From Malacoraja senta (taxonomy: Eukaryota), in assembly GCA_038087875.1 (NCBI GenBank), contig CM075988.1:15688001-15748000 (forward strand): a DNA stretch of 60,000 bases, given 5' to 3'. This document shows positions 1-60,000 of this stretch, piece after piece. The notes under the pieces are model-generated. The model saw nothing but the letters and a program-made list of their open reading frames with translations, did not search any database and was not told the DNA's origin. The stretch's first letter is position 1. Each line of letters begins with the position of its first letter. The position numbers and the translations under genes were made by a program.

Positions 1-983
1 TTATTATGTCTGCCAATATTTTGTGCTTAAATCTCTGAAGTTGGGCTTGAATCCACCATCCTTCTGGCTCGGAGATTAAAGTGCTACCACAGAACCAAGA
101 CTGTCACCTAAATTGACAGAGGGCTAGGGTAGGCTGGAGATTAATACTTTTTCTCAACTCCTAAACCCACTTGCTGCAAGTGAGATTCTCTAAGATCAGT
201 CATAGGTACCTTGCTATTGGCTATTATTCCCCTAAACTACCAGCAATTTCATCACAACTTTCCTCCATTAAAAAACACGTGTTGTCATCCTTCATAGTTG
301 CTCATCTCTGAGTATCTGTCGTTCAATAAATGAACTTCCTGAACCACTTCATTAGATTTCAGACAGCATCACATTGCAGTGTCAGTTATTGTCTATTCTG
401 TTTAAAAAAAAAATTGAAACATGATCAATTCATTTAACATTATCAATTAATCTGTGCATCAAATTCCTCAAAACAAAAGACACGATTAGAATTACTGAAT
501 GTAGCAATGATCAAGGTATAAGGAAGCAGAATGGCAATTGTTAATCGGTGGAGAAGGAATGGTCCTGGAGTAATTTTCACACTTGTACACAGGTTGCCAT
601 TTCACTGCAAGACGAAGAAGTGCCCAAGCGACTCCTGAAGTGAGAAGATCCTTTGTCAAGTGACTCTTCCATAAATTGAATTGAAAGTCCCCTGAAGAAC
701 TGATCAACGGATGCAATGTTTCAAGTGCAATCCATATAAAAACACTTTACAGCTGAACAAGGTCCTCCACGAGCAGGAAAGTGGTTCCTTTGCTTTGGCC
801 AACTTAATAGCTACTGTTCATCTGTAAGACAGTTAGTTCAATTAACAAATTGAATTTAAAAATAGCTTTAAGTTGTTAAAATTAAGTGAGAAGATGGAAA
901 ATATAGGTTTGTCTTATTTTGATGCAGCAAGCAGGAATACAAAGAACCACCCTGACATCAGCAGCCCAGGTCATCCAACTTCA

Positions 984-1091
984 TTACTCTTCATTGAAGT
1001 CTCCTTCCTCTACTTGTCTTTCATACACGAAAAGATCAGCCATGTCCTCGTCCATATGTTCACTCATTTCTGTCAGGATCACATTGAGCGC
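984..1091 (-). CDS. Gene A terminal exon (ALNVILTEMSEHMDEDMADLFVYERQVEEGDFNEE*)
   Basis: Acceptor ttgaacag|GCG, phase 0, ends in TAA. Confidence 0.8.
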   Translation of the reverse strand, partial: ALNVILTEMSEHMDEDMADLFVYERQVEEGDFNEE

Positions 1092-4000
1092 CTGTTCAAG
1101 ATAAACAGAGGACAATCATTAATTCAATGGTGCCTCACTGACAATCTCACTGCAGGGTGGTGGACAGTGTTACACCATAGAATTCTTATTTTCTCCTCAT
1201 AACATTCAATGCACATACAACGTCAAAAAGCCCGTAGCGTGTCAGGAGGCACAAGAGACTGCAGATGTTGGAATCTGGAGCAAAAATCAAACCGCTGAAG
1301 GAACTCAGTGGGTCAGGCAGTATTTGTAGGCGGAAACAGAGAGATAATGCTTTGGTTTCACACTGAAGGGTTCCGACCTAAAATGTTGTCAATCCACAGA
1401 TGCTGCCCAGCACAATAAGCTTCTTAGCGGTTTGTTGTTACTTTAACTTGTCAAGCCAGTTCAAAGTGACTATGTGTCCATGTATAATCAGGGTGGGAAC
1501 TGAACTAAGTCTGGAGTAGATTATTGGAAATCCGGTTTGAAGCTCGAGGGATTTTTATTGTAAATAACTTGTGCTGTATTTGTTCTAAGGGTATTTGGGG
1601 ACGTAGTGTTGAGCAGCTAGCTTGTTGCTGCTAATGGATGCTGGAAGAGCAAATTGTTTTTTTTTTAATCCCCTGCCTTGATAATTGTAAAAATAATAAA
1701 TGAAAATTATTATTGAGAAAAATAATGGCTTTACAGAAGGGGATTGATATAAAATCCCAAAAGGAATTACTGGGAATCAGTTGTAAAAAATATGGACTCA
1801 CCACATCAGTAAAAGCCTTCACATGGTAATCCTTCAGTGCCACATTGTCAATGGTTGTACAATTGTAATGGCTAATGCTGAGGTACTGGTCCAAAAGGAT
1901 GTCAAGCATTGAACCTGAAAAAGGATGAGGTAACTCTTCTCAGCTATCAACCAGCAAAGAAAGATCCTGTGACAAAATAAACGAAACATTCATTGCGAAC
2001 TTGCTTGAGAATACACCTGCTCAGCTCTGACGCAGTGCTATCATTCTCAGCTGACTGGAAGTTATGAACTCTTGCTCTTCAGTGCAATTATAAATCAATT
2101 AGTATCTCCAAATAGAATTCCCCCCATTTCTTCACATCCTGCCATCTTTTCTACATAATATTCTGGGTTTTGGGCTGCAAATTCTGCAACATGTCCTCAG
2201 CAACAAAAAAGATACAGAGGAAAGGATGGACAATAGACAATAGGTGCAGGAGTAGGCCATTCGCCCCTTCGAGCCAGCATCGCCATTCAATGTGATCATG
2301 GCTGATCATCCCCAATCAGTACCCCATTCCTGCCTTCTCCCCATATCCCCTGACCGCTATTTTTAAGAGCCCAATCTAGCTCTCTCTTGAAAGCATCCAG
2401 AGAAACTGCCTCCATCGCCCTCTGAGGCAAATAATTCCACAGACTCACCACTGTGAGAAAAAGTGTTTCCTCGTCTCCATTCTAAATGGCTTACTCCATA
2501 TTCTTAAACTGTGGCCCCTGGTTCTGGACTCCCCCAACATCTGGAACATGTTTCCTGCCTCTAGCGTGTCCAAACCCTTAACAATCTTATATGTTTCAAT
2601 GAGATTCCCTCTCATTCTTCTAAACTCCAGAGTGTACAAGCCCAGCTGCTCCATTCTCTCAGCATATGACAGTCCTGCCATCCCGGGAATTAATCTTGTA
2701 AACCTATGCTGCACTCCCTCAATAGCAAGAATGTCCTTCCTCAAATTAGGGGACCAAAACTGCACACAATACTCCAGGTGTGGTCTCACTAGGGTTCTGT
2801 ACAACTGCAGGGTTCTTCACCTGCATGCTTACTTTCATAGACTGATGAACAAGGAACCCCAGATCCCGTTGTACTTCCCCTTTTCCCAACTTGACGCCAT
2901 TTAGATAGTAATCTGCCTTCCTGATTTTACTACCAAAGTGGATAACCTCACATTTATTCGCATTAAACTTCATCTACCATGCATCTGCCCACTCCCCCAA
3001 CCTGTCCAAGTTACCCTGCATTCTCATAGCATCCTCCTCACAGCTCACACTGCCACCCAGCTTTGTGTCATCTGCAAATTTGCTAATGTTACTTTGAATC
3101 CCTTCATCCAAATCATTGATGTATATTGTAAATAGCTGCTGTCCCAGCACCGAGCCTTGCGGTACCCCACTAATCACTACCTGCCATTTTGAAAGGGACC
3201 CATTAATCCCTACTCTTTGTTTCCTGTCTGCCAACCACTTCTCTATCCATGTCAGCACTCTACCCCCAATACCATGTGCCCTAATTTTGCCCACTAATCT
3301 CCTATGTGGGACCTTATCAAATGCTTTCTGAAAGTCCAGGTACACTACCATCCACTGGCTCTCCCTTGTCCATTTTCCTAGTTACATCTTCAAAAAATTC
3401 CAGAAGATTAGTCAAGCATGATTTGCCCTTTGTAAATCCATGCTGACTCGGACCGATCCTGTTACTGCTATCCAAATGTTCGGCTATCTCATCTTTTATA
3501 ATTGACTCCAGCATCTTCCCCACCACCGATGTCAGGCTAACTGGTCTACAATTCTCTGTTTTCACTCTCCCGCCTTTTTTTTTTTTAAGTGGGATAACAT
3601 TAGCTACCCTCCAATCCACAGGAACTGATCCTGAGTCTATAGAACAATGGAAAATTATCACCAATGCATCCACGATTTCTAGAGCCACTTCCTTAAGTAC
3701 CCTGGGATGCAGACCATCAGGCCCTGGGGATTTATCAGCCTTCAGCTTATGAGATGGAATCTCATAAGCACTCATATGTCCCTCATCCTTTGCTGGGAAA
3801 CCTTTGGCAACATGTTACAACAAACTCAGCATGTGGGCAGAAAAATGGGAAAGCCCAAGATACAGCACTGTTGCTCCATTGTCAGTACATTGTTAGTTGC
3901 TTATCCCAAGCTTTCTGCTGTGTGTGGGTGTGAGCAGAATACAACTTACTGTCTAATAACATCCTGTCCAGCTCAACCTCTTCAGAGAATGCTCTCCCTT

Positions 4001-7000
4001 CATTTCCCAAAGCCTTCAACATAATCTCCAAAAGAAACATGTCAATCAGTCGCTTCCCAGCATATGTTCTGACCTGCACAGACGTATGCTAATTAGTAAT
4101 GCTTGATTATGCATGTGGTTTTACAAAATATTGTTCATTGATATATTCACGTCCTACATTTACAGATTCTACCATCTCTTACATAAAATACAGCATATCT
4201 AGATGAATCCATTTCCTACACAATGTCAACAATGCATTTATTCACTATCAATAAACATCAGGTGCAAGTCCCGATGGATCCTGGCCTGGGTCTTTGCAGG
4301 AGCCAAAAGTGGCGATAATATTTATTGCTTTTCATGGCTGTCCCCATGAAAATTCTCCAAGTGACAGGAGATACACTTCCATTGTATTTATAACATTCAC
4401 CTTAATCCCTCAAACTTTGGCCGAATCAGCACTGGAATGAATCTTGGCACTAACATTTGAATTAATGATCTACAACTTAAAAACATTTGATTGAAGAAGT
4501 CATAGGCATCCTCTGCATTTCTTCAGAGGTATACTGCATAACAGAAATTACCAGCCAGATATTGACTGCAGAATGACATTAATAAAGCAGAAATGTCCTG
4601 AATGAGCATATGGGTATCCTTGTCAGCGATCACGAATTAGTGACCCAAATGTTTGTTATTTTCCCTTCCCAAGAGCAGGAATGCAAGGCCAATTTTATTG
4701 CTCAAAGTGCTGGAATTGCTTACTCTGACTTTATAATCTAATGCTGTAATTCAGTGTCCACTCACCCCAGTAAGAGCAGAACATTGGATAGAATTTTTTA
4801 CAAATACTTTTTTGGTATGACTGTATGGCAAACCAAATTCCTCACATGTTGCAAAACATACTTGGCTAATAAATTACGATTATGATATAATGATTATAAT
4901 ATGATACAAGGGATCCATCACCATCACCTCTTACCTCCCCTAGCTGCTGTTCATATACTTTAGAGGCATGTTCACTTAACTCTTGCAGTGCAACATGCCT
5001 CATTTCCTCATCTAACATGCCTGGAAGGATATCTTCCTGCAGGATCTCCTCCAGCAGCACCTCATTTACTGCTTCTTTCACCTGTGAGGTTAATAAGTGG
5101 GGTTAATTTGATCAGTGGTTGTGCAGTTACAGACACCTACTGTATGAGTACACTTAGATGGATTTATACAAGTAGGAAAACTACTTGTATAAATCGGTGG
5201 GCGGCGCGACTCTCGTTTGCAGCGGCCTCTGCAGTCCGTCTGTCTTTTTTATTATTTTTGTCTCGTTTTTATGTAGTTTTTTATTTTTGTTGTTGTCGGG
5301 GTATGTGTGTTGTGGGGGGGGGGTGGGGGTGGGGGGGGGAAACTTTAAAATCTTTCCCCTGCACGGGAGACCCGACCTTTTCTTTGTCGGGTCTCCGTTG
5401 TCGTTGGGGCTGGGCAACGTGGAGCGGCCTCCAGCAGGAACGACCTGGGGCTCCAGTTGTGGAGCTGCGGACTACTCACCGTCGCAGGGCTGGCCGAGTC
5501 CGGAGCGGGTGGAGCTGTGGTGGAAACAATCGCTGCTGCTACCCGACCCCCGGAGATTCGGAGGCTACAACCGCGGGTCTGGCGGACGGCAACACCGGAA
5601 GCCCGCGGGTCCCCTGGGGGGAGACCGCTTTTCGGGGCTTCCGCAGCGGCGACTTCTCCCGCCCGAGTTGCGGGGTTGAAGAGCACCTGGAGCGGGGCTT
5701 TATCCCCCCGCGCGGCTTGGAATGGCCGCCGGACTTTGCGAGCGCGCGCCAGGGCTCTAACACCAAGACCCGGTGCGCGACCCTGCATTACCCGGCGTGG
5801 CTTTAATGGCCGCGGGATAATCACCATCGCCCGCCGGGGGCTTTGACTTTGACTCTGACATCGGGGGGGGGGGGGGGGGGAGTGCAGTGGAGAGATACTT
5901 TTTTTTGCCTTCCATCACAGCGCTGTGATGGATGTATGTGTAAATTGTGTTGTGTCTCGGGTCTTCTTCGTTTTGAAATGCATGGCTGCAGAAACGACAT
6001 TTCGTTTGGACCTCAAGGGGTCCAAATGACAAATTTGTCCAAATGACAAATAAAATTGTATTGTATTGTATTGTACTACTACTTCTGCACTGTCAACAAT
6101 TCATAAACAGTAATGAAACAAACCCTATGATACTATTTTTGACAGTATCGATCAAGGAATAATATTTTCTGGAGAGGACTTTTCCTCTTTTTGCTGACCC
6201 AAGCTATTGAATTATTTGCTCAAGGTCCACTCTTAAAATGTGAGCCTAAATTCCAGTCCCACAATGTAGAGCAGTTATGGGGAATTTTTGCATGGTGAAG
6301 TCTTTTTGATGAGATGATTAAACAAGAACTTGAAAATCCAATGCTACTTTTGAAAAAAAGTGCTGATTATTATTATGCTCCCAACCGACATCATTGGTTT
6401 TTGCAAGTTCCCTCTGTGGTAACAATGATTACACTTCAGAGGTTCCATATCTACCATAGCTTAAAATCCATATTAAAACTTCACACATAATTTTTCCAGC
6501 AGGTAGTAAGCGTACAGGTTATGGGCTCAAGTGCCAACCCATAGACTTAATCGCAAAGGTCAAGGCTGATGCTTCAGTGGAGTACTGAAGGAGTACTGCA
6601 CTGCTGGGGGTTTATCTTTGCTGTGAGACATTCAGCAAAAAAACCTCAAAGGGAAGCAAAGAAATCCCTGCTTAATATCTAACCTTAATTAATGCAGAAA
6701 TACCTGATTTATTCTCACATTGCTACTGGCAGGAGGATGCTGTGCACAAAAGTTTTACCTTATGCATCAGTGACAATAATTTAAGCACACTCATTAATTG
6801 TGAGGTACTTTGAGGTGCACATAATCAAAAACAAAGGAACATTTTTCTTTACTTGCTTTTTTGAAATCCCAACAAATAAAATAAATTTTCTCCGACTATT
6901 ATTTTGATAGTATAATATGACAGAAATAATTTTTCAATGTGCTGCTGGGTCAATAACAGATTATCAACAAGGAAAATGTAACATGATACATTAACATTAA

Positions 7001-10000
7001 CGTGGTACTTCTCTGTCTAACAAGGAGACCTACAATTTGTGGCAGAATTGGTTTAATCGTCTCCTCTATTAGTTCTGTCAGAAATTCACTAATGATGAGA
7101 GTGGTCAGGTGAATGTTGGCAAACTCCTCAAGAACATTTCTGATCAATCCTCTTGTGAGATCACAGATTTCTTCATCCAACAATGTTTCCAATATTGACA
7201 CAGCTGGCCGTGGCTTGAATGCACCTAGTTGATCTATTCTGAAATATATAATTGGGACGTTTGAAAAATCACCCAGAATTTTTTTTAAATTTAAATCACA
7301 CCACAAGCTAAGAACAGATGAGTAGCAATTGGAGGACAAAACACTGCGAATATTGGAAATCAGAAACAAAAACAAAAATTGATGAAGGTACTTGGTGGGT
7401 CAAGCAGCATCAGTGGGAAGAGAGTCAAAGTCAGTAGGTCAAGGAACCTTCATCAGACCCCTGGAAAAGTGAGAAACTGTGTTAAGTTGCAGAGGGATGG
7501 AGAAGTGGAGAGATCATAGTGAACATCTGTGACAGGGTGCAGACAAAAAATATTAATAATTACTTTAAAAACTGACGGATGGAAACAGAACAAAGGGACA
7601 AATTGATAAAGAAAGGCACTGCCACATCTGCGGAGAGAATAAAGAGTATTTCCATGAACTGGTTCAATGTACTCGGAAGAATAACAAACTTACATAGAGC
7701 ATCATTGATAGAGTATTGTAGGAGGGCAAAGATAGATGTAAAATTGGTGTGGAATTGAGAACTAAAGTGAAAAGTAACAGGAATTTCAGGGATGTTCTTG
7801 CACACTGAATAGAAGCGTTTTGCAAAGAAGTGATCCAATCTTGATTGGTGATCCAAGCAAGGCAGAAGAGACTGCAGGCTAAATACAAAGCACTAAATTG
7901 GAAGATGTGCAACTGAATCAGTGCTTCTCCAGGATGGACTGCATTGGTCCTGGAAGATAGCATGGAAGAGATAAAAGGGCAGGAGTTGCATCTCCATTTG
8001 CATGGGAAAATGCCAAATAAATAAATAAAGTGAGGGAACGTCCACAGACAGCCCATATTTCCCAATCCCTTTCCCCACCATTGTGGTTTTTGAAGGGGAT
8101 ATGGATTATGTGCAGGTACATAAGCGAGGATATTGGCATTATGTTCGGCACAGACACTGTGTGCTGAAGGCCCTGTTCTTGTGCTGTACTGTTCAATTAA
8201 ACTTCCTGGATACAAACTGGTTACAGCATTTCTGACATTACAATTGTGACTGTGGTTCAAACGTATTTTATTGTGAATGACACTGGGGCATCAGGAACCT
8301 ATAAAAGGAACAGTGTAGATATTTCATTTATTCATTATACTTGCCGCAATTCATTCTGAATGTGAGATTTCTTCACCCTCTGTGCATATACCGGTTGATG
8401 CTGGGGAAAAAAAAAAAAGAAGCATATTTTTAAAACTTTTCAATGAGCTTATTGGCACAGAGAAATCATCAGACTGGGAAACGATGCAGCCTTTTTCCCT
8501 TTCTGTATTACTGACTTAGACATGGTCGTACATAATAACGATTTGTGGATCACACTAAGTTTGGAAATGTAGTAAACAGCAAAAATAGTAATAAACTACA
8601 AAACATATGGATTGAATGGCTTAAGATGTGGGCGGCATAAAAAATGTAGAGCGAATGGTGAACCAAAGTGGTTTATAAAATCACGATGGCTGTAGATAAG
8701 ATGAATAGCACAATCTTTTCCCCAGGATTGGCAAGTCTAATACTAATATTGGCTTGAGGTGAGAGGGAAAAAAATTAAAAAGAGATCTGAGGGGGCAGTC
8801 TTTTCACAAAGAGAGTGGTGTGTATATGAGAGGGCGCAGAGGATATGAAAATTCCAGAAAGGGTACAGAGATAATTTAGTAAAATAGTTTCAGGGACAAA
8901 GGATTTTAGCTCTAAGATTAAAGGAGATAATTTGCGGTTTGTTCTCCTTAGAGCAAACAAAAGATGAAGAGGAGATCTGATGAAGATGTACAAGAGCAGA
9001 TCCGTTGGCAGATGGTCCAAGGGCCAAGAAGCCAATGAATGCAAATCCAATGAATGAATCCAAAAAGGATGCATGGGGAATGTGAGATTTTCTTTCATGC
9101 AGAAAACACCAAATAATTGAAATTCACTGTCTAGACCCATGATGGACAAGGAATCAATCAGTGTCGTCAAAATAAAAAAAATAATAGGCATTTGTGAGAG
9201 AAATAATTATAGGAATATGAGGGGAAAAAAAGATTCCTCTGCAAGAAGTTGCCACAGACTCTTGGACGCAAATAGTTTCCTTCTCTATTATAATCATCCC
9301 AGAATTCTGTATTTGAAAGTTTAAATATGGGTTTCATACACAGGTGACTCCAAAAATCTTCAGATTCAAATTCGTGAATTGTTTCTTTCTAAACAACAGC
9401 TTCATGCACAATGATGCTGTTCATTCGCTCTGGTTCTAATGTGTAAATGTAAGGAAGGCAGGTTTTGGAATAATCACCAGATATTGTCTGTACGGACATT
9501 ATACAATAAATTGACCTTGAAACCGTATACAGACACAGAGGTCATAAAATGGGCTAGATGCAAAAGGTCTGGCTTAAAAGGTTATCACCTTAATAGAGCA
9601 ACAACCTGGGCATGATTGAAAGCTAATTATTAGTTAGATTTAGCTCTTAGGGCTAAAGGAATCGAGCACGCGATATGGGGAAAAAGCAGGAATGAGGTAC
9701 TGATTTTGGATTATCAGCCATGATCATATTGAACGGTGGTGTTGGTTCGAAGGGCCTACTCCTGCACCTATTTTCTATGTTTCTATTCCAATTTTTACGT
9801 GAGGAACGTTGGAAAAGGAGGGAGATGAACGATATATTAGGGAAAATTCAGCAGCGAGAAAGTATCTCAGCAAGCAGGGAACATCATCTGATTGAAGAGA
9901 GAAAAAGCTGCAGGACTCCGATGGGAGTCGCCCAAAATACTATCCATCAGCTGCAAAACAATGAACAAAATGTGCAAGGATAAAGCTCAGGGAACTGTAG

Positions 10001-13000
10001 CAAAAACATGAGGATCATTTGAGCGATTGTTAATTTCACATAGTCTTGGAGTTGTAGAACAGTTCAATAGACAATAGACAATAGGTGCAGGAGTAGGCCA
10101 TTTGGCCCTTCGAGCCAGCACCGCCATTCAATGTGATCATGGCTGATCATCCACAATCAGTACCCTGTTCCTGCCTTCTCCCCATATCCCTTGGCACTGC
10201 TATCTTTAAGAGCTCTATCTAACTCTCTTGAAAGCATCCAGAGAACCGCCTCCATCGCCTTCTGAGGCAGAGAATTCCACAGACTCACAACTCTCTGTGT
10301 GAAAAAGTATTTCCTCATATCCGTTCTAATCTGACATGAATTGAACATCGTCAGCATAGTCATTATTCTAAGATTTGACAAAACATTTGAGAGGGAGAAG
10401 AAAGGGTAACGAAGCAATGTTAGGAAAAAGTTAGGCAAACTTCTGTGGAATAAGAAATAAAGTGAGCACAGTAAACTGGGCCCAGCTGTTAATGTGTAAC
10501 CTTGGAGATAAACAATGGTGAACAAACAAGATAAGAAATAACTCTGCATTTACCATACATTGTAGATAAAATAATTTTGCTGCAATTTTCTCTACTGATA
10601 ACATTAATGCATTTTGTGAGTGCTATAGATCTCCCAGACTCCACCCCCCACTATGCACGCTCCATTTCCAGTATTGTACAACAAATCTAGTAGTTGAAAC
10701 AATTCCATCACAATCAACATTTATATTATATTTTTTAGCAAGGTTTACTGGAAAGCAGTTGGGTATCGGGCTACCTGGATTAAACATGGTAGCTACTTAT
10801 TCTGCAATCACGCAGTTTATCAGAAAACACAAACTAAGGTTAGAACTTTGTAGATCCTTCTGACAGTTACAATATATGACCCAAGTCTTCAGGAAATATC
10901 TTATTTGGAGTACAATACACAGGTTGATGTCCCACATTAGTGAGAAAATCCATCGTCCTTAGTAGTGTTCTCCATTTGAAATGCCATGTACAGTTTCACT
11001 CTCAATATTAATAAATACAGTTTGTTTACCATTTTAGTCCCCACATATCTTGGTCAAACCACTCATATCTTTGTCAGGCCACCCCATGTTATGCACAGTT
11101 GTACATATGCACATATTGTAAAAAAAGATTCAGAAACAATGGACAGAGATTAAAAACCAGTGACAAAGATGATAAAAGACCAAGACCATGTAGAAACATA
11201 GATATAGAAAAACAGAAAATAGGTGCAGGAGTAGGCCATTCAGCCCTTCGAGCTAGCACCGCCATTCAATATGATCATGGCTGATCATTCAAAATCAGTA
11301 CCCTGTTCCTGTTTTCTCCCCATATCCCTTGATTCCGTTAGCCCTAAGAGTTATATATATCTTGAATATAACCACTAGGATTAGGTATGTTACAATACTT
11401 ACCTTCAGCGGCACTGCAATTCTGCCACTGGCCGTGTGCGCGATTTTGGCGCCTTTGAGGGGGGGGGGGCGGGGTTAAAACGCGGGTTTCTCCTACCTTG
11501 TCCTGAATTATATTTCGTTGGAGTGCCAGCTTTTGCTGAAAAATCGTTCCGACGGGCGTTTTGCGTATTTTTTATTTTTATTCGATCGACAAGTTCAGCG
11601 CTGGAATTATTTTAAAATCAGCTTCGAAAGCCATCAACGTCGACAACGGGGACGGATTTCACGCACGGGACAGGTAAACGAAAGCAGTTTATTTTATGTA
11701 TAAAAGTGTTTCTTAACAGGCCTTTAATTCACATTTTTTAACGGTGATTCTTTTCCCCGAACTAACGGCAGAATTTTTCATGCCAATACGGGGTTAAATT
11801 CACCGCAAATCAACGTTCCAAATGATCGCGTTCCAGAAAAACCCACTCGCAAGATGATTTAAATGCCCATTAATTTACAGGTATTAAACATTAAATTCCT
11901 TCCATTTGGCCTATAAATCCATGACAATGAGATTAAAATATTATGTTATATTGTGAATTCTTGTGTGAATGTTATTTGGACACTTAGGCTATTTAAAAAT
12001 GTTAATCTATTCTTAAGAAATTGACAGATGTTTAGATCTAGTAATTGAATTTTGTAATTAGCTACAATTAGGTAACTAACTAATTATATGCTTTAATTTC
12101 ATGTCATCTAAGTAAGATTGTTTCATATTTGTTTCAGAATGCTTCAATCTATAATAACTGAAAATGTCTTTCAGTTCTCTTAATTTTTAAGAAAGTTATG
12201 GGCTTTTGACCGTCCTCGATCACAGCTTTTGTGTTAAGTCAATGGAAAAGCTTTAGGGAACAAGATGCTAATTTCCGAGTATGAAAATGGCCATAACCTT
12301 TTTAATACTGAAGATATGAAAGTGAATTAGGTGTCAAATTAAACTTCTTTTTATGCTTTATCTGATGGGATAAATTACAGACTTGATTTTTTAAATCTCA
12401 AAATTTTGCAACATTGCTACTAGGATGCACTTTCTCTTTGGAAAAGTGACAGTTACTATTATGGGAATAAACATAATTAATAAATCTAATTGAGAATTCA
12501 AGGGAAAATGTATTAAACTAAGAGTGGTAATTATGAAGGTCACGCTGCCGCAAGGAGTGTTAGTCGTGGATAGCAATGATATGTTTAATAAGCAGTCAGA
12601 TAGCGACGAGCAAAATAGTGATAAAAATAGAGGGATATGCTAACACAGTTGGACAAAATACATTGGAAAATAAATTCAAGTGTGGTACGAACATTGGAAT
12701 GTTTACGGCGAAAAGCGAAATTTAGCATTACAAACATTAGGTATAGAAATTATTACACAGCAATCATACGTCATCTGAATAAAACTTTATTTTGACATTG
12801 GAATATCTGCTCTGAGCAGTACCTTAGTGTTGTAACTTAATAGCAGTTCCATCAGGATGTCAGGCACCAATTTGTCTTGAATCACCTCCAAAATAATTGC
12901 ATCAACGAAGTACCAGGCAAGGTTTTCCTTGAAGGGATAGTAGGCTGTTAATTCCTGCAGTCAAATGGAATAATATTACATGGCCAGAGGACCTATCAAC

Positions 13001-16000
13001 ACCATCCAAAGGATTTTCCACTGTGGCAAATTCCTCCCATTGTTTATTGCTTTTATTCTGCAGTTAGTAGAGCTGTTACCTCACAGCCCCAGTGACCTGG
13101 TTCAATCCTGACCTCCATGCTGTTTGTATGGAGCTTGTACATTCTCCCTGTGAATGTGTGCACATTACTTGGGTGCTCATCCAAAAGATGTGTGGATTGG
13201 TAGGTTAATTGACTACCATAAATTGTCCCAAGTGTGTAGCCGAGGAATAGAAATTACAGGAATGTGGTGAGAATAGTAACAAAAATTAATAGTAGTTCTG
13301 CGAGACAAATAAACTTGATGGATTGAAAGCAGAAAGGTAGGAATTGAAAAAAACTGTGCCTTGCACATCCTTCATATCAGGGAGCTTATAATGTCATTTC
13401 TTCTGAGCGCTACTTTACAATAAGGTACATTACAGTCAATATATTCAGTAATTTTTTTGTAAATACCGGAACTCTAAAATAAAACAACAGAAAATGCTAG
13501 ACAAACTCATCCGGTGAGTCAATATCTGAGAAATTTGAAATAGCTAACATCTCAGATTGAAGATCCTGCATCCAAACTGATGAAGACCCTTCTGTTATGC
13601 TGAAGGGTCTTCCACTTGAAATGTCAACTGTCACTCTGTCCACAGATGCTGTTTGTCCTGCTGAGTTTTCCCAGCATTTTCTATTTTATTTCAAAACCTC
13701 ACAGTATCTGGCAAATACTAGGAGCAGGAAGAACTAGGGAGGGGGAGGGGGGATATTGGAGGGTTGAAGTGATTTTTCCTGGCATCTTATTTCTTGTGGT
13801 ACAGAGGTGAAAGCAAAGCCCCTCTAAGGATCAGCCACAATTGAAGATTTTTTGCTCTCTTACCCTCTCAAACCCTGAACTGGGGTTCCAAGTTCTTGTT
13901 GACATCTTATAGTCTTCTTCTCGTCTTCTTAAAGGTGCATTCTAAAAACAAATGAAATAGTACAATTAGTTTTCTTTTCTTCATCCCAAAGTAATCGTTC
14001 TAGTAGAAAACACCAATGACAATAACAGCAGCACACCTCCATAAAAAAGTGAGATTTTCTCACAGCGCGGGTTATATCCTGACCTCGATTTCTGCATGAA
14101 GATTGAATGTTCTCCCTGTGACCGCCTCAGTTTCCCCCCGCATCCCATAGACTTGTGGGTCAATTGGCCTCTGTAAATTGCCCCTAGTGTGTTGAAACTG
14201 GATGCAAAAGTGGATTAACATAGAACTAGTGTGAAATGGTAATCAATGATTGGCATAGATTCTGTGGGCCAAAGGGTTTCCATGTTGTATCTCTAAACTC
14301 AACTAATCTATTAGTTGTGTAGGAAGGAACTGCAGATCCTAGTTTAAACCAAAGATAGACACAAAAAGCTGGAGCAACTCAGCGGGACAGGCAGCATCTC
14401 TGGAGAGGAGGAATGGGTGACGTTTCGGGTTGAAACCCTCTTCAAACCCTTCTTGAGACCCTGAAGAAGGGTCTCGACCCGAAACGTCACCCATCTTTCA
14501 TCTTTATCTTTATCTATCTTTAAAATGTCTATCTTTAATCTAATACTTGCACGGTTTGATGCTAGTGGTCGAGGTACACTGGGTTCCTATCCGTCGTTCG
14601 ACAGTGCTCTGGCATTATTTTCTGGATGTTTTTCAAAGTGTGCATGGACATCAGCATCTGAGTTAATTCCTCAGCTCTGCTTCTAAGCTTGACTTAAAGA
14701 TACTGGTCCAGCAGCAATGGGGTTGCCCAATAACATCTATACATGCGAAAAAACGTGTTTACAAAAATCAATACAATTTTAAATGCTATAGGGATTCAAA
14801 GAGTGGTGGTAATTTATATCACTATTCTAAAGTGCTGGTTCAGGTTGTGAACTTTGTCATACTGCAGAGAAAAGGCATACTTTTGTATTAAATTCAGTTT
14901 TCAGGATTCGCGCATTACTAGTGTAATCAGTATATATATCGTTCATCCCTAACTGCCTTGAGAAAGTTATGGTGCCATCTTGTTGAATTGCTACAATCCT
15001 GGTGAAGACAGTCGGGGAGGTATGATGAAGGAACAGTGCATGTTTCCAAATCAGGACATTATACAATTTGGAGAAAAATCTGCAGGTGGCAGTGTTCACA
15101 TGTGTCTGAAGCCCTAGTCAGTTTTGGTGATAGAAGTTGCATGTTTGGGAGGAGTAGTCAGCATAGCCTAGGAGAGTATTTTACACATGACGCATGTTGC
15201 AGCCTTTGCATTCTGGTAGTGGAGGGAATAGGGTGATGATGAGGTACCATCATCCAGGCTGCTTTGTCCTGGACAGTTTCAAGCTGCTTGACAGTCGTTG
15301 GGACTGCACTCATCCAGCCAAGTGGAAAGTCGTGATACTAACTTGCACCTCATAAATGAAGGAAAGGCTGGGGACATCAGGAGGCAAGTCTCTTGTCACT
15401 GGATACCTAGCCTCTGACTTCTCAAGCAGGTGGTTAGAATCTCTTGCTGGAAATGGTCACTGCCTGGCACTTTTGTGACATGAATGCTACTTGCCATTTA
15501 TCAACCAGAATACTGTCTATGTATTCTGAAGGGCCCCAACCCAAAACGTCAGTCTGAAGAATGGTCCTGACCCGAAATGTCACCTATCCATGTTCTGCAT
15601 GGCTGCTGCCTGACCTGCTTAGTTATCCTGTAACTTTTTATTAATACTGTCTCTGCCTTGCTGCAGGCAAACATGAACTGCTTCATTTGGTGGGGAGTTC
15701 TTGCTGCATGCAAACTCAATGTGCAATGCAACATAGTAGTAGTCATCAAGAGGGAGGGGAAAAAACAAATTAATTTTGTGCTTCTAATTGCTTTCCATTA
15801 AGACCTTTCGGGACTTGTGGATGCCAAATTACTACTTCATCACACTTAACTGGAATTCCAACTACAATTAATTAATGCTTCAGCAATCAGTGCCACTTAC
15901 AGAGGAGAAAGGTGACTTTGCTGAGATACTAAAGAATATTTGGCACAGTGGAAATGTTCCACATTCCAGCAAGAATGAAAATAAATGGAAAATATGAAAG

Positions 16001-19000
16001 AGAAACAGACTCGTCAGAAAACACCACAGTCAATGAGAAGCCATTCATGAAGAATACTGGCATATTCAACCTCCTCTGGCAAAGTCTTACCTGCAGAGGA
16101 TGATCTGTAGAGCTAACTATAACAACATCAGGGCTGGGAGAGAATTTTAGATGACTGATTGGCTGCTGAAAGTTGCTGTGCATTGACTCACTTGGTACAT
16201 CTTCTTTGTTCAAACTGCACAATGAAAGAAAGCAAATCACTGATCTGAACACATCAATGGCAAACAGTAATTCTTACACCATTTTAAATTGCTGCAAGAC
16301 CTCTCATCAATATGTCGTCCTCAAGTTGCACCTCCAAAAGCTTGTTATTTAGTCATTCATATCATGGTTATTTGTGGGATTTCACAATGGCTGCCACATT
16401 GGAGGCATAAGTGCATTTCAGTTATTTAATGTGTAATGCATTTATTAATGTCACACTTGTAGAGATCCAGTCATATTGTCATGTTCAGATGAAAGAAAAA
16501 AAAATTGGGGCAGACTTAATCCAATGTAGCAGCAATAAACAAATACATGTCCCTTTGTGCAAATTGACAAGAAAATCGCTTTATGTTGTATCCACAAGCT
16601 CTTTTTACCCATAACCATCGCAATCTTTTCTGAGGCACAACTACTATAGACAAATTCTGCTTAAAGTTTAGAGATACAGCATTAAAACAGGCGAAAATGT
16701 AGAAACAAAGAACTGCAGAAGCTGGTTTATACCCAAAGAACGGTCCCGACCCAAAACGTCAGCTATCCTTTTTCTCCAGAGATGTTGCCTGACCCGCTGA
16801 GTTATTCCAGCACTTTGTGTCTATCTATGGAAATAGGCCATTTGGCCCACTAGGTCCACGATGACCATCCCGTTCAGACTAATTCACTGTTATCTAACTG
16901 TCTCATCCACTCCCTACACATTAGGGAGAATTCACAAAGGCCAATTAGCCAACAACCCACACGTCTTTGGGATATGGGATGAAAATAAAGCACTCGGAGG
17001 AAACCCACACAGTTACACAGACAGAGCCTCTGGTGCTTTAATGCAGCAGCCCTGTGTTGATCCATCAACTTAGATAGTTCCCTCAAAAGAAAATGTTATT
17101 GAAGGGGTAAAAATAGGGGTAAATCTCTAAACTCGTCTTGGATATTGCATTTTTTAAACAACAACCTTTCCAACAGCACGCACACAAGGTGGATGGGGAT
17201 TTAACGTTTCATCAGAAAGGTGTCGGCTCTAAGAATTAAGTACTAGATTAAATCTAGGTGATGTAGTTGGCTATCATAAATAATCATGATAGCCAATTTA
17301 TATCCAGCAAGACCAATCAACAAGCAAGACCAATCAACAAGCATTTTGTGATATTTGACTAAATATTTAACAAAGCACAAGAAAGACTGCCCCTCAAAAA
17401 AGGCAACACTTCCTCCATTCGGTACTAAAGTACCAGCCCATAAAATGCTGGTACCTGAATGCAGAATTGAGGAAGTGATAAAAGCTTACAATCATTCATC
17501 GAATTATGTTTTTTCTTTTTTGTTTTGTTTTCCATTTTAGCATTTTGTATTTTTCTTCCCTTATCGAATAAATCTGATAACAAAGTGAAGATATCTCATA
17601 CGCATTACACACCTTTCAGACGTACAATTGGTCTAGTGATCCAATAATTTCCTGTTTTTTTCAAGATCTCCAATCTCCAAATCATTGTCAAGCCTCGGGA
17701 ATTGCTTTTCATTGGAATAAGCCTGCAAGCAACCCATGGCTTCCAGGATAAGAAACGTTTCCTCAGAAACATTCTTTCATGTGATGCAAATACTCTATTT
17801 TAAATAGGTCCAGAGGCAGCTATTCCTCATCTATATAATCCAATATATTTTTCACAATGAAAGATCTATTATTATTCAAACCAGATTTGTATTCCCCTTA
17901 CCTATTATTGTACAGTGGAGGAACCACTACCCAGTGATCCCGTCGAAGATCAGCAACGGGTCTATTGGAAATTGCATCAGATGTAACCACCAACCTAAAA
18001 GCGTGAGAGTGTGCAAAAGAGAAAATAATTACCAAGCTAATTGTGGTAAAATAACAATATCTAACATAATATTTACATGGTATACAATGCTGCACTGCTA
18101 TTTAATTAGCATATTCCTCCGTTGAATGAGAAAACGTAATGAAAAGTCCGTGCTGATCGACGATCCCCGTACATCAGCACTATCCTGCACACTAGGGACA
18201 ATTTATCATTTTAACCGTGGCCAATTAACCTACAAATCTGTATGTCTTTGGTGTGGGAGGAAACTGGAGCACCCCGAGAAAACCCACACTGTCAAAACTC
18301 CATACAGACAGCATCCATAGTCAGGATTGAACCCGGGTCCCGAGTGTTGTAAGACAGCAACTCGGCCGCTGTGCCCTAGAGGCGGTTTGAGGGGGAGAGC
18401 TGAGCCGTTCTATTTCACATAATGATGAATAGAATCAGATCTGAAACTCAGATTTTCTTAACGTTACTGAAGCTAAAGGATTCTGTAAGTTCAGATTCAA
18501 ACTCACTGTAAGCTTCCATTTCTTCCACCCAAAAGACAAGCTTTCTTCAGCATCACGATTAGGAGACTTGATGTACATTCCATTGGTTTTACTAGATATG
18601 GGGTGAGCTGTTTAAATTGACTTAATACGATAGATAGGGAGGAAATGTTTCACTCCAGAACAAAAGATGAAATGAGGAAATACTTTCTCACACAAAGGAG
18701 CAGATGCCCGGAACTCTTCAATCCTCCCCCCTTCAAAAGCTGTGGATACAGAGGGTCTCTTGAAATGTCAGAACAGTGTGTGGACTTTGTGGGTTAAGGA
18801 CACAAAGGACATTCAGCAAACTTGTGTGAATGGAACTGAAGAGCACATCAGCAATGATTTAATCAAGTGGAAGAATAGTGCTCCCATCTTCTGTTCTACA
18901 AATAAAATCTTTGAAATAAGCATACCTGGGCAGGTTGGATGGGGAGTGCACCTTCTGCCTGACAAGCTGGCTCTTTGGGCGGTCACTTTGATGCGTCCAG

Positions 19001-20264
19001 GGAACAAGGCCAAGCTGTTGTCTAATGCGATTAAAACTGCAAAGGAATGGACAACGCAATTAGGGGCTTACATGGTAAAAGAATGGTTACAATCTCTTGA
19101 TTCTGCAACAGTTCGAGGTAAAAGCAATCCAGCTGGTCCACTCTCCTGCCTTCTTCCTAAAGCACTGCTAATTCTCTCTCTGGATATTTATGGAGCAACA
19201 AGCGACAAGAGGACTGGGGCGGCAGTGGTAGAGTTGCTACTTTAAAGCGCCAGATCAGTCCTGACAATGAGTGCTGTCTGTATGGAGTTTGTACATTCTC
19301 CCTGTGATTACGTGGCTTTTCTACATGTGCTCCGGTTTTCTCCCACAGTCCGAAGACATACAGGTTTATGGGTTAATAGGCTTTGATGAAATTATAAATT
19401 GTCCCTAGTGTGTAGGATAGTGCTGGTCGGCACGGAGTCAGTGGGCCAAAGGGCCTGTTTCCCCGCTGTATCTCTAAATTCTAAAGTACAAAGAATTAGA
19501 CTTTATTACTACCTTTGCCAGTACATTACAAATTCTAACCATTTGTTTTGTAAATAAATGTTGCTTCTTGTTACCTTAGTTTCCTTTGCCAATCACCTCA
19601 TTCTATGTCTCCCATTTCTTGACCCCTCTGCCAATCTATAACATTTCCCCTAAAGTGAAAGGAATGGATGAGAAAGTGGGATAACATAGAACTAGTGTGA
19701 ACACGTGATCTATGTAGCTGTGGGCTGTAGGGCATGTTTCCGTTGCATCTCTAAACTAAACCTGTATCCACCTATCACTTGCCAGGCTTTGTCCTGTCTC
19801 TGCCTCTCTTTCAGCTTTCTTTTCCCTACAACAATTAGTCTGAACAAGGGTCAAGAAACGTAGCCTATCTGTGTATGCCCGAGAGGCTGACCTTCTCGAG
19901 CGCTTTTTTTTTGTAAACCATCATCTGCAGTTCAGTCTCATACTGCGTAAGGATCAAAGATACGAGATTATCTACAATGCAGTTGAAGTGTAAATCAGTG
20001 GGTCTTCACTATCCCGTGAAAATACCTTGAATATTTCATGAATTTCAATGCGTGTAATAACGGAGTGGAGTACTTCTCAGAGTATTTACGACACTTTGGT
20101 TCCAATCAAATCCTGATGAAACTCAATCTATATATAACATTTGTCATTTAACATACAACATAATGTTTTGTAATTTTTGTAACGAGACTTACTGTAAGAA
20201 CACAGCTCATTCCTTACCTTTCCTGCAAGTCATCCCATGTTTTCTCAGTTTTATTAGATGCCAT
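984..20264 (-). CDS. Uncharacterised multi-exon gene 'A' (12 coding exons, ~446 aa, acidic helical C-terminal half)
   Basis: Exons (minus strand): 20218-20264, 17902-17994, 17609-17722, 16091-16214, 13864-13941, 12823-12954, 8345-8400, 7034-7238, 4935-5081, 3950-4073, 1802-1914, 984-1091. They join in one open frame from ATG (20264) to TAA (984). The 3' exons have clean AG/GT sites; the exon 3 donor and the 5' end are less certain. Confidence 0.75.
1802..1914 (-). CDS. Gene A exon 11 (SMLDILLDQYLSISHYNCTTIDNVALKDYHVKAFTDV)
   Basis: Acceptor tcctttttcag|, donor |gtgagt, phase 1 to 0. Confidence 0.85.
2231..3748 (-). mobile_element. CR1-clade LINE, 5'-truncated RT and 3' UTR, frameshifted with an internal deletion
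   Basis: ORF fragments [60 protein letters not shown]; (ctattgt)n tail; same family as 44733-47842. Confidence 0.95.
3950..4073 (-). CDS. Gene A exon 10 (VRTYAGKRLIDMFLLEIMLKALGNEGRAFSEEVELDRMLLD)
   Basis: Acceptor tgtgcag|, donor |gtaagt, phase 0 to 1. Confidence 0.85.
4935..5081 (-). CDS. Gene A exon 9 (VKEAVNEVLLEEILQEDILPGMLDEEMRHVALQELSEHASKVYEQQLGE)
   Basis: Acceptor ctcacag|, donor |gtaaga, 147 nt, phase 0-0. Confidence 0.85.
5187..6075 (+). mobile_element. GC/CpG-rich non-autonomous retroposon with aatgacaaataaa + (attgt)n tail
   Basis: Abrupt GC-rich island inside an AT-rich intron; tail resembles Rex1-type LINE 3' ends; short flanking direct repeat actact. Confidence 0.65.
7034..7238 (-). 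CDS. Gene A exon 8 (IDQLGAFKPRPAVSILETLLDEEICDLTRGLIRNVLEEF...IKPILPQI)
   Basis: Acceptor atttcag|, donor |gtaggt; lies in ORF 6950..7375; phase 2 to 0. Confidence 0.85.
8345..8400 (-). CDS. Gene A exon 7 (HQPVYAQRVKKSHIQNELR), GC donor
   Basis: Strong poly-T ccccag| acceptor; CG|gcaagt donor gives the phase 2 that exon 8 needs. Confidence 0.7.
9632..9785 (+). mobile_element. CR1 3'-end fragment
   Basis: Matches the 3' UTR/tail of the CR1 at 47680-47842 (ctactcctgcacctattttctatgtttcta). Confidence 0.85.
10065..10330 (-). mobile_element. CR1 3'-end fragment
   Basis: [16 protein letters not shown]; tail similar to the 2231 copy. Confidence 0.9.
11190..11360 (-). mobile_element. CR1 3'-end fragment
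   Basis: aggtgcaggagtaggccatt...ctccccatatccc, reverse complement of the CR1 3' UTR. Confidence 0.85.
11382..12419. mobile_element. Non-autonomous DNA transposon, ~1.04 kb, superfamily unresolved
   Basis: Imperfect 14-bp TIRs (taggtatgttacaa / ttgcaacattgcta) flanked by direct repeat (a)ctaggat (11374-11381 and 12419-12426). Confidence 0.7.
12823..12954 (-). CDS. Gene A exon 6 (ELTAYYPFKENLAWYFVDAIILEVIQDKLVPDILMELLLSYNTK)
   Basis: Acceptor gactgcag|, donor AAG|gtactg, 132 nt, phase 0-0. Confidence 0.8.
13060..13330 (+). mobile_element. tRNA-derived V-domain SINE (degenerate)
   Basis: tagagctg...ggttcaatcctgacc head; ccaaaagatgtg...taggttaattg...aaattgtccc core. Confidence 0.65.
13864..13941 (-). 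CDS. Gene A exon 5 (NAPLRRREEDYKMSTRTWNPSSGFER)
   Basis: Acceptor tttgtttttag|, donor |gtaaga, 78 nt, phase 0-0. Confidence 0.75.
14315..14495. mobile_element. Penelope-derived short element (inverted pLTR pair) with hammerhead core
   Basis: Homologous to the 3' pLTR of the GIY-YIG element at 43478-44135; CTGAAGA..GAAACGTC at 14461-14488. Related copies lie at about 1250-1435, 7340-7460, 13480-13710, 15525-15640, 16695-16825, 19760-19935, 21174-21260, 30198-30310, 30883-31060, 35625-35745, 41783-41870, 42855-42935, 50643-50740, 52430-52580 and 54440-54625. Confidence 0.8.
14461..14492 (+). ncRNA. Minimal type-I hammerhead ribozyme core (PLE-type)
   Basis: CUGAAGA-A-GGGU(CUCG)ACCC-GAAA-C-GUC; helix III is only the palindrome ACGU; helix I is weak or truncated in this copy. 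Confidence 0.55.
16091..16214 (-). CDS. Gene A exon 4 (LNKEDVPSESMHSNFQQPISHLKFSPSPDVVIVSSTDHPLQ)
   Basis: Acceptor ttctttcattgtgcag|, donor CAG|gtaaga, phase 2 to 0. Confidence 0.7.
17609..17722 (-). CDS. Gene A exon 3 (RLIPMKSNSRGLTMIWRLEILKKTGNYWITRPIVRLKG)
   Basis: Acceptor gcttgcag|; three tandem GT donors, of which only GT|gtaatg keeps the frame. The exon can be skipped without a frameshift (phase 2-2). Confidence 0.45.
17902..17994 (-). CDS. Gene A exon 2 (RLVVTSDAISNRPVADLRRDHWVVVPPLYNN)
   Basis: Acceptor gcttttag|, donor AG|gtaagg, 93 nt, phase 2-2. Confidence 0.75.
18140..18378 (-). mobile_element. tRNA-derived V-domain SINE
   Basis: Minus-strand head ggcacagcggccgagttgc...gggttcaatcctgac, core gggtgctccagtttcctcccaca. 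Confidence 0.75.
19215..19480 (+). mobile_element. tRNA-derived V-domain SINE
   Basis: ggcagtggtagagttgct...gtgctccggttttctcccacagtccgaagac...gggcctgtttccccgctgtatctctaaa. Confidence 0.8.
20218..20264 (-). CDS. Gene A candidate first coding exon (MASNKTEKTWDDLQE)
   Basis: ATG at 20264, donor AG|gtaagg, phase 2 matches exon 2. An alternative phase-2 first exon (MAPAVGTG, donor near 20938) exists in the CpG island. Confidence 0.6.
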
Positions 20265-20679
20265 GAGTTAAGATTTTAACCCCGAACGTGAAAACAAATC
20301 GGATGTGCTCAAATAAACTCAGCATGCAGCGAATGTATTTTTAAAACAGATCAATTTGGGCGGGTGGCGTCGCTGTCAACCTCAACGTTTATTGATCTTC
20401 CTTTTATGGCGGTGACAACTTCTTAAACCACTGCACTCTGCAAGGTCAGGGCTTATGGGATGTTGTCCCAGCGATAAGTTTCACCTTTAAAGCATTATGG
20501 AGCGACAAACAAAAATCAATAAAGCACGTTTAATACCGTAAAACCCTAGGCGCTTCGCGTTTGTGTAATCAGATGTCAAATCAGTATGTCAACTCTCAAG
20601 TCCATCACACCACCAATTGTGCAGGACGGCACTGCAGATTCTGGTTTAAACCGAAAATAGACACAAATCTTCCCCTTCG

Positions 20680-21300
20680 GTCTCCCGGTGCCGAGCCATG
20701 CAATGCCGGTGCCGCTTCGTCCATTGCAACAACCAAGACACTTCAGAGCACTTCATTGCCTGCAAGGGCTTTTCCGGTCGCCCTGCCCGTTGAAAAGAGT
20801 TGTCCAATGATCAATTCATGTGCAGAGCCTGGATTTATCCACCGTCTCTCTCTCTCTCTCTCTCGTCCTTACACTGGAAGGCCGTTGCATCACAAACACA
20901 CACACACTGCGATGTCCAGGCCGCGGCCTAACTTCCACCTGCCCGTCCCGACGGCGGGAGCCATTCCTCCAGGCGACCGTGGATGGAGACTCTTCTTCAG
21001 CACGAAAGGCGGTTGGTTTCTCTTCTTCAGCCGGAATGACAGAGAGAGGGGGAGGGGAGGGGAGGGGAGGGGGGCAGTGAGAGCGGGTCTCACAAACTCC
21101 CGTCGGCGAGAGCGGAGGAGCAGGCCCGCGGCGCCCCGTTACCCCGGCAACCTGGCCTGCGGTTTCCAGGCAAGAGTCTGAAGAAGGGTCTCGCCCCGAA
21201 ACGCCATCTATTCCTTTTCTCCAGAGATGCTGAGTTACTCCAGCACTCAGTGTTTATATTCGGTTTCCAGGCAACGCCGGCTTCCCGACCTCGGCGACGA
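20680..21300 (-). promoter_or_regulatory. CpG-island promoter of gene A with RFX X-boxes
   Basis: CpG-rich; GTTACCCCGGCAAC at 21138-21151 and GTTTCCAGGCAAC at 21263-21275; GGAGGG repeats. Confidence 0.7.
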
Positions 21301-21667
21301 CATCTCATTTCACTGATTTTTCCTTCTCATTTTACTTCCCCCTCGGGTTCCCTTTCTCTGGCGCAGTTTCTGTCCCCTTCAAGGTTTAATGAAAAATAAT
21401 TATACCTTCTCTTCGTTCCCTTTTGGAAACAAGTAGAACTCCCAAATTCTCAAACCTTCCGATTATCTTGCAGTCTCTGGAAATTAATCCATTACACCCC
21501 ATTCCAAAGACGTAGGTTCATTGGCTTAGTATAATAGTAAGATTAAACGAGAATTTACCAGTTTGAAGTTTGATCTTTATTTTATAAGGAGTAACGTTGA
21601 GGGATTACTTGAAGAAGACCCAGTCCAGCCGCACACGCGTCAATCTTCAAAGCAGCGGAGTGACAAT

Positions 21668-22192
21668 TATTATTAAAGCTTTATTTCAGACACAGGTCCA
21701 TATAACACATCAAACAGTAAAAGGAGATACAAAAATACATATAAAATTGCACATTAGCCTATAAGATATACAAGCTATTGCACCAATGCCGTCTTAGCCT
21801 AGAAGTGAATCTATAGCAGCTTTTCAGAGGGCTGACTAGGGCTTCAATTATGTGGTTCTCTGACTTATCCAGGGACACATAAAACTAAACATCAGCTGTC
21901 TTAAGAGTGCCTCACAGGTTGGCACTCTAGTGGACACAAGCAATTGACTGGCACTATGCCATCTAGGGACACAAAGTAGCAACCTCATTGCATCATTGTA
22001 TGCTACCTTGAGCCTCTGCATACTCTTTTTCTTATAATTAGACCACAATTGAGCAGTATATAACGGTGTGATGTAGGTTCTGAACAGGGAACACTTCACA
22101 GGGTCAGAGCACATAGAAAACGTCCTTATAAGCATGTTAGATTGAAGATAAATTTTACAGCGCTGTCGGTAGAGGTCTTTGTCATCCGAGAC
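21668..22192 (-). mobile_element. 5'-truncated LINE 3' end (RTE-X-like) nested in the DIRS
   Basis: ORF 21848..22201 (LYRQRCKIYLQSNMLIRTFSMCS...AYNDAMRLLLCVPRWHSAS) resembles a post-RT LINE C-terminus; aataaa + (taa)n tail; TSD gacaat at 21662-21667 and 22193-22198. Clade recalled from memory, not verified. Confidence 0.75.
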
Positions 22193-22288
22193 GACAATCA
22201 CAGACGATAATTACTGAAGTATGATAGTAAGATGCATAAAGACTTAGAACTACCAGCTTGATCCTTTTATGAGGGTGGGAGCAGAGGG

Positions 22289-22401
22289 CACGTAATCCCT
22301 CAACGTTACTCCTCATAAAATAAAGATCAAACTTCAAACTGGTAAGTTCTCGTTTAATCTTACTATTTTACTTCGGAGTCACGTGAGTGACTACGTGAAG
22401 A
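22289..22401. repeat. DIRS internal complementary region (ICR)
   Basis: 22292-22367 is the reverse complement of 21533-21608; 22365-22401 is the reverse complement of 25927-25963. Confidence 0.92.
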
Positions 22402-22567
22402 TTTCAAAGCTCTGTGATTTCACACCGTGGATTAAAATCCAGGTGCTCACTGCACTAATTGACTCTATTTGAGTAAGCACAATCAACAATGCATAACCAC
22501 AACATTAAATGTAATCAGTTAATGGTTTTATTTATTTTAACAAAAGTAACTAAATTAGGCCCATTTA

Positions 22568-23556
22568 TTATAATGGGGGATTTAATACTGTATCCAGCAC
22601 GGCATCACCAAACACCCCGAGATCTTTAATCTCCTTATGGTAATACTTGTGAAACATCTGTTCACTTGCCCATCCTGCGGCCGCGAGGATAAGGTCTATT
22701 GGCATGTCTGAATCCCTGGCCGCCGATGTTGATGCCACCCTGGTGGAATGAGATTTAAATTTATCAGTATCAATACCTGAATAAATCAACACCTGTTTCA
22801 ACCATCTTGAAATTGTCTGTTGATACTTTCTTATGAGGCTTTTTATGACTAATAAAAAATGCCAATTCTGTGCCTCTTAAGATTCTTGTTGTTTCTATGT
22901 AACATTTTACATATGTTACTACACATAGCCGTGGATCTGTAGGATATGCTAAAAACTCCAACTTACATCCCGTGAACCCAGGTCTACTTTGCTTCAGTAA
23001 ATCATAGACATAGAATGTAACAGCATTCGCCCCTACTTTCATTCTGTCAATTCTTAGTTTCTGTAATGTTTGAACTCTCTGAGCTGAAACTAATGCCATG
23101 AGCATAACCAATTTCATGGTGATTTTGGCTAATGACAGAGTTTCAATAGGATTCCAATCCCTCAGCAACATCAGTACATCTTTTACATTCCAAATTTCTG
23201 TATACCTAGGTCTAGGAGGATTGGAGTTGAAAATTCCTTTCATAAACCTACAGACCCAAGGATGTGATCCTATTGGATTTTGTTCTGATTCACTGCTTAA
23301 ATATGCAGAGTGCACTTCGTGCAGTATTGATTGCACTATAACTTAATTTTAATTCATAGTATAGAGTTGAAAGAAACTCTATTACATCTGAAATTTCTGC
23401 TGTGTTACATGCAATGTTCTTTCCTGAACAAAACACCTCCCATTTCTTTATATAGGAAATGTTCTGCTTCTGGGTACTATTCCTCCAGGCTGCTGTCATA
23501 ACATCCACCGTACGATCTGATAATCCTTTTCCAAGATATGGCCTTAGAATCTGCAA
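22568..23556 (-). pseudogene. DIRS tyrosine recombinase (frameshifted into three pieces)
   Basis: SAQRVQTL (Arg), HSTR, GWASEQMFHKYY motifs; N-terminal LSYSAINTARSAL. Confidence 0.9.
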
Positions 23557-23595
23557 ATCAACAAACCAATACGATCATGTAAAGGATGTGGTTCA

Positions 23596-23899
23596 TCAGT
23601 TACAGGGTGTACAAGTAGTTTTATCTGCTTTGGAATAATCATAAGGGTTTTTTTTGATCATTTTTAACACCAGTGGGTACCATAGCTGTGTAGGCCAATC
23701 TGGTACTACCAAAATCCCTGAGGCTGAGTCTTGTTTAATTTTCTGTATGCATCTGTTGATTAAACAAAATGGTGGAAATGCATACAGAAACATACCACCC
23801 CAATGTAGCGAGAAAGCATCCACCGCAACTGCCCCAGGATCAGGTTCCCATGACACATACTTAGGCAATTGGTGGTTCAATCTTGATGTAAACAAATCA
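23596..23899 (-). pseudogene. DIRS adenine-methyltransferase-like domain fragment
   Basis: DLFTSRLNHQLPKYVSW...AVDAFSLHW...YAFPPF...LVVPDWPTQLWYP. Confidence 0.85.
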
Positions 23900-24711
23900 C
23901 AATTGCCATAATTGACTCATCCATCCATCACCCGGCGAATTGTGACTTGCTAACAGTTCCAGCAGTGAATAACTTAATATGGGGTTATTTGAGCATTGGT
24001 TTACGCTCACAAGAATTGAAATTACAACGAGTGCTGAAATTACTGGGGTCAGGCATTACGGCGTTTGCCAGGGGATTGGATGATGATTTCATATCAGATT
24101 CACAACAAGATGCCTTAGCACTCATGTGTAGTGCGCACTTTGAAATAAATTGTATTCGTAAAAATGCAATAAGACCAAATATTCATCCTAAGTATGCAAG
24201 GCTCTGCAAACCATCCAACATACAAATGCCTAATCTGCTGTTTGGAGAAAATCTAGCAAAGAAACTAAAGGACTTGAATGAAGAGTCAAAAACCATGAGT
24301 GGTATGATGATGAAACCACCGATGCTGAGCAGAGCGGTGCGAAGGCAGTATCCCTACAGGCGGAATGCTGGTGCTGGAGAAGGAACAAGCCGATCTTTCT
24401 CGTATAAACGTTGGCGTGCTGCACCGGGGATACGTGGAGGTTCCAATATGCCTACCAGAAGGGGACAACAATTGCCGGTAGCAAACCCCGAGGTAGGGGG
24501 TCCTGGTCTGGTAAGAAATACAACAAATGTTTCACATTCACAAATAGGGGGAAGGTTACGATTCTTCCTAAAAGAATGGCAGTTAATAACAAATGATTCA
24601 TTTATTCTAAGTAGCATTGTAGGATTCAAAATTGAGTTCTATACACACTTGGATCCTCCAATTCAGCTAAATTCAAGCTGGTCACGGATTTTCTCAAAGG
24701 AAGAGAATAAG
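23900..24711 (+). pseudogene. Inverted DIRS segment: Gag C-terminus plus start of the RT ORF
   Basis: ORF 23947..24720 contains DALALMCSAHFEINCIRKNAIRP and IGGRLRFFLKEWQLITNDSFILSSIVGFKIEF; opposite strand to the rest of the element. Confidence 0.85.
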
Positions 24712-24806
24712 TTGATGTAAACAAATCAATCTCTGGCATTCCAAATTGTGTTACAATTTGTGTAAATATTTCCTGATTTAACATCCATTCTGTATTTTCA
24801 TTACAT

Positions 24807-25727
24807 TTACGTGATCTTTTGTCTGCAATTTACGTGATCTTTTGTCTGATGGGAGAGTAGATAATTTATAGTCATTGCTATTTCCTCTCTCAAAGGTTCC
24901 CCTTTTATTCTGGGAACAGCAAACTTTTGTGCTAGTCCAGGAACTTTCAGCTCTGATAATGGGCTCTCATCCTCATAGAAATCATCTTCTGAATCTAGAT
25001 GTTCCTCTTCAGGTTGGGTAACTTCTGGCTCCCCTGTTTCAGGTAAGTCTATGCCAGATTCCCCCTGCGCAAGCTCTCTTGTAGGCCCACGGATAGGCAG
25101 CCCTGTCCCAGTTGCTGCTGGCGCTGGCTCAACTCTAGGCCAACGCTTCATAATTTTTTCTTTTGAAATTGTCGGTGCTGGCACATATGTACGTTTGTAC
25201 TGTCTTTGTTCAGACATTTCTGGCACTGGCTCTCCTGTAGGCCAGCACATATATTGCCTTTTTGCGGGCATTTCTGGCACTGGCTCTCCTGTAGGCCAAC
25301 CACTGTAATAGCTTCGCACAGTCATTTCTGATGGCTCTCCTGTAGGCCACCCTTGTGCCTGTCCCATCCAAGGCACACCCTGTGCTGTATCCTCCATTGG
25401 CCAACACCGACCTAAATCCTCCTGTGGGGGTTCTTTGTAAATCATTTTCCCCATCAGGAGCTCTAAGCTAGCGACCCTTGCAGCCATAACATTTTCTGCT
25501 TCAGGAGGGTATACCTCCGGGTCTGACTCATCCGAGTCTACAGGTCGGGCCGACTTTTGTGCTGCCTTGCGCCCCGCCGCCGGCGGTTTAACGGCACATT
25601 CGACTGCAACGGGAGTTAATGGCTTCGATGCCACTGACTCCTCTGCCTGACGCCCGCTACCCTTAGAATCTGGGGTTTTACCTGCGGTGCGTCCCTGGCC
25701 TCTCCTTCCCCTACGCCCTTTTTCCAT
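24807..25727 (-). pseudogene. DIRS Gag-like ORF1 N-terminal part with 54-bp (WPTGEP) tandem repeats
   Basis: 306-aa ORF just inside the 5' ITR; repeats at 25215-25350. Confidence 0.8.
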
Positions 25728-27455
25728 TGTAAGTTGTGTGGACCTCTACCAACACGTCTGAGCGGGAAGAAAAGTGCCCTGTAAGTGAAAGTGAAACCAC
25801 TTACCTCCGATTTTTACTTTAACTTTGCTTTTTACTCACCGCCTGGAGGAGCTCCTGCTCCTCCACACACGGTCATGAACGCTATGCGTCTGATCGATAT
25901 GACGCGTGTGCGGCTGGACGGGGTCTTCTTCACGTAGTCACTCACGTGACTCCGAAGTAAAATTGTACAGAATAGTGTTAATTAAAGATCATTGAGCGGA
26001 GCCCTATGATCTTTGGTGTTAATGTGCAGGGATCACTGGTCAGCGCGGACTTGGTGAGCCGAAAGGTCTGTTTGCACGCTTTATCTCTAAACGAAACTTT
26101 AAAAAATCCTGAAAATTTCACGGGGATTCGGTATTTTTTCCAATTTCTTACTTCATATTCATTTTATTGGTATTGGGGATGCAAGATAATGACTAGACTG
26201 GCCATGTGGACGGGTTGTCATATGTGTCATATGTACAACAACAGAACATTTAAATTCTTACTAGCAGCAGCATGAGAAGCCTGTAAATACTATACACATA
26301 TTTTATCAAATATGTAATATATATGTAATATTTTCTGTTTTGGTAACGGATTCCTTTATTCTGAACCAACTGCTGATGAGAATGTGAGGGTCATTTTCTG
26401 TGCACTCTTAGTGTAACTCTCCCTCTCACCCATACAATATTCTCCAAGCACCACATCTCTATATAATGGTTCCTCTCATGAAATGCAGGAAACCACTAAA
26501 TGAGTCCGACAGCAATTGTGGAAAGGGAAATGGCATTAATATTTCAGGTCAAAGACCCTCTATCAAAAGCATGATGAAAACAGAAAGCAAGTTAGATTTA
26601 AGTTTTAGAGAGAGCGGAGAATATTTCTGATAGAGTTAGGCCAAGGTTGCCATGAGGATAAATTGCAGAGGTCATCCAGTTGATGGATTAGAGGAGGCAG
26701 ATGAGGCAGAGCATTCATTCATGTTCTATTGTCAGAGCTTGTGATATTTGCATTGTTTGTTGTGAAGATACTCTGTTTGTTCAATCTAATCTGATCTACT
26801 ATTGTATATATTTCCACTCTTTCCTCCGATATTGCCATAACCAACTATTTAAAATTCATAGAATAGTTTTCAACATGACACAGAGCAAAGAGAAAGCTAG
26901 TAAAATGGGTAATCTCTGCATAACAATTTGAATAGTTGCTATCAGTCACCAGATTTGAAAACAATCTCCTTCAATGTTTTAAATGGCTTGTTTCATCCGT
27001 TTTGAAAGGAGGCCAAATTATTTTTGTCCACAGTGATGAAATTAAAACTAAGTGAAATGTAAAATCAAGTTAGTACACATCATGTGTCCAATTCACACTC
27101 ACTCTCCACACTCACTAGCATATCTCACGTAAAAGAAATAGAGCCCAACAAACAACAATACAAAGTAGTATGATACACAATTATTCCTCCGATTCACTTT
27201 CATAGATGGTGGGTGCACATTTCTACAACCTGACTGGATGATGAATGAGAGAATCTGAAAAGGATCAAATAATTTGATAGTTTTGGCTACGTATAATAAT
27301 AAAAAACAAAAAACAAGACTTTCAAATCTAAAGGAATGTCCTAGATGGCATTACAGTTATCTTAGGTTTCAATTCTCATCAGTATTAAAAGCGAGAGTAA
27401 ACCTGGGTTACAAAATGTAAGATCACCCCCATTGTTAAATGTGAGTCTTTCCTTA

Positions 27456-27697
27456 TGGGCCTGTCCCACTTAGGCGATTTTTTAGGCAAGTACAAACGAC
27501 TAGTTTGTCGCCACATGTTCGCCGGGAGTAGTCTCCTCAGTCGTGCAAAAAGTCGTAACGTCTTTCTGGTCGCCGCTAAATTTAAATTTTCAGCTTGACT
27601 TCTCCTGTCGTAGGTTGTCGCTGTTTTTTCGGCGACCTGCTACAACTATGACAGTCGCCGGCAGTTGCCTAAAAAATCGCCAAGTGGGACAGGCCCA
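27456..27697. mobile_element. PIF/Harbinger-like MITE
   Basis: TIR tgggcctgtcccactt...aagtgggacaggccca; TTA on both sides. Confidence 0.85.
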
Positions 27698-28229
27698 TTA
27701 GATAATGACAGATTTGGAAAAGACATTAAAAAAATAAAGCTCAAAAGACTCAATAGGTCAGACAATACCAACAACTACCATCCTTCCTACAACTATAAAG
27801 CAGTCCTGAGCTACTATCCACCTCATTGGAGACCATCAGACTATCTTTGATTGGATTTTACCTTGCATTAAATATAATTCATGTTACTCTCTCTGTCATG
27901 TATCTGTACACTTGTAAATGGCTCGATTGTAATCATGTATTGTCTTTCTGCTGACTGGTTAGCATGCAACAAAAGCTTTACACTATACCTCTGTACACAT
28001 GACAATAAACTAAACTCAAACTCAACATCTGTGGAAACAGAGTTAACATTTCAGGTCAACGATCCTCCACCCAGAACAGCAAAATGAAGAAATTGAGTTT
28101 GCTTTACATTGCAAAGTGAGTGGGACAGATAGAACAATAGGACAATCTCAAATAGTGTTGTGAGATAAACTATTGATGAAGCTCTCTAGTTGATAACAGT
28201 TGGATGTTTAAGGGCACCATAGCTTCCTT

Positions 28230-29110
28230 AGAGGTAAATCACTGAAAACTAGCATTCATGTGCAAAAGGCAATTGACATGTTAGCCATTATTACAAGAGG
28301 ATTTGTCAATTAGAGTAAAAATGTCTCTCTATAATTGTAATGGATGATATTGGACCTGCTTGAGGGTTCCAGCATTTTCTGTTTTCAGTTCCGCTTTCCA
28401 GCATCTGCAGTGTTTTGATTTTCAAAATGGCCTCATTCAAATCATGTCTGGAACATTGTGTATAAACAGTGTTCTTACCTTAAAAGGATATAATTGGCTT
28501 TAAGGTATTGTAACAAAGATTTACCAGACTTGTACCTGGAATGTCAGGGTTGCTGTATGAGGAGAGATTGAATAGTTGACTTGTAATCCCCAAAGTTTAG
28601 GAGAATCGATCTCGTTGAAATGTTAAAAATTCCCTCTATAATGTGCCTGTCCCACTTAGGCAACTCTTTAGGCGACTGCCAGGGACTAATTTTAATGGAA
28701 TTCACCTATGACACCTAGCGACAACCTACGACAACACCCACGACAGCAAAAATTGTCACCAGTCGCCAAAAAATTTTCAACATGTGGAAAATTTTGTGGC
28801 AGTCACCTGTAGTCGCCCAAAAAATCACTTAAGTGGGACAGGCCCATAAGGAGGATCGTTCTCTTGGCTAAGGAGTATAAGAAATCAGGGTCACATTGGA
28901 TAAAGGGTAAGCTTATTACCCTGAGATAAGGAGAAATCGTTCACTAGGTAAATGGTGACTCACTGAAATTCTTTACTCTGGATTACTGTGAAGGATCAAT
29001 GACTGATAAACCATAGAGCTACAGATTTCTAGATATGAGGAAGGCAATCAAGGGATATGGAGAAAACTGGCTCAGGTAGAATATCAACCATGATTTTGAC
29101 AACTGGCAGA
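28230..29110 (+). mobile_element. Old, decayed CR1 3' fragment interrupted by a MITE
   Basis: atttaccagacttgtacctggaatgtcagggttgctgtatgaggagagattg resembles the CR1 RFTRLIPGM region. Confidence 0.6.
28642..28846. mobile_element. PIF/Harbinger-like MITE
   Basis: Same TIR family; TAA TSD at 28639-28641 and 28847-28849. Confidence 0.85.
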
Positions 29111-29655
29111 GTATGTTCCCAGGGCCTGTCCCACTTAGGCGATTTTTTAGGCAAGTACAAACGACTAGTTTGTCGCCACATGTTCGCCGGGAGTAGTCTC
29201 CTCAGTCGTGCAAAAAGTCGTAACGTCTTTCTGGTCGCCGCTAAATTTAAATTTTCAGCTTGACTTCTCCTGACGTAGGTGCTGTCGTAGGTTGTCGCTG
29301 TTTTTTCGGCGACCTGCTACAACTATGACAGTCACCTGTAGTCGCCCAAAAAATCACTTAAGTGGGACAGGCCCATAAGGAGGATCGTTCTCTTGGCTAA
29401 GGAGTATAAGAAATCAGGGTCACATTGGATAAAGGGTAAGCTTATTACCCTGAGATAAGGAGAAATCGTTCACTAGGTAAATGGTGACTCACTGAAATTC
29501 TTTACTCTGGATTACTGTGAAGGATCAATGACTGATAAACCATAGAGCTACAGATTTCTAGATATGAGGAAGGCAATCAAGGGATATGGAGAAAACTGGC
29601 TCAGGTAGAATATCAACCATGATTTTGACAACTGGCAGAGTATGTTCCCAGGGCC
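28800..29655. repeat. 327-bp direct duplication (28800-29126 = 29329-29655) with a chimeric MITE (29122-29375)
   Basis: Direct sequence identity at offset 529. Confidence 0.9.
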
Positions 29656-29744
29656 AAATGGCTATCTTCCTCATACAACAGAAATGGACCATTGGGGACT
29701 AAATGGAATACATTGTGACTTTGCCAGCATCCTATACGTTTATA

Positions 29745-30070
29745 AGTGATAAGAGCAGAATTAGGCCATTTGGCCTATCAAGTCTACTCTACCATTCAAT
29801 CATGGCCGATCTATCCTAACCCCATTCTCCTGCCTTCTCCCCATAACACCCGTACACTAATCAAGAATATATATTTCTCTGCATTAAAAATATCCATTGA
29901 CTTGGCTTCCACAGCCTTCTGAGGCAATGAATTCCACAGATTCACCTCCATCTGACTAAATAAATTCCTCCTCATCTCCTCCCTAAAGGAAAGTCCTTTT
30001 TTCTGGTCCCAGACTTTCCCCACTAGTGGAAACATCCTCTCCACATCCACTCTATCCAAGCTTTTCACTG
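29745..30070 (-). mobile_element. CR1 3'-end fragment
   Basis: LDRVDVERMFPLVG...[13 protein letters not shown]. Confidence 0.85.
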
Positions 30071-30319
30071 TTTCACAGGATTGAAAGTGGGTTTGTAACA
30101 CAAACATAAAAAGTTCGAGAAACTTTTGACCTCAACCCCCGTGCAATGACTGGGTTTGGAGCCCAAATAATTGAATCAGAAGTCACCAAAACAAGTATGT
30201 TTAAGAAAGAGCTGCAGATGTCTAAAGAAGGGTCTCGGCCCGAAACGTCGCCCATTCCTTATCTCCATAAATGCTGCCTGTCCCGCTGAGTTACTCCAAC
30301 ATTTTTGTCCACCAAAGTA

Positions 30320-30780
30320 TACGGGATACGCGTGCGCATTGGGCAGGAGGTGACGTTCGGAAGATGGCGCCGCCAGGGAGAGGGTGCCGGTGGTGAGGAA
30401 AAGGCACCTTTAAATCCTATTCAGTTTCACACTCGGAAGATCGGGGATTCTGGCTGCTTTTTCGCGTGAAGCTCCGATTTGGGGTGATGTCCGAAGACAC
30501 AGCGAACGGAGTGCGGGTAAGTGAAGCACAAACTTTCTTCAGGGAATAAGCTGGCAAGGAAGGCCGGATGTCCCGCCCTGCAGCGTTGATTGGCCCCATG
30601 GCCGCCGCATCAGCCCTGGGCCAGCTTCTCCTCGGTGTGTGTGTGCTCACCGTCAGAGGTGCCCGCCCGGGAATGACCCTGACCTGGCCAGCCCCACACA
30701 CCCTTCCCTGCACACGCACACCGTCGCTTTCATCAAACATACATTTATGCCCTTACCACGTCCCGAACCTGTCGCAACCC
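30320..30780 (+). promoter_or_regulatory. HMBS housekeeping CpG-island promoter
   Basis: CpG-rich; NRF1-like cgcgtgcgca (~30329), CRE half-site tgacgt (~30351), YY1-like aagatggcg (30361). Confidence 0.75.
30487..30516 (+). CDS. HMBS: HMBS exon 1 ([10 protein letters not shown])
   Basis: ATG in CpG island, CGG|gtaagt, phase 0. Confidence 0.85.
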
Positions 30781-33700
30781 TCCACTAACATGTCCTTGTC
30801 TCTTGCCATTACCTTTCTCTCACACAAAACGATGGAGTAACAGCGGATCAGGCAGTGTCTCTGGCGAGAAGGAATTGGTGATGTGTTTAAGAAGGAACTG
30901 CAGATGCTGGAAAATCGAAGGTACACAAAAATGTTGGAGAAACTCAGCGGGTGCAGCAGCATCTATGGAGCGAGGGAGATAGGCAACGTTTCTGTTTGAA
31001 GAAGGGTCTCCAGATATGCTGCCAATCCCGCTGAGTTATTCCAGCATTTTGTGTCTACCTTCCTCTCTCATCACATTTTAAATGGTTATTTTAATTGCTG
31101 GTTAATTGGCCATAGTGTGAGTTGCGAGTAGTGTGTGGATGAATGGTAAGATCTGGAGGGGTGGGATTAGAGTGGGGGTGAAAATTTAGAAAAGTGATTC
31201 ATGTGGGGTGAACACTAATGGTTGGTTGATGGTCAGTGTGGATCCTGTGGTTTGAAGGGCCTGCTTCAGTATATCTCTATGACATATCCTTCAGGAGGCC
31301 CCATAAATGGAGAATACGCCCCAATCTCCATTTACGGGGAAAGTGTGGAGAGAGTGTCCAGCTTTAAGTTTCTGGGCACTCACATTTCAGAGGACCTCAC
31401 ATGGTCCACCAACACCGCTGCGCTGGTCAAGAAGGCACAGCAACGACTGTTCTTCCTGAGGACATTAAAAAAGACTGGTCTGCCCCAACAGCTGCTGACA
31501 ACATTCTACCGCTGCACCACAGAGAGCATATTAACGTATGGCATCTCTGTGTGGTATCTCAGCTGCACGGAGGCGGAGAGAAGAGCTCTTCAGCGCGTCA
31601 TCCACAGAGCGCAGAGGATCATTGGGACAGAGCTACCAGCCTTGGAGGGCATCTACCACACACGGTGCCTCATGAAGGCTGTCAGCATCCATAAGGACTC
31701 ATCACACCCTTGTAACGGTCTGTTTGAACTACTTCCCTCCGGCAGACGTTACAAGGCCTTCTACGCCCGAACCTCCAGACTCAGAAACAGCTTTATTCCA
31801 AGAGCTATAGCGGCTCTGAACCGGCCCTGCTGAGTGCCCCCCCACCCACCCCCGCCCCCTGGACAGTCTCCCTCGGATGGTCACTCAGCTTGCTTGCTTA
31901 TTTATTTATTTTACTTTTCTTGTACATCGGTGGAGCTGCATACTAAATCTCGTTGCACTGACGTGCAATGACAATAAAAGATATTATTATTATTATTATC
32001 ATTCTGTTGCCCTTTTCTCCTTGCACTGCCACCCTTTTCCTGCAGACTTTCTCTCTGGCCACCTGGCACTATCCCACCTCTTAATGGCACGTCCTTTCTT
32101 TCGAAATCCCCTAATGGTTTTGCCACTCTCCTTCATTACTAATCCCTCTTATTTATATATCTTCCCCTGACCCCATTGCTGTTGCTGTTGGGTTACTCCT
32201 TCCATTACTTGCAAGGTATAACCATGGGTGTCTTTACTGGTTTTTTCCCATCTGACTCATTTCCCATCTATTAATTTACTGGTCTTTTCCCATCTGACTC
32301 ATTTTTTTCAGATCAATTCCCACCAATCCCACACATCAGTGGATGCCTATTCCTTTAATTGCATAAATGTCCTTTCTGGCACCTCCCCATTTGCCAAATA
32401 GCACCCTTCTTAACCCTAACTTTGACACCCACACCCCATACTAACTTGTTCTCCCCATGCTGTTCCTATCCAGTTGCATATCCTTGCATCTGTTGTAATG
32501 GCAAAGACACATTTTGCTCCCAAAACCCGCTGCCAAATCATGACTTGTTCTTTGCCACATCCAGTACCTTTACCAATCCCACAGGGTTTATTTCATTCTT
32601 CATTGAGAATAAGGTGTTTTGTTGCAATTGGACATGGAATGTGCTCGCAAGTGTTTTTGAGTGCCTTGTCGTTATGATAAGAATAAATGTCTCTTTTATT
32701 CAAATGTTCTTCATAATAAGGGTAACTTTTTATAATGCTACACATTTCAGGTATATGAAACCTTTGCTCATAAATAACTCCTTGTGGGGACTACACAAAG
32801 TCATTATACTTGATACATTTTTGTTTTTTCAAAGATAAGATGATTGATTGCCTCCCTCCAACCATACCCCTGCCTCCTATCACAGTCACTATGTCGTGTA
32901 TGGTGTTTTGTGGAAGAATTATCTTTTGAGCCACTTGGGCCGAAGAGCCATCTGAGTCACTGTAGGAGGAGGTTCTTTTGCATGGATAAATGTACCAGCT
33001 TTGCAAGAACTTTCTGGCACTGAACTTTCTGATCTACTGAGACTTTGGTGAAAGATAGGTGCAGAAGATGTCAGCGAATGTCTGGGTAAGCTAATGCTTG
33101 GCATAGAGTTCAAGTAGAGGAACATTATTCTATTTGTGTTTAAAGACTGGAATAGTATCTTTGTATAAGATTGAAGAATGAGCTCCATGTATTTTATCCT
33201 GGCTCATGGATGTTGAGCACCATACTTTAAAGTTTTTTAATTCCACATTTCCTCCATTAAAATGTGGAGAAGATTTTTTCCTGTAAATTGTTAGATCTTT
33301 TCAAATCTAGTTAGAAATTTCTGGAAATCATATTATTTTTAATTCTTGCATTTGATCATCCAGAAGCTAAGTATCAGAATGAGTCACCAATACTTTGTCA
33401 TTGTGATGAGTTCATTTCGCAGACAATTGAGAAAGTCATCTTTGAAAGAAGGCAAGAATTGTGACTATATATGTTCAGTAATAGGTTATAGTAGAAAGGA
33501 AAGGAGGAGCTGAGAGAAATGAAAGATAAATCTTTGCAAACACATCTTATTATTGAAGTATTTCCCTCAAAAAATTGTAAAACTAGGGCATATCAATTCA
33601 AGTAATTGGAAAAAGGATTTGAGGGTATTTGAGCTCATGCTCAAAGTGGTGGGTATATTTGCAACCTACTACTTGAAAGGATAAAATCACAATGGTTAGG

Positions 33701-36700
33701 ATGTACTTTTATGTGTACTTAAAATGGTGTAACCCAAAGGACCAAAGACCTGGAGCTAGAAAATGGGAATAAGATGAACAGATTTTGGCTTTCTGAAAAA
33801 AGCTCGGTTGGATTTTAAGCTAAATAAGGAGAAAGAATGGGACATGCATGGTGAAGATGTGTCAGTACAAATCAATATTAACATCACAGAAAGAAAAGAA
33901 CAAGCATGTGCTGAGTATATTTTATTTTTACACAAGGTGGTGGTTTCTTGAACGTACTGCTGTGGGTGGTGGTGGAGGCAGATACGATAGTGGCATTTTA
34001 GCAGAGGTCATTAGGCATTTTGCATACATGCAGGGATATGGATTACGTGCAGGCAGAGAAGATTAGTTGAACTTAGTATCATATGCGGCAAAGACATTGT
34101 GGGCAGAAGGGCCTGTTCCTGTGCTATACTGTTCTATGATTCTATGTTCTCTGTGGTAATAGTGTGTTTGTTAGTTTTGAAGATGCTATTACCACATAAA
34201 AAGACTTGTATTTACATAGCAGAACGCACAAGTTTCTTGGTGCGTTACTGCAATCAAATGTACGCTTTCGAATCCTAATTGCTCTTGCAAAATAGCAAAA
34301 TGTAGCATGTAATTTATGTCCTGCAGGCTTCCACAAACATCACTGTGATAGGAACTGGATATTTGCCATGCTGAAGTATATTGAGTAGAAAAAATGGTCA
34401 TCTTACTAAGGACTCATCTGGTCTTCAAATAATGTTGAAGGATCTTTTCTGTTTACCGGAGAGGGCACAAAGTCAATTGTTTTAATAGATCTTCCTAAAC
34501 AAGGAGCCACTAACAGAGGAGCGTTGAAGTTTTAAAAATGAATAGATGGTAAATAGGGCAGATTGTTTCATCCAATTGGCAACACCTGAAATTTTTTTCA
34601 CATTTTATTGATAATAAGTCGAAAGGAGAAGAGAAAATTTGTTATAGAAGCACAAAATATTTTATAAATCTCTTCTTATTACACTAATCACCCTCTCTAT
34701 CACCAATATACCATAGCTGAGCATATGCTATCTTTATAATGTGCTGCAACAATTTGCCAAGACTGCTTCAAGAGCACCCCACATGTAAGACCTACAAGAA
34801 TAAGGGGAGCACGTGCATAAGAAGTCTGCCTTTCAAGTGGCGTGCCATTCTGAGTTGGAAATATTTTGCTGTTCCCTCAATGTTGCTGGGTCTGTGTACT
34901 GGAATGTTCCTACCTAATAACAATATCAGGACACCTTTGCCACACTGTAATGGTTCACAAATGCAGTTCACCACTATGTAAGGGTTATAATGGACAGGTA
35001 ACTTTACCAGCAATCTCCACACCCTGCAAGTGAATGACACACCTCTTTGAAGCAGGAGGAAATAGAGCTATGAGCATAACTACAAAGTGAAATTGACACA
35101 ATGAACTGAATAGTTCTTTTTTGCCATTAATACTGAAGTTCTTTTGACATTCTTTATTAACAGTGGATTACATATAGATTATAGTCGACTGTAGTGGTGC
35201 ATGGTGCAATGCCATAATCTGCAATGCTACCTTGCTAGTGGCTTTAAACAAGGAATGAACCCTGGGTGAAATAAGGAAAAACAATCTCACTTTGTTCAGT
35301 ATCAAATTATCTTTTTATTTGTACTTGAACAAAAATAAAGTCTCAGTTTAATGCCCGATCCAAAAGGACTAACCCAGCGTCTGTGTTCCAATCTGGAATA
35401 GAGTTCAAACCCACATAATATGGCCCAACCAACAAATAGAAGAAAGGGTGAGAAGTACTTCACAAAGCAGCAGATAGAGGCAACAGAGTTCTTGATGGGG
35501 GAAAGAGTCAAGCAAGTGACAGGGAGATACTGCTGTGGTTTTGGGCTGGGAATGGGGTAAGTGTTTGGCCTCGTGTGTTTACTGGAACGTGGGCTAGATG
35601 GGGCATGCAGTATCTCTATATTGTACTGGGGTCCTGACCCGAAACGTCACATATCCATATTCTCCAGAGATGCTGCCCGACTTGTTGAGTTACTACAGCC
35701 CTTTTGTGTCTTTTATTGTAAACCAGCAACTGCAGTTCCTTGTTTCTCCATCCCGATATTGTACTTACTGTGGGAGTCATTTACTGCAGATTGAACAGAG
35801 AAATAAGTGAAGATATATGTGGGCCACAAGGAATGGTAGTTTTAGTTAAAATGATGACATGCACATCCAGTCATCGAACAATATTGTGTAACAGTTCAGT
35901 GGTAAACATGCTTGAAAATACCGGAGTCCAAATACATTTTTGTGATTATTCAAACTCAATTGCTGACACGGATCCCGCCTCAGTACCTGCAATGGATTCG
36001 AAGAATCCTGAATGAGACAACAATTATTGACTGAGTAATGCACAGAGAAAATTCAATTCAATAATTACATTATGAAGAATATTTGCAGATTAGCAGCTAA
36101 AATTGTAGAAAGTTTTGTCTGATTGATATAGATTCATGATCCACATTATTTTCAGGTTTGTATAAAATAAATGTCTGTAGATGGTTGTGTTTCAGCACTA
36201 TTTGTTCTGAGTTTATACACTTCAAAATTCCCTACACAGTTGATAGTTTAAATTGTTTAAGCTAAAGATGTCTGAGGAAACTTTTTTATTTTTCTGTGAT
36301 TTGAAAGTGGGTATTTTTACTGTGTGTGGTGGCTGCCCATTGAACGTCCTTTCACATATTCACTCTCACAAATTATGTTTTGGTCTCCAGTAAGATTGTC
36401 ACATTTTGTTTTAGAACTCTGCTTCCCACAATGTGAAAGAGAATTCTCGAATTATCCGAGTTGGAACAAGAAAAAGCCAAGTAGGTTGTTTCTAACTATT
36501 TTTCAAAATTCACTGACTTAAAGTAAATGTGTTGAATTTTTTAAGTCTGGGGATATTTTTGTATGTTAGCTTCTCATTTTATTTTATTTCGTTAAAGGTT
36601 CTCAAAGTCTATTGGGCATGTTTTATAGTCTTGAGTATTTAGTTTTAAGTCATCATCTGTTTGCAGTGACAGTTTAACTGTGTAATCTGCACCAGTATCC

Positions 36701-39700
36701 TCGTTTGGGGGTGGGAGAGGGCTGTTCCCATTCCGCTGCCACTTATCCACATCTACAGAATTACATTGGTTTGTGGCTGAGTCATTGGAGGGAGAAAATT
36801 GTGGGAGATTTTAAGATAAAACCAAAGGGAGGGACGGGTGGGCTATTCAGATAAGTGTCTTTGTTCCGAGAATTCCTCCAACAGATTGCTTCGTGTTACT
36901 TATGGTGGAGTAGCATTTTAGGAAACAACTGTGGGTTTTAGCAATTATCTTTACAGCCATAGTCGTTCATTCTTGAAGGGTTAGACTTTAAGAATTTAGA
37001 CTTCAGGGTTCTGCTGTCATCAGATGCACGGCTCTGTCCCCACAAGCTGTGTTGCTGATGCACCTCCACAACCTGGATCCAAAATGATCCACCTGATGGT
37101 CTGCCTCATCTCAATCCTGCAGGTCTGTTTAATTTCAATGTAACAGGCTGGTTTCGAAAGCAACTGCACTAAATCAATGAAAAATATATATTCTCAAGGA
37201 TTATTATTGAGTATTCTTCTAGGAATTATTTCAGTATTCAAGACTTTCTTCCAGTCGATTGTAAGGAGTGGACGATTCCTGTAGGCAAATTACTTTAATG
37301 TGGTGTCGACTTTACTCACAAACTATTACATGGTCTTGATAGTGTCAAGGAAGTCCAAGGCGACTTGAGAGTAGACTCTACTGCACAGAATTAGCACTCC
37401 TTTTCTTTGGCCTGCTTCCTTCTGGCTTAATCTCATCATTCTAGAACATATAACTGGATGTATAGATCGAGCCTATCCTCTCCCCTGTTCCCCCACAACC
37501 CCTGGTTCTTGAAAACCCTACCAAAGGAAACTTTCTTCATATCTACCATAGTTAATTCTATAATCATTTATAAGTATCTGGTTTAGAATATGCTCCTTGT
37601 TGTCCACTCCCAAGCCATGTATGTTCAAGGAATCATAATTTTAGTTATGTGTCCTACTGGAAAGTACCTTGCAACTTTAATTCTTTGCACCAAAGTTGCG
37701 TTCTATCATTCATTTTTGTGAAATGGACTTTTGCAGCAAGGCCAGTAGTAATGTCCGTCCCAGTACAACCTAAAGGTAGTTGTGGTTTTTATGCTGCAAC
37801 TCAACCTGGGAGTTATTTATGGGATGATGTTTCTAAACGTTTATCAAACTTGTACAGAAATAGCTTGATCATAGTTAAATGGTCATTTATTGTGTTTTGG
37901 GTAGATTATTATCAAGCAGTTCAGGGGTTCCCAGCCTTTTTTAGTCCCATTTACCCGTGGCAACTTTAATAGCACATAACAATGTTATTTCACTTATTTA
38001 TTAACAACTAATGATGAACAGATACTGATATACCAGAGCCAAACACAGTCAGTCAATGAGAAAAAATATGTACAAATCCAGAATCAACAAATTTACCCCC
38101 TGGGTAGGCGAAATTTACCCTTTGGGGTAAATTTACCCCAGGTTGGGAACCCTTGAAGTAGTTAATATACTGAAGTGCCAATTAATGTGTTTGCGATCTC
38201 AAAACAAAAATGACTTTGTTAAAAGTTGAAATTCTGTTCATCTATAACAGATCCATTTATTGTAGCAAGATCTAGTTTTTCCCGTTAGTGTACACATTGT
38301 GTTTGAGATGAGCCATGTCTTATTTTGTTTTTCCCAGCTTGCTCAGACTCAGACTGGCAGTGTGGTGAACATGCTGAAAGAACAGTACCCACATGCACAA
38401 CTTGAAGTCGGTATGTACAAGTTGCTTGGAGATAAGATGATATGGAAAGACTACAAATTTACACTTGTTTATTAACAATTATATAGATAAATCTAGTCAG
38501 CCATTTGAGCAGGGTGCCAATGATCTTTAGGGAACATAAACTTGACAAGAGGCTTTATGTCAATTTTCTGCCCAGACTGCTGGCCTTATGATTCCATGGG
38601 CCTCAATTTTACAAACCAGCCCTTTTGTGTGGAACTCATTAAAATGCTTTGTGAAAATCAGTATAAATGATATCTAACTGCATTTCTTTCATCAAAATTC
38701 TCTTAAAGTATATTTATCAATATCTGTCTTAAAAGCTCCAAATGACTTCTAACCCCCCTGTCTTCAGAAAAGAGTTTAAGATTAATTGTATCTTTTAAAG
38801 AACAAAACAACTCCTTGCTAATTTTGCTGCCAAACAACCTATCTCCAATTTAAAAGGCTTTGGCTCAATAACTAGATATGAATACAATTGTGTATTTAGC
38901 TTGAGCTTGATTCAGCAGTCACTGTGATTATGTCTTATCTTTGCCCACCATCCCCCAATACCTATGATTAAATTCCAATGTAAATTTGGCAATTTACCCC
39001 GGATTAGTTGACATTCACAGGTGAGAGATCTACATTTCTGCAGCTTTCTGAAAATAGAAAGAAAATCCTAAATTTACTCCTGAAATGCATCAATGCCCGC
39101 TAGTTGTAGACTCACCAAGAGTTGGAAAGATAAATAAAGAGAGTAATTCTTCTATCATTTCTTGAAAACATCACTCCAAACGCACTGTAATTTTTTTAAT
39201 GCCGTACAGCATTTATTGGTGTAAAGACTCGTTGCAATGTAACCTTTGCCCAGGTATTAATCTGTGCTCCACTCGCACCAAGCCCAATTAATCTTTCTAT
39301 ACTAGGTGTAATCTAGCCAAGCTTTTATATGGCTGTAACATCATATTTTTCTCACGTTTTCCATAACTGTAGAAACTAAGATCATCTTTTCATTCCCTTA
39401 TCCAAATCCAAAGTTTTTTGTATTTATTTCACATTGCTTCTTTTAAATATTATTGGAGTTGATTAATATTATGATTGATAAGTGGGAATCTTAATTCTGA
39501 ATTTAATCTATTTCTCCTTTGTCCAAACCCCAGTTGAGGAAAGTGTTTCTTTTAATCTGCCAAATGGGAACTCTTGATCACCTTATTCGGGTGACTGTGC
39601 TCCTACCTGTATTCAAGGGAATACAAGACAGATTTATGTAATCTTTAATCGATCCACAATAAAGTCAATCCACAATATATCACTTAGACCAGAGCTTTAA

Positions 39701-42700
39701 GCAGACATGGATTCGAGCTCTGACATAATTCCACCTCGCAGAAGTGCCAGCTGTGGTCCAATAGGTAGCACACTTCTTTCTTAGCTATGGATTCAAACCG
39801 CACTTTAGAGACTTAAGTACAACTATGTGGTTTTGCACTGGTGCAGAACTGGGGTTGTGCTGGACTGCAAGTGACATCTTTGGGTGAGACCATGTGCCCC
39901 TCAGGTAGACAGAAAAATTCCAACATCAGCGACACAATATTTGGTGCCATGGTCACTATACTCATCAATATCACTGGAACGAATTAAATCTGAGTAATCC
40001 CATTACCATTAGGTCAGCTGTTCAAATTGCTGCCATATTTTCAATATTGCAATTGTAGGAACACTTCAAAAGAGTTGTTTCATCAACTGTCAAGCACTGT
40101 AGCGTATCCTAAAGTAAATAAAGCTGCAAGTTAAAAATAAAAGTGTCGTTGCTGCTTTAAAGGTTTTACTGCTTTAAGAATCAGTCACATGGTTAACTGT
40201 TCTCATTGTGTGAGAGTTGGCTATTACAAAAACTCTATGGACTGAGAGTATTCAACAAACCACAAAATAAAACTGCAACAATCTAAACCATGATTCACAG
40301 AATAGTGAAACCATGGAGCTAACAGTAGTGGAAACGGAACAGTGGGAATCTTAAATGACGGGAATGAAGTTTTCACTAAAAGGACGGATTACATTTGTCT
40401 GGCACCGTTCACAGGTGCTTTCATTTGGAGATTTTAGAGGATATCCTGAAATCGACGATTCGAGGATATTATACTGTGCTTGAGAGCTGATGATAAAAAC
40501 TTTTTTGGAGTGTTCCTACAATTGCAATTTAGAAAATGTGACCGTAATTTGAACAGTAGTCTCAACAGTAATGGGATTATTCTAATTTAATTTGTTCCAG
40601 TGATATTGATTGATGAGATGTTATTATTTTGTTATTTAAATGTTGTTTCCATTTACCGTGCTGTGATATACTAACTGGTTTAATACTATGTTTTATTGCT
40701 GTAGTTGCCATGACTACCACCGGAGACAAAATTCTGGACACTGCCCTGTCAAAGGTACTTTGTATCTTCTGTTTGCTCTTCTATTTCTTACAATGCTGAG
40801 TTGTCCTTGAATGGATGTGGGTTAGTTAATAAAGCAGTGTAGATGGATCTTAACAGTACGATATTTGTTATGAATGTGTGTAATTGAACATCGTTGGAGT
40901 TTTATTCTGCATCTCACCCGGGCTGTATCGGATGCAGGAATAATTTATAGTGACGTTAAACATCCTTTGCAGTGTACTTTTTTGGCTGAATATTCCTCAA
41001 ATATTAAACAAAAACAATGTAAATAAAGTAAAGATTTTGAAATCTCATTCCCATATAGTTAACAAACATCAAAATACTTGCCAATTATTTGAAATGAACT
41101 TTATATCCCTTCTCCACTCAATTCCATCTGCTATTGAAAGTAATTAAAGATTGTCATCCAACGGTTTGTGAGGCGAAGAGGCCGGAGTGGGGGGGATGAG
41201 CTGATGTGTAAGGACATAATGATACTTAGCCAGTTTAATTTCTGCCCTTGTTAGATTGGTGAGAAGAGTTTGTTCACAAAGGAGCTGGAAACTGCATTGG
41301 AGAAAAATGAGTAAGAATTCTTAGATGGCAATCTACCCATCACTCACTCAATATTTTTTTGAACTTGCCCTTGAAGAAGAAGAATTTATTTAAAACTCAT
41401 TCTTTATAAATTCATTAGCTGTGCCTTAGTGGGCAATACTCAGGCTTCTGAAAAAAATTGTAGTTTATAGGTAGTTCTGCTTTCACATATTTTCGAATTG
41501 CAAACTAGATATAACATGAATGATGAAGTATGGAACGCTAAGTGTATTACGCAGGCAGAATTGGTTGTAATGAAATTTCAGTTGGGAACCAGAGAACCAC
41601 TTAAAAGGTACTTTAGAAATTGATGAGCAGAAACAAAAATCTGTCTAGGTTTCTATGTAACAACCCCACAGTTATCAGACACCATTACCTCTTCAGAAAA
41701 CAGTCTGTCCGTTTCTCCTTCAGTGGTCATTGAAATTGAAAGCAATCACTTCCATTGGCGCTTGTGCTATGATACTCATAAACAGAAGGGTCTCAACCCA
41801 AAATGTCACCCAATCCTTCTCTCCAGAGATGCTGCCTATCCTGCTGAGTTACTCCTGCGTTTTGTGTCCAACACAAAGCCTTTAGTGTTTCTTAAAGCTG
41901 TTAAAAATACCTTTATTTTTTAAAATCCTGCAGGGAAAAAAATATTATTGCAAGTCTGAAAGTCTTTAGCCCCTAACCTCCTTTTCCTCATTGACACAAT
42001 TGTTTTTATAATGTGTTTTTTCAATAACAGAGAGTTGTAGATGTAGCCTAGTTGACACATACTAGACTTCCCACCATTGACACCATTCACATTTCATGCT
42101 GCCACGGAAAAGAAACCAACCTAATCGAAGACTTGTCCCACCCCAGTCATTCCTTCTTCTCTCTTCTCCCTTCTCCCATCGGACAAAACATACACAGGCT
42201 TAATAACTCGCACCACCAGACTCGGAAAAGGCTTCTTCCCCACTGTTATCAGGCTTCTGAACGGTCCTTCCATAAGCTAGGGTACTGTCGAATCACCTCT
42301 ATTCCATTGTGGACATTGGACTTTGTCTATGGAACTGATGTGCTGCAATACTGAGAACTATATTCTGCACTCTATTATTGCTCTTGTACATGAGAGTGGT
42401 TTGATGGTATCTGATCTGTTTGGATAGCAAACAAAACAAATCTTATCACTGAATCGATACACATTGCAATATTAAACCTAATCCTAATTGCAACTAACAC
42501 ATTAAAGCAGAACTACCTGTACTGTTCCAATAGACTACAAAATCTATGATGCAACATAAAATTCAGTGCTGAGGTTGGTTCACTTGCTTCTTAATGGACT
42601 TTAAATTATCCCATGGCATAATTTTGAAGAGGAAAGGGAGTTTTTCCCAGTGGGACTCATGAGAGGTTAATAAAGAAATGTAATTTCATGAAAATCAAGG

Positions 42701-45700
42701 CCTCCTAAGGATTGTGTTGTGATTTTTTTTTTTTAAACCTAGTTAATATTATAACATGAAATGCATCACAATCAAGTTGTTCATGGAAAAGTCCCATAAA
42801 CAACAATGTGATGACGCTGGATAAACGATCCAGATTAGTGTGGAAGACGGATAATGACCTGAAACGTCAGCTGTCTATTTCCTCCTGCAGATGTTGCCTG
42901 ATCCGCTGAGTTACTCCAGCAGATTGTTTTTATTTTGCTCAGTTGATTTAGTAGTGTTGAAGCCCAGAAACCTTTGATATAATACCACAGGGTCTTTTGA
43001 CTAAGAAGCCTGTTAGTCCTTTATAACATATACATCCAACAGTACAGCAACCCACTCTGCGTACTGTGGCTGTCTTAGATGTTGTGCACAGTCTCGAGTG
43101 GGAGGACATGTATATCCCGATTCGGTCTGGCTCTTTCTGCTATCCTGTTACCTTTTTATGATGTGTATTTCTTGCAAATATGATGATTGTGTGCCCATAT
43201 ATCTAAAATCTTTGTAATGTTAATCCACATTTTGCTCCTCCAATGTAGAGTTGATTTGGTAGTTCACTCCTTGAAAGATCTGCCAACAACACTCCCTCCT
43301 GGATTTACAGTTGGAGCCATCTGCAAGTGAGTAATCTTTGCGATTGTTCACTATGATTTATACCAGAATGAACCATATCCCTGCTCTCCAATTTAATGGT
43401 CTGGGAACGTTTGATGGTACAGTGGAGGAAGATTTTCTCTGCTCCCATTGCTCGTAAATTGCAATGAACATTTCAGTAGACAAAAATGGTGGAGAAACTC
43501 AGCGGGCGCGGCAGCATCTATGGAGCGAAGGAACTAGGCAATGTTTCGGTCCGAAACCCTTCTTCAGACTGATGTAGGGTGGGGGGGCGGGAAGACGAAA
43601 GGAAGAGGAGGAGCCAGAGGGCTGAGGGAGAGCTGAGAAGGGGAGGAGACAATAAGAGACAATAACCTCTACATCGGTGAGACCAAGCGTAGGCTTGGCG
43701 ATCGTTTCGCTCCGCTCGGTCCACAATACCCAACCTGATCTCCCGGTGGCTCAGCACTTCAACTCCCCCTCCCATTCCGAATCCGACCTTTCTGTCCTCG
43801 GCCTCCTCCATGGCCAGAGTGAGCACCATCGGAAATTGGAGGAGCAGCACCTCATATTTCGCTTGGGCAGTTTATACCCCAGCGGCATGAACATTGACTT
43901 CTCCAATTTCTGGTAGCCCTTATTGTCTCCTCCCCTTCTCAGCTCTCCCTCAGCCCTCTGGCTCCTCCTCTTCCTTTGTTCTTCCCGCCCCCCCACCCTA
44001 CATTAGTCTGAAGAAGGGTTTTGGCCTGAAACGTTGCCTATTTCCTTCGCTCCATAGATGCTGCCGCACCCGCTGAATTTCTCCAGCACTTTTGCCTACC
44101 ATCAATTTTCCAGCATCTGCAGTTCCTTCTTAAACATGAACATTTCAGTTCCTGCATGATGGGGGAAAAAAACTGATTGTTACAAAAACAGTGTGGGGAT
44201 CGTGACTTGTTTTTAATCTTGCCATCCATTTCTTCCCCACCACAATCACTACAACTTTCCTCTATGCTCCCCATTTCAATATGCATGACAAGTTTTGATT
44301 GCATTTTATCCAAGCAATGACATTCTGGGCTTCATTGGAGTGACTGTAGCCAGTTTGCAGAGATTGATACTGACTTACAACTGTAGTTGTCTCATTACAG
44401 GCGCGAAATTCCTTATGATGCTGTTGTTGTGCATCCAAACAATGTGGGAAAGACCCTGGACATGCTGGCAGAGAGGAGGTAAGGCAATGATCCAAGTACA
44501 AGGTTTACAAGTTTCAGGAGCATGGGGCAATCCTAGTTTCTGACACAATTTCCCTCGTCAAAAATTGGGCAGAAATGGAACCAGCCAGTATAAAAATTAG
44601 ACTGCATGTCCATTAAAAATAAAATACGGATTAACACACTAAGAGCAAGTTTACTCTTGCATTATCTATTTCAAAATACAACTAGATGCAAGAGAATCGT
44701 TCTGTGCTGTTTTGCAGAATGTGAAACATGATCAGTAATTCAGTGAGTTGGCACATTGTGCTCAGCCCAACTCCTGTGATCTCCACTTCGTCAGTGGGAC
44801 TTCTGTTTTATTATGGGGAAGTGAACAACATAGCAATAGGTAGCAAGGTGAAATGTAAAAGTGGCAGGCGGTCAAATCCAGGGCAAAAATCAAAAAGGGC
44901 CACTTTTCAACATAATTGTATAAGGGGTAAGAGTGTTGTAAAAACAAGCCTGAAGGCTTTGTGTCTCAATGCAAGGAGCATTCGTAATAAGGTGGATGAG
45001 TTGAATGTGCTGATAGCTATTAATTACTATGATATAGTTGGGATCACGGAGACATGGCTCCAGGGTAACCAAGGCTGGGAGCTGAACATCCAGGGATATT
45101 CAATATTCAGGAGGGATAGACAGAAAGGGAAAGGAGGTGGGGTAGCGTTGCTGGTTAGAGAGCAGATTAACGCAATAGAAAGGAAGGACATTAGCTTGGA
45201 GGATGTGGAATCGATATGGGTAGAGCTGCGAAACACTAAGGGGCAGAAAACGCTAGTGGGAGTTGTGTACAGGCCACCTAACAGTAGTAGTGGAGTTGGG
45301 GATGGCATCAAACAGGAAATTAGAAATGCGTGCAACAAAGGTAAAACAGTTATAATGGGTGACTTCAATCTACATATAGATTGGGTGAATCAAATTGGCA
45401 TGGGTGCTGAGGAAGAGGATTTATTGGAATGCATATGGGATAGTTTTCTAAACCAACATGTAGAGGAACCAATGAGAGAGCAGGCTATTCTTGATTGGGT
45501 ATTGAGTAATGAGGAAGGGTTAGTTAGCAGTCTTGTGAGTGGCCCCTTGGGCAAGATTGACCATAATATGGTTGAGTTCTTCATTAGGATGGAGAGTGAC
45601 ATTGTTAATTCAGAAACAAGGGTCCTGAACTTAAAGAAAGGTAACTTTGAGGGTATGAGAAGTGAATTGGCCAAGATAGACTGGCAATTGATTCTTAATG

Positions 45701-48700
45701 GGTTGACGGTAGATATGCAATGGAAGGCATTTAAAGACTGCATGGATGAAGTACAACAATTGTTCATCCCAGTTTGGCCAAAAAAAAAATCAGGGAAGGT
45801 AGTGCATCCATGGATAACAAGGGAAATCAGGGATAGTATCAAAACAAAAGATGAAGCATACAAATTAGCCAGAAAAAGCAGCCTATCAGAGGACTGGGAG
45901 AAATTCAGAGTCCAGCAGAGGAGGACAAAGGGCTTAATTAGGAAAGGGAAAATAGATTATGAAAGAAAACTCTCAGGGAACATAAAAACTGACTGCGAAA
46001 GCTTTTATAGATATGTGAAGAGAAAAAGATTAGTTAAAACAAATGTAGGTCCCTTGCAGTCAGAAACAGGTGAATTGATCATGGGGAACAAGGACATGGC
46101 AGACCAATTGAATAACTACTTTGGTTCTGTCTTCACTAAGGAAGACATAAATAATCTGCCGGAAATAGCAGGGGACCGGGGGTCAAATGAGATGGAGGAA
46201 CTGAGTGAAATCCAGGTTAGCGGGGAAGTGGTGTTAGGTAAATTGAATGGATTAAAGGCCGATAAATTCCCAGGGGCAGATAAGCTGCATCCCAGAGTAC
46301 TTAAGGAAGTAGCCCCAGAAATAGTGGATGCATTAGTGATAATTTTTCAAAACTCTTTAGATTCTGGAGTAGTTCCTGAGGATTGGAGGGTATCTAATGT
46401 AACCCCACTTTTTAAAAAGGGAGGGAGAGAGAAAACGGGGAATTACAGACCAGTTAGTCTAACGTCGGTAGTGGGGAAACTGCTAGAATCAGTTATTAAA
46501 GATGGGATAGCAGCACATTTGGAAAGTGGTGAGTTCATTGGACAAAGTCAGCATGGATTTATGAAAGGTAAATCATGTCTGACGAATCTTATAGAATTTT
46601 TCGAGGATGTAACTAGTAGAGTGGATAAGGGAGAACCAGTGGATGTGTTATATCTGGACATTCAGAAGGCTTTCGACAAGGTCCCACATAAGAGATTAGT
46701 ATACAAACTTAAAGCACACGGTATTGGGGATTCAGTATTGATGTGGATAGAGAACTGGCTGGCAGACAGGAAGCAAAGAGTAGGAGTAAACGGGTCCTTT
46801 TCACAATGGCAGGCAGTGACTAGTGGCGTACCGCAAGGCTCAGTGCTGGGACCCCAGCTATTTACGATATAAATGATTTGGACGAGGGAATTGAATGCAA
46901 CATCTCCAAGTTTGCGGATGACACGAATCTGGGGGGCAGTGTTAGCTGTGAGGAGGATGCTCGGAGGCTGCAAGGTGACTTGGATAGGCTGGGTGAGTGG
47001 GCAAATGCATGGCAGATGCATTATAATGTGGATAAATGTGAGGTTATCCACTTTGGTGGCAAAAACAGGAAAGTAGACGATTATCTGAATGGCGGCCGAT
47101 TAGGAAAAGGGGAGATGCAACGAGACCTGGGTGTCATGGTACACTAGTCATTAAAAGTAGGCATGCAGGTGCAGCAGGCAGTGAAGAAAGCGAATGGTAT
47201 GTTAGCATTAATAGCAAAAGGATTTGAGGATAGGAGCAGGGAGGTTCTACTGCAGTTGTACAGGGTCTTGGTGAGACCACACCTGGAATATTGCGTACAG
47301 TTTTGGTCTCCTAATCTGAGGAAAGACATTCTTGCCATTGAAGGAGTACAGAGAAGGTTCACCAGACTGATTCCTGGTATGTCAGGACTTTCATATGAAG
47401 AAAGACTGGATAGACTCGGTTTGTACTCGCTAGAATTTAGAAGATTGAGGGGGGATCTTATAGAAGCGTACAAAATTCTTAAGGGGTTGGACAGGCTAGA
47501 TGCAGGAAGATTGTTCCCGATGTTGGGGAAGTCCAGAACAAGGGGTCACAGTTTAAGGATAAGGGGGAAATCTTTTAGGACCGAGATGAGGAAAACATTT
47601 TTCACACAGAGAGTGGTGAATCTCTGGAATTCTCTGCCACAGAAGGTAGTTGAGGCCAGTTCATTGGCCATATTTAAGAGGGAGTTAGATGTGGCCCTTG
47701 TGGCTAAAGGGATCAGGGGGTATGGAGAGAAAGCAGGTACAGGATACTGAGTTGGATGATCAGCCATGATCATATCGAATGGCGGTGCAGGCTCGAAGGG
47801 CCGAATGGCCTACTCCTGCACCTATTTTCTATGTTTCTATGTAACATGATGTGTATTGAGTAAGCTGATGATTTGAAGCCTGATCATTCTTAATTTTTCT
47901 TCCTGCATTTGACATGCTTGGAGAAAGATGCAGCTCATTCATTCTCATTTGGCTTCCAGCGGAGATCGGAAGGAAAAAAAAAACCTTGTGATAATTGTGT
48001 TTAATGTTAGCATTAAAGGAGACAATTTTTTGTGCAATATTTTCACTTCTCTATTCGGTCCCTGCAGTGTGATCGGTACAAGTTCCTTGCGACGAGCAGC
48101 ACAGCTGAAAAGGCGATTTCCTCACCTGGAATTCAAAGATATTGTATCTTTTTATTTATTTTCGAAGCCATGTATGCAAATAGGTAGAATTTTAAAGTGC
48201 TACTTTAGCTCACCCACCAGGTATAGGGCTTGTATTAACTAGATGAACTTGTCCATGATGCAAGTTAGGTGTGCCAGTGACCTCATTGAGCAAAGCTTAC
48301 AAATCCCAGCATTTGAAAAGGAAAAGTAGTGATTAGCTTCATGCCGTGAAAGTTGTCCTGGAGCAAACTGCTCACCTTATTATAGATGAGCTCCTTGAGA
48401 CCAAGAGCACCCTGTGCAATGTTGTCAGCAACTAAACCAGTGCACCAACTGGGTTATTCTATGAGCCGGACAAAGGTACTCAGCAGGACTAACAACAAGT
48501 CAAAGGGCAACATGGCTCCGTGTGAGCCAACAACAATAACATAAAGAAAAGTAAAGGTTGCTATTTGATTAGTCTGCCTGAAGAATTGTGTATGTTGGGA
48601 GAATCAAACGGAATGAACAATGCCTCCATCCTTGTGGAGAGATGCTGCAGCATCCAAGGGGCACAATGATTTTGAGGTTGACTTAGTGATGACAGAATCG

Positions 48701-51700
48701 AGTGTAATGAGGTTAATGGTGATGTTGAAAGCTTTGTGTGTTGCTACTTTAATCTGCCAGGAAATCGGCACCAAGGATGTGATATTGCCGATGAAGTATT
48801 TCCTTAATCAATTTTGATTGCAGCGAGGCAACTTGAACACAAGGTTAAAGAAACTTGATGAAAAAGATGACTTCAGTGCCATTGTACTGGCAGCAGCTGG
48901 TCTGCGAAGAATGGGCTGGGAGAATCGCATCAGTCAGGTATAGCTTCTAGTAACCTATTTTGTGTTCTAACCGGAGAAGCTACTCTATTAGGGAGGCCTT
49001 TTCACAAAGCAACAGTAATACTTTCATATCGTTCCTGCATCTAAGATACTGGATCTCACTGAAGCACAGTGGGTGGCTGCTTGCACAACAATGCAGTTGT
49101 TCTTTTTTTAATGCACATCGCTTGGAATAAGAATGAAACTGCATTGAAGCATGGCAATAGAATATATACAAATCAGTAGCATTAACAGGGCAGATCCAAC
49201 CTAGAGAAATGCCAAACCAGATCAGTGTCGGACCATTTTCAGATCTAATGGTCGAAATGTGACATATACTAGATAGCATAGTGAAATAATTTGAGTAACA
49301 ATTGGAAGATGCAGTGGGGATTTTGACAGGCTTTCATTTCTGGGGAGTGGGGTGGAAAATGATGGGGCAAGTGGTCTTAATGAACTTTGTTTTGTTCCAA
49401 CAAACCTTGCACTCTGTTTCCAAGTGACAGCAAAGTTTAACATCCTATTTATTTGTACTGATTGTCCCATAGCTTCCAAGTTGAAACATCAATTTTGAGA
49501 GGTTTCTCTTCTCGTATTTGTTTTCTAAAGTGGAACTCAACCATTTACCAAAGACATTGACATCAGATAATTGTTAGGTTGCCAGAATGGATGTGGCTTT
49601 AAGATTTTCTTGTTTTTTCCTTCAGATTCTGGAGCCTGAAGATTGTATGTATGCTGTGAGTCAGGTAAGAGTGACTTGAATGATAAAGGATGATTGACTT
49701 GAAATGCCAATTCCGTTTATCTTTACAAATGCTGTTCGACTCTGAAACAACTCTTGACTGTGTGTTTGAGCAGCACACTCACGCAGTTATCTACCATTTT
49801 TGTAAATCTTACCAGGACTAATTGCATTTCTGATCAGTAAATAACAATGCATAATAAATGATTACTGGGTCAGCAATTCCAATGCTCGTTTGCACGACAG
49901 ATAATTCTCAACTTTACAAACTTGTGCAGTGTGTGTGGCTTAATGATTGGGCTTTATTTCCATGGTTACTGAATCCTGCTGTATGTTTGGTAAATAATGT
50001 ACTCAGTCCATTCATCTGCCTAAAGGTGTTTTCTAATACTTTGTTGCTGTTAATTATATTTGCATTGCTATTTGGTTTCAGGGGGCCCTTGGTGTTGAAG
50101 TCCGGGTGAATGACCCAGACATCCTGGAAATGGTTTCTGTTCTGAACGACACTGAAACAGTTCTCCGCTGCATTGCTGAACGTTCCTTCATGAAGCAACT
50201 GGTACAGTTCCAACTAAATAAAATTCTGCCATCGTATTATTGTTGTCTTTAGTTTCCAGCTTGCAGATCTATGGAATGGCACGGTCCCAGTCACGGGCGA
50301 AGCAGCTACTGACAGCTACTCACTGAATCATAAAATGCCAGAAATGCCTCAGCACACAAAAAAGCAAAGCAAAATATCATTACTATCTAAAATACTTGGC
50401 TGCCCTTTCTGTATTTCAAATACTTTCTCTTTGCCTTGTGAGTCTGCTGCGCTGTTTTTGCTGTGTTCGCTGACTTTATCCATTCAACTGCGTTTAGCAC
50501 TTGCGCTATGATGCTGAGAACTATATTCTGATTCTGTATCTTGCATGTCATTCTACCTCCTGATTTGAGTTTGGCTTGATTGTATTTATGTACAGCATTA
50601 TCTAATTTGATCGGAGAGCACGCAAACCAAAGCTTTTCACTGTAGATAGACACAAGGTGCTGGAGTAACTCAGCAGGCCAGGCAGCATCTCTGGAGAAAA
50701 AGAATGTGCGCCGTTTCGAGTTAGAACCCTTCTTCAGACCTCAGCAGTGCCTTCCCAGACAAAGCTTTTCACTGTACCTTGGTGCAAAGGACAATAATAA
50801 ACCTAAGCTAGTTATGGGGAGCCTTCGAACACTGCAATCCATTTTGTACCCTTTGATCTAAACAAGTGGTTTCCTCGCTCTTTGGTGTATTGCTGGAATC
50901 ACAGTGTCTTGGACTATATACTGCCAGCAAGTTTGTTTGTGGAAAGGAAATTAATATGCCATCAATTTACAATAAGCCAAAGACTTAGCACAGAAACAGA
51001 CATCCTTTCCAACTCATCCATGTTGACCAAGATGCCCTGTCTAAGTTAATCCCATTTGCCTGTGCTTAGCCCATATTCCCTCTAAATGTTTCCTAACCAT
51101 GAACCTGTCCAAGTGTCTTTTAAATGTTGTATTGTACCGACCTCAACTACTTACTCTGGCAGCTCGTTCCATATACCCACCATCATCTGCAGAGACAGTT
51201 GCCCATCGGATTCCAATTAAACTTTCCCCTCTCACTTTTAACCTACGCCCTCTTGTTATTTATTCCCTGACTCTGAGGAAATAGACTCTGGATTCACTCT
51301 TGACTACTTCCCCTCATGATTTTATACACCTCCATAACACATTGCAGTCACTTTCACGGATAATAGCTTTTCAATTCCAGATTTATAAAACAGAATCCAG
51401 ATTCCAAAATACCATGGGATCTGGATTGTTCAGTAACTAAATTACCACCTTGACAGACTGAGATGGCCATGGGCTAGGGGTGTGAGGGGGTTAGGGGTTT
51501 CGGTTTATTGCAGTTGGATCTGGTCCTTTCCTCCACTGTACATTTTGCATTCAATGAGAGTTGCTGTGTAGTGCATGGACATCTAGCTTATACTATATAT
51601 TTGTTTTCTCTCTATCAGTGCCCCTCTGTCTCGTTTTAATTTCAATTCTCTTCCACCCCTTCCCCCACTCCCCTCCCACCCTGAAAGCATCCTTTGGTCC

Positions 51701-53319
51701 GGTGATGCATGATGCAATTGTTCATTTTAAAAAAAGCTAATATTTATAAGTGGGGCTAAACCTGGGATCTTTTGGTTGGTACTATTCTTTAATTTTGTAC
51801 ATTTAATCTCACCCTCTTGAACCTTGTTTCTGTTATGTGGCTGTAAGATAAGAAGTAGCATAGAATCTAATAGGCTGTGTTGCATGTTCTGTGCAGGAGG
51901 GAGGTTGCAGTGTGCCTGTTGCTGTTCACAGTGTCATCAATGAAAACCAGGTAATGTTGCTTGTTTTATGACTGACATTTTTATTTTGCACTCTGTTTAG
52001 CTTGAATCCAATTTTTAATTCCCTAAATCTTCTGATTCCAGCTCTACCTCACAGGGGCTGTATACAGTCTTGATGGGTCTGACAGCTTAAAAGATACAAT
52101 GCAAACAAGTGTCTCTACTCAAACACAGGTACATTGACAATTTAAGCTGATATTTCAGTAGAGTAATGGAGGATACACTTTGAGGTATTGTCTTGAATCA
52201 AATGTTAATTTTTTAAAGAGATTTTGTGCTCTTGACAAATGTTTTTCTCTGCCTGCTCTATGAGCCAGAGGTGGCTCCCATCAGCTGCAAGTGCGGCTCT
52301 TGCCAGGACAGAGCTGGGATACTGAACAAGATTGGTTATGTGGGCAGGTTAGGCTTCCATGTCATGTTATATTAAGCACATTACAAGTTAAAGAAAGTTT
52401 GTTACATTGCAAATCTGATTATTTATGTGGAGTAACTAAATGGTTCAGACAGCATCTCTGGAACAAATGGATAGATGGCATTTCGGGTCAGAAACCTTCT
52501 GTCTGAAGATGCTCCCTGACCTGCTGAAGTACTCCAGCACATTTTTTTTGTAAACACCATCTGCAGTTCCTTGTGTCTCTGAATTTTTTTATTTCCCTAG
52601 AAATATGTCCTATTCCTCTCTGAGGGCTGCTTGTTACCCCAATGTGACACCTCCCAAATTTGCAGCATTTATACAGCACCTTATTGTATCAATGGCTTAA
52701 AGAGCTTCCCAATTATAAAAAAACAAATGAGAATTGTAATTAAATATGATTGAGATTTACATGAGGAAGTCCTACAAACAAGAGGTGGATGATCAATTAA
52801 AAAATATATCATTTTTAGATTGTTGAGAAGGGAGTCCTTGGAATATCCTCCTAGACAGGCAGCACTGGATTAGCAGCCAAGTTATGGGTCGATCATGGCT
52901 TATTGGTTCGGAAAAGAATGCCACAAATGAACCTGTACTGAACTAGAATAAGAGACGATTGATGTGGAGTGATTGTACAGGCAGACCAGTTGGGCTAATC
53001 ATCCTCTTTGGGTTGAAACATTTTATACATTTTATTCTGTAGATTCAACCCAGTTTTCAATGACCCCGTTTTCAGCTCTGAATATGTTTGAGATAAATCG
53101 CAGGCTTTCAAACTTTGTAGTACATAATTATTGTCTTCCTCTCAGGATGAAGATTGTAGCGTCGCTGATGTTCAACATGTTGGGATCACGGCAAAGAGAA
53201 TACCACACAACTCCCAGGCAGCGGCTGAAAAATTAGGAATGGACTTGGCCAATCTATTGCTTAGCAAAGGTGCCAAGGATATCCTAACTGTTGCTAGGCA
53301 GCTGAATGATTCAAGATAA
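30487..53319 (+). CDS. HMBS: Hydroxymethylbilane synthase / porphobilinogen deaminase, 14 coding exons, ~364 aa
   Basis: [47 protein letters not shown] (cofactor Cys). Internal exon sizes 73/50/56/78/78/76/114/39/120/54/87 match the human gene as I recall it. Confidence 0.98.
31300..32000 (+). mobile_element. Rex1/Babar-type LINE 3' fragment
   Basis: [21 protein letters not shown]...[11 protein letters not shown]...[10 protein letters not shown]; aatgacaataaa + (tat)n tail. Older fragments at about 27740-28020, 42040-42480, 50430-50800 and 58420-58680. Confidence 0.9.
32830..33067 (+). promoter_or_regulatory. Candidate erythroid promoter in HMBS intron 1
   Basis: AGATAA 32833, TTATCT 32919, TGAGTCA 32953, AGATAG 33053. 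Confidence 0.5.
33068..33085 (+). CDS. HMBS: Candidate alternative (erythroid) first coding exon of HMBS (MSANVW)
   Basis: gaagATG with A at -3; TGG|gtaagc strong donor; phase 0, in frame with the exon at 36415. Confidence 0.5.
36415..36480 (+). CDS. HMBS: HMBS exon 3, human numbering ([22 protein letters not shown])
   Basis: ttttag| ... |gtaggt. Confidence 0.93.
36707..36950 (+). promoter_or_regulatory. Erythroid-type motif cluster in HMBS intron 3
   Basis: GGGTGGG at 36709 and 36836, GCTGAGTCAT 36776, AGATAA 36814 and 36849, TTATCT 36945, ATTGG twice. Confidence 0.6.
37024..37122 (+). CDS. Candidate alternative HMBS exon ([33 protein letters not shown])
   Basis: 99 nt, open; preceded by catcag| and followed by CAG|gtctgt; phase 0, in frame with exon 4. 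Confidence 0.35.
37922..38155. mobile_element. hAT (Charlie-like) MITE
   Basis: TIR caggggttcccagcc / ggttgggaacccttg; 8-bp TSD aagcagtt / aagtagtt; internal aatttaccc repeats. Confidence 0.8.
38338..38410 (+). CDS. HMBS: HMBS exon 4 ([24 protein letters not shown])
   Basis: 73 nt, ttcccag| ... |gtatgt. Confidence 0.93.
40705..40754 (+). CDS. HMBS: HMBS exon 5 ([16 protein letters not shown])
   Basis: 50 nt, AG/GT. Confidence 0.96.
41255..41310 (+). CDS. HMBS: HMBS exon 6 ([19 protein letters not shown])
   Basis: 56 nt, AG/GT. Confidence 0.96.
43249..43326 (+). CDS. HMBS: HMBS exon 7 ([26 protein letters not shown])
   Basis: 78 nt; catalytic KD. Confidence 0.97.
43478..44135 (+). mobile_element. 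Penelope-like element: 5'-truncated GIY-YIG end with an inverted pLTR copy
   Basis: YIGETKRRL...[11 protein letters not shown]...[17 protein letters not shown]; 43478-43656 is the inverse of about 43919-44098; TSD atgaacatttcagt at 43464-43477 and 44136-44149. Confidence 0.9.
44401..44478 (+). CDS. HMBS: HMBS exon 8 ([26 protein letters not shown])
   Basis: 78 nt, cattacag| ... AG|gtaagg. Confidence 0.94.
44733..47842 (+). mobile_element. CR1-clade LINE with near-complete ORF2 (APE endonuclease + RT), one frameshift near 46870 and a stop at 47145
   Basis: [27 protein letters not shown] motifs; (ttctatgt) tail; TSD aacatgat at 44725-44732 and 47843-47850. Confidence 0.96.
48068..48143 (+). 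CDS. HMBS: HMBS exon 9 ([25 protein letters not shown])
   Basis: 76 nt; donor gtatcttt. Confidence 0.96.
48144..48823 (+). other. U12-type (minor spliceosome) GT-AG intron
   Basis: 5' site GTATCTTT; branch site TCCTTAAT at 48801-48808, 15 nt before the end of the intron. Confidence 0.85.
48824..48937 (+). CDS. HMBS: HMBS exon 10 ([38 protein letters not shown])
   Basis: 114 nt. Confidence 0.97.
49626..49664 (+). CDS. HMBS: HMBS exon 11 ([13 protein letters not shown])
   Basis: 39 nt, CAG|gtaaga. Confidence 0.95.
50082..50201 (+). CDS. HMBS: HMBS exon 12 ([40 protein letters not shown])
   Basis: 120 nt. Confidence 0.96.
50985..51335 (-). mobile_element. Old CR1 3' fragment
   Basis: cccatttgcctgtgcttagcccatattccctcta...cctcatgattttatacacctc resembles a reverse-complemented CR1 3' end. 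Confidence 0.6.
51897..51950 (+). CDS. HMBS: HMBS exon 13 ([18 protein letters not shown])
   Basis: 54 nt; dipyrromethane-binding Cys. Confidence 0.97.
52042..52128 (+). CDS. HMBS: HMBS exon 14 ([29 protein letters not shown])
   Basis: 87 nt. Confidence 0.96.
53146..53319 (+). CDS. HMBS: HMBS exon 15 ([20 protein letters not shown]...[21 protein letters not shown])
   Basis: cttcctctcag| ... TAA. Confidence 0.96.
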
Positions 53320-56300
53320 TGCAATGTATTTATCATAATGTGCATATTATGTGATTATTTAGGCATTCTTAAAGTTATAAATGTACAGTAACCAAAGGTA
53401 ACAGACAGTATCCCTTCCCTGTGCCTTAAGCATATCATTTGCTTCCGCAAACGTCTACAGTTTATTATAGTCTTCCCTTCTGAACTGCCCCCTAAACACA
53501 CTGGGTTGTTTCATCAGTTATCTTTCACCTGTGGCCAGTACTCTTGTCACTTTGGAGACCACATCAGTCATGTTATATGATTTGATACATTATATGTATC
53601 TTCCTGTCTTTTCCACTGGTGTGGATAGGGTGATTTTTTTTAAACCAAAATCACAGTAATAATGTAATACAGTTTATTTTTAAAAAGTACATTTGAAATG
53701 CTTATTTTGAATTATCTGTTAATTGAAATTTGAAAAGCTTCTTTTTTTAATGCTGGCTGTGCAGTTTTATTTAGTTTACACTATTGGACAAATTGAGGTT
53801 TTAGCTAAAAGTTCCCTTTGAGTGAATGAGAATAGACAACGAAATTTCATTTTGAACCAAATTCCCCTCACTGGCATGCTGTGTTTTAATGTTTGGTCCC
53901 CCTTTTGCTCAGTTGTGTCCTACTAGAATGATTAACACCACTGTAGTACCATCATTGAGAATCTTTGCCTTCTGATGAGAGTGAGTAGTGGGATTTTTCA
54001 TTCATCTGGTCATCATTGATAAGGCACAATTGATTTCCTTTTGCAAAGCAGTATTGGACAACTGCAGCCAGTAGCACATCATGCTCATTACTGGTGTTGA
54101 AAAGCCTTGCAGCAGATGGATTGTTAATGTGGAGGTACTCCACAAGAAAAGCATTGCCCATATTGCCTTCAACTGTACATGGTTCCAGAGTTCCCTGTGA
54201 CATGTGATAGTTGATTCTCCCCCCACCCACCCACACATGTAAATGTGGAGTGCCTTTGAAATAGATTGCGTTATTGGGGAGGTTTGTGAACAGTCATGAC
54301 CCTCCCACCTTGCGTTGAGTAGGAGAATGCAGAGTTTGAGGGAGAGTGGATTCACTCCCAGAGTGGCCCTTCTGGCCCTGTATCAGATGGATTGAGAAAT
54401 CACGGAACTAAATTTGACTTCAGTACATGAAAAGAATAAAAAACTGCAGATGCTGGAAATCGGAAATACAAACTAATACTGGAAACAATCAGCAGATTAG
54501 GCAACATCAGTGGAAACAGAAACAAAAGTTAATGATTCATAACCTTTCAAAGATCCTTTGTTAGAAACCTTCAACCTGAAATGTTTCCTCAGATGTTACC
54601 TGACCTGCATTTCCAGTAATTTCAATTACTAAATTAGACCAGCTTGATTTTCTTTTCAAGGCTTTATTTTTTATTTTTAAATTAGCTTAATGTTTTTGTA
54701 CTCAAAACTTTTGCTGTCAAATTTTCCTGTGGACTAATCATTTTACTTTGACGCTATAACTGAGTTTGATTGTTTTTGTCTTTCAATGTAATACATGCAA
54801 ATAGTCTTGCTTCAAGAGTTTACAGGACAGGAATGCTTGGGGAGTCTTTCCATCTCTGAGCCAGCACCACGCCAGCTGAGATGAACAAACTCAACATGGG
54901 CAGGGGTAGACTGTATGTTTTGTGGAACCCAGGAGTTTGGAGCATTCTGATGTCAATGTCAACCATGGCTCCTTGAGTTGCACACTTGCTAGTTCATCAG
55001 ATGATCATGGTTGGTTCCATCCAGAGACAAAACCCAGGCTCACTGCCTCATTTTCATATTGAAATGTGTTGCTCTGACAAATTTGTTGGGTTTTTTTTTC
55101 TGTTGAGACCTTTTCTTCCTTCTCAGTTGGAACTGAGAGATTCCGAACAATGTTGTGATGGAGTATCTGTTTCCTGACGATTATTTATCCCAAGTTAATG
55201 TTACACAAATTATAGAATCATTATCACATTGCTATTTGTCGGAGGTTGCTCAATGCAAACTGCTGGTTTTCTATGCTACAACCGTAACTGTAGAAGTACT
55301 TAGTTGACTCAAGTGTTTAAGATGTCCTGAAGTTTGAAAAGGTGCTAAATAATGGATTTCTTTATAATTTGTGACTGTACTCTGTGCAGCAGAAATGTAC
55401 ATGAGACTGTAAACTAATTTTATCATATGTTCTATTGGCCATTTACAAAGGATACTGTCTGAAAATGTATGACACAATTGATTCCTTTATACCAGAGCTT
55501 CTAATCCTAAGGCTTAGGGCTGTATTATAACAATTGTATGCTTATAAAGTAAGATGTTGTAATGCTTTTCAAAAGTAGGCCAGAAATCAGAGTTTGCTGC
55601 AAGTTACCATAGACTGCACCTACTCAAGGCTGCGGCAATAATTGCGTCATTTGCTGTCTTAGAGAGTAAACAATTTGCAGACCAAAAAAAAGGAAATCTA
55701 AACCAAAACGTGTTGAAAATCTGAGTAATGAAAGGGGAATTAATCACAGTGGGCACAGGCCTTAAAGGTTGGGCTTCTTTCTGGAGTTGGCAATTTTCAA
55801 GTAGGGAACAGAAGCAAGTATGTCATGGAGTGTTTGTTTTGCTTCTCTGCAATAATCACCATGTTTGGCTCTACTGCTGTAGTTTTCTACTATGGTGGAT
55901 AGAGTCCTTTACCTTAAAACATAAACCCTGAGGTGCCTTCTAAACTCAGACTAGCAGGAATATTGAATAATACCTGCAACTCCTATAATTTAATCGTAAA
56001 CACCTTTTTTTCTCTCTTATCTTATAAGCAATTATTAAATTATGTCAAATTCCACAACCATGCAATTGGAATTTTTTATATTTTGTGCAAAAGTGAACTG
56101 TGGATTTCCCAACCCTAACCCAGTGATTGAAGTGGACATTGTATTTTTAATCAGCACAACTTAAAGAGAAATGATAGTGTGAATGAAAAAGAATGCTTAG
56201 AAGGGGAAATTGGATTAAGAATTGACTGGGTAATAAGGAATCCCACAAATGTGGACACCTTAGTACTTCGACAACCAGAGGGACAGGATTCTGACTCGTT

Positions 56301-59199
56301 GTGACAATGAACTGGGCATATGTGCTGTCACATTCCATTTGAAAGATTCATTGAGTTATAAGAGGGTGAGGAATCAAGTGATTGTGCTAACATTAATGGG
56401 GAAATTGCAACTTAATCCTGTCAGTTTCCAATGAGTAGATTAATAGAGAACATAATAACAGTGGTGTTAAACCAGCATTCCATCTTATCCTGGTGGATTC
56501 CCAATGATGCATGTTTTCAGCATTTTTTAATTAAATTGTGCCTTCATATTTTTGCCTTTCAGTGAATGTGCTGTTGAGTCAAACTAGCATTGGGTTATGA
56601 CCTACAGGATCAACCCAGTACAACAGTTGGATAATTTCCAGCCAACAGATATATTTTTCATGTTCCTTACGGTGGATCTCTCCCTCTCTCTCGCACAGAA
56701 ACACCTATGCTCTTAAAGTATTCCTCTGAGACCTGTCACTCCATGGCTCTCTGCACAAAACTGATGTAAGTGGTGAGTTATCTCCAATGCAAATTTGAAT
56801 GTTGAAAACATTCTATAAGCAGTCGAGATAGTTTGACATTCACACAAATATTCTTTTTTTTTGCGATCCACAATTGCTTATTGAACGATGTAGGATTTTG
56901 CCTTACTGAAAACGGGTCTCCCTTCTCAAATATGATACAAAGTGCTCTGTCAAGCAGAGGCATAAATACTGATGTAGGACTGCACGCTCAGGACCTGAAT
57001 CCCCACAAATTATTCTTAAAACATATAAACATGATATTTTTTTAAATGGAAAAAAATCTTGCAAAAAGATTGACACATAATTCTATTGGTCTGGAACAGA
57101 TTTGAAGCAATGTAATGTTTACAGGGATGATTCTTTACTGTTATGCCCTTGATGCTGTAGATTCTGAAATGGGATAGCTATTATGAAATATTAACATATG
57201 GTGCTTACCCTTTGCAGTAATGACAAAATAAAACATAAGTAAAGAATTTACATTTGAAATGTTCTTTTATTTTTAAAATAAAGCCTGTGCTTGAAGTGGA
57301 GTAAATTCCAAACTAATCTGCAGAAACAATGATTCGGTAAGCAAAGAGTTAGTTCTGGGCTGAAGTTGCCCCATCAATGTGGACAGTGTTGGTAAAACCA
57401 CATTTACTTTCTCCTTTGGTTCAGGGCTGCAAATCATAACCTTTATAATGTTCTCTGCGACTACCATAGAATTTCATAAACACCCAACTCGCTCACCATT
57501 CTTAATGGGTAGTGTTTTATAGCTCAGGTTTCACTTGACATCAATGTGCACATTCCAGCAACCGTTAGCATAAAATTGTTTGGAAGGTAAACTGCTTGAT
57601 GTTCCTTCACACTGGCAGTGCATCCATTGCCACCCTTCTACCGCTCAGCATTACGATGGATACAATCACCTTGCCTAGTCTTGACTCGTTATTAGTTCGT
57701 ACAAAGGTATGTACAGTGTTCCTCACAGCACTAGAGAGTGCAGGTTACACAGTGAATGCCTGGAGCATAAACTGAATACAGAATATTATCCTGTTGGGGG
57801 AAAACAGTAGCTAGGAGTTTGCATTGATTTGAGTGGATGCATTTCTGGGGCTAATTATTGATCACCTGTAATTATGCCGTACAGTCACCTGTATGAATAA
57901 TAATTTTTCACAAAACATGGTTAGAACACTTGGCCATCAACTGCTCTGGGTTCCTGGTATTTTCCAGACTGAAGTCACTGGATGAGCTATAAGATCAGGT
58001 ATATATGGTGGTTAAATAGTTAATAGAAACAGATTAACTGTGGCCTATTTAACCAATGGAATAGCCATTAAGGGCCAACTGGCTCACAATGCCTATACAG
58101 AGATGGGGGTTTTTGTGGAGGATGCATGTAGAAAGTAGCTGCTGAATAATGCATCTCAGAAGAGAAACAAGTAAAATGTCAGTCAGGGAAGTTTGCTGTT
58201 ATACTCTTGATCCATATGTACTATTGTTGACAAGACCAGACCAGGGGATAAGTCACAAATCATCCTGATGTTAATTTTATGCAATCAGTCATATATTACA
58301 TGATTTGGATGGTTAGGTTGTTGGGGATAGTCACCACAAAGGACTGGTTACTCCCAAAACTGCCCGTGCTCTTGCCATGGTATATTATTGCCATATGAAA
58401 CGAGATAATGAAAAATTGTTTTACATGCTACCCAGTCAGATCATACTATACAAGTACAACAACTGGTGCAAAAAGAGAAAGAAAGCAGAGTGCAGGATAT
58501 GGTGTTATAGCTGCAGTGAAAGTGCAGATTTTTAAAAGTACAAGAACTGCAACGGGGATGATTGGGAATAATCCTTTGCACCTGGAAAGGATGTTCGAGA
58601 GTCGGGAAACGACAGGGAAGAAACTGTTCTTGAATCTGGTGATAAATGCTTTCAAACTTTTGTACCTTCTGCCCGACTGTAGAGCTGAGACCTAGGTCAA
58701 GGAGTTTGAAGATAAGTTTGGTTGGAATCATGGTGCTGAAGGCACAGCAGGAAGTATTAACTAAGCAGCTTAAGAATAGAGAGATTAGAACAATTCTAAA
58801 AGCTTTTGGTTGTGGCAACTGACAACACTGCCATTTTAGTTGAAACATTTTTTGTGAATGATTAAAGCATTAGAATGGGAGGGTCGTAGGCTAGTGGAGG
58901 TCTCAGAAAAGGTGGGCCAATGTGATGTAGGTATCTGAAAAATATAATGTTTAAGATTCACCAAGGAATCTTAATTGGAAAAAAAAATCATAATGACTCA
59001 GCCACCCATGTTCATTGAAAACTTCTATTTCAATTAAACATTGGGTGCAATTTACCGATTGCACCCAAACCAGAAACTACCTCATTAACCCGTCTTTCTT
59101 CTCCAGCAGGTTACACAAGCTTGACTGGTAATGATGATGGTTGCTGTGTCTTGTTTTAAAGCAGCAGGTCCCTTTGGGTGAGCTCTGTAACGGGGAGAT

Positions 59200-59381
59200 T
59201 CAATCTGCTGAGTAATCCACATTATTGCAATCCTGGTCGGGCTGTTTCCTTTTAGGCAACAGATTCCATCTCCACATTCCGATGAATGCAATCACAACAA
59301 GGCCGGCAGCAATCACAAGCACAATGCCAATAATTGGACCTGCCATGGTCATGCAGTTTTTCTTTTTGCTCTGGGTCAGAC
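59200..59381 (-). CDS. Terminal exon of an unidentified single-pass membrane protein (TM + short tail)
   Basis: Acceptor cctatttcgtag|, phase 1; GPIIGIVLVIAAGLVVIAFIGMW followed by basic RWNLLPKRK; ends NNVDYSAD*. Confidence 0.7.
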
Positions 59382-59666
59382 CTACGAAATAGGAATATAA
59401 CAATCTTTGGTCACAAACACAAAAATCCAATCTGGGTTAACAGACATAAATGTGATCTTTTCATTTGTTATGAATGGGATGTTCCCAGAACACCATCTAG
59501 TGGCTCAGAATAATGCCACTGTCTGCTGCTGACGTACAGCAGAAAAGTTTCTTGTGTATTGATACTCAAACCATATTAATGAGTATCTTAGAAAGAGCAA
59601 AGTTTAGTTTATATATTCAGCATGGAAACAGGCCATTCAACCCACTGAGTCCACGGTGACCATCGT

Positions 59667-60000
59667 TGTGTTTAAGAAGGAACTGCAGATGCTGGAAAAT
59701 CGAAGGTAGACAAAAATGCTGGAGAAACTCAGCGGGTGAGGCAGCATCTATGGAACGAAGGAAATAGGCGACGTTTTGGGTTGAGACCCTTCAGACTGAT
59801 GTGGGGGTGGGGGGTGGGGGGGGTGGGAAGAAGAAAGGAAGAGGCGGAGACTGAGAGCTGAGAAGGGGAGGGGAAAGGGAGAAAGCAGGGACTACCTGAA
59901 ATTGGAGAAGTCAATGTTCATACCGCTGAGGTGTAAACTACCCAAGCGAAATATGAGGTGCTGCTCCTCCAATTTACGGTGGGGCTCACTCTGGCCATGG
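59667..60000 (-). mobile_element. Penelope-like element 3' end (cut by the window edge)
   Basis: Reverse complement of the 43810-44135 family ([24 protein letters not shown] plus pLTR). Confidence 0.9.

Follow-up and report, generated by a model that had tools for sequence, protein, structure and literature searches.

Introduction

The erythroid promoter of human HMBS carries a CACCC box at about -100. The literature also gives it an NF-E2 site at -160 (PMC8018143 supplement) and, in man and mouse alike, GATA and CACC motifs (PMC3463598), a set resembling the motif cluster described here in the same gene of a skate. Human erythroid HMBS transcripts are given as exons 2-15 in PMC8541332, the erythroid exon 2 lying between exons 1 and 3, which is also the place of skate exon 2 (33068). 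In man the erythroid enzyme lacks 17 residues of the housekeeping form, whereas skate exon 2 instead brings its own ATG.

Intronic control of a haem-synthesis gene has a precedent in ALAS2, whose intron-1 GATA1 enhancer raises erythroid expression, according to PMC4628764, and which resembles the skate case as an intronic GATA element. The ALAS2 enhancer has been proven by patient mutations, whereas the skate element is known from its motifs alone, has an NF-E2/AP-1 core and lies in another gene. For meRNAs from intragenic erythroid enhancers, Kowalczyk 2012 is said to be the reference. Enhancers of this kind, such as the alpha-globin enhancers in Nprl3, can act as alternative promoters and likewise sit inside a host intron beside a usable donor (PMC4054604 and PMC11933693). 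The meRNAs are described as non-coding, whereas the skate block considered below would be in frame, and no such transcript was present in two sequencing runs (X1 and X5). Outside subscription papers and bioRxiv supplements, our search found no publication dealing with an intron-3 element of HMBS or with HMBS promoters in chondrichthyans.

We analysed a 60,000-nt stretch of Malacoraja senta DNA (the window). We consider it probable, at roughly 0.6, that positions 36707-36950 are an intronic GATA1/NF-E2-type (erythroid-type) enhancer of skate HMBS, lying beside a pseudo-exon removed together with intron 3.

The HMBS gene of the window

HMBS was found intact from 30487 to 53319, with 14 coding exons encoding 364 residues. 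Its assignment to HMBS/porphobilinogen deaminase is supported by the intact frame, the catalytic residues and the families PF01379 and PF03900, both matched on the skate HMBS protein P0125 (Pfam). Human HMBS structures matched skate P0124 with an E value of 1e-162. The last HMBS exon of the window was 100% identical to skate proteins whose cluster contains RefSeq isoforms of Amblyraja, Leucoraja and Rhinoraja. The exons that bear on the present question are:

30487-30516, plus strand: coding part of HMBS exon 1, matching P0122 and P0124; the loose end of an X1 contig at 36414 is exon 1
36415-36480, plus strand: HMBS exon 3, containing GTRKSQ
38338-38410, plus strand: HMBS exon 4, from the gene model and the X1/X5 splice

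Its GC-rich setting and the structure of the mammalian gene suggest that exon 1 is the housekeeping first exon. Just 3' of it, from 30568 onward, the sequence matches the start of P0123, a 383-aa Rhinoraja isoform, and may be a third first exon.

As the preliminary description had stated, exon 3 encodes the residues known in man as R26 and S28. GTRKSQ aligns exactly to human HMBS, skate R29/S31 corresponding to human R26/S28. In PMC7959689 these residues bind the acetate of the substrate, and the R26C and R26H enzymes retain 0.3% and 0.2% of activity, respectively. An HMBS product without R26 would therefore be nearly dead. Human exon 3 contains an ATG whereas skate exon 3 does not. The exon 3 donor reads gtaggt, with a second GT 4 nt further on that might allow a frameshifting splice.

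A second first exon and its upstream GATA/AP-1 cluster

Between exons 1 and 3, within intron 1, lies a second coding first exon, behind a group of GATA and AP-1 motifs:

33068-33085, plus strand: coding part of exon 2, an alternative first exon of six codons that starts with an ATG of its own and ends at the donor TGG/gtaagc, in frame with exon 3
32670-33067, plus strand: GATA/AP-1 cluster 5' of exon 2, with WGATAR at 32675, 32833, 32877, 32919 and 33053, GATAA at 32985 and TGAGTCA at 32953

Exon 2 is spliced to exon 3. The N-termini of P0125 and P0135 map to 33068-33085, and the same type of product, six alternative residues joined to exon 3, is seen in P0125-P0127 (RefSeq, three skate species) and in P0135 (Logan-assembled from a public run). 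Counterparts of exon 2 are annotated in at least 12 of 18 chondrichthyan species (sharks, skates and rays) among the matches listed. Two different N-termini ahead of exon 3 are likewise found in lungfish, newts, axolotl, gar, sturgeon and teleosts. The exon-2 product retains the equivalents of R26/S28. Given its place between exons 1 and 3, exon 2 therefore occupies the position of the mammalian erythroid first exon, with the active site kept, and its own ATG makes up for the lack of one in skate exon 3. Position and motifs together suggest that it is the erythroid exon.

In the 400 bp upstream of exon 2 there was no CACCC box. An AP-1 core with four WGATAR sites in 250 bp arose in 25/300 shuffles of the gene, so the motifs of this cluster by themselves are modest evidence only. 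Judged by its position, the 32670-33067 region is likely the erythroid promoter. The mammalian promoter had been described at the outset as lying upstream of exon 3, and this region, before exon 2, is indeed its positional counterpart in the skate.

The motif cluster in intron 3

A second cluster begins 227 nt downstream of exon 3:

36707-36950: intron-3 motif cluster, with NF-E2/AP-1 at 36776, GATA at 36743, 36814, 36849 and 36945, CACCC at 36709 and 36836, and CCAAT at 36765 and 36784

The preliminary description had listed an NF-E2/AP-1 site, three WGATAR sites, two CACCC boxes and two CCAAT boxes within about 250 bp, and all were present, in a span of about 242 bp. The NF-E2/AP-1 site, GCTGAGTCA, occupies 36776-36784 and is one of only two such sites in 60 kb. 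WGATAR sites are found at 36814, 36849 and 36945, and a fourth GATAA core lies on the minus strand at 36743. The CACCC boxes read as GGGTG and the CCAAT boxes as ATTGG. Two elements of the set are imperfect: at the NF-E2 site a G precedes GC where the full Maf half-site, TGC, has T, and both CACCC boxes fail the 8-bp KLF1 consensus tested. From the NF-E2 site to the CACCC box is 60 nt.

The second GCTGAGTCA site of the window (58994-59002, minus strand) has CACCC and CCAAT nearby and no GATA. It sits just past the end of the open frame of the downstream gene.

Chance occurrence was assessed with 300 block-wise dinucleotide shuffles of the 23-kb HMBS gene. An NF-E2-type core with three WGATAR and two CACCC in 250 bp appeared in 0/300 under a rule drawn post hoc; a looser rule (core, two WGATAR and one CACCC) gave 13/300, and the core by itself 93/300. 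In the window as a whole WGATAR occurs 2.6 times, CACCC 1.6 times and CCAAT 2.9 times per kb. Measured by the two combined rules, the first of them post hoc, GATA and NF-E2/AP-1 motifs are clustered above chance, as would be expected of an enhancer of this class.

The region at 36707 had been called an erythroid-type promoter. Its GATA, NF-E2 and CACCC set is in keeping with this, with the Maf flank and KLF boxes imperfect, but its position is not: because it is downstream of exon 3, the cluster is not the positional counterpart of the mammalian promoter, which is the region before exon 2. The two skate clusters have one layout in common, the AP-1 core being flanked by GATAA at a distance of 34-35 nt on its 5' side and 32-37 nt on its 3' side:

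Intron-3 cluster: AP-1 core at 36778, GATAA 35 nt 5' and 37 nt 3' of it
Exon-2 cluster: AP-1 core at 32953, GATAA 34 nt 5' and 32 nt 3' of it

The window has 15 AP-1 cores, 4 of which have GATAA within 50 nt on both sides: the two just listed and a further pair that are copies of a single duplicated segment. The 3' flanks of the cores at 32953 and 36778 are alike (16/25 identical from the core on), with no wider homology. An origin of the two clusters by duplication was rejected, the local alignment score being reached by 54/490 random windows.

The standard NF-E2 gel-shift probe is, we presume, the human PBGD site. Compared by eye with the probe as printed in PMC4117634, the intron-3 site matched at 14/15 positions and the exon-2 AP-1 site at 13/15. 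The former match had suggested that the mammalian promoter might derive from the intron-3 cluster by relocation. This idea was set aside because the exon-2 site, with its own match to the probe, is in the expected place. A speculative view is that the first jawed vertebrates had such a pair of NF-E2/GATA modules, alike in layout, one on either side of exon 3.

The open block downstream of the cluster

Further into intron 3 is a short open segment:

37024-37122, plus strand: open 99-nt block, likely a pseudo-exon, with weak splice-like ends (cag/ to CAG/gtctgt)

The block is stop-free, bounded by cag and CAG/gt and in phase with exon 4, in agreement with the preliminary description; like intron 3, it is of phase 0. 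In-frame ATGs stand at 37024, 37084 and 37096, that at 37084 with an A at -3. Translation from 37084 had been said to give a hydrophobic leader, and this held: the ATG is in frame, and among 35 open ATG-to-donor leaders on the plus strand of the window its 13-residue leader ranks first in hydrophobicity. Its core reaches a Kyte-Doolittle 9-residue mean of 3.13, with no K or R ahead of the hydrophobic stretch. The GC content of the block is 54%, against 38% and 29% on its flanks, a level reached by 11/212 intron windows.

On an approximate matrix the block donor scored 1.6, and 4/14 real donors were weaker. Donors as strong occur 2.6 times per kb. Intron 3 holds 11 donors scoring at least 0, of which 9 are downstream of the NF-E2 site, and the distance from the last GATA site to the block donor is about 170 nt. 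The acceptor has 9/15 pyrimidines (real acceptors, 8-14). Across 21.7 kb of HMBS introns there were three in-frame, stop-free pseudo-exons with ends at least as good as those of the block, the block included.

The possibility that the block is a high-copy repeat was rejected on its single-copy depth in two relatives at 85% likeness and the lack of a second copy in the window. A Pfam scan of the block returned no family. The 47-aa open stretch around it, searched among longer proteins (cluster representatives only), gave two candidates, none at E <= 10.

Transcripts and proteins across intron 3

Four sequencing runs (X1, X5, X8 and X11) were aligned to 36380-38430. X1 and X5 are labelled as presumed RNA, X1 also as probable DNA. 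In X1 and X5 one contig each joins 36480 to 38338 over GT..AG, at depths of 126.5 and 31.1, so both runs hold spliced RNA and the splice of exon 3 to exon 4 was observed directly. The X1 contig continues upstream into exon 1; exon 2 was not among the matches listed. Neither run had a contig on the block, depth being zero from 36518 to 37897, and no joint at 37122 is therefore possible in X1 or X5. The splice seen there represents the main path only, since the runs are not known to be erythroid and contigs drop rare forms; an exon used in red cells alone would escape them. Five runs presumed to be RNA gave shares of 0.06-0.07; in X1 and X5, the two of them that were aligned, the share is accounted for by exons 3 and 4 together with a repeat:

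37938-38155: intron-3 element of high copy number whose ends are inverted; it has no bearing on the cluster and reaches depths of 10^3 to 10^5 in all four runs

We take this element to be MITE-like.

The block was found in none of the skate-cluster proteins among 15 of 18, including all seven named ones, three of which use exon 2. No representatives of skate-type clusters other than P0002 and P0003 were present among the matches listed. Among 243 vertebrate HMBS proteins, 0 had extra residues where exons 3 and 4 meet, and none contained a 6-mer of the block. GTRKS is missing in 24 of these 243, through exon skipping, downstream starts or unrelated N-termini, and RefSeq isoforms lacking this strand are found repeatedly, in rays, a shark, amphibians and fish. 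The isoforms with downstream starts are:

Starting in exon 4: P0143, P0150, P0168 and P0095
Starting in exon 5: P0004, P0136, P0160 and several teleosts

P0143 and P0150 (RefSeq; the rays Hemitrygon and Mobula) begin with a Met encoded in exon 4 and have no leader.

These results bear on the options that had been offered for the block. The junctions proposed for it, 37122-38338 and 36480-37024, were absent from the contigs of X1 and X5, runs not known to be erythroid, and 36480-38338 was used instead. A red-cell isoform with a leader and a 33-aa cassette exon both failed to appear in those contigs, in the 15 of 18 skate-cluster proteins and in the 243 HMBS proteins. The last option, a plain intronic enhancer, fits best.

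Divergence from two relatives

Contigs of the relatives X8 and X11 span 36380-37440. Per-bin depth shows 36725-37276 to be single-copy and without deletion in both, with about 22 inserted letters unplaced. In one relative the 5' part of the intron had 43 substitutions in 1044 positions against 39/536 in the middle part (4.1% vs 7.3%, p = 0.011), and in the second 48/1044 against 43/540 (4.6% vs 8.0%, p = 0.008), the less-diverged 5' stretch including exon 3 and the signal not being localised to the motifs. The two comparisons are not independent because most differences are common to both relatives. As a sign of conservation, the lower divergence of the 5' intron is weak. A metagenome scan for vertebrate exon-3 ends returned seven loci, none recognisably vertebrate.

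Other features of the window

Around HMBS the window holds several further features. Just 5' of the HMBS promoter, at about 28640-29650, a tandem duplication of about 530 bp was noted by eye, with twin AP-1 contexts at 28956 and 29485. Inside an HMBS intron, 44725-47750 is an insertion with long reverse-transcriptase-like frames, presumably LINE-like. Upstream, at 22568-25745, lies a second set of minus-strand frames that we assume to be retroelement-like. Probable exons of a divergent upstream gene were seen on the minus strand at about 20900-20980, 17560-17700 and 7030-7240; a Pfam scan of three frames of this gene gave no match. At 59080-59390, also on the minus strand, is an exon of a convergent gene; it encodes a clear transmembrane segment, and one of its frames stops at about 59200 while another is open beyond.

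Alternative explanations

An enhancer in intron 3 might also start a low-level spliced meRNA that runs from the 37122 donor to exon 4 and yields no functional protein. Mouse intragenic erythroid enhancers do so (PMC4054604 and PMC11933693), the donor follows the last GATA site by about 170 nt, and ray isoforms with an exon-4 start exist, of which a start in intron 3 could yield P0143 and P0150. Those isoforms, XP_072885945/6 and XP_062894575/6, are paired by accession, however, and would equally fit a frameshifting splice common to both first exons; the donor is one of nine (score at least 0) downstream of the NF-E2 site in intron 3, and in X1 and X5 the contigs splice across the block with none lying on it. 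We regard such a transcript as unlikely. That the cluster is nothing but chance or decayed short motifs without function seems quite unlikely. All three motif types are common in the window, the core alone turned up in nearly a third of the shuffles, and neither the Maf flank nor either KLF box is perfect; yet the combinations were reached in only 0/300 and 13/300, the layout is the same as that of the exon-2 cluster, the match to the standard NF-E2 probe is 14/15 and the 5' intron is less diverged.

Two further explanations give the block a coding role. The cluster could be a red-cell promoter and the block its coding first exon, a hydrophobic leader then replacing the GTRKS strand in a dead, membrane-targeted or regulatory HMBS isoform. 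The in-frame ATGs, the leader's first rank in hydropathy, the GC-rich composition, the lack of a deletion in two relatives and the promoter-like 60-nt spacing of NF-E2 to CACCC, near that of the human promoter, favour this explanation, which was the headline option of the preliminary description. That option assumed a sole erythroid-type start and is weakened because exon 2 (33068-33085) is another one upstream, already filling the role. The block is, moreover, unannotated in three skates whose annotation includes exon 2, is skipped in X1 and X5, and left no 6-mer in the 243 proteins; the ray isoforms without exon 3 carry no leader, and the product would lose R26/S28. We consider the leader isoform very unlikely, and its corollary, a dead membrane-targeted pseudo-enzyme beside the active exon-2 isoform in skate red cells, possibly tuning porphyrin flux, is equally improbable. 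Less credible still is that the block serves as a regulated cassette exon, whose 33 codons between exons 3 and 4 would inactivate the enzyme when included: the AG and GT ends, the stop-free 99 nt and phase 0 would allow it, but the ends are weak (9/15 pyrimidines; donor 1.6, with 4/14 real donors weaker), the gene has two further such pseudo-exons, 0/243 proteins have an insertion there, and X1 and X5 skip the block.

Proposed mechanism and significance

If the intron-3 cluster is an erythroid-type enhancer, as we favour, GATA1 together with an NF-E2/small-Maf or AP-1 dimer would bind it in red-cell precursors. The bound cluster would stimulate transcription from the exon-2 promoter, which lies 3.7 kb upstream, and perhaps also from the exon-1 promoter. 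The 99-nt block would be removed with intron 3, and translation would yield the usual active enzyme of 360 aa, exon 3 being retained.

New biology would follow only if the unlikely leader isoform were true, and the favoured reading would not surprise a specialist. The two-first-exon design of HMBS is older than the split of sharks and bony fish, as is already implicit in public annotation. If the enhancer reading is true, the result is a candidate red-cell enhancer in a cartilaginous-fish gene for haem synthesis, of use in comparative work on erythroid regulation.
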